Shown: positions 1 to 36,815, counted from the stretch's first letter. The stretch is DNA of 36,815 nt from Gemmatimonadales bacterium (GCA_044221825.1 JBGAOL010000001.1:1-36815); one strand, 5' to 3'. Notes: generated from the sequence alone by a model not told the origin. Translations and numbers: made by a program.

Positions 1-290
1 TCCGCCTCGTCGTCCGCCCGGGGCGGGGCCACCAGCAGCCGCTCGGCGAACTCGAGCCGCTCCTCCACCTCCCGCAGGCGGTGGGCCAAGGTGTCCAGCT
101 CCTCCAGCCGCTCGGCCAGCAACTGTTCGGTCTCTTCCTTTTCCCGGATCGTCTGGTCGCTGCCGAACGCCCCCATGATCCGCTCCGTGCCCCGCCCGAT
201 GGCCCGGCCGATGGGGCCGAGGAGCACCGCCACACTGATGGCCGCGGTCATCATCCAGAATCCGAGCGCCCCGATGCTGTCACCAAACAT
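1..290 (-). CDS. Array member A11 (3' end cut by the window edge): small membrane-anchored coiled-coil protein with an ERLEFAERLL box
   Basis: Hand translation from the ATG at complement 290-288 gives MFGDSIGALGFWMMTAAISVAVLLGPIGRAIGRGTERIMGAFGSDQTIREKEETEQLLAERLEELDTLAHRLREVEERLEFAERLLVAPPRADDEA.., open to position 1. It is not in the ORF track because there is no stop in the window. A CGGAGG sits in the 14-nt spacer after the A10 stop. Confidence 0.7.
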   Translation of the reverse strand, partial: MFGDSIGALGFWMMTAAISVAVLLGPIGRAIGRGTERIMGAFGSDQTIREKEETEQLLAERLEELDTLAHRLREVEERLEFAERLLVAPPRADDEA

Positions 291-304
291 GCCCGCCTCC
301 GGGG

Positions 305-622
305 TCAGCGCGCCGCCGGCAGCGCCTCGGGCGGGGTATCCGCCTCGTCGGGCAGCGCCAGCCGGTCCTGCCGTGTGAGGAGTCGCTCGGTGAAGTCGAG
401 CCGCTCCTCGAGCTCCACCAGACGGATCTCGCGGGCCTCGAGTTCCTGCACCCGCGCCCGGAGCTCCTGCAACTCCCCGGCACCGGCCACCCCGCTCCCC
501 GCCTCGATGCGCCGGGCCCAGGCCCGCACGAGCGGCGTGAGCAGGTACACCGCGGCGAAGGTGATCGTGAAGCCCCCAAGGATGGGACCCAGCCGGTTCA
601 GCACTTCGGGTGAGAAGTCCAT
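305..622 (-). CDS. Array member A10: small TM + coiled-coil protein with an ERLDFTERLL box
   Basis: Track ORF of 105 aa. Hydrophobic helix LGPILGGFTITFAAVYLLTPLV, basic RAWARRIE, heptad-like ELQELRARVQELEAREIRLVELE, then EERLDFTERLL. The ATG lies 3 nt after the A9 stop. Confidence 0.8.
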   Translation of the reverse strand: MDFSPEVLNRLGPILGGFTITFAAVYLLTPLVRAWARRIEAGSGVAGAGELQELRARVQELEAREIRLVELEERLDFTERLLTRQDRLALPDEADTPPEALPAAR

Positions 623-625
623 CGG

Positions 626-916
626 TCACTCTCCGCGTTCGAGGCGGGCGGGATCCTGCTCCCGCTGGCGGACCAGCAGACGCTCCGTGAAATCGAGGCG
701 TTCTTCCAGTTCGTACATCCGTGCCTGCTGACCCTCGAGCTCCTGCACCCGCGCCCGGAGCTCCTCCACCTCCAGCTTGAGCCCCGGATCCGCCCCACCC
801 TCGGGACCGCCGAGCCGCCGGCCCAGGCCCTGCATGATGGGTGTGAACAGCTTGATGGAGCCGATCAGCACCGCGACCGAGACCGCGATGAGCGACATCG
901 TCTCGCCAGGGCCCAT
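626..916 (-). CDS. Array member A9: small TM + coiled-coil protein with an ERLDFTERLL box
   Basis: Track ORF of 96 aa. Helix LIAVSVAVLIGSIKLFTPIM, GLGRRLGG, LEVEELRARVQELEGQQARMYELEERLDFTERLL. The ATG overlaps the A8 stop (TGATG at 914-918). Confidence 0.8.
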   Translation of the reverse strand: MGPGETMSLIAVSVAVLIGSIKLFTPIMQGLGRRLGGPEGGADPGLKLEVEELRARVQELEGQQARMYELEERLDFTERLLVRQREQDPARLERGE

Positions 917-1281
917 CAGCCCTCCTTGCCTGGGGCCAGGCGGCCCGGCTCCGGTTCGCGCTGCTGCACCAGCAGGCGCTCGGTGAAGTCCAGCCGCTCC
1001 TCGAGTTCGAGGACGCGTCCCTGCACCTGTTCCAGCTCCGCGACGCGGGCGTGCAGGTCGGCGATCTCATCCTCCGAGGCCGGGACCTCCCGCTGCCGCG
1101 CGAGGGCCCGGTTCCGCCGCCAGGCGAAGATGAACGTGGACGCGGCGAAAATCCCGAGCACGAGCGGGTCCTCCATCGACGGCCCCGCGATCTCGGCCGC
1201 CATCCCCGCGAGGAAGGCGGTCGCCGTGAAGTGGATCACGAGTTCCACCCCATCCAGGCCGAGGGTCTGCTTGAGGCCCAT
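916..1281 (-). CDS. Array member A8: two-helix variant with an ERLDFTERLL box
   Basis: The track gives a 301-aa ORF (916-1821), but its first 180 aa are Arg/Gly/Pro-rich sequence overlapping A6 and A7 in another frame. The ATG at 1281 lies 2 nt after the A7 stop and is preceded by GGGGAAGGG. It gives 121 aa: MGLKQTLGLDGVELVIHFTATAFLAGMAAEIAG..LVLGIFAASTFIFAWRRNRALARQRE..LELEERLDFTERLL. Confidence 0.75.
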   Translation of the reverse strand: MGLKQTLGLDGVELVIHFTATAFLAGMAAEIAGPSMEDPLVLGIFAASTFIFAWRRNRALARQREVPASEDEIADLHARVAELEQVQGRVLELEERLDFTERLLVQQREPEPGRLAPGKEG

Positions 1282-1283
1282 CG

Positions 1284-1643
1284 TCACCCTTCCCCGGGGC
1301 CGATCCGTTCCGCCTCGCGCTGGCGCACCAGGAGGCGTTCCGCGAAATCCAGCCGCTCCTCGAGCTCCAGCACCCGGGCCTGCCCCTGCTCCAGCTCGGC
1401 CACGCGGTCCTCCAGCTCCATGATCCGCTGGGCCGCGACCTCCCCGGTGCTGGGCTCCCTGGGCTCGAGGGCCGCCCGCTTCCGTCGCCAGGCCAGCACC
1501 CCGAGCGAGGCCAGGAACGCCACCGACACGCCGATCTCCTCCTGCGGCTGGGTCATGGAGCTCAGCATGATGGCGGCCGCGATCGTGGCGCCCGACTGGA
1601 TCAGGAAGTCCACGAAGTCGATCCCCACGTACCGCCGGAACAT
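1284..1643 (-). CDS. Array member A7: two-helix variant with an ERLDFAERLL box
   Basis: Track ORF of 119 aa. Hydrophobic segments SGATIAAAIMLSSM and GVSVAFLASLGVLAW, then WRRKRAALEPRE and VAELEQGQARVLELEERLDFAERLL. It is the closest paralog of A8. The ATG overlaps the A6 stop (TGATG at 1641-1645). Confidence 0.8.
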   Translation of the reverse strand: MFRRYVGIDFVDFLIQSGATIAAAIMLSSMTQPQEEIGVSVAFLASLGVLAWRRKRAALEPREPSTGEVAAQRIMELEDRVAELEQGQARVLELEERLDFAERLLVRQREAERIGPGEG

Positions 1644-1930
1644 CAGGGCGCACCCGGGCCGAGCCGCTCGGCCTCCCGCTGCTGCGTGAGCAGCCGCTCG
1701 GCGAAGTCGAGTCGCTCTTCGAGCTCGGCCACCCGGCCGCGCAGCGCGTCGGACTCATCCAGCCGCGCCCGTAGGTCCGCCACCTCGGCCTCGAGTTCGG
1801 GCGTCGCGCCGGCCTTGCCACGCTCCAGCCGCTTGACGGTCACGTTCACGAACGCGATCACCGCATACACCGACGCGCCCGCCATGCCCATCCCGGCGAA
1901 GACGCCGAACAGCTTGATGAACTCGTCCAT
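1643..1930 (-). CDS. Array member A6: small TM + coiled-coil protein with an ERLDFAERLL box
   Basis: Track ORF of 95 aa. Helix LFGVFAGMGMAGASVYAVIAFVNV, KRLERGK, LEAEVADLRARLDESDALRGRVAELEERLDFAERLL. The ATG overlaps the A5 stop. Confidence 0.8.
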   Translation of the reverse strand: MDEFIKLFGVFAGMGMAGASVYAVIAFVNVTVKRLERGKAGATPELEAEVADLRARLDESDALRGRVAELEERLDFAERLLTQQREAERLGPGAP

Positions 1931-2292
1931 CAGGCCTCCCCCGGCCGAAGGCGCTCCGGCTCACGCTGCTGCGCCAGCAGCCGTTCGGTGAAGTCCACCC
2001 GCTCCTCCAGCTCCATGACCCGGTGCTGCAGCTGGTCCACCTCGGCGAGGCGGGCCCGCAGGTCCTCGACTTCCTGCCGCAGGGCCGGGTCCGCGGAGCC
2101 CTTGCCTTCGATCCGCCGGCCCAAGGCCCGCATCAGGGGCCACAGCACCACCGTGCAGGCCGCCAGGAACCCGAGCGTAATCAGCATGATCACGGGCGCG
2201 GGCATCACTTCCCATGGCGCCGGCGTGTGGGGGAACTGCGGCATCGGCGGCAGCTGTGGCGGCTCCGGGACCTGCACCACCACCTGCCACAT
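1930..2292 (-). CDS. Array member A5: Pro-rich N-terminus, TM, coiled coil and an ERVDFTERLL box
   Basis: The track ORF 1930-2847 (305 aa) was trimmed to the ATG at 2292, which overlaps the A4 stop (TGATG). This gives 120 aa: MWQVVVQVPEPPQLPPMPQFPHTPAPWEVMPAPVIMLITLGFLAACTVVLWPLMRALGRRIEG..VMELEERVDFTERLL. An alternative start at the internal Met (MPAPVIM) is possible. Confidence 0.7.
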   Translation of the reverse strand: MWQVVVQVPEPPQLPPMPQFPHTPAPWEVMPAPVIMLITLGFLAACTVVLWPLMRALGRRIEGKGSADPALRQEVEDLRARLAEVDQLQHRVMELEERVDFTERLLAQQREPERLRPGEA

Positions 2293-2552
2293 CACGAGTC
2301 GCCCCCCGACAGCGATTCGCTCTCCCGCTTGGCGGTGAGCAGCCGCTCGGCGAAGTCCATGCGCTCGTGCAGCTCCGACACCTCGAGGCGCAGGCGCTCC
2401 ACTTCCTCCAGCAGGGCCGGGTCGCCGGTCCCGGCGACTCCCATGGGGCCGTGCCGGATCCGGTCGCTGATGGCCCGGCCGATGTCCGTCTTGGACAGCG
2501 CGATCAGCATGCCGCCGCCGAAGACGATGATGATGAAAAGGGCCCCTTCCAT
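2292..2552 (-). CDS. Array member A4: small TM + coiled-coil protein with an ERMDFAERLL box
   Basis: Track ORF of 86 aa. MEGALFIIIVFGGGMLIALSKTDIGRAISDRIRHG..LLEEVERLRLEVSELHERMDFAERLL. The 9-nt spacer after the A3 stop reads TAG-GAGGCGCGG-ATG, which contains a Shine-Dalgarno site. Confidence 0.8.
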   Translation of the reverse strand: MEGALFIIIVFGGGMLIALSKTDIGRAISDRIRHGPMGVAGTGDPALLEEVERLRLEVSELHERMDFAERLLTAKRESESLSGGDS

Positions 2553-2561
2553 CCGCGCCTC

Positions 2562-2813
2562 CTACTGCCCGTCGGGCAGCTGCTCGGCCTCGCGCCCGCG
2601 GGCCAGCAGCCGCTCGGTGAAGTCCACTCGTTCCTGCAGTTCCGTCAGCTCCTGCCGCATCCGGTCCAGCTCCTCGTAGACCGCGGGGTCGCCCTCGGGG
2701 ATCTCGCGGTGGCCGCGGATGCGGTCGGCGATCGCCTTGCCCACCGGGCTGAAGGAGATCGCGATGGTGGCGCCACCGCCAAAGATCATGATGAGTGCGA
2801 CGATGTCTTCCAT
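2562..2813 (-). CDS. Array member A3: small TM + coiled-coil protein with an ERVDFTERLL box
   Basis: Track ORF of 83 aa. MEDIVALIMIFGGGATIAISFSPVGKAIADRIRGH..ELDRMRQELTELQERVDFTERLL. The ATG overlaps the A2 stop (TGATG at 2811-2815). Confidence 0.8.
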   Translation of the reverse strand: MEDIVALIMIFGGGATIAISFSPVGKAIADRIRGHREIPEGDPAVYEELDRMRQELTELQERVDFTERLLARGREAEQLPDGQ

Positions 2814-3085
2814 CAGGCCCCCTCGCCGGGCGCACCCGAGCGGTCACGGATCATCAGGCGCTCGGTGAACTCCAGCCGCTCCTGCGTCTCGGCCAGTTGC
2901 TGCTGCAGGTGGTCCACCTGGTCGCGGAGCGCATCCACGGCGGCGATCAGGTCGGGATCGCTCCCGGCCGGCACCCGACGGGCATCCGCCCAGGTCTTCA
3001 CGATCTTGACGATGCCCCACGTCATCATGCCGGTGACGATGATGCCGGTGAACATGCCCAGGATGGGAATCACCTCGGGAAGCAT
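2813..3085 (-). CDS. Array member A2: small TM + coiled-coil protein with an ERLEFTERLM box
   Basis: Track ORF of 90 aa. Helix IPILGMFTGIIVTGMMTWGIV, KIVKTWADARR, AAVDALRDQVDHLQQQLAETQERLEFTERLM. The ATG lies 2 nt after the A1 stop. Confidence 0.8.
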   Translation of the reverse strand: MLPEVIPILGMFTGIIVTGMMTWGIVKIVKTWADARRVPAGSDPDLIAAVDALRDQVDHLQQQLAETQERLEFTERLMIRDRSGAPGEGA

Positions 3086-3087
3086 GG

Positions 3088-3366
3088 TCAGCCTCGGGGA
3101 AGCTGTTCGGGAGTGCGGCCGTGGGCCAACAGGCGCTCGGTGAAGTCGAGCCGTTCGTGCGTCTCCGCCAGTTCCTGGCGAACCCCGTCCAGCTCGTGCC
3201 GGAGCTCCGCCACCTCGCCGCGCAATGCGTCCACCTCGGCCCCGGCGCCGCCCCCGCCCGTCCGGATCCGGTGGGCGATGGCCTTCCCGATCTCCGAGCG
3301 GGAGACGAACACCGCCCCCACGGTCAGGAAGAAAGTCATGGGAATCAGGACTTCGGGTCCGGACAT
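3088..3366 (-). CDS. Array member A1 (first gene of the array): small TM + coiled-coil protein with an ERLDFTERLL box
   Basis: The track ORF 3088-3594 (168 aa) was trimmed to the ATG at 3366, giving 92 aa: MSGPEVLIPMTFFLTVGAVFVSRSEIGKAIAHRIRTGGGG..LRGEVAELRHELDGVRQELAETHERLDFTERLL. The discarded upstream part overlaps the 3' end of sdaAA and the spacer and has no family features. Confidence 0.75.
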   Translation of the reverse strand: MSGPEVLIPMTFFLTVGAVFVSRSEIGKAIAHRIRTGGGGAGAEVDALRGEVAELRHELDGVRQELAETHERLDFTERLLAHGRTPEQLPRG

Positions 3367-3455
3367 CCTCGGCCTCGGCAACTCTTGATTGATCGGATCA
3401 CCAGCGCGGCTCCCCGGCTTCCACCGGGTCAGGGCAGTACGGAGAGATGTTTCAG

Positions 3456-3484
3456 CCTGTTTCATAGGAAAACAGGTCTGTTTT
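3456..3484. promoter_or_regulatory. Three-arm inverted repeat in the lower-GC spacer between sdaAA and the array; candidate terminator and/or leader structure
   Basis: cctgttt (3456-3462) pairs with aaacagg (3470-3476). aaaacag (3469-3475) can alternatively pair with ctgtttt (3478-3484). A T-run follows on the plus strand. It lies 4 nt downstream of the sdaAA stop and about 90 nt upstream of the A1 start. Confidence 0.3.
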
Positions 3485-3487
3485 CGG

Positions 3488-4375
3488 TCAATTCTTGGAC
3501 TTCCCCTTGATCTGGACCAGCCGCTCCCGGGCCAGCTTCCGGCCGGTTGGAGTGGCGGCCAGGCCGCCCCCGGCGGTCTCGCGGTAGCGGACATCCATGC
3601 TCCGGCCGATCTCCCCCATGGTGTCGATGACCTCGTCCACGGGGATCGGGAAGCGGACGCCCGCCAGGGCCATCTCGATGCCGGCGAGGGCCATGGCGGC
3701 GCCGGTGGCGTTCCGGTAGACGCAGGGCACCTCGACGAGCCCGCCGAGCGGGTCGCAGACGAGGCCGAGCGTACCCTGCATGGTCAGGGCCACGGCGTGG
3801 AGCGCCTCCTCAGGGGTCCCACCGAGCAATTCGACGCCGGCACCCGCCGCCATCCCGGCCGCGGCGCCCGTCTCCGCCTGGCAGCCGCCCTCGGCCCCGG
3901 AAAGGGAGGCGCGCACCGCCACCACAGCACCGATGAGCCCCGCGGTGGCGAGGGCGCGAACCAGCGCCTCGTCGGTCACCTCCCGATGGCCGGCGAGACC
4001 GAGCAACACGCCGGGCAGCACCCCGGCGCCCCCCGCGGTCGGCGCCGCAACGATGACGCCCATCGCCGCGTTCACCTCCTGCACCGCCAGCGCCCGGGCA
4101 ATGGCATCGGTGAAGACGGTGCCGCTGAGCGGGCCCTTGGGATGGGTCATCCGCTGGGCGTCACCGCCGACGAGTCCGCTGACACTCTTGAAGTCGCCGG
4201 GGAGGCCCTGGTCCACGGCGCCGCGCATCACCTTGAGGGCGCGGGCGAGGGCCGTCTCCACTTCCGCGCGGGTGCGAAGCCCGGCGTCCGCCTCGGCGCG
4301 GAGGGCCACCTCGCCGAGGGAGATGCCGTCGCGCTCCGCCTCGGCAAGGGCGTCGGCCAGGGCGGTGATCCTCAT
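3488..4375 (-). CDS. sdaAA: L-serine ammonia-lyase (iron-sulfur dependent), alpha subunit
   Basis: Track ORF of 295 aa with the composition and motifs of the SDH alpha family: GVIVAAPTAGGAGVLPGVLL, SLSGAEGGCQAETGAAAGMAA, LGLVCDPLGGLVEVPCVYRNA. The ATG overlaps the stop of the beta subunit gene (ATGA at 4372-4375). Confidence 0.9.
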   Translation of the reverse strand: MRITALADALAEAERDGISLGEVALRAEADAGLRTRAEVETALARALKVMRGAVDQGLPGDFKSVSGLVGGDAQRMTHPKGPLSGTVFTDAIARALAVQEVNAAMGVIVAAPTAGGAGVLPGVLLGLAGHREVTDEALVRALATAGLIGAVVAVRASLSGAEGGCQAETGAAAGMAAGAGVELLGGTPEEALHAVALTMQGTLGLVCDPLGGLVEVPCVYRNATGAAMALAGIEMALAGVRFPIPVDEVIDTMGEIGRSMDVRYRETAGGGLAATPTGRKLARERLVQIKGKSKN

Positions 4376-5037
4376 GCGATCCTCGGGATGGAGCGGAGGA
4401 AGCGGACCGCCGACAGGGCGCGGATGGCCTGCATGGCTTCCTCGCTGGCGGGGCGGTCCAGCTCGTAGATGTGGATGGCGTCGCCGCCCTTCTTGGCGCG
4501 GCTCACCTTGAGGGTGGCGAGGTTGTCGCCCTGGCGGGCGAGGGCGCCGGTGACGGAGGCCACGATGCCCGGGGTGTCCTTGGCCACGAAGACGAGCGCC
4601 GGGAAGGCGCCCGTCACCTCCACGCCGTAGCCGTCGATCTCGGTGATCTGGATCCGGCCCGCCCCGAGGGAGGAGCCCACCACCACGGCCTTCCGGCCCT
4701 CGCGCAGGAGCGTCAGGCGCGCCGTGTTGGGATGGTGCTCGCCGCGGAGCTTGGTGTTCTCGAAGGTGAGCTGGATGCCGGCCTGCTCGGCCAGCTCGAG
4801 GCTCTGGCGGAGCCGCTCGTCGTCGGGCGGGAAGCCGAGGAGGCCACCGGCGATGGCGCGGTCGGTGCCGTGCCCGGTGCCGGTCCGGGCAAAGGAGCCG
4901 TGAAGCTCCACCAGGGCCGTCTCGGGCTGGCCGCCGGCCATCTCACGCGCAAAGAGCCCGATCCGGCAGGCCCCCGCCGTGTGTGACGACGAGGGGCCCA
5001 CCATGACCGGGCCGATGATGTCGAGGAGGGAAACCAT
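4372..5037 (-). CDS. sdaAB: L-serine ammonia-lyase (iron-sulfur dependent), beta subunit with a C-terminal ACT-like domain
   Basis: Track ORF of 221 aa. The N-terminus MVSLLDIIGPVMVGPSSSHTAGACRIG is the hallmark of the SDH beta family. The C-terminal part (PALVFVAKDTPGIVASVTGALARQGDNLATLKVSR) is ACT-like. Confidence 0.9.
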   Translation of the reverse strand: MVSLLDIIGPVMVGPSSSHTAGACRIGLFAREMAGGQPETALVELHGSFARTGTGHGTDRAIAGGLLGFPPDDERLRQSLELAEQAGIQLTFENTKLRGEHHPNTARLTLLREGRKAVVVGSSLGAGRIQITEIDGYGVEVTGAFPALVFVAKDTPGIVASVTGALARQGDNLATLKVSRAKKGGDAIHIYELDRPASEEAMQAIRALSAVRFLRSIPRIA

Positions 5038-5093
5038 GGGCCAAACCTATAGGGGAGCGTGGGAAAGGGAAACGCGCCCCGGTTCCCGCGGGC

Positions 5094-5309
5094 TCAGATC
5101 AGCTCCACCTCGCGGATCTCGCCCAGGCTCATGGCGATCTCGGTGCTGTCGTCGTCGAGGGGGTGGAGGTAGACCTCATGGGCGGTGATGTGAGTATCCA
5201 CGCTGGTGGGAATGCCGGTGACTTCGTGGCGGTCGGCGGTCACGATCCGCACCGCGCGTTCGTTGCTGTTGGCGAAGCCCAGGACGGCGACGATCTGCTC
5301 GTAGGTCAT
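5094..5309 (-). CDS. Small hypothetical protein (71 aa) downstream of the kinase gene
   Basis: The track ORF 5094-5384 was trimmed to the ATG at 5309, which is preceded by a strong AAGGAGGA Shine-Dalgarno site (encoded as ..NKEDA in the longer ORF). Product: MTYEQIVAVLGFANSNERAVRIVTADRHEVTGIPTSVDTHITAHEVYLHPLDDDSTEIAMSLGEIREVELI. I recognise no family. Confidence 0.55.
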   Translation of the reverse strand: MTYEQIVAVLGFANSNERAVRIVTADRHEVTGIPTSVDTHITAHEVYLHPLDDDSTEIAMSLGEIREVELI

Positions 5310-5384
5310 GGCGTCCTCCTTGTTCAGGGGCAGTCCCGAATGTAGGGCGTGAAGCGCGGAGGGTCGAGGCGCATTTGCGGTCAC

Positions 5385-7226
5385 TCAGCCCAAGGTGCCG
5401 TCCAGCATGTTCACGCGTGGCGGCGGCTCGGGCACCGGGGCGGCACCAAAGACCTGGGCCGCCCGGATGTTCCCCTCGATCGCCGCGATCATCCCGTCCA
5501 CTTCCTCCTCGGCCTTCCGCAGCGCGTACGGGTACAGCAGCCGATACCCAGCCAGGCTGAGGCCGCCGAGCAGTGCCGCACCGCCGAGCGCGGGAAGCGC
5601 CGCGAGCGCCCCGAGACCCATGGCCGCGAGGCTCACCCCGCCGGCAATGGCGGCCCCACTGGTCCCGAGCGCCCCGGCGATCCAGTAGTTGGTGCGAAGA
5701 TTCTTGCGGAGGCCCGGCCGCAGGTCGCCGTAGATGGTGACCTCGGTGCTGGTCCCGCCGGCCCCGGAGACCGGGCGCATCGTGACGTTGAGCTGGAACA
5801 GCTCGAGCTGATACATGCGGTAGGTGAAGGGGGTGTACGACTCGAGCACCCCGGCGCTCGCGAGCCCGCCCTTCATGATGTTGGGTACGTCGAATACGAG
5901 CACGCCGCCGCTGAAGGGGTGCCCACCCACCGTATCGCGCAGCCGGAGGAGATAGGGGCGGGCGGTGAACACCCGGCCGATGGCCTCGAGGGTGAGCTTG
6001 GGGCTGGACTTGATGAGACGGGAGACGGAGAAACTCCGCTTCTCGGTGCCGAGGAGCCGGGTGATCCGGCGATCCTCCCCGGTCCCGCCAACCACCACCG
6101 CCCGCCCCGGGGCGCGGTCACCGGGCTGCTCGGCGAGCGCCAGCGCCACAAACTCCGGCGCGATCCCGACCTCGGCCGCCGCCTGTTCCACGTCCTTGAG
6201 CCGGTAGCCGCCAGTGGGGAGCGACTGGGTGATGCCGATCAGCCCGCCCTCCTGGGAGCGGAGCTGCAGCCGCGACGCGGCCTCCGCCTGCAGCTGCGCC
6301 GCGCGCAGCCAGATGGCCTGGGCCTGGTCCTCCGGGACGACCCGGTCGGCGGAGGTGACCGTGGCGAGCTGCATCGCGGAGCGCTCGAGGGCCAGTGCCA
6401 GCGCGTCGGCCAGGGCCTCGCCGGTGTGGAAGCGTGCCTCCGGCTCGCGGGCCAGGCAGCGGTCGATGACCTCGACGAGTGGGCGCGGCACCGTGGAGCT
6501 GACGGTGGCCAGGGACGGCGCCTGCCGGCTGGCCACGGCCACGAGCACGGCGGTGGCGTTGTCGCCCTCGAAGGGGAGGCGGCCGGAGAGGGCGTAGAAG
6601 CCCGCCACGCCGAGCGAGTAGAGGTCGCTACGGCCGTCGAGGGGCTGGCCGTTGGCCTGCTCCGGGCTCATGTAGTGGACGGTCCCCACCACCTCGCCCT
6701 GCTGGGTGAGGGACGAGGCCGACTGGTCCCGCGCGATGCCGAAGTCGGTGACCACAGCGCGTCCGGTGGCGCGCTCCACCATGATGTTGGCGGCCTTGAT
6801 GTCGCGGTGCACCACGCCCCGGGCGTGCGCGTACGCGAGCGCCCAGGCCGACTCGCGGAGGATGCCTACCACCTCCTGCGGCGGCAGCGGGCCGCGATCC
6901 CGCACCCGCTCGGCCAGGGTCTGGCCGTCGATGTACCCCATCGTGAAGTAGGCGTAGCCGCCCACCTCCTCCGCGCGGTAGATCGGGACGATGTTCGGGT
7001 GGGAAAGCTGGGCGGCGGTCCGTGCCTCACGCAGAAAGCGCTCGCGCACGCCCGGCAGGGCGCCGAGGTGCGGCGGCAGCACCTTGATGGCGACGGGGCG
7101 CTCGAGGCGCGTCTCCCGCGCCAGATAGACGACCCCCATGCCGCCCCGGCCGAGCTCGCGCTCGAGGGAGTACTGGCCCGCAAGGAGCGGGGCGAGCTGT
7201 TCAACGATGCCGTCAGGCGAGGTCAT
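5385..7226 (-). CDS. Hanks-type Ser/Thr protein kinase (STK1) with a large uncharacterised C-terminal domain and a Gly/Ala-rich membrane anchor
   Basis: Track ORF of 613 aa. Kinase motifs: G-loop LGRGGMGVVY, VAIK, HRDIKAANIM, DFG (VTDFGIA), YMSPEQ. The C-terminal ~330 aa has no motif I recognise and ends with YWIAGALGTSGAAIAGGVSLAAMGLGALAALPALGGAALLGGLSLAGY. Confidence 0.85.
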   Translation of the reverse strand: MTSPDGIVEQLAPLLAGQYSLERELGRGGMGVVYLARETRLERPVAIKVLPPHLGALPGVRERFLREARTAAQLSHPNIVPIYRAEEVGGYAYFTMGYIDGQTLAERVRDRGPLPPQEVVGILRESAWALAYAHARGVVHRDIKAANIMVERATGRAVVTDFGIARDQSASSLTQQGEVVGTVHYMSPEQANGQPLDGRSDLYSLGVAGFYALSGRLPFEGDNATAVLVAVASRQAPSLATVSSTVPRPLVEVIDRCLAREPEARFHTGEALADALALALERSAMQLATVTSADRVVPEDQAQAIWLRAAQLQAEAASRLQLRSQEGGLIGITQSLPTGGYRLKDVEQAAAEVGIAPEFVALALAEQPGDRAPGRAVVVGGTGEDRRITRLLGTEKRSFSVSRLIKSSPKLTLEAIGRVFTARPYLLRLRDTVGGHPFSGGVLVFDVPNIMKGGLASAGVLESYTPFTYRMYQLELFQLNVTMRPVSGAGGTSTEVTIYGDLRPGLRKNLRTNYWIAGALGTSGAAIAGGVSLAAMGLGALAALPALGGAALLGGLSLAGYRLLYPYALRKAEEEVDGMIAAIEGNIRAAQVFGAAPVPEPPPRVNMLDGTLG

Positions 7227-7263
7227 GGGCTGAAGATCGCGCGAGTCGGGGCCGGAGGAAAGC

Positions 7264-9567
7264 TCAGTTGGTGAGCGGGCGCGGCGCGGGGGCCGCGGGG
7301 GGCGTGCGCGGGGGACCCAGGGTCTCGTCGATGAAGCCGGTGAGCAGCGTCCGCAGGTGCATCGTGGTGTTGCCGCCGAAGATGCCGTGGTTGCGGTTGG
7401 GGTAGCTCATGAAGTCGAACTGCTTGTCGGCCTTCACCAGCGCGTTGACCAGCGCCTCGGTGTTCTGGTAGTGCACGTTGTCGTCGCCGGTGCCGTGGAC
7501 CAGGAGGAGGCGGCCGCGGAGGCCGCCCACGTGGCTGAGCGGGGAGCCGGCGTCGTAGCCGGCCTGGTTGTCCCGCGGGAGGCCATTGAAGCGCTCGGTG
7601 TAGACGTTGTCGTAGTACTTCCAGTGGGTCACCGGGGCCACGGCGATGGCCATCTTGTAGACGTCGCTGCCCTGGAAGAGGGTGTTGAGGCTCATGAACC
7701 CGCCGTAGCTCCACCCGAAGATGCCGATGCGCGCGGGGTCCACGTAGCTCCAGCGGCTCATGGCGCGGGCGGCGGCCACCTGGTCGTGCGTCTCCACCAC
7801 GCCGAGCTGGCGGTAGATGATCTTGCGCCAGGCGCGCCCGCGCATCCCCGTGCCGCGGTTGTCGATGCTGGCCACCAGGTACCCCTTCTGCGTGAGCAGG
7901 GTGTACCAGAGATAGTTGGCGCCGCCCCAGGCGTCGAGCACGGTCTGGGAGCCGGGGCCGCCGTAGATGGAGATGAAGAGCGGATACTTCTTCGACGGGT
8001 CGAACCCAGCCGGCTTCATGATCCAGCCGTTGAGCGGCACCCCGTCGGCGTCCACCTGGAAGAACTCCACCGCGCCGCGCTCCAGCGCGTTGACCCGCGC
8101 GCCGAGCTGGGCGTTGGCCGCCAGGACCCGGCGCACCCGGTGGTCCGGCAGCGAGACGAGGTCCGTCACCGGCGGCACGCCGAAGCGCGAGAAGGTGTGA
8201 ATCGCGGTGCGGGCATCCGGCGCCAGGTTGTAGCCGTGCGTGCCTGCCTGCCCCGCCGGCGAGATCCGCTCGGCCTGGCCCTGCCCGTCGAGCCGGGCGC
8301 GGTAGAGATAGCGCTGCGCCGCGTTGTCCGGCGAGGCGATGTAGTAGACGTAGCCGCCGGCTTCATCCACCCCGGCCACGCTCGCCACGTCGAAGTCGCC
8401 CGGGGTGAGGAGGGTGGTGGCCTGGCCGTCGCGGGAGACGGTGTAGAGGTGGTTCCAGCCGTCGCGCTCGCTCTCCCAGAGGAGGCGGCGGCCGCCGTCG
8501 AGCCAGCGCCAGTCGGCCACCTCCACCCAGGCGCTGTCGCGCTCCACGAGCACGGGGCGCACGCTCCCGGTGCGGCGGTCGCCGAGGAAGACGGTGTTGG
8601 TGTTCTGCAGGCGGTTGAGCTGCTGGACGGCGACCTCGTCGCTCGAGCCCGCCCACTCCATGCGGGCCAGGTAGTGGTTGCGCGGGTCGCCGGGGAGGGC
8701 GAGCCAGCGGGTGGCGCCGCCCGCGGCCGGCACGATGCCGATCCGGGCGGCGGAGTTGGACTCGCCGGCCTTGGGATACTGCACCGGCACCGCCTGGGAG
8801 TAGAGCGAGTCAGTGTTGTTGAGCATCACGTAGTCGCGCACCGAGTCCGCGTTGAGCTGCCAGTACGCGATGGCGGTGCCGTCGGGGCTCCAGCGCCAGC
8901 CGTCGGCGTAGCCCATCAGCTCCTCCTCGTAGACCCAGTCGAAGGTCCCGTTGATCATGGTGCGGGAGCCGTCGCGGGTGAGCTGGGTGATGCGGCCGGT
9001 GGCCAGGTCCTCGACGTAGAGGTTGTTCTCGCGCACGTACGCCACCTTGCGCCCATCGGGCGCGTACTTGGCGAACATGAGCGTCGAGGGCTTCGCCTGC
9101 CGGCCGCCCAGCTGCTTCAGGCGCCAGGTGCGCAAGTCGAGCGACCAGTAGTCGCCCCGGGTATTGAGGCGCCAGACGGGCTGGGTATTGGTGAAGAGCA
9201 GCAGCTGCCGCTCGTCGGCCGACCAGCTGTAGGCGTCGACGGCCAGCGGCACCGTGTCGCGCGGGGGAATGAGGCGGGTGGCCGGAACCAGCACGGTCCG
9301 CTCCCCGGTCTCCACGTCGTAGCGGACCAGGTCCTGCCCGCCCTTCCCCTCCCGCGAAGCCTCGAGCGTGGTGTACGCCTTCCCGCCCGCCAGCCAGCGC
9401 GCGGGCCCGAAGGTCTCGGGCCGGAACTCGGGGCTGGCGTAGATCCGGCGCAGGTTGAGCAGTGCGGTGTCCGCCACCTGCGCGGGGACTGGAACCGGAC
9501 GCCACACCAGCAGGGCGAGGAGCGCGGGCGTGGCCCGGCGGGCCACGGAGCGGAAGGCGGGGTGCAT
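7264..9567 (-). CDS. Dipeptidyl-peptidase IV-like serine peptidase (family S9B), secreted
   Basis: Track ORF of 767 aa. Signal-like N-terminus (ALLALLVWRPVPVPAQV), a long propeller-type N-terminal region, then an S9 hydrolase domain with the GWSYGGFMS nucleophile elbow, GTGDDNVHYQN and YPNRNHGI. Confidence 0.85.
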   Translation of the reverse strand: MHPAFRSVARRATPALLALLVWRPVPVPAQVADTALLNLRRIYASPEFRPETFGPARWLAGGKAYTTLEASREGKGGQDLVRYDVETGERTVLVPATRLIPPRDTVPLAVDAYSWSADERQLLLFTNTQPVWRLNTRGDYWSLDLRTWRLKQLGGRQAKPSTLMFAKYAPDGRKVAYVRENNLYVEDLATGRITQLTRDGSRTMINGTFDWVYEEELMGYADGWRWSPDGTAIAYWQLNADSVRDYVMLNNTDSLYSQAVPVQYPKAGESNSAARIGIVPAAGGATRWLALPGDPRNHYLARMEWAGSSDEVAVQQLNRLQNTNTVFLGDRRTGSVRPVLVERDSAWVEVADWRWLDGGRRLLWESERDGWNHLYTVSRDGQATTLLTPGDFDVASVAGVDEAGGYVYYIASPDNAAQRYLYRARLDGQGQAERISPAGQAGTHGYNLAPDARTAIHTFSRFGVPPVTDLVSLPDHRVRRVLAANAQLGARVNALERGAVEFFQVDADGVPLNGWIMKPAGFDPSKKYPLFISIYGGPGSQTVLDAWGGANYLWYTLLTQKGYLVASIDNRGTGMRGRAWRKIIYRQLGVVETHDQVAAARAMSRWSYVDPARIGIFGWSYGGFMSLNTLFQGSDVYKMAIAVAPVTHWKYYDNVYTERFNGLPRDNQAGYDAGSPLSHVGGLRGRLLLVHGTGDDNVHYQNTEALVNALVKADKQFDFMSYPNRNHGIFGGNTTMHLRTLLTGFIDETLGPPRTPPAAPAPRPLTN

Positions 9568-9696
9568 GCGGATCGCGGGACAGGGTGGATCGTGCAGGGG
9601 CCGGTTGCGTGCCCCGACGTGGCCGGCCGCGGCGGGTTTCGGCGCGGGCGGTCCGGAAACGTAGCCCGGCTGGCGCGCAGGAGAGAGGGGCCGGGA

Positions 9697-12354
9697 TCAG
9701 GGATTGGGGCGCGGCACAGTGTCGGCGAGTTCCGCCCGGAAACGCTCGGCCGCGGCGGGCTCGCCCAGGGAGTCGAAGGCGGCCACGAGGTCGCGGCGGG
9801 CGGCACGGAGGAAGCTGGTGGCGGGATCGGTCTGCCGGACCAGGATGTCGTAGCCGGCGCGCGTCTCGCCGATCGCCGCGCGGTAGCGGCCCTGGCGCAG
9901 CAGCGCGCGCCCCAGCTTGATGTGCCCGATGCCGGCGTTGACGTGACCCGGCGGCAGGATGCTGTCGTAGATGGCCAGCGCCTCCCGGAAGAGCGGCTCG
10001 GCGCCGCGCGGGTCGCCGCGCTGCATCACCACGCTGGCCACATTGGCGAGGGCCACGGCCACGAACTGGTGGAACTCCCCCAGGCTGCCCCGGTAGATGG
10101 ACAATGCCTCACGGAACCGCGCCTCCGCCACGGGGTAGTCGTCCACGGTCCAGGCCACGTTGCCGAGTTCGTTCAGGGCTTCCGCCACCTGGGGGTGCCG
10201 GGGGCCGTAGACGCGACGCTGCACGGCGAGCGCCTGGTCCAGGGCCGTCACCGCCTCCGGAATGCGCTTCTGGTAGGTGAGGGCGCGCCCCAGGCGCGTC
10301 AGGTTGGCGGCCACCTCGGGGTGCGCCTCGCCGTACCAGCGGCGCGTGATACCCAGGGCCTCCGTGTACAGCGACTCGGCGGCGGCGTAGTGGCCCAGCA
10401 TGAGCTGCACCTCGCCGAGGGCGGCGAGGTCGCTGGCCACGTCGGGGTGCCGCGGGCCGTGGCGCGCCGCGTCGAGCGCCAGCACGGCGCGGCCCAGGGT
10501 GTCGGCGAGGGGGTAGTCCCCGGCGTAGAAGTGAGCCTGGGCCAGCTCGCGCAGGTGGGTGGCGTGCTCGGGGGTGGAGGCGCCGGCGGCGGCGTCCTGC
10601 CGGACCAGGGCGGCCAGCAGGGTGATGGCTTCGGGGTAGCTGCCGCGCTTCTGCAGCACCTGCGCCAGCGTCACCGTGGCTTCGGCCACCACGGGGTGGT
10701 CGGCCGGGACGGCGTCGCGCACGCGCGACAGCGCGTCGCGGGCCAGCGAATCGGCCTCGGCGAAGCGGGCCTGCGCCATGCGGAGCTGGGCCAGCGCCAC
10801 GAGGCTCCGGGCCAAGGCGGGGTCCTCCGCGGGAACGCGGGTGCGCCGCTGGGCGAGCGCCCGCGCAAGCAGCGTGTCCGCCCGCTCCAGCTGCCCCAGC
10901 CGCTGGAAGACGCTGCCGAGCGTCTGCAGCAGCTCCTCCTGCACCGCCGGCTCCCGGTCGAGCGCCGAGGCATCGCGCACCCCACCCTCGAGCAGCGACA
11001 CCACCCGCAGGCTCTCCGCCGGGGCCACGGCGGCCTCGCCACCCTGGAACAGGCCGAGCATGAACTCCTGGATCCGGGCGCCGCGCGCGGCCTCGGCGAG
11101 CGCGGCGTTGCGCGCCTGCGCCAGCCGGTAGGTGTAGAAGCCCACCAGCCCCACCAGGACGAGCAGCACGAGCGTGGCCGCGGCGGTGGCGGCCGCGTGG
11201 CGCCGGAGGAACTTGCCGAGGCGATACCCGAGCGCATCGGGCCGCGCCTCGAGGGGCTCCCCGGCCAGGAACCGGTCGATCTCGGCAATGAGCGCATCCA
11301 CGCTGCGATAGCGCCGTGCGGGATCGGGATGGATGGCGGTGAGGCAGAGCACGTCGAGGTCCGCCCAAGTGCTTGTGCCCACGGCGGACCAAAGCTCGCC
11401 GGCGCGCCCGGCCACCTCACGTGAGGCCAGGGATGGCCGGACCGGCGGGCCGCGCAGGACGAGGGCGGCCGCGGCCTCGGGCGCGAGACCGGTGACGTCG
11501 AACGGCAGCCGGCCGGCGAGCAGCTCGTAGAGGACGACACCGAGGGCATAGACGTCCGTATGCACGCCGATGCGCCCGCCGAGGAGCTGCTCGGGCGCCG
11601 CATAGCCGGGGGTCAGGGCGCGGAGACCGGTGCGGGTCTGGTCGGCCGGGAGGTCCACCGCCTCGAGCTGCTTGGCGATGCCGAAATCGAGCAGCTTCAC
11701 CACGCCGTCGGCGCGGACCAGGATGTTGGACGGCTTGAGGTCGCGGTGAATGACCGCGTGCTCGTGTGCGTGCCGGACGGCCTCGGCCACGGTGCGGAGC
11801 AGCCGGAGCCGCTCGCGCATGGAGCTCCGGCGGGTCCGGCACCACTCGGTGAGCGGGAGCCCGTCGACGTACTCCATGGCAAACCACGGGGTGCCGTCGG
11901 GCAGCATGTCGGCGTCGTACAGCCGGGCGATGCCCGGGTCGTTGAGCTGGGCCAGCGTGCGCTGCTCGGCCCGGAAGCGCTCGCGCCGCGCGGGGGAGAG
12001 CCAGGCGTCGGGCAGGATCTTGATGGCCGCCTGGGTGCGGAGGTCCGCGCGCTCAGCGAGGTAGACCACGCCCATGCCGCCCTCGCCCAGGATCCGGAGC
12101 AGGCGGTAGGGACCGAACAGCTGGCGGCGCGCCGGCTGGTCCACGCGGCCCACCACCACCTCGGCGGCACCGGCGAGGCCGCGGTCGAGGACCGAGTCGT
12201 CGGCGGCATCGGCCGCGAGCATCCCGAGGACAAGGCTCGCCAGCTCCACGTCGGCCCCCGCCCGGGCGCGCACGTGCGCCTCGCGGGCCGGGGCGGCCTG
12301 GGCCAGCGCCTCGTGGAAGAGCGCCTGGATCTCGTCCCAGCGGGCGCGCTCCAT
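9697..12354 (-). CDS. Ser/Thr protein kinase (STK2) with a transmembrane segment and a long C-terminal TPR-like repeat domain
   Basis: Track ORF of 885 aa. Kinase motifs LGEGGMGVVYLA, AAIKIL, HRDLKPSNIL, DFGIAK, YAAPEQ. One hydrophobic helix (AAATLVLLVLVGLVGFYTY). About 450 aa of repeated TPR-like units follow (..HP.VA..L..LG.V......Y..AE.L...AL..). The ATG lies 5 nt after the ECF sigma stop. Confidence 0.85.
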   Translation of the reverse strand: MERARWDEIQALFHEALAQAAPAREAHVRARAGADVELASLVLGMLAADAADDSVLDRGLAGAAEVVVGRVDQPARRQLFGPYRLLRILGEGGMGVVYLAERADLRTQAAIKILPDAWLSPARRERFRAEQRTLAQLNDPGIARLYDADMLPDGTPWFAMEYVDGLPLTEWCRTRRSSMRERLRLLRTVAEAVRHAHEHAVIHRDLKPSNILVRADGVVKLLDFGIAKQLEAVDLPADQTRTGLRALTPGYAAPEQLLGGRIGVHTDVYALGVVLYELLAGRLPFDVTGLAPEAAAALVLRGPPVRPSLASREVAGRAGELWSAVGTSTWADLDVLCLTAIHPDPARRYRSVDALIAEIDRFLAGEPLEARPDALGYRLGKFLRRHAAATAAATLVLLVLVGLVGFYTYRLAQARNAALAEAARGARIQEFMLGLFQGGEAAVAPAESLRVVSLLEGGVRDASALDREPAVQEELLQTLGSVFQRLGQLERADTLLARALAQRRTRVPAEDPALARSLVALAQLRMAQARFAEADSLARDALSRVRDAVPADHPVVAEATVTLAQVLQKRGSYPEAITLLAALVRQDAAAGASTPEHATHLRELAQAHFYAGDYPLADTLGRAVLALDAARHGPRHPDVASDLAALGEVQLMLGHYAAAESLYTEALGITRRWYGEAHPEVAANLTRLGRALTYQKRIPEAVTALDQALAVQRRVYGPRHPQVAEALNELGNVAWTVDDYPVAEARFREALSIYRGSLGEFHQFVAVALANVASVVMQRGDPRGAEPLFREALAIYDSILPPGHVNAGIGHIKLGRALLRQGRYRAAIGETRAGYDILVRQTDPATSFLRAARRDLVAAFDSLGEPAAAERFRAELADTVPRPNP

Positions 12355-12359
12355 GGGAC

Positions 12360-12896
12360 TCAGGGGCCGGGACGGAGCGCGTGGGCCAGCCAGGCGCGGG
12401 CCGCGCGCCAGTCCCGCAGCACGGTGGCCTCCGACACGCCGAGAAGCTCGGCGATCTCGGGGACCTCGAGGCCGCCGAAAAAGCGGCCCTCCACCATGGC
12501 GGCCTGCCGCGGGCTCACCCGCGCCAGCGTCTCCAGCGCCTCGTGCAGGCCCAGCACCTCGGCCGGGCTCGTGGTGCCGCCCTCGAGGGCATCGTCGAGC
12601 GTCACCGGCATCGCCCCGCCGCCGCGCTTGTCGGCCAGGCGCCGGCGCGCGGCCTCCACCAGCACCTGCCGCATGGCCCGGGCGGCCACCCGCTTGAACT
12701 CAAGCCGCGAGAGCCGCCCCACGGCGGGCGTGGCGGCCAGCTTGAGCCACGCCTCGTTGACCAGCGCGGTGGGCGTGAGCGTCACCTGCCGGTCCCCGCG
12801 ACGCACGGCACCCGCCAGCCGCCTGAGCTCCTCGTACGCCGCCGCGAAGAGCCGATCCACCGCCAGCCGCTCGTCATCCGGGACCATGGTCACCAT
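12360..12896 (-). CDS. ECF-type RNA polymerase sigma factor (TIGR02999-like subgroup, the type usually paired with Ser/Thr kinases)
   Basis: The track ORF 12360-13508 was trimmed to the ATG at 12896 (GGAGG 6 nt upstream; the discarded 204 aa are Gly/Arg/Ala-rich shadow sequence). This gives 178 aa: LFAAAYEELRRLAGAV.., region 2 LTPTALVNEAWLKL, region 4 HTH EIAELLGVSEATVLRDWRAARAWL. Confidence 0.8.
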   Translation of the reverse strand: MVTMVPDDERLAVDRLFAAAYEELRRLAGAVRRGDRQVTLTPTALVNEAWLKLAATPAVGRLSRLEFKRVAARAMRQVLVEAARRRLADKRGGGAMPVTLDDALEGGTTSPAEVLGLHEALETLARVSPRQAAMVEGRFFGGLEVPEIAELLGVSEATVLRDWRAARAWLAHALRPGP

Positions 12897-13031
12897 TGGG
12901 GCCCTCCGTGGTTCCCAAGGTACGCCCGGGACCGGAATCGGCCAGCCACCCGTCGGCCTCATTCGGGCCATGATGGTTTTTCCCCGCGTCCTGCGCATGG
13001 CGAAGGGACACCCCCATGGACGGAGGCTTGG

Positions 13032-13979
13032 ATGCGTGGACTGACAGTGATGGCGCTCGGGATCGGGGCGCTGGCGGCGGGCATCGGTTGTGGTGGCGGC
13101 GGAAGCACCGGTCCCTCGAATGGCGGCGGTGGAGGGGGCGGAGGCGGTGGCGGGGGCGGCGGAGGATCCAGCGGGTTCTCCGCCGTGATCGACGGCCAGG
13201 CCTGGAGCGCCAGCAGCACCAGCCGGAAGGCCCAGGTCGGCCCGTTCGGGGCCATCACCATCCAGGGCCTGGCCAACGGCACCACGCTGCTCCTGATCCT
13301 CTACAACATCGACTCGGTGGGCACCTATCCGCTCGGCATGGGCGGGACCGCGGTGGGCGGCCTCGGACAGGTCAGCGACCTCACCGGCCGCGGCTGGAGC
13401 ACGCCGCTCTCCGGGGCGGCGGGCAGCGTGACCATCACCACGCTCACCAGCAGCAGGATCGTGGGGACCTTCACCTATGATGCCGATTCCCTCCTGGGCA
13501 GCGCCCATGGGACACGGGCCGTGACCGCGGGCCAGTTCGACCTGCTCCTCGGCGGCACCTTCGCCCCCCTGCCCGACAATGCCGGGAGCCGGCTGGACGG
13601 CACGGTGGGCGGCGCGCCGTGGCTGGCGTCGACGGTGGTGATGCAGCTGCAGGCCGGCACCCTGGTGCTCGGTGCCAACAACACCGCGTACACCCTGTCG
13701 GTGGCCGTGACGGGCTTCACGGGGCCCGGCACGTACACGGTGGGCTCCGCCCCGGGCGACGCGGTGGTCACCATGATCGGGCCGGTGTCCAATCCCTTCG
13801 GCAGCGTGAACTGCTGCTGGGGCGGCGGCGGCGGGAACACCGGCACCCTCACCGTCACCGCGCTGAGCGCCACGCGGCTTCAGGGCACCCTCTCCGCCTC
13901 GTTACCGCCCACGCCGGCCACCGCAGCGTCCGGCACGCTCACGGTGAGCGGCGTGACGTTCGACATCGGCATTCCCTGA
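13032..13979 (+). CDS. Lipoprotein with a poly-Gly linker and two tandem beta-rich modules; unknown function
   Basis: The track ORF 12381-13979 was trimmed to the ATG at 13032 (GGAGG at 13022-13026), giving 315 aa. Lipobox LAAGIGC, then a GGGGSTGPSNG(15)SSG linker. Two similar ~130-aa modules each end in a T(L/V)T.L(T/S)..R(I/L).GT(F/L) motif. Confidence 0.7.
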   Translation: MRGLTVMALGIGALAAGIGCGGGGSTGPSNGGGGGGGGGGGGGGGSSGFSAVIDGQAWSASSTSRKAQVGPFGAITIQGLANGTTLLLILYNIDSVGTYPLGMGGTAVGGLGQVSDLTGRGWSTPLSGAAGSVTITTLTSSRIVGTFTYDADSLLGSAHGTRAVTAGQFDLLLGGTFAPLPDNAGSRLDGTVGGAPWLASTVVMQLQAGTLVLGANNTAYTLSVAVTGFTGPGTYTVGSAPGDAVVTMIGPVSNPFGSVNCCWGGGGGNTGTLTVTALSATRLQGTLSASLPPTPATAASGTLTVSGVTFDIGIP

Positions 13980-14024
13980 CGGCCCGGCCGTCGTTCCCCG
14001 ACTCTCTCCCAGCGAGGTGCCGTC

Positions 14025-14909
14025 ATGTGGGGCTTCATCACGGGACTGTTCAGCCTGCTGCTCTGGATCGGCCTGCCGCTGCTGGCGTTCGCGGCGTGGA
14101 CGTACAACAAGCTGCAGAAGCAGGCGCAGGAGGTGCGCGAGGCCACCTCGAACGTGCAGGTGGCGGTGGCCAAGAAGCTCAACCTGGTCAACCAGCTCGG
14201 GGACATCGTGAAGAACTTCCAGGCCAGCGAGCAGTTCACCCACCTCAAGCTGGCGCAGGACAACAACTCGGCGGCCATCGCGGTGGCCTATGCCCAGTCG
14301 GGCGCGGTGCTGAGCTCCCTGATGGGCGCCGCCGAGCGCTCGCCCGAGTTCAAGGCCAGCGAGCAGTACCACCGGCTGGTGGACAGCATCCAGCACTGCG
14401 AGCTGGACATCCAGCACGCGCGCACCACGCTCAACACCGCGGTGAAGCACTACAACAATGCCTACCTGGCGTTCCCGACCGTCCTGCTGGCGCCGGTGCT
14501 GGGCTTCTCCAAGGCGCCCTACCTCGAGTTCGACGTGAGCGGGAACGTGGACGCCACGGCGCTCAAGAGCTTCCAGACGGACGACGGGGAGCGGCTCAAG
14601 CAGCTGCTGGCGGGCGCGGGTGGCTCGCTGGCCGGCGCCACGCGGACGCTGGCGGGGGCGGCGGGCCAGGCGGGGAAGCTGCTGGCGGTGCAGGCGGGGA
14701 ACGCGGGGAAGCTGATCGCCGCCAAGGCGGCGGAGCGCGGCGGCACCAGCTACTTCTACCTGCCGCGTGGCGGGGTGCCCCGCGGGCCGGTGCCGCTGCC
14801 CACGGTGCGGGAACTCATCCAGCGCGGGGAACTCGAGGCCGACGTCATGGTGGCGCGCGCCGGCTCGGAGGAGTGGCAGCCCGTGTCCGCGCTGCCGCAG
14901 GACGCCTGA
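14025..14909 (+). CDS. LemA-family membrane protein fused to a C-terminal GYF_2 (DUF4339)-like domain
   Basis: Track ORF of 294 aa. N-terminal helix plus LemA-like core (WTYNKLQKQAQEV.., ..PEFKASEQYHRLVDSIQHCELDIQHARTTLNTAVKHYNNAYLAFPTVLLAPVLGF). An Ala/Gly-rich linker follows. The C-terminus is YFYLPRGGVPRGPVPLPTVRELIQRGELEADVMVARAGSEEWQPVSALP. Confidence 0.7.
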   Translation: MWGFITGLFSLLLWIGLPLLAFAAWTYNKLQKQAQEVREATSNVQVAVAKKLNLVNQLGDIVKNFQASEQFTHLKLAQDNNSAAIAVAYAQSGAVLSSLMGAAERSPEFKASEQYHRLVDSIQHCELDIQHARTTLNTAVKHYNNAYLAFPTVLLAPVLGFSKAPYLEFDVSGNVDATALKSFQTDDGERLKQLLAGAGGSLAGATRTLAGAAGQAGKLLAVQAGNAGKLIAAKAAERGGTSYFYLPRGGVPRGPVPLPTVRELIQRGELEADVMVARAGSEEWQPVSALPQDA

Positions 14910-14930
14910 CGACGGAGGCCCGCCGGGGCG

Positions 14931-15623
14931 TCAGCGCACCAGTTCCGCGGTGGCGCCGCCGGCGGGTTGCAGCAGGACGGTGTTGAAGAAGGGGCTCGGG
15001 GCGCCCTGCAGCGCCGTGAGCAGGCCCTCGAGGCTCGTGACCTCGATAGCCAGCGTGGCGGGCGTGCCGACCTGCGCCTGCGTCTGCTGCCGCAGGGCCA
15101 GGACCTCGCCGAAGCCCAGGAAGGCCGGAATCACCTGGTGGCCATTCACCGTGATGGTGACGTACCCCAGCGCGTCGGAGCGGAGCAGGAACACCGGCGT
15201 GCCCTGCACCGCGGCCTTCCCCTGGCGCCGCAACTCGTCGTTGGCCGCCAGCACCTGTTCGGGATCCGGCACGAAGGTGATCTCGTAGCCGCCGGCCGCG
15301 GGCCGCTGCCGCAGCACGTCACTCAGCGTCGGCGAGTCGAGGCGGAGCTGGGACGCCACCGTGGCGTTCTGGGCCTTCACCCCGGCCAGGAAGCTCTCCG
15401 CCTGGGCACGCCGCAGGAACAGCACCACCGTGGGCCGGCCGTTGGGCGGGGTGCTCACGAGGAGATTGCCGCCGGCATTGATGTGGGTGAAGACCGGCAG
15501 GGTCTCCGTGGCACGGAAGAGATTGGCCGGGGAGCCCCCCTGGGCCACGAGGGCGGGAGCGCCCAGCACGAGGGCCAGGAGTAAGGCGGCAGCCGAGGCG
15601 GGGCGACGGGGCACGGCGGGCAT
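14931..15623 (-). CDS. Secreted Tic22-like protein (tentative)
   Basis: The track ORF 14931-15941 was trimmed to the ATG at 15623, giving 230 aa with a signal peptide (MPAVPRRPASAAALLLALVLGAPALVAQG). Two half-domains resemble Tic22: LPVFTHINAGGNLLV..VVLFLRRAQAESFL..YEITFVPDPEQV and TPVFLLRSDALGYVTITVNGHQVIPAFLGFGEV. There is no obvious Shine-Dalgarno site, so the start is uncertain. Confidence 0.5.
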   Translation of the reverse strand: MPAVPRRPASAAALLLALVLGAPALVAQGGSPANLFRATETLPVFTHINAGGNLLVSTPPNGRPTVVLFLRRAQAESFLAGVKAQNATVASQLRLDSPTLSDVLRQRPAAGGYEITFVPDPEQVLAANDELRRQGKAAVQGTPVFLLRSDALGYVTITVNGHQVIPAFLGFGEVLALRQQTQAQVGTPATLAIEVTSLEGLLTALQGAPSPFFNTVLLQPAGGATAELVR

Positions 15624-15721
15624 CCGGGATCGAGTCGGGGACGCGCGTTCACCGGGATGGCGACGCGTCACTCGCCGGAAAAGTAGCGGACCCGCCCGGA
15701 GGTGGGAGGGCACGCACGGGG

Positions 15722-17353
15722 TCAGCCGCCTCCGCCGCCCTCGCGCCAGCGTTCGAGGGACTCGACACGCGCCTCGAGCCGCGCCAGCCGGTCGGACTCG
15801 GCACGCAGCGGGGAGGCCGGCGGCGAAGCCGGTGTCACCCGGACCGGGGAGACAGGCGGCGGGGTGAGGTGCGGACCGCCGGCCGGCGTCACGCCACGGG
15901 CGGCCAGTCGGAGGAAAAGGCGCCCCGGCAGCCCCATCCACACCACCCGGAAGAGCCGCTCGCCGATGCCGGGGCGGAACGGGCTGCGCATCAGGCCGAT
16001 CATCGAGATGCCGATCATGACCACGGCCGACAGCAACATCACCACATACGGGCGGGGCACCGTGAAGTGGTTGGGACCGTTCGGTACCCGTGCCTGCAGG
16101 ACCACCCAGATCATCAACACACCCATGGCGGTCAGGCTGCCGAAGGTGATCACCGTCCTCCGCCGTCGCGCCACCACCTGCGGCAGCGACCGCAAGCGCG
16201 CCCGCTCCTCCTCGCGTTCGCTCAGCACGCGCCCGAACCCGGCCAGGATCTCTGCCGGCAGGAAGCCGGCCTCCACCACGCGCCGGGCGGCACCCATGGT
16301 CATCGCCAGCCGTCCCCAGAGCACCGCGAGCAGGAAGATCCCCGGCAGCGCGATGTCGATGTTGTCAGGCCCCCGCTGCGCCGTGCCGCCCTGCCACATC
16401 GTGATAATGATCAGCAGGAAGACGGCCACGAGGCCGAGTTGTCCCAGGTCCTGCGCCAGCAGCCGCACCGGGAGCGCCACCTCGGGTGCCGAGAGCTGCG
16501 CCGACTCGAGGGCCTCCACCAGCGCCTCGGCCGAGGCGAAGCGATCGCCGGGTTCCTTCCGCAGCTGCCGGTCGCTGCCATCCGCGCGCGGGGGTGGCAG
16601 GTCGGGGCGGCGCAGCGCCACCGACGGCACGGCCTCGGTGAGCTGGCGGACGAGGATCTTCTGCGTGGTGTCACCGCTGATGGCCAGCTGGCCCGTCACC
16701 GCGAACCAGGCCACGAGTCCGAGCGAATAGAGGTCGCTCCGCCCGTCCACCGTGTCGCCGGAGGCCTGCTCGGGGCTCATGAACTCCGGCGTGCCCACCA
16801 CCTCGCCCACCCGGGTGAGGCCGGGGGCGGCGGCGGCGCCCGGCGCCGCGATGCTGCGCGAGATGCCGAAGTCGGTGACCAGGGCGCGGCCGGTGGCGCG
16901 GTCCAGCAGGATGTTGTCCGGCTTGATGTCGCGGTGCACCACCCCGCGGCCATGCGCGTACGCCAGCGCCCACGCCACGTCCTGCAGCAGCCGCACCGCC
17001 TCCTTGGTGCCGAGCGGCCCGGTCCGCGCCACCCGCGCACCGAGGGACTCGCCCTCCACGTACCCCATGGCGAAGGCCAGGAGCCCGTCCTGCTCCTCCA
17101 CGCCGTAGACCGGGACGATGTTGGGATGGGAGAAGCTGGCGGCGGTGCGGGTCTCGCGCAGGAACCGCTCCCGCAGTTCCGGCTGGGTGGCGAGGTCGGG
17201 CGGGAGGACCTTGATGGCCACGGGACGGTCGAGCCGCCGCTCGCGCGCGAGGTACACCGCGCCCATCCCGCCCCGTCCCAGCTGGCGCAGGATCTCGTAG
17301 CGCTCGCCGAGGCGGGCGCGGAGGTCGGGGAGGGAGTCGGCGGGGGCGGTCAT
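15722..17353 (-). CDS. Ser/Thr protein kinase (STK3) with a C-terminal four-helix membrane module and a short coiled-coil tail
   Basis: The track ORF 15722-17935 was trimmed to the ATG at 17353, giving 543 aa. Kinase motifs [40 protein letters not shown]. The kinase domain is clearly paralogous to STK1. About four hydrophobic helices follow, and the tail is [28 protein letters not shown]. Confidence 0.85.
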   Translation of the reverse strand: [543 protein letters not shown]

Positions 17354-17394
17354 GGGTCGAACATATCCCGCCGCCGGCCGGTCCGCGAGCGTCC

Positions 17395-20259
<2,865 letters not shown>

Positions 20260-20344
20260 AAGACGGGAAACGTACCGGCACCGGGCATCACGCTTCAACC
20301 CCGGGCCCGTGGCGGGCGCCCGGGAACCTCCCCCGGCAGCGGGG

Positions 20345-20742
20345 TCAGCCGCCCGAAAGGCGGGCCAGCGCCACGATGATGAACAGCACCACCGGCCAGT
20401 GGCCGAGGATGCAGCGCACCGCGTTCCGCACCGCGTACCCGGCCACCAGCCACACCCCATGCCCGGGACCCGATCCCGGCGCCGATGGCCATCAGGTAGA
20501 GGGGAATGTTGAGCGGCCCGAGGCGTTCGGTGGGCACCACCCGGGCGAAGATCATCAGGGTCAGCGCGATGCCGAGCGCGCTCAGGACGAAGACGATCAC
20601 CCGGCCCGACGGTGAGCTGGGCCCGCTTGCGCACGTCGAGCTCCTGCTCCAGGCGCAGCCGGTCCTCGAGGCGCGCCAGCTCCACGTCCGAGAGCTGGTC
20701 CAGCTCGTCCTCGTTCACGTAGAACTCGGTGAGGCCGAACAC
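20345..20742 (-). pseudogene. Small membrane protein gene readable only across three frames (2 frameshifts)
   Basis: The GTG at 20742 is preceded by GGGAGGG and lies directly after the upstream stop. Frame A: [46 protein letters not shown]. Near 20600 it continues in frame B: [45 protein letters not shown]. Near 20465 it continues in frame C: [39 protein letters not shown], ending at the stop at 20345-20347. Both junctions lie in G/C runs. Confidence 0.55.
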
Positions 20743-20743
20743 C

Positions 20744-21485
20744 TCAGGGCCCTCCCTGCACGCACAGCACCACCTTCACCTCGGTGTCGCGATAGCCGCC
20801 GCTCGAGCCCACCGAGGGCCGCCGGCCGTCCCCGATCTGGATGGCGCTCCCGGCCGGCCGCCCAGACCGACACCGGCCGCTCCAGCGTCGGCCAGCTGGA
20901 GAGGGTCGGCAGGTTGCCCAGTCGCCGGGCAGGCCCCAGCCGGGGCCCAGTTCGCGGCACCAGGCCTCGGCCTCGCGGTACGTGCCCTTCACCAGGAGTG
21001 AGTCGGTGATCAGGAGTTGCCAGTCGGCGCCGGACGCCTGGGCGGGGTCCACCACGATGCCGCGGGCCCGGTTCCTCCGGTCGAGGCCGCGTTCTGCTCC
21101 GCGAGGAAGTCGCCGCCTGCCCCCGAAGGCCTCGCGCGATGCCGGAGTTGGGCCCCAGCAGCGCCACCAGGGTGCCGAGCAGCAGCACCACCACCAGTAC
21201 GGATGTCCCGGCCTGGAAGCCGCGATGCACCTGGGCCTGCACCCGCGCCCACACCGTCCCGAACGCCATGTCCGCCGCCCCGATGGCCAGGGCGGTGAGC
21301 GTCACCCCGATCGGCCCCGACGGCAGCACCCGCTGCGCCAGCCCGCCCACCACCCCCATCAGCACCAGGCGGAGCACCAGGCGGGTGAGGTTGGTGGCCG
21401 AGAAGATGCCGATGCGCCGCTCGGGGTGGCGGCGCTCGTCGAGCAGCACACGGATCCGCTCCAGGCGGGCGGCGCGGTCGATCAT
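20744..21485 (-). pseudogene. Membrane protein with an extracytoplasmic DUF1566 (Lcl C-terminal)-like domain, disrupted by at least 4 frameshifts
   Basis: From the ATG at 21485: MIDRAARLERIRVLLDERRHPERRIGIFSATNLTRLVLRLVLMGVVGG..SVLVVVLLLGTLVALLGPNSGIARGL. The reading then hops frames near 21120 (..DFLAEQNAASTGGTGPAA) and near 21065 (IVVDPAQASGADWQLLITDSLLVKGTYREAEAWCRELGPGWGLPGDW). It hops again near 20918 (NLPTLSSWPTLERPVSVWAAG) and near 20855 ([36 protein letters not shown]-stop). Confidence 0.55.
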
Positions 21486-21647
21486 GGACTCGGGGTGTGG
21501 GGAACGAACGGCGCACGGCGCCGGGACAGAATTGTACACCAGACCCGGCGATCGGCGCGCCCCGGGGCGCACCCCCGTGGCGCGGGGCACGTCCCTGCTA
21601 TTATTCAGGCCACCCGTCGTCCCCATTGTCCCGCACCCGTGAGGCCG

Positions 21648-22435
21648 ATGTCCACCTACCGCTCCCGCGCCACGAGCAGCGAGTCCATGCTGGACGAGCT
21701 GTTCGGGACCTACGGGCTCGAGGGGGACCTGCCGCCCGCGGAACCGGACCCCGGCTTCCCGCTCCGCCCATTCGCGGCGGCCATGCCGATGGACGACCTC
21801 ACGGTCACCGAGCCCCGCACCGACGAGAGTCCTGCCGAACGCCTCTTTCGCCGCGCCATGGAGGCGGCGAGCCGGGGCCGCGCCAGCTAGGCCATCCATC
21901 GCTATCGCGAGCTGCTCCAGCTCGACCCGTCGCACGTCTCGGCGCGCAACAACCTCTCCCAGCTGCTCGACACCACCGGCGACCCGGAGGAGGCCTGGAG
22001 CAGCTCACCGCCGCGCTCCGCGTCACCCCGGACGACGTGCACCTGCTGGTGTCCCGCGGCGCCATCAACGGCCGCCTCAAGCGCTACACCGAGGCCGAAG
22101 GCGACCTGCGGAAGGCCCTGCGCCTCTCGCCCGAGAACATGAACGCGCACCTGACGCTCGGCATGGTGCTCTGGCGGAAGGGCATGGCCATGCCGGCGGC
22201 CGAGGCGCTCCGCAAGGCCATCACTCGAACCACCCACGCCGGTGCCCACTATTACTGGCGCGAGGCCCCGAACCGTGCCGGGGACTACCGGAACGCGCGC
22301 GCCGCGCTGGAGCGCGCCTGAGCTCGCGCCCGCCCAGGCCGACCTCCGCCTCTCGGCCGTGTGCTCGACCGCCTGAAGCTGCCGGACGAGGCGCAGGTCA
22401 TGTACCGCCGCGCCCGCGACGCGGGCGGCACCTGA
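21648..22435 (+). pseudogene. TPR-repeat protein gene with an in-frame TAG and several frameshifts
   Basis: From the ATG at 21648: MSTYRS..PAERLFRRAMEAASRGRAS, then TAG (21888-21890). The same frame continues AIHRYRELLQLDPSHVSARNNLSQLLDTTGDPEEA. A shift near 21995 gives EQLTAALRVTPDDVHLLVSRGAINGRLKRYTEAEGDLRKALRLSPENMNAHLTLGMVLWRKGMAMPAAEALRKAI... Further shifts near 22320-22370 give ELAPAQADLRLS and then LGRVLDRLKLPDEAQVMYRRARDAGGT-stop (22433-22435). Confidence 0.55.
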
Positions 22436-22469
22436 CCCCCGCCGCCGCCGCCGTCCCCCCCGCGCCGCG

Positions 22470-23967
22470 ATGACCCGACGCACCCTCGCCGTGCTCATCC
22501 TCACCGTCTGGGTGGGGTCCCTCGGCTGGCTGGCGCAGCGCCAGCTGGCCGGGCGCACGCCGGAGGAGGAGAACAGCCGCTGGCCGGTGCCGCCTGGCGC
22601 CGCCTTCCACGCCGTGCGCCTCGGTGAGCGCCAGGTGGGCTTTGCCTCACTGACGGTGGACACGGTGCCCGAGGGCCTCAAGGTCACCGAGCTCGTCACC
22701 CTGGACCTGCCGTCGGCCGAGACCGCGCCCGGCGGCGGGTGAGCCGCCGCACCGAGGCGCTCTACACCCGGGGGCTTCAGCTGAGCAGCTGGTCCGCCGA
22801 TGAACTGAGTGAGGCGGGCCGGCGCACCCTGGCCGGCACCGTCACGGCCGACACCCTGCTCACGGTGGTGGCCAGCGAGGGAACGGCGGTGGTGGAAACC
22901 CTGGTGGTGGCACTTCGGCGGCCGGTGGTGCTGCCAGGGGCGGAGGGGCTCGTGGCCGCCTCGCGGGGGCTGCCCCGTCCGGGCAGCCACCTGAACATCG
23001 AGGTGTACGACCCGTTCGCCGCCGAGGTGCGCCTCCGCGCCTCACCGTGGCGCGCGACTCCCTCTTCGTGGTGCCCGACAGCGCCGAGTTCAACACCACG
23101 CTCGGCCGCTGGCGCGTGGCGCACAGCGACACCGTGCGCGCCTGGCGGCTCGACGGGAACGAAGGCGGCCTCCCCCTGGCCCGGTGGGTGGACGGGACCG
23201 GCATGACCGTGCGCCTGGAACACGCCCTCGGCGCCACCTACGAGCGCTCGGCGTTCGAGCTGGTGAGCACCAACTTCCGCGCCGGCCCCGCGCCGGTGTG
23301 GGACACGAGCGCCATCGCGCCCAGCTATAGCCTGACGGACGCCTCGCCCGCCCAGGCGTCCCCTTGGCGCGGTGCTGGCGCTGGTCCCGCCGGCGGTGCT
23401 GCCGGACAGCCTTCCCGCGCTCCAGGGCGGCTGGCAGCAGCGCCGGGGCGACACGCTCCTCGTGGCGCGGCCCGCCGACAGTGCCGCGACCGGCCCCGCC
23501 CCGGACGATCCGGCCGCGCCTCCCCTGCCGTCGCTCGACACGGCGCTCGCCGCCCCCGCTGCTCGCCGCCATCCCGCCGGCCGCCGGGGCCGAGGCGGCG
23601 GCCCGCGCGCTCGCGGCGTGGGTGCACACCCGTGACAGAGCGCGCCGGGCGCTACCAGCGTCCCGCGCGCTGGTGCTGGCCGCGCGCCAGGGCACGGCGC
23701 AGGAGCAGGTCGAGTTGCTCGTGGCGCTGCTCCGCGCGGCGGACCTCCCCGCCCGGCGCGTCTGGGGCCTGGTCCGCGCCGGGGGCCGCTGGGAACGCCG
23801 GCTGGGCGGAAGCCTGGACCGGCACCTGGCGCCCGCTGGACCCGACCCTCACCCCGGGCGACCCCGTGGCCCGCCTCCGCCTCGCCACCGGGGGCGAGGC
23901 CCGCTTCCTCGACCTGGCGCTCCGCGCCGGACGGCTTCGCCTGACGGCGCTCCATGAGACCCCATGA
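22470..23967 (+). pseudogene. Transglutaminase-like (probably catalytically inactive) membrane-anchored protein gene with 5 frameshifts
   Basis: N-terminal helix MTRRTLAVLILTVWVGSLGWLA. The reading frame hops near 22738, 23040, 23361, 23555 and 23792. The reconstructed C-terminal part is ..AAWVHTRDRARRALPASRALVLAARQGTAQEQVELLVALLRAADLPARRVWGLVRAGGRW-NAGWAEAWTGTWRPLDPTL... This is the transglutaminase-core pattern (G.C....L.vALlRa.giPAR.v.G....HAW.E.....W...DPT), but with the Cys and His positions substituted. The stop overlaps the ABC ATPase start (ATGA at 23964-23967). Confidence 0.55.
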
Positions 23968-24719
23968 TCCGCCTGACCAAGCTCACCAAGCGCTACGGCA
24001 AGTTCACCGCCGTGGACGGGATCGACCTCGAGATCCGGAAGGGCGAGCTCTTCGGCTTCCTCGGACCCAATGGCGCCGGCAAGACGACGACGATGCGCAT
24101 GATCGCCGGCATCCTGCAGCCCACCTCCGGCACCATCGAGATCGCCGGCGACAACCTGGCCGCCGACCCGCTCAAGGCCAAGCAGCGCCTCGGCTTCATC
24201 CCGGACCGGCCGTATGTCTACGACAAGCTGACGGGCGCCGAGTTCCTGCGCTTCGTGGCGGCGCTCTACGGGCAGGACGGCGAGGCGGTGGAGCGGCGCA
24301 TGGAGGAATTGCTCGACCTCTTCGAGCTGCTCCCCTGGAAGGACGAGCTGGTGGAGAGCTACAGCCACGGCATGCGGCAGAAGCTCATCATCTCGAGCGC
24401 CCTGCTCCACCGCCCCGAGGTCATCGTCGTCGACGAGCCGATGGTGGGCCTGGACCCCAAGGGCCAGCGGTTCCTCAAGGAGCTCTTCCGCGCCTTCGTG
24501 GATCGCGGCGGCACCGTGCTCATGAGCACCCACACCCTCGACACCGTCGAGGAGATGTGCGACCGCATCGGCATCATCGTCGGCGGGAAGATCCTGGCCT
24601 GCGGCACCATGGCCGAGGTCCGGCAGCAGACGGCCGGCGGCGACGCCAAGCTCGAGGAGCTCTTCCTCAAGCTCACCGGCGGCGTCATCGACCGCGAGAT
24701 GGACCTGATCCTGGACTGA
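23964..24719 (+). CDS. ABC transporter ATP-binding protein
   Basis: Track ORF of 251 aa. Walker A GPNGAGKTT, Q-loop, signature-like YSHGMRQK, Walker B VIVVDEPMVGLD, H-loop MSTHTL. Confidence 0.9.
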   Translation: MIRLTKLTKRYGKFTAVDGIDLEIRKGELFGFLGPNGAGKTTTMRMIAGILQPTSGTIEIAGDNLAADPLKAKQRLGFIPDRPYVYDKLTGAEFLRFVAALYGQDGEAVERRMEELLDLFELLPWKDELVESYSHGMRQKLIISSALLHRPEVIVVDEPMVGLDPKGQRFLKELFRAFVDRGGTVLMSTHTLDTVEEMCDRIGIIVGGKILACGTMAEVRQQTAGGDAKLEELFLKLTGGVIDREMDLILD

Positions 24720-24721
24720 CC

Positions 24722-26414
24722 ATGGCCGAGCCCCGGCAGCCCTCACTCACCACCATCACCATCCCCAAGTGGCGGACGGCGGTGAACCGCTTCCGCCAGG
24801 AGCGCTCCGGCGGGAGCGGCCGCTTCCTGCTGCTCACGCTCGTGGCCCTCGGCTGCTGGCTTGGGATCTTCGGCGTGGTGTTCCGGGTGCTCCGCTACCT
24901 CCAGTCCACGAGCGAGGTGGGCGTGCCGCTGGCCGCGAAGGGGCTGAGCATCCTGCTCCTCTCGTTTGCGTCGCTGCTGCTCCTCTCCAACCTCGTCACC
25001 GCCCTCTCGGCGTTCTTCCTGGCCAAGGACCTGGACCTGCTGGTCTCCTCGCCGGTGGACTGGCTGCACCTCTACCTGGCCAAGCTGGGCGAGACGCTGC
25101 TCCACTCCTCGTGGATGGTGGCGCTGATCGCGGTGCCGATCTTCACGGCGTACGGGCTGGTGTTCGACGGCGGGTTCCTCTTCCCGCTGGTGGTCATTGG
25201 CGCGCTGGTGCCGTACTTCGTGCTGCCGTCGGTGGTGGGGTGCGCGTTCACGCTCATCCTGGTGAACGTCTTCCCCGCGCGGCGCACCCGGGACCTCCTG
25301 AGCCTCATCGCCATCGGGGCGGTGGGCGGTCTGGTGCTGCTGTTCCGGCTGGTGCGGCCGGAGCGGCTGTCGCGGCCCGAGGGGATGCGGAACCTCATCG
25401 ACTACCTGCAGGGCCTGCAGGCGCCGACCAGCCCGTTCCTGCCCAGCGAGTGGGCCTCGCAGATGATCATGAACTGGCTGCAGCGCACCGCCGACCCGCT
25501 GCCGGTGCTCCTGCTCTGGAGCACCGCGGCGGCGTTCGTGGTGCTCGGCGCCATGCTGCACGGGCGCCTCTATCACGGGGGCTTCAGCAAGGCGCAGGAG
25601 GGGGCGGAGCGCTTCGTGCAGGGGAAGCACTGGTCGGGGATCGGGGCGCGGCTCTTCCGCTCCATGCCGGCGGCCCGGCGCGAGTTCGTGCTCAAGGACA
25701 TCCGGCTCTTCTTCCGCGACACCACGCAGTGGAGCCAGCTCATCCTCCTGGCGGTGCTGCTCGTGGTGTACGTGTTCAACATCAAGTCCCTGCCGCTCTT
25801 CAGTGGCGAGAAGGTGCCGGTGTTCCTGGTGACGCTGGTGGTGTTCCTGAACCTCGGGCTGGCCGGCTTCGTGCTCGCGGCCATCGCGGCGCGCTTCGTC
25901 TTCCCCGCGGTCTCGCTCGAGGGGAAGCAGATGTGGCTCCTCCGCTCGAGCCCGCTCGACCTGCGCGCGCTCCTCTGGAGCAAGTACTGGACGGGGACGG
26001 TCCCGCTCCTGGTGCTGGCCGTGGCCATCACGGCCGGCACCAACCTGCTGCTGCAGGCCACGCCGTTCATGATGGTGGTGAGCCTCGGCACCATCGTGCT
26101 CTTCACCTTCGCGCTGAGCGCGCTGGCGCTCTGCTTCGGCGCCCTCTACCCGCGCTTCGACACCGAGAACGCGGCCCAGATCCCCACCAGCTTCGGCGGG
26201 CTCGTGTTCATGATGTCCGCGGTGGTGCTCCTCGGCCTGGTGCTGGTGCTCGAGGCCACCCCGGTGCTCGGCTACCTCCGCGCCCAGTTCGCCGGCGAGG
26301 ACGCCTCCCTGGGCCTCGGGATGGTCGCGTCGCTCGGCGGCGTGGTGCTGCTCTGCGGGCTCTGCACCGTCATCCCCCTCCGCATCGGCCTCCATGGAGG
26401 CGATGGAGTTCTAG
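24722..26414 (+). CDS. Polytopic ABC-exporter permease (putative ABC exporter family); 3' end uncertain and probably frameshifted
   Basis: The ATG at 24722 lies 3 nt after the ATPase stop. About 555 aa follow with 10 or more hydrophobic helices. The in-frame reading runs on to 26857 as Pro/Arg/Ala-rich sequence antisense to the Rieske gene. A one-base frame hop around 26385-26400 gives ..MEAMEF-TAG (26412-26414), which I take as the likely true end. The annotated length is therefore not a multiple of 3. Confidence 0.65.
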
Positions 26415-26475
26415 CTGGCTGCGGGCTCCCCGCGCGGCCGAGACCGGGAACCACTCGAGCCGCCCGGCCGCCCGC

Positions 26476-27264
26476 TCAACCTCGCAGTTGTACCTCTCCG
26501 GCAACCACATCGACCGGGAAGGTCGCGACCGGTTCGGTGGCCGGCCCCGCCCGCACCACGCCCGTCCGTACGTCGAACTGCGACCCGTGCCAGGGGCACT
26601 GCACCGTGCCGCAGGCCAGCGTCCCCCGGCCAGGCTCCCGCCCTTGTGGGTGCAGCGGTCCTCGAAGCACGCAAATCCGTCCTCGGTCCGCGCCAGCACC
26701 AGCCGGCGGTCCCGGAAGCGCAGCAGCTTCATCTGCCCCACCTCGAGTTCCCCCTCCGCCGCCACCACCGTGGGCCCGCCGACGTTGCGCTCGAGCGTCA
26801 GCTCCCGCCAGCGACCGGCCCGGGCATACCGGTTCTCGACCCCCAGCTGGTTCTTGAAGGCGAGCTCGCCGCCGAGCCAGCCGGAGACGGCGAGCAGCGC
26901 AGTCCCCAACCGCTTCGAGGAGGAGCACCGTGGACAGCCGCGGCACCGGCTCTCCCCGCACCAGCAGGGCGGCGCCGAAGAGCACGATCACGCCGACATT
27001 GAGCACCAGGTGCAGCGTGGCGCGGTTCCGCGCCGAGCTGCGGGGTGGCACCACCCGCAGGTAGTCGAGGAGCCCGGGCACCGCCGCCACCACGGCGGTC
27101 AGCACGCCGAGGAGCGCCAGGTAGTACCCGGTGGTCCAGAAGGCCCCCTGCCCGGTGAGCCAGTAGGCCACGTCGAAGCCGAAGGCTCCCGTGAGGAAGG
27201 CAATCGGGAAGGCGACAAGCATGGGGTGGATCGGATGGCCCTTCAGGTGGGCGGCGCTGCGCAT
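26476..27264 (-). pseudogene. DUF2231-like membrane domain fused to a Rieske [2Fe-2S] domain; carries two compensating frameshifts
   Basis: From the ATG at 27264: MRSAAHLKGHPIHPMLVAFPIAFLTGAFGFDVAYW..LHLVLNVGVIVLFGAALLV..STVLLLEAVG (frame 1). Near 26904-26907 it continues as TALLAVSGWLGGELAFKNQLGV..KLLRFRDRRLVLARTEDGFACFEDRCTHKGGSLAGG (frame 2). Near 26623-26627 it returns to frame 1: TLACGTVQCPWHGSQFDVRTGVVRAGPATEPVATFPVDVVAGEVQLRG-stop. Only this path gives the Rieske signature C-x-H-x16-C-x-x-H. Confidence 0.65.
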
Positions 27265-27541
27265 GGGCGGGGCTCCGGTCGGCGCGGGGAGGGGACGGTC
27301 GTGGCCCGTCCTGGCGCCGGGACAGCTGCGTCCGCCGGGCGCCCGGCCCCGCCGCGCGTACCGCGGGGCCGCGCATGGGGACGTCGACCGCCCCGCCACC
27401 TGACAAGCACCGCGCCGCCCGCCTAGGCGTGCGTGTTTTTGGACCGGCCTGCGTTGGAATGCGACCGGTCTTTCGGGGGAGAGGCCCTACTGTGGGCGCG
27501 CCGTCATGCCACGCGCTGCACCCCGTCCCCGGAGGCTGTCC

Positions 27542-28738
27542 ATGTCGTTCCGCCGCACTGCCGCCCTCTGCACCCTCCTCGTCGCCACCGCCTGCGCCGA
27601 GCGTGGCGAGGAAGGCCCGCCCACCGCCCCGGCCACGCCGGCCCCGCCGGTGGCACAGGCCGTCACCCCCGAAACCCGCGAACTCGAGGGCGTGGCCCGC
27701 CGCCTGGCCCTCGCCCTGGCGGACCCCGGCTTCCGGGCCCGCCTGCGCTCCCGCCTCGAGGGCTCCCCCATTCGCGAGCACAAGCTGCACCTGCAGCGCG
27801 ACCTCGCCGCCGGCGGCGGCCGGGAGCGCCGCGAGCTGGCCCGCCTCACCCGGGAATCCGACCGGAGCGTGGACTCCCTCCTCGCCGCCACCCGTGGCCT
27901 CGAGATGTACTTCCCGGTTCCCGCCCACCGGGCCGCCTGGCAGGGCGGCCCCAACCTCCTGGTGGCCACCGCCGCCCGGGACCACGACGTGCCCGTCGCC
28001 TTCGACGTCCAGGGCCGCCGCATCCTCCTCGATCCCGACACGCCGCCCACCACCCCCGTCCTCGCCGTGGTCCCGGTGGAGACCGACTTCGATCGCCCGC
28101 TCCGGACCGCCAGTGCCACCTGCACCAACTGCAGTGCCGACGGCGGGAGCGGCGCGGTCGGGGGCCTCTACATGACCAAGGCCAAGTTCTTCTCGGATTT
28201 TGAGGGTTGGTTGAAGGGGAGTCCCGAGTTTGAGGTGCACATCATGGGACAGAAGACCACCAGCGACTCCCTGACCCGCTACGCCTGCGCGGGCGAGCAC
28301 GAGCCGGCGCTGTACAACTGGGACGGCGGCACCGACTGGACCGGCACCGTCCTCCTCTTCAGCCGGGCCCAGATCGACGCCTACCAGGCGGCGCACCCCA
28401 ACGAGGCCTTCCGCATCGTGGCCATGGAAGACGACAACACCGCCTGCGAGCTCAAGATCAGCGACAGCCTCTGGAGCGACTTCATCAGCGCCATCGGCCC
28501 GCTCTACCGGGACATGACCGGCGCCGTGGACACCGGCGACCCCAACCACGTCCTGCGGGCCGGCAAGAGCCTCAAGAACGTGCTCACGGCCGTCATGAAC
28601 CTGATCAAGACCAACGACGACCTCATCGGCACGGCCATCGAGGGCCGGATCACCGGCGAGTCGCGCACCGGGTTCAACTGGGTCCTCAAGGCCGACGGCG
28701 GCACCACCAACGGCTGGCTCAACCTCGTCGTGCAATAG
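27542..28738 (+). CDS. Lipoprotein of unknown function
   Basis: The track ORF 27506-28738 was trimmed to the ATG at 27542, giving 398 aa. Lipobox MSFRRTAALCTLLVATAC. The N-terminal half is Arg/Leu-rich and helical. The C-terminal half (YMTKAKFFSDFEGWLKGSPEFEVHIMG..NGWLNLVVQ) belongs to no family I can name. Confidence 0.65.
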   Translation: MSFRRTAALCTLLVATACAERGEEGPPTAPATPAPPVAQAVTPETRELEGVARRLALALADPGFRARLRSRLEGSPIREHKLHLQRDLAAGGGRERRELARLTRESDRSVDSLLAATRGLEMYFPVPAHRAAWQGGPNLLVATAARDHDVPVAFDVQGRRILLDPDTPPTTPVLAVVPVETDFDRPLRTASATCTNCSADGGSGAVGGLYMTKAKFFSDFEGWLKGSPEFEVHIMGQKTTSDSLTRYACAGEHEPALYNWDGGTDWTGTVLLFSRAQIDAYQAAHPNEAFRIVAMEDDNTACELKISDSLWSDFISAIGPLYRDMTGAVDTGDPNHVLRAGKSLKNVLTAVMNLIKTNDDLIGTAIEGRITGESRTGFNWVLKADGGTTNGWLNLVVQ

Positions 28739-28744
28739 TCAGGC

Positions 28745-28772
28745 GCCCCGGGCCGCGTCCGCGGCCCGGGGC
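28745..28772 (+). terminator. Perfect 13-bp GC-rich inverted repeat just after the lipoprotein gene stop (no U-tract)
   Basis: gccccgggccgcg (28745-28757), tc, cgcggcccggggc (28760-28772). It starts 7 nt after the TAG at 28736-28738 and is followed by the AAGGAG Shine-Dalgarno site (28787-28792) of the next gene. Confidence 0.4.
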
Positions 28773-28797
28773 ATCCCGGCCCCTCCAAGGAGATTCC

Positions 28798-29427
28798 ATG
28801 CGCCACCCGCTTCGCGTCGTCGCCCTGCTCGGCCTCACCCTGGCCCCACTCGGACTGCCCACCGGGCTCGTGGCCCAGCGCCCCGGCCGCTGGTCCCTCC
28901 ACGTCGCCGCCAGCCATGAGAGCTTCAGCGGCGCCTCGCGCGACACCACGACCATCCCGGGGGCCCCCGTGGACGTGCATCCCGCCCCGCGCCTCGCGCT
29001 CGAGCTCGGGATCGGACGCCGCTTCGGCGCCTGGGAACTGACGCTGGACGGGGCCTACGCGCCGGGCAACCTGCGGGCGGTCACCGATGCGCTGGCGCTC
29101 GACAATCGTGATGGTGGAGTGGACCGGTACCGGCTGGCCCTGCGGCTGGGCCACGAGCTCGCCCGGCTCCCCGCCGCCCGGTTGCTGGTGGAGGCGGGGG
29201 TGGCCACCGACCACTGGGCCATCTCCGACGGCTCTGGCCGCACCACCCTCGCCGGGCAGGGGGGCCTGCGCCTCCGGGTGCCGCTCGGCCGCGGCTTTGC
29301 CCTGGAACAGAGCGCGCTCTTCACGCTGGGGGGGACCCCCTTCGCGAAGAGCGCGTTGCCGCCGGAGGCGGAACTGTCGTCCCTCAAGACCTGGAGCCTC
29401 GGCGTGGGGCTCCGGCGCGGCTGGTGA
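28798..29427 (+). CDS. Small outer-membrane beta-barrel protein (putative)
   Basis: Track ORF of 209 aa. Signal peptide MRHPLRVVALLGLTLAPLGLPTGLVAQ, alternating-polarity strands (WSLHVAASHE, LALELGIGRRF, WELTLDGAYA, RLALRLGHEL, LLVEAGVATDHW, GLRLRVPL), and a C-terminal WSLGVGLRRGW ending in an aromatic residue. Confidence 0.6.
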   Translation: MRHPLRVVALLGLTLAPLGLPTGLVAQRPGRWSLHVAASHESFSGASRDTTTIPGAPVDVHPAPRLALELGIGRRFGAWELTLDGAYAPGNLRAVTDALALDNRDGGVDRYRLALRLGHELARLPAARLLVEAGVATDHWAISDGSGRTTLAGQGGLRLRVPLGRGFALEQSALFTLGGTPFAKSALPPEAELSSLKTWSLGVGLRRGW

Positions 29428-29955
29428 TCAGGCCTGCGCCACCGCCGAGCCGCAGCTCTCGCAGAACCGGCTGCCGGGTACCAGCGCCGCCCCGCATGAG
29501 CCACAGCCACCAATGGTCAGCGAGCGCCCGCAGCCCGAGCAGAACAGGGCATCCCCCTCGGGCCGCGGGCCGCACGCCGGGCACTTCACGGCCCCCGCCT
29601 CGAGCGCGCGCACCCGGTCGGCGATCATCGCCTCCACGGCATCCCCGGTGGCCCCGGCCGCCACGGGGGCGGGCGTCGCGGCCGGCGTGGGCGCCTCGCG
29701 CCGGAGCACATCCAACGCCTCGGCGGTGTACTTGGCCTTGAGCGCGGCGTAGTCCTCGTCGGACAGCTTGCCGGTGGCCCGGTCAAACTCGATCTCCCGG
29801 AGTGCGGCGAGCGCCATGCCCTTCGGCGTCTCCTCCAGGTCTTCGGGCTCGTCGGCCCCAATCTGGGCCGCCTGGCTGCCGCCGAGGAGCGGCCCGAGCA
29901 GCAGGGCCACGACGGCGAGGGCCACGAGGACCGCGGCGATGGCTTCGTAGATCAC
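29428..29955 (-). CDS. CcmI N-terminal-like membrane protein with a C-terminal double zinc ribbon
   Basis: Track ORF of 175 aa. The GTG start overlaps the ccmH stop (GTGA). TM helix IYEAIAAVLVALAVVALLLGPLL, then ALAALREIEFDRATGKLSDEDYAALKAKYTAEAL, which resembles the cytoplasmic segment of CcmI. Cys pairs follow: CPACG..CSGCG and CGSCG..CESCG. Confidence 0.6.
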   Translation of the reverse strand: MIYEAIAAVLVALAVVALLLGPLLGGSQAAQIGADEPEDLEETPKGMALAALREIEFDRATGKLSDEDYAALKAKYTAEALDVLRREAPTPAATPAPVAAGATGDAVEAMIADRVRALEAGAVKCPACGPRPEGDALFCSGCGRSLTIGGCGSCGAALVPGSRFCESCGSAVAQA

Positions 29956-30584
29956 GGATCGAGCTCCCGGAGTTCGCGCTCGAGGCGCGCCAGCTCCTCA
30001 GGGGTGCCCGTGCTGCCCGGCAGCACCGGAACACCCGGATCAATGGGCCCCGCCGACGTCCCCGGCGCCGCGCCCGCGAGGGCCGCCTGCCGGGTCAGGG
30101 AACGGCGGCGCAGGATGGCGGTCAGGACTGCCCCGGCCGTGAGGATCGCAACCCCCGGGACCACGTACCCGGCGATGTTGAAGCCCTCGGCCTTCGGCGC
30201 CATCAGCACATCCTCGCCGTACTTGGCCACGAAGGCGGCGATGATCTCGTCGCCCGTCTTCCCCTCATCCTGCAGCGCCAGCACTTCCTTGTGGAGCTGC
30301 GGGGAGTAGGTGCAGGTGAAGTCCGTGGTCCGGCAGGTGTAGATGTCGAGCGTGCAGCCGCAGGTGCACTGCAGCCGGTGCTCGAGGGCCTTCACGAACT
30401 CGTCGTTGTCCCGGTCGGTGGCGCGCTCGCGCGCGCGGCCCGCCGAGACCGGGTCGCGGAGCAGCCCGGCCTCGCCCTGGCCGGCCAGCGGCTCCGCCTG
30501 CTGGGCACTCAACAGGAGCGGGCCGCCAAGCACCACGAGGCCCGCCGCGGCGCCGCGGCGGAGCAGGTCTCGGCGCGTGGTCAC
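29952..30584 (-). CDS. ccmH: Cytochrome c-type biogenesis protein CcmH (variant Cys motif)
   Basis: The track ORF 29952-30713 was trimmed to the GTG at 30584, which overlaps the ccmF stop (GTGA), giving 210 aa. Tat-like N-terminus VTTRRDLLRRGAAAGLVVLG. CcmH core LEHRLQCTCGCTLDIYTCRTTDFTCTYSPQLHKEVLALQDEGKTGDEIIAAFVAKYGEDVLMAPKAEGFNIAGYVVP plus a TM helix. Confidence 0.75.
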   Translation of the reverse strand: MTTRRDLLRRGAAAGLVVLGGPLLLSAQQAEPLAGQGEAGLLRDPVSAGRARERATDRDNDEFVKALEHRLQCTCGCTLDIYTCRTTDFTCTYSPQLHKEVLALQDEGKTGDEIIAAFVAKYGEDVLMAPKAEGFNIAGYVVPGVAILTAGAVLTAILRRRSLTRQAALAGAAPGTSAGPIDPGVPVLPGSTGTPEELARLERELRELDP

Positions 30585-32626
30585 GAGGCGCTCCCGGCGC
30601 CCGCCAGCTGCACTTCGTAGCCCGCCTGCGCCCGGCGGGTGACGCCCGCCCCGGCGCTGCCCGGCCACATCGTCACCAGGCCGCCGATCACCAGGATCAC
30701 CCCGCCCATCCACACCCAGAGCACCAGCGGGTTGATGGTGAAGCGATAGACCGCCTCCTCGGTGCCCTGCACCGAGCCGGCATACACGATGTAGAGATCC
30801 TCCTGCATGCCGCTCCGGATGCCCACCTCCGTGGACGGCTCAAATGACTTCTGCCGGACACCGGGGGCCGGTTCGGAGAAGTGCTGGCGCTTCTCGGAGT
30901 TGATGACGCCGATCGGCTTGCCGTCCTTGCTCACCTGCACCGACGCCTGCGTCACCACGCGATTCAGCTGCTCGAACTGCGACACGCCGAGGTGGGTGAA
31001 GGTGTAGGTGTGGCCGTAGGGGCTCTTGAGGGTGGCCGTCTCGCCCGGCTTGAGGGTGGCTTCCATCTCCGTCTTGAACGCCATCCCCGCGAACGCCACG
31101 AACATGATCACCATGCCCGCGTGCACGATGTAGCCGCCGTAGCGCCGCCGGTTCCGTGCCACCAGCTGGCCGAAGGCCATGGGCCACGCCTCCCCGTACA
31201 TCTTGTGCCGCGCCCGGGTGCCGCGCGCAAACTCCTGCACCAGCGTCCCCGTGGTGAAGGCGCCGAGCGCGATGGCCATCACCGCGTAGAAGTCCCGGCT
31301 CCCCGTGGCCACCATGACGATCCCCGCCACGAGCCCCGTGAGCACCGGCCAGGTGAACTGCCGCTTGAGGTTGGCCGTCGAGGCCTTCCGCCAGGCGATG
31401 AGCGGCCCGATGCCCGTCAGCATCAGCAGGAGGAGGCCCAGCGGGACGTTCACCTTGTTGAAGAACGGCGGGCCCACCGTGATCTTGGTGCCCCGCACCG
31501 CCTCGGACAGGATGGGGAAGAGCGTCCCCCACAGCACCGAGAACGCGATGCCCACCAGCAGCAGGTTGTTGAAGAGGAACGCCGCCTCCCGGCTCACCAT
31601 GCTCTCCAGCTGCACGTCCGCCTCGAGCCGGTCCCAGCGCGTGTAGAGGAGGGTGAAGCCGAGGATGCCCGAGATGAGCAGGAAGGCCAGGAAGAAGTAC
31701 CCCACGTTGGACTGCGTGAAGCTGTGCACGCTGGCGATGACGCCGCTCCGCGTGATGAACGTGCCGAAGATGCTGAGCAGGAAGGACCCCACGATCAGCG
31801 CCATGTTCCAGCGCTTGAGCATCCCCCGCTTCTCCTGGATCATCACCGAGTGCAGGAACGCCGACATGGTGAGCCACGGCAGCAGGCTCGCGTTCTCCAC
31901 CGGGTCCCAGGCCCAGTACCCGCCCCAGCCCAGCTCCACGTACGCCCACCACATCCCGAGCACGATGCCGATGCTCAGGAACAGCCACGACATGATGGTC
32001 CACTTCCGGATGGCGTGCAGCCACCCCGTGTCCACCCGCCGCGACAGCAGCGCCGCGATGGCGAAGGCGAACGGGATGGTGATGCTGATGTACCCCAGGT
32101 AGAGCATCGGCGGGTGGATGATCATGCCGATGTTCTGCAGCTGCGGATTGAGCCCGTTCCCGTCCGGCGGCGTGAACGGCAGCCGCTCGAAGGGGTTGGA
32201 GGCGAAGAGCATGACGACGATGAAGAACGACACCACCCCGCTGGTGACCGCCGCCACGTACGGCAGCAGCGCCCGGTAGCGGGCCGAGGTGAGCCACTGC
32301 GCGGCCGAGGAGAAGCCCGAGAGCACCACCGCCCAGAACAGCAGCGACCCCTTCTGCCCCGCCCAGAAGGCCGAGACGATGAAGTAGTCGGGCAGGTTCC
32401 GCGAGGTGTAGCTGGCCACGTACTCGATGTTGAAGTCGTGGCTGATGAGTCCCTTCCAGAGCGCCGCCGACGCCACCAGCATCACGGCGAACATGGCGTG
32501 CGTGGCCCGGGTGACGCTCACCGCGAGCGCCGGCTGCGCGTGCCAGCGGCCGGAGAAGCCCACGAGCATGGCCCAGACGCCGAGCAGGAGCCCGGTCCAG
32601 AGCGCGAAGGTGCCGAGCAGGGTCAT
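30581..32626 (-). CDS. ccmF: Cytochrome c-type biogenesis protein CcmF (System I haem lyase component)
   Basis: Track ORF of 681 aa. It is polytopic and carries the WWD signature WGGYWAWDPVENASLLPWL together with the conserved His-containing loops typical of CcmF. Confidence 0.9.
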   Translation of the reverse strand: MTLLGTFALWTGLLLGVWAMLVGFSGRWHAQPALAVSVTRATHAMFAVMLVASAALWKGLISHDFNIEYVASYTSRNLPDYFIVSAFWAGQKGSLLFWAVVLSGFSSAAQWLTSARYRALLPYVAAVTSGVVSFFIVVMLFASNPFERLPFTPPDGNGLNPQLQNIGMIIHPPMLYLGYISITIPFAFAIAALLSRRVDTGWLHAIRKWTIMSWLFLSIGIVLGMWWAYVELGWGGYWAWDPVENASLLPWLTMSAFLHSVMIQEKRGMLKRWNMALIVGSFLLSIFGTFITRSGVIASVHSFTQSNVGYFFLAFLLISGILGFTLLYTRWDRLEADVQLESMVSREAAFLFNNLLLVGIAFSVLWGTLFPILSEAVRGTKITVGPPFFNKVNVPLGLLLLMLTGIGPLIAWRKASTANLKRQFTWPVLTGLVAGIVMVATGSRDFYAVMAIALGAFTTGTLVQEFARGTRARHKMYGEAWPMAFGQLVARNRRRYGGYIVHAGMVIMFVAFAGMAFKTEMEATLKPGETATLKSPYGHTYTFTHLGVSQFEQLNRVVTQASVQVSKDGKPIGVINSEKRQHFSEPAPGVRQKSFEPSTEVGIRSGMQEDLYIVYAGSVQGTEEAVYRFTINPLVLWVWMGGVILVIGGLVTMWPGSAGAGVTRRAQAGYEVQLAGAGSAS

Positions 32627-33420
32627 GGAGTGCTGCCTCCCGTCGCTTCACGGGCATTGGCCAGGAAGTCGGCCAGCGCCCGGGGGTGTTCGGTGTATTC
32701 GACGCGGGCCGCCTTCTGCTCCGCGTCGTAGTGGGCCAGGAAGTCCTTGTACGCCCGCTTGAGGCCGGCGCTGTCCTGCTGGAACCGCGCCAGGGTCCCC
32801 TTCACCACGTAGCCGAAGAGGTGGCCCGGCTGCTTCTTGAGGATCGTGTCGGCCAGGGCGGACGCCTCCGCTACCCCGCCCGTGTGCAGGTAGATCAGCG
32901 CCGCGTGGTAGCGGGCGTCCGCGTCCACTGAGTCGAGCTCGGCGTAGGACGCCAGCGCCATCGGCGCGAACATTCCCACCGACGCCTCATCCCCGCGCTC
33001 CGAACTCCGCATGATCCGATTGAACAGCGCGTCGAACCGCTGCTCGGGCGTCATGGCCGCGAGGTCGGCCGCCGAAAACCCGTCGTCGGGGGCCTGAGGC
33101 CGGGCCGCGGCCGTGGCGGGGGCCGGCTGGCCCGCGGAGGCCACCGGCGTGCGCGTCAGGAGCAGCACCAGCGCCCCCGCCACCGCCACCGTGGCCCCGC
33201 CCGCCAGGAACCAGCGCAGCTTCTCGGCGCCGCTCGCGCCGGCAGTCCCGGCCCCGACCGTGCGCCCGCATTGATTGCAGAATCGTGCATCGGGACGAAG
33301 CGCCGCCCCGCAACTGGTGCATCCCTGGGTGGTGGGATCCGCGTGAACGGCGGCGCCGCAGTGCCGGCAGAACTTCCCGCCCGTGGCTTGCTTGCAGGAC
33401 GGACAAATTGTGGTGGTCAA
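32623..33420 (-). CDS. Double zinc-ribbon protein with a TM helix and a TPR-like periplasmic domain (CcmI C-terminal-like?)
   Basis: The track ORF 32623-33636 was trimmed to the TTG at 33420 (GGAG 6 nt upstream; there is no ATG nearby), giving 265 aa. Zinc ribbons CPSC..CRHCG and CTSCG..CNQCG. Helix WFLAGGATVAVAGALVLLL. Then ..DADARYHAALIYLHTGGVAEASALADTILKKQPGHLFGYVVKGTLARF... The stop overlaps the ccmF ATG (ATGA). Confidence 0.6.
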   Translation of the reverse strand: MTTTICPSCKQATGGKFCRHCGAAVHADPTTQGCTSCGAALRPDARFCNQCGRTVGAGTAGASGAEKLRWFLAGGATVAVAGALVLLLTRTPVASAGQPAPATAAARPQAPDDGFSAADLAAMTPEQRFDALFNRIMRSSERGDEASVGMFAPMALASYAELDSVDADARYHAALIYLHTGGVAEASALADTILKKQPGHLFGYVVKGTLARFQQDSAGLKRAYKDFLAHYDAEQKAARVEYTEHPRALADFLANAREATGGSTP

Positions 33421-33560
33421 GCTGGACTCCGCAGGTGGACCTGCCAAACCGCGTTGTATGAAGAAACCTAGGGTAGTGCGCCCCGACCGCAAGCCGCACC
33501 GCCGTGAGGGGCCGGATGCGCGGAGCCTGTTCCATGTTCTGCGGCCACCGTCGGTTCCAC

Positions 33561-33578
33561 GCATTCGCGCGCGAATGC
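33561..33578. promoter_or_regulatory. Perfect 18-bp palindrome in the divergent ccm / cytochrome control region (candidate operator)
   Basis: The sequence gcattcgcgcgcgaatgc is its own reverse complement. It lies in the 310-bp spacer (33421-33730), which also contains the most AT-rich stretch of the window (about 33595-33720). Confidence 0.35.
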
Positions 33579-33730
33579 CGCGTTGGCCGGCAAGGAATGA
33601 ACCTCTCTTTATATGAGGAGAGGATTGGGCTTCCATGAAGCAAGTCTCATTTCAATCCACCTTGCTTTCAATACTCCCCGTTGTAATGTAGGCGCTACAC
33701 CGGCACAACCTATTTCCAGTGGACCCGCGC

Positions 33731-35314
33731 ATGCCTGCTTCGATCACAGGGCGCCGAGGGACGGGAGCTTTCGTCGCGCTAATTGCGCTGACGCTGCTCG
33801 GCGCTTGCACCGATACCAACACCGTCTTCCGGGACCGCGACTTCAACCCGCCCCCCGACGCCGAGAGCGGCTTCCTCGGCTACTACTCGGTCGAGGCGGG
33901 CCAGACCACCTGCGGCAACTGCCACGTCGACCACCAGGCCGACTGGTCCACGCACGCGCATTCCGACGCCTGGGCCACGCTCCAGGCCTCGGGCCACGCG
34001 CAGTCGTACTGCGAGGGCTGTCACACCGTGAGCGAGCTGGGCAACAAGGTGGACAGCGCCGCCGGCTACACCAAGGTGAAGGACCCGGCCTACCAGGACG
34101 TGCAGTGCGAGAGCTGCCACGGCCCCGGCGAGGCGCACGTGACCGCGCCCGACGCGGTGGCCCCGCCGCTGGCCCGGGTCAACGCCGATACCAGCAGCAA
34201 TTCGGGCACCTGCGCCGAGTGCCATAACGGGACGCATCATCCGTTCGTGGAGCAGTGGGAACAGTCGCGGCACGCGGAGGCCAATGCCGAGGTCGTGGAC
34301 GAAGCCATCACCACGCCGGCCACCTATGCCTCCTGCCTGGCGTGCCACGAGGGACGGGGCGCCCTCAAGGCCTGGGGCGTGACCGACAACTTCGTGGAAC
34401 GCGACGACGCGCTCTCCCACAGCAACGCCCTCGGGATCACCTGCGCCGTCTGCCACGACCCCCACGGCTCGGGCAACCCTGGCCAGTTGCGCTACTCGAT
34501 CACGGATCCCACGCTCGAGGGGAACCTCTGCATGAAGTGCCATGCCCGGCGCTTCGAGCCGCAGCTCACCTCGAATCGCGGGCCGCACGCGCCGCAGGGT
34601 CCGGTGTTCCTCGGCACCGGCGGCTGGTTCCCGCCGGGCGTCGATACCACCCCGCAGCCCAGCACCCACGGCGACGCGACCGCCAATCCGCGCCTCTGCG
34701 CCGGCTGCCACGTGGCGCAGTTCACGGTCACCGACAGCGCCACCGGCAACTTCCAGCTGCAGTCGGTCGGTCACCTGTTCCGGCCCATTCCCTGCCTCGA
34801 CCCGCAGGGCAACCCGGTGGGGGGCAACGCCTGCGGTTACACCGCGCTGGAGCGCAGCTGGGCCAGCTGCACCGGCAGCGGCTGTCACACCGACGCGGCC
34901 GCCGTGGTGCAGGCCTTCGACGCCAACCGCGCCATCCTGGCGACGCTGGCGGACCAGATCTGGATCGACAGCGACAACGACGGCACCGTGGACGCCTCGG
35001 ACCAGGGGCTCCTGGCCCAGGTGGTGGCCGGCGCGCCGACCAACCAGTTCAGCACCACGGACGGCCTGATCACCGTGGCCGAGGGCGCCCTCTACAACGT
35101 CCGCATGCTCGGTGAGGGCCGCTACGCCAACGGCGACAAGTCGATGGGCGTGCACAACCCGTTCCTCTCGCAGAAGCTCCTGGCCGTCTCCATCCAGGCG
35201 CTGCACACCCAGTATCCCTTCCTGCCCGCCCCGCCGGCCGCCGTCCGGGCCGTGGTGCAGCAGGCGCTGGCCAAGGCCGCCTCGGCCGGGCACGCGACCG
35301 TCAGCCTCCGCTAA
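33731..35314 (+). CDS. Periplasmic multihaem c-type cytochrome lipoprotein (8 CXXCH motifs plus 1 CX4CH)
   Basis: The track ORF 33719-35314 was taken from the ATG at 33731, giving 527 aa. Lipobox ALTLLGAC. Haem motifs CGNCH, CEGCH, CESCH, CAECH, CLACH, CAVCH, CMKCH, CAGCH, plus CTGSGCH. Confidence 0.85.
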   Translation: MPASITGRRGTGAFVALIALTLLGACTDTNTVFRDRDFNPPPDAESGFLGYYSVEAGQTTCGNCHVDHQADWSTHAHSDAWATLQASGHAQSYCEGCHTVSELGNKVDSAAGYTKVKDPAYQDVQCESCHGPGEAHVTAPDAVAPPLARVNADTSSNSGTCAECHNGTHHPFVEQWEQSRHAEANAEVVDEAITTPATYASCLACHEGRGALKAWGVTDNFVERDDALSHSNALGITCAVCHDPHGSGNPGQLRYSITDPTLEGNLCMKCHARRFEPQLTSNRGPHAPQGPVFLGTGGWFPPGVDTTPQPSTHGDATANPRLCAGCHVAQFTVTDSATGNFQLQSVGHLFRPIPCLDPQGNPVGGNACGYTALERSWASCTGSGCHTDAAAVVQAFDANRAILATLADQIWIDSDNDGTVDASDQGLLAQVVAGAPTNQFSTTDGLITVAEGALYNVRMLGEGRYANGDKSMGVHNPFLSQKLLAVSIQALHTQYPFLPAPPAAVRAVVQQALAKAASAGHATVSLR

Positions 35315-35353
35315 TCCAGCGGATGCGACGATTCACCCGCAGTAGCGCCAGTC

Positions 35354-35375
35354 CGGGCGGGCCCTGGTCCGCCCG
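35354..35375 (+). other. GC-rich hairpin between the two cytochrome genes
   Basis: cgggcgg (35354-35360), an 8-nt loop, then ccgcccg (35369-35375). It lies 40 nt after the upstream stop and 22 nt before the next ATG. There is no U-tract. Confidence 0.25.
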
Positions 35376-35396
35376 AGCTGGCGTCCTTGCAATCCG

Positions 35397-36815
35397 ATGA
35401 TCCAGATCCCGCAGGACACGCTGCACATGCCGATCAACCCCGTGGATTCGGTGGTGTCGGCCCCGACGTACGACAACGTCACGCCCATCATCCAGTGGAT
35501 CTTCCAGCAGCCGCCCTGGGTGATGTGGGGGGGGGTCGTCATCGGCGCCGCCTGCGCGCTGATCGTCCTGTGGTGGGCCTGGCCCCGCCGCGACGCCGGG
35601 CTCAGCTGGATCCGCACCCGCAGCACCGGGGTCAAGGCCACCCTTGTTGGTGGCGCCGCCGTGGCGGTCCTCGTGGCCCTCGGCGTCGGCTACAGCGGCT
35701 TCCACTTCATGGAAACCGACCGGCGCTTCTGCAACGGCTGCCACATCTTCGTGCCGAGCGGCCAGGCCTGGGTGCTGCCGGACACCGGGAGCTACACCCT
35801 GGTGCCCCGGCTCGAGGGCAAGCACGACACCATCAACTGCCACACCTGCCACACCCTGAAGCCGCTCAAGGAAGCGGTGAAGATGTTCTTCTGGATGTCG
35901 GGGCACCGGGAAGACAAGATCCCGGAGCACGGCAAGGTGCCCACGACCATCTGCTCTTCCTGTCACGTGCAGGGCGCCGCCAAGGAAACCTGGCAGGCCA
36001 TCGCCGCCACGGCGGGCCACCGGGTGCACCTGGAATCGGACTCCTCGGCGATGCAGGACAAGAAGGAATGCCTCACCTGCCACGCCAAGACGGCGCACCG
36101 GTTCCAGCCGCCCAACGAGACCTGCGGCCAGTCCGGCTGCCACAAGGAAGACGACATCAAGATCCGCCTGGGCAAGATGTCCCAGATCGGCGACTTCCAC
36201 TGTGGGGCCTGTCACAACTTCACCGTGGGCGTGCCCGCGCTGGCCACCACCGACTCGGCCGCGGGCGCGATGACGCCCAACCTCGACAAGTGCTTCTCCT
36301 GCCACGAGATGAAGAAGCGGCTCCCCGACTTCGACATCACGAAGGACCCGCACTCCGGGACCTGCGGCATGTGCCACAATCCGCACATCCAGGTGAAGGC
36401 CGGCGAGGCCGTGAAGAGCTGCGCCACCGCCCAGTGCCACGCCGACTGGCGGGAGGAGCCCTTCCACGTGGGCACCGCCCACAAGAAGGTGGCCACCGAC
36501 TGCCTCACCTGCCACATGCCGCACGCGGCCAAGGTGGATGCGAGCGACTGTGAGGGCTGCCACGAGGCGGTGAAGGTCAACAAGCGGAACGGCCGGCGCT
36601 TCAACCCGCCGATGCCGTTCGATACCACCAAGGCCCTGCGGCAGTCGGCCGCACCGGCGCCGGCGCACCCGGACCCGGTCTTCCATGAGGTTCCCACGAA
36701 GGTGCGGGGGGATGGCCCCCCCGCGCCGGCCCCGGATCCCGTCCGGGAGAGCAAGGTGAAGGGCGACGCGCCTCCCCTCGACGACCCCGGGCCGGCCCCC
36801 GCGCCCCCCGGGGCC
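35397..36815 (+). CDS. Membrane-anchored NapC/NirT/NrfH-like multihaem cytochrome c (9 CXXCH plus 2 CX4CH seen); 3' end beyond the window
   Basis: Hand translation (no stop in the window, so it is absent from the track): MIQIPQDTLHMPINPVDS..PWVMWGGVVIGAACALIVLWWAW..ATLVGGAAVAVLVALGVGYSGFHFMETDRRFCNGCHIF..INCHTCH..CSSCH..CLTCH..CGQSGCH..CGACH..CFSCH..CGMCH..CATAQCH..CLTCH..CEGCH.., then a Pro/Ala-rich tail. An in-frame TAG lies at 35343-35345. There is no clear Shine-Dalgarno site, so the internal ATG (MPINP) is an alternative start. Confidence 0.8.
   Translation, partial: MIQIPQDTLHMPINPVDSVVSAPTYDNVTPIIQWIFQQPPWVMWGGVVIGAACALIVLWWAWPRRDAGLSWIRTRSTGVKATLVGGAAVAVLVALGVGYSGFHFMETDRRFCNGCHIFVPSGQAWVLPDTGSYTLVPRLEGKHDTINCHTCHTLKPLKEAVKMFFWMSGHREDKIPEHGKVPTTICSSCHVQGAAKETWQAIAATAGHRVHLESDSSAMQDKKECLTCHAKTAHRFQPPNETCGQSGCHKEDDIKIRLGKMSQIGDFHCGACHNFTVGVPALATTDSAAGAMTPNLDKCFSCHEMKKRLPDFDITKDPHSGTCGMCHNPHIQVKAGEAVKSCATAQCHADWREEPFHVGTAHKKVATDCLTCHMPHAAKVDASDCEGCHEAVKVNKRNGRRFNPPMPFDTTKALRQSAAPAPAHPDPVFHEVPTKVRGDGPPAPAPDPVRESKVKGDAPPLDDPGPAPAPPGA

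Follow-up and report, generated by a model that had tools for sequence, protein, structure and literature searches.

PspA/IM30 is the bacterial ESCRT-III membrane-repair protein, and its membrane partners are PspB and PspC in Proteobacteria, LiaI in Firmicutes and PspM in Actinobacteria; LiaI and PspM are regulated by LiaRS or ClgR. In B. subtilis, pspA is among the genes controlled by sigma-W. LiaI (liaIH) and PspM (Rv2743c) are lineage-specific and have been proposed as membrane tethers of PspA/LiaH (PMC11237479). The described operon classes built on a CesT/Tir-PspA dyad additionally contain band-7/flotillin, AAA+ ATPase, YqiJ, polyamine genes or DUF350 (Ravi et al. 2024, PMC11237479), and Gemmatimonadetes are mentioned neither in that study nor in Popp et al. 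2022.

Here we examine an array of small membrane protein genes at the left end of a contig from a Gemmatimonadales bacterium; the whole stretch analysed, 36,815 nucleotides, appears to be the complete contig and is referred to as the window. The position of the array directly upstream of pspA in related genomes, together with a stress-type promoter, makes it probable that the encoded proteins serve the phage-shock system as hitherto undescribed membrane partners.

Gene organization of the array

Positions 1-3366 of the window contain 11 contiguous minus-strand ORFs which code for small membrane-anchored helical proteins. All 11 of the back-to-back ORFs of 83-121 aa that an earlier, sequence-only reading had described were recovered, and independent gene callers also predict ORFs of the array. 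Re-reading of the sequence gave the same junctions as had been noted before, with TGATG overlaps at 916, 1643, 1930, 2292 and 2813 and remaining gaps of 2, 2, 3, 9 and 14 nt; the genes are translationally coupled. The copies are listed below in the order of transcription, some of them with counterparts in two related arrays (L001 and L086).

3088-3366, minus strand: copy 1, 92 aa, one TM segment, box HERLDFTERLL; 87% identity to copy 1 of L001
2813-3085, minus strand: copy 2, 90 aa, box QERLEFTERLM
2562-2813, minus strand: copy 3, 83 aa, GGG-containing TM segment, box QERVDFTERLL; 98% identity to copy 4 of L086
2292-2552, minus strand: copy 4, 86 aa, box HERMDFAERLL
1930-2292, minus strand: copy 5, 120 aa, Pro-rich extracytoplasmic N-terminal tail and TM segment, box EERVDFTERLL
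1643-1930, minus strand: copy 6, 95 aa, box EERLDFAERLL; one residue different from P0002
1284-1643, minus strand: copy 7, 119 aa, two hydrophobic segments; 99% identity to copy 8 of L086
916-1281, minus strand: copy 8, 121 aa, two hydrophobic segments
626-916, minus strand: copy 9, 96 aa, the copy used for the AlphaFold2 model
305-622, minus strand: copy 10, 105 aa, acidic, Pro-rich C-terminal tail: DEADTPPEALPAAR
1-290, minus strand: copy 11, final copy of the array, incomplete at the contig end, box EERLEFAERLL

Copy 2 is a chimera, its N-terminal ~60 aa resembling copy 2 of the relatives and its C-terminal ~30 aa their copy 3, and the type represented by copy 5 is the most frequent in the database. 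The contig ends inside copy 11, of which ~11 C-terminal residues are missing; its full-length orthologue of 107 aa is the final copy in both L001 and L086, where it is followed by a cesT-like gene and pspA. Because the left-most copy thus matches the final copy of these close relatives, the array stops at 11 copies; the earlier reading had allowed for a longer one.

Architecture of the proteins

The family consists of small bitopic inner-membrane proteins, with a predicted N-out, C-in orientation. Each has a variable TM/periplasmic part; a basic juxtamembrane motif, P..RA..RR.EG, is conserved and leads through a flexible Gly/Pro linker into an amphipathic helix of ~50 residues in the cytoplasm, which carries the invariant ELEERLDF(T/A)ERLL box. 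Alignment of the window copies shows the pattern E..ER..F.ERL to be invariant in 11/11, in agreement with the shared box ERLDF(T/A)ERLL recognised earlier.

The topology was assessed on 120 family members, in which the best 19-residue hydropathy window has a mean of 2.47. The flanks of this segment differ strongly in charge, with a mean K+R count of 0.16 on the N-terminal side versus 3.88 on the C-terminal side, and the C-terminal side is the richer one in 115 of the 120 proteins; the positive-inside rule thus supports, across these members, a coiled coil on the cytoplasmic side, as the sequence-only reading had argued. Hydropathy also confirms two hydrophobic segments, as previously noted, in 916-1281 and 1284-1643, and these two copies are the exception to a PspB-like layout (N-terminal TM segment, N-out/C-in, cytoplasmic helix), which is otherwise present. 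In the AlphaFold2 model of copy 9 (626-916), residues 3-34 form a helix, 35-43 a flexible linker and 44-95 a single long helix, with pLDDT values of 97-98 at residues 51-80, including the box.

Pairwise differences in the DNA that codes for the box number 85, 0 and 226 at codon positions 1, 2 and 3, respectively, and 182 of the 311 differences fall within codons for identical amino acids. This pattern bears out the proposal that conservation acts on the peptide and not on a DNA repeat. For the six frames of the array that remained after filtering, third-position GC is 0.85-0.94.

Family size and distribution

The family is large, unnamed and so far found only in Gemmatimonadota, to which all 79 of the best genome loci belong. 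It comprises more than 7482 clusters at 90% identity and 3168 representatives at 50% identity (E<=1e-3), 820 of the latter with E<=1e-10. Comparable arrays, which the sequence-only reading had proposed to seek in related genomes, are indeed common: most of the 79 loci have tandem copies on the same strand (median 6, maximum 14). Individual paralogs show positional orthology across species, which indicates that they are old and individually maintained; the 11 paralogs of the window appear to have diverged anciently. Solitary family members also occur away from pspA, in unrelated contexts.

The earlier view that the proteins fall into no characterised family was borne out, since searches against Pfam, NCBIfam, PADLOC and PDB sequences gave no significant match, the fold search found nothing, and none of the family members contains a Pfam domain. 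Among the profiles of known PspA partners, that of PspM (NF047839) matched a single copy at E=0.012 (15.6 bits against a cut-off of 80 bits), and the Lia family gave no match in Pfam searches with the window copies and the 120 members. No relatives were found in viral contigs.

Linkage to pspA

A pspA gene (PspA/IM30) lies on the same strand within 1500 nt downstream of the array in 55 of the 62 loci that have enough downstream DNA. The seven loci that lack it are all solitary copies, and every multi-copy array with enough flanking DNA has pspA close downstream. In the relatives the identity of PspA is clear (PF04012, E=2e-48), and the intervening gene belongs to PF22550 (CesT_Tir_1), directly preceding the PF04012 gene in L001, L080 and L086. 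By tblastn, a CesT-like gene occurs within 800 nt downstream in 27 of the 62 loci; it is absent from 22 of the 58 Gemmatimonadota loci with pspA (about a third). The box is just as invariant where the cesT-like gene is missing; its conservation is therefore not due to the chaperone.

The gene order in both L086 and L001 is array, cesT-like gene, pspA, with gaps of 17-47 nt before the cesT-like gene and 3 nt between it and pspA, and no plus-strand terminator-like site was found across the L086 operon. L086 shares the synteny of the window (DPP-IV, Ser-Thr kinase, sdaAB, sdaAA), and L001 has sdaAB and sdaAA in common with it. The contig of the window is too short to show the dyad of cesT-like gene and pspA; judging from the relatives, both genes probably lie just past its end.

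Other neighbours are less constant. The uvrA gene is often located upstream of the array, and the region from uvrA to pspA is syntenic within the phylum, but uvrA itself is found anywhere from 51 to 8600 nt upstream, or is absent. The sdaAB/sdaAA pair occurs in one subclade only, and DUF1611 is found 900-4000 nt downstream or not at all. The genes downstream at L080 and L086 code for AI-2E_transport, DUF1611 and ABC transporters. The genes called at L080 and L086 and the scanned ORFs of the window include neither PspC (PF04024) nor pil or divisome genes, and the gene tables of these two loci also contain none of the accessory genes band-7/flotillin, AAA+ ATPase, YqiJ, polyamine enzymes or DUF350. 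As all of the loci come from one phylum, the conserved gene order could partly be due to inheritance.

A candidate ECF-type promoter

The start of a single transcript had been envisaged within positions 3367-3487, and a promoter motif of the ECF-sigma type was found there, together with a possible operator.

3438-3464, minus strand: ECF-sigma-type promoter motif, -35 TGAAAC at 3464-3459, 17-nt spacer, -10 CGTA at 3441-3438
3456-3476, no strand assigned: inverted repeat, candidate operator, CCTGTTT at 3476-3470 and AAACAGG at 3462-3456, overlapping the -35 element

From the start of the motif's GAAAC to the first start codon the distance is 97 nt, and a second TGAAAC is located at 3454-3449, 10 nt downstream of the first. 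The motif TGAAACA-N17-CGTA precedes a family member by no more than 260 nt in 51 instances (the window and 50 related loci), 49 of which have the 17-nt spacer; the consensus of the 51 also includes an upstream GTTtC arm facing GAAAC. In total, 73 matches were found in 2.28 Mb, versus 10.3 +/- 2.2 in shuffled sequence. The -35 and -10 elements match the B. subtilis ECF consensus of the sigma-W class, tgaAAC / CGTA (PMC5758882), Bacillus belonging to an unrelated phylum. No sigma-54 site (TGGCAC-N5-TTGCW, up to 2 mismatches) was found in 3367-3487. An ECF sigma gene at 12360-13508 of the window is a conserved neighbour in L001 only.

By its sequence the motif is a candidate ECF promoter; with TGAAAC directly repeated and an inverted repeat present, a transcription-factor site would also be conceivable, instead of or besides such a promoter. 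That the junctions leave no room for internal promoters, as noted earlier, holds for this window. It does not hold for another clade, in which uvrA abuts the array and the motif precedes the last copy and pspA.

Proposed function and alternative explanations

We consider it probable that the array codes for lineage-specific, amplified membrane partners of PspA, comparable to PspB/PspC or LiaI and co-expressed with PspA in an envelope-stress operon. The array would form the promoter-proximal part of this operon, transcribed under stress from the ECF-sigma-type promoter TGAAACA-N17-CGTA, with the CesT/Tir-like chaperone and PspA/IM30 encoded by the distal genes. The paralogs may form homo- or hetero-oligomeric helical assemblies beneath the membrane, which would contact PspA and serve as its membrane-embedded partners, whether as anchors, in its recruitment or in its regulation. 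Different membrane states could be sampled by the diverse TM and periplasmic parts, and the common box could provide a shared cytoplasmic interface. More tentatively, the 5-14 individually conserved paralogs, with different sensor ends on the same cytoplasmic helix, might constitute a combinatorial adaptor system for the bacterial ESCRT-III, in which a hetero-oligomeric sub-membrane platform under one ECF sigma switch nucleates or positions PspA polymers at the damaged membrane. If true, this would represent a membrane receptor principle for PspA that is absent from the PspBC, LiaI and PspM systems.

The linkage to pspA can also be read differently. The proteins could be independent stress-induced membrane proteins, i.e., stabilisers or scaffolds for other clients, whose adjacency to pspA reflects a shared regulon and inherited synteny. 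The solitary members in unrelated contexts, the phylum-wide synteny from uvrA to pspA and the finding that the family is unrelated to PspA in sequence (hhalign probability 0.35%) are in line with this; yet pspA follows closely behind all multi-copy arrays with enough flank while other neighbours vary, the promoter type is held in common, and in one clade the candidate promoter serves only the last copy and pspA. We therefore regard independent action as unlikely. True but highly diverged homology to PspB, with ancestry in common with PF06667 and amplification in Gemmatimonadota, would account for the similar size class, the N-out/C-in single-TM topology, the leucine-zipper-like cytoplasmic helix and pspA as the apparent operon partner of both. 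Weak PF06667 matches are indeed seen in 11 of the 120 family members (best E=0.0028), TIGR02976 matches window copies at E=0.06 and 0.18 only (cut-off 51.7 bits), and in the hhalign alignment the conserved PspB motif EAKRMRERIQALESILD falls opposite the box (E..R..ELEERLD). The hhalign probability is just 6.2% over 17 columns, however, with a PspB profile that is shallow and enterobacterial only; the Pfam matches do not rise above coiled-coil noise (WD40_alt, SlyX, DUF6611), and no window copy matches PF06667 at E<=1. Moreover, the annotated neighbourhoods contain no PspC gene, the array lies upstream rather than downstream of pspA, and no sigma-54 promoter is seen in 3367-3487, which together make such homology quite improbable. 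The resemblance to PspB that the sequence-only reading had noted nevertheless pointed in the right direction, in that the array of the relatives is promoter-proximal in a cesT-like/pspA operon, and membership of the PspB family is unsupported, as that reading itself had stated.

Two further explanations concern the nature of the proteins. JGI product names ("Tfp pilus assembly protein PilO/PilN") and weak matches to PF04350 PilO (8 of 120 members, best E=0.011) and to a PilN chain (3jc8, E=0.64) would suggest coiled-coil proteins located in the periplasm, similar in kind to PilN/PilO or FtsB/DivIC. All of these matches are far below threshold, 115 of the 120 members have a charge bias that indicates a cytoplasmic C-terminal helix, proteins of 83-121 aa are too short for the PilN/PilO core domain, and pilus and divisome genes were not found at L080 and L086 or in the scanned ORFs of the window, so that we give this explanation very little weight. 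Alternatively, the ORFs would be spurious products of a GC-rich DNA repeat, or part of a mobile, defence or phage lysis module; high-GC DNA does give rise to many long spurious ORFs, and a single weak holin match (PF16080, E=0.0098) was obtained. This last explanation, by far the least credible, is effectively refuted by the codon pattern (the third-position GC and the predominance of synonymous-site substitutions), by the thousands of homologues and by the lack of PADLOC matches or viral-contig relatives.

Comparison with known systems

As membrane partners of PspA, the array proteins would most resemble PspB (PF06667 / TIGR02976) of the proteobacterial pspABC, likewise a small bitopic, N-out/C-in protein with a leucine-zipper-like cytoplasmic helix whose gene accompanies pspA, and the two resemble each other in a short motif, R-hydrophobic-x-x-L-E-x-x-L-D. 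Unlike PspB, which occurs once or rarely twice, the arrays have 5-14 tandem paralogs without significant sequence or profile match to it, located upstream of pspA with no PspC partner gene near, and the family has another invariant box and an additional juxtamembrane motif. The candidate promoter also differs, being of the ECF type instead of the sigma-54/PspF type. It has the same -35 and -10 elements, likewise at a fixed spacing, as the sigma-W-type promoters of B. subtilis (TGAAAC-N16-CGTA), from which it is distinguished by a spacer of 17 nt, the second TGAAAC and the upstream inverted-repeat arm, in an unrelated phylum.

As in the CesT/Tir-PspA dyad (Ravi et al. 2024, PMC11237479), relatives of the array carry PF22550 directly upstream of PF04012, whereas the operon classes described there are without an array of small TM and coiled-coil proteins. 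LiaI and PspM are unrelated in sequence (PspM being sub-threshold) and are encoded by single genes rather than arrays, but the organization is similar: a gene for a small membrane protein stands directly upstream of a pspA homologue, with which, in the case of LiaI and PspM, it is co-induced by an envelope-stress regulator.

Array genes and their products

Re-reading of the window bears out the eleven consecutive minus-strand open reading frames that the sequence-only reading had described in bases 1-3366. They are numbered here in transcription order.

Copies of the array, as obtained by ORF reading
3088-3366, minus strand, copy 1
2813-3085, minus strand, copy 2
2562-2813, minus strand, copy 3
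2292-2552, minus strand, copy 4
1930-2292, minus strand, copy 5
1643-1930, minus strand, copy 6
1284-1643, minus strand, copy 7
916-1281, minus strand, copy 8
626-916, minus strand, copy 9
305-622, minus strand, copy 10
1-290, minus strand, copy 11 (cut by the contig end)

The junctions are likewise as claimed, with five TGATG overlaps and remaining gaps of 2-14 nt, and the six array frames passing the coding filter have a third-position GC content of 0.85-0.94. The near-invariant box, i.e., the ELEERLDF(T/A)ERLL stretch of each product, is confirmed by the pattern E..ER..F.ERL, which is identical in 11 of 11 aligned products. Pairwise differences in the box-coding DNA number 85, 0 and 226 at codon positions 1, 2 and 3, respectively; selection therefore acts on the peptide and not on a DNA repeat, as had been proposed.

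Family members are bitopic, with a predicted N-out/C-in orientation; they share a conserved juxtamembrane motif and, on the cytoplasmic side, an invariant helical box. Among 120 family members, the Lys plus Arg count beside the strongest hydrophobic 19-mer is 0.16 on the N side versus 3.88 on the C side, with an excess on the C side in 115 of them. This supports a predicted N-out, C-in orientation of the array proteins and agrees with the earlier placement, by the positive-inside rule, of the coiled coil and the box in the cytoplasm. The AlphaFold2 model of copy 9, built from the 120-sequence alignment, shows a helix at residues 3-34, a low-confidence linker (35-43) and a long helix (44-95) containing the box (mean pLDDT 84.6; 97-98 across residues 51-80). 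The first helix of the two-TM copies is covered by only three database homologues.

Family searches and distribution

The array is a real and well-supported feature, and its family is unnamed and known from Gemmatimonadota alone. The claim that it belongs to no characterised family held, as the 11 copies gave no significant match in Pfam, NCBIfam or the PDB. Searches of Pfam and NCBIfam with the array copies (and of Pfam with the 120 family members) returned coiled-coil noise, all below threshold; the PDB sequence search gave no match below E=0.08, and Foldseek found none in the PDB for the copy 9 model. PADLOC had no match for the array proteins, and viral contigs contained no relatives of the family. 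We found no paper describing the family, no model of it in the Pfam and NCBIfam releases searched, and no box strings in the literature searched.

A profile built from the 11 copies retrieved more than 7482 clusters at 90% identity, and exhaustive HMMER searching gave 3168 representatives (50% identity, E<=1e-3), 820 of them at E<=1e-10. Their database product names are "hypothetical protein" or the JGI label "PilO/PilN", the latter being spurious. The best 79 loci from a species-level genome collection all (79/79) belong to Gemmatimonadota, a phylum abundant in soil, and are mostly from Gemmatimonadales or Gemmatimonadaceae MAGs. Most carry same-strand tandem arrays, with a median of 6 copies and a maximum of 14 (profile search of six-frame ORFs). 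Two of the window's proteins had no record under exact look-up; relatives were reached via the homologues P0002 and P0387. Four apparent "fusion" proteins of two or three domains (P0001, P0241, P0252 and P0260) have middle parts that look like frameshifted read-through of adjoining genes, and were left out as evidence for fusions and for oligomer modelling.

A distinct solitary subfamily, with the consensus M..IPI.AL.IP...RLEEA.LRAG...EVHERLDF, occurs as single genes in varied contexts away from pspA.

Solitary-subfamily genes (coordinates within each locus)
L038, 9971-10237
L048, 2359-2613
L054, 3842-4111
L058, 2924-3217
L061, 1063-1374
L068, 9959-10243

Gene neighbourhood

The array genes are translationally coupled, tandem-amplified and linked to pspA, with an ECF-type promoter motif ahead of them. 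When flanking ORFs were clustered, 48 loci proved to have a gene downstream on the same strand whose product starts MGIWDRF...NDLI..AENPEKML. This product is PspA_IM30 (PF04012, E=2e-48), and a CesT_Tir_1 gene (PF22550) lies between its gene and the array. Among the 62 loci whose downstream DNA extends for 1500 nt or more, pspA lies at most 1500 nt downstream in 55, and all seven exceptions are solitary copies. Other neighbours vary: uvrA is 51 to 8600 nt upstream or missing, sdaAB/sdaAA are found near the array in one subclade only, and the distance of DUF1611 changes between loci.

Two relatives share upstream synteny with the window, namely L001 (sdaAB-sdaAA; 13 copies) and L086 (GCA_016713435.1; DPP-IV, Ser/Thr kinase, sdaAB and sdaAA; 12 copies). 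In both, the array is followed after 17-47 nt by the cesT-like gene and, 3 nt further, by pspA, and no plus-strand terminator-like site was found across the L086 operon. Copy 11, the left-most in the window, is the orthologue of the final copy in both relatives, and the window appears to be an entire contig, since a member of the copy-9 cluster is found on a contig of 36,815 nt. Eleven copies thus make up the full array, contrary to the earlier suggestion that it might be longer. The cesT-like gene and pspA are expected just past the contig end, and the array would be part of a pspA operon, as seen in the relatives.

Promoter motif upstream of copy 1

In B. subtilis, the sigma-W regulon includes pspA. 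Copy 1 is preceded by a 121-nt gap that holds ATGAAACAGGCTGAAACATCTCTCCGTA (3465-3438, minus strand), and an alignment of equivalent upstream regions shows a conserved TGAAACA...CCGTA. The pattern GAAAC-N16-18-CGTA has 73 matches on both strands of 2.28 Mb of loci, versus 10.3 +/- 2.2 in shuffles. Fifty-one are on the strand of a family member and no more than 260 nt ahead of it (spacer of 17 nt in 49), 13 fall within a conserved uvrA peptide, and 9, about the chance number, are elsewhere. In one clade uvrA directly adjoins the array, and there the motif sits ahead of the last copy and pspA. The ECF-class consensus of B. subtilis sigma-W, tgaAAC / CGTA, has the same elements (PMC5758882). No sigma-70-like or sigma-54-like site was found in the gap. 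The motif suggests that the array is preceded by a dedicated stress-type (ECF-type) promoter.

The uvrA matches (L012, L027, L037, L039, L040, L043, L050, L053, L062, L069, L071, L076 and L078) occupy a fixed position some 400 nt ahead of the uvrA end, and they lack the T and A that flank the motif in the promoter consensus. As a promoter, GAAAC-N17-CGTA in uvrA was rejected; it is probably a coding coincidence in a conserved peptide, although uvrA is directly upstream of the array in some loci.

Besides the -35/-10 pair, TGAAAC recurs 10 nt further downstream, and the -35 element is overlapped by the inverted repeat CCTGTTT/AAACAGG (these features span 3449-3476 of the window). The consensus of the 51 loci likewise shows a GTTtC arm ahead of GAAAC. 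The second TGAAAC and the repeat arm leave room for an additional regulator, for which they may form an operator. The hairpin at 3455-3477 was considered as an sdaAA terminator, but the T-run is not on the strand that a terminator would need, and the hairpin is better described as the inverted repeat overlapping the -35 element.

Evolution of the array

Best matches of the window copies are colinear in six loci (L001, L003, L004, L024, L053 and L008). Orthologues are 45-99% identical, mostly above the 30-64% of paralogs, which indicates old duplications and individually maintained copies. Close relatives have 11, 12 and 13 copies. Copy 2 (2813-3085) is chimeric: the first ~60 residues match copy 2 of the relatives and the last ~30 match their copy 3, with a breakpoint near the conserved box (compared regions: L086 4557-5104 and L001 10282-10832). 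The chimera and the varying copy number point to unequal recombination between paralogs, or to assembly collapse.

Other genes in the window

Three Ser/Thr protein kinase genes occur within 13 kb (5385-7226, 9697-12354 and 15722-17935); one of them encodes a long TPR region and forms a pair with a PF07638-type ECF sigma gene (12360-13508). A similar pair is found in L080, 4.4 kb downstream of pspA. As a cognate regulator of the array, the window's pair was rejected, since it is not conserved beside the array. A LemA-family protein with a C-terminal GYF_2 fusion lies beside an opposite-strand Tic22-like protein (14025-14909 and 14931-15941); both families are envelope-associated. Between a kinase gene and sdaAB is a small ORF (5094-5384, at most 96 codons) with high third-position GC and no match in a Pfam search; its L086 counterpart (2336-2551) is called as a 71-aa gene. 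Several long ORFs (20715-23955, 24743-26395 and 27506-28738) have no Pfam match at E<=1e-5, and of these only 27506-28738 is within a frame passing the coding-like filter. CcmF (30581-32626), a zinc-ribbon protein (32623-33636) and a multihaem cytochrome c (33719-35314) are grouped at 30581-35314, indicating a cytochrome maturation and respiratory cluster.

Proposed role and comparison with known systems

PspA, IM30 and Vipp1 are bacterial ESCRT-III proteins. To our knowledge, the targeting of PspA-type proteins to damaged membrane is understood in few lineages, each with an unrelated small membrane partner. The array proteins would be made together with PspA during envelope stress and may serve as its membrane partners, as anchor, recruiter or regulator, a role held in other phyla by PspB/PspC, LiaI and PspM (PMC11237479). 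The box is equally invariant whether a cesT-like gene is missing (22 loci) or present (36 loci); the chaperone is therefore not the constraint, which leaves self-association or PspA binding as candidates. Mimicry of a PspA helix (FERME-like motif) by the box was rejected at an hhalign probability of 0.35% against 54 Gemmatimonadota PspA sequences.

PspB, which the sequence-only reading had likened to the array proteins in overall architecture, shares with them size class and topology and probably the operon partner (pspA), and its conserved motif RIQALESILD aligns with the family over 17 columns. That the family consists of PspB homologues is nevertheless a low-confidence reading: the profile-profile probability (hhalign) is 6%, model matches are below threshold, PspC, the partner of PspB, is absent from the array neighbourhoods examined (L080 and L086), and the promoter motif is of another type. 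In our view the family probably works in the manner of PspB or LiaI, whereas PspB-family membership is not established. In the best explanation, the array encodes membrane partners of a new, strongly amplified kind within an envelope-stress operon of the PSP type.

Two large PSP surveys make no mention of Gemmatimonadetes (PMC11237479; Popp et al. 2022). Among the papers listed in our literature search, none paired Gemmatimonadota with PspA, IM30 or Vipp1, and we found no description of PSP regulation in this phylum or of the putative array promoter. The locus adds a large family from one phylum, tied to pspA by gene order and a common stress-type promoter motif, and its complement of up to 14 old, individually conserved paralogs is unusual among PSP partners. 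The array is a natural system for testing whether PspA recruitment relies on a short conserved helical box, and the promoter motif gives an entry to an ECF regulon in Gemmatimonadota. The CesT/Tir-PspA dyad is itself a known neighbourhood, and the published operon classes contain no arrays of this kind (PMC11237479); the array is a variant within an already known class of systems, and not a new class.
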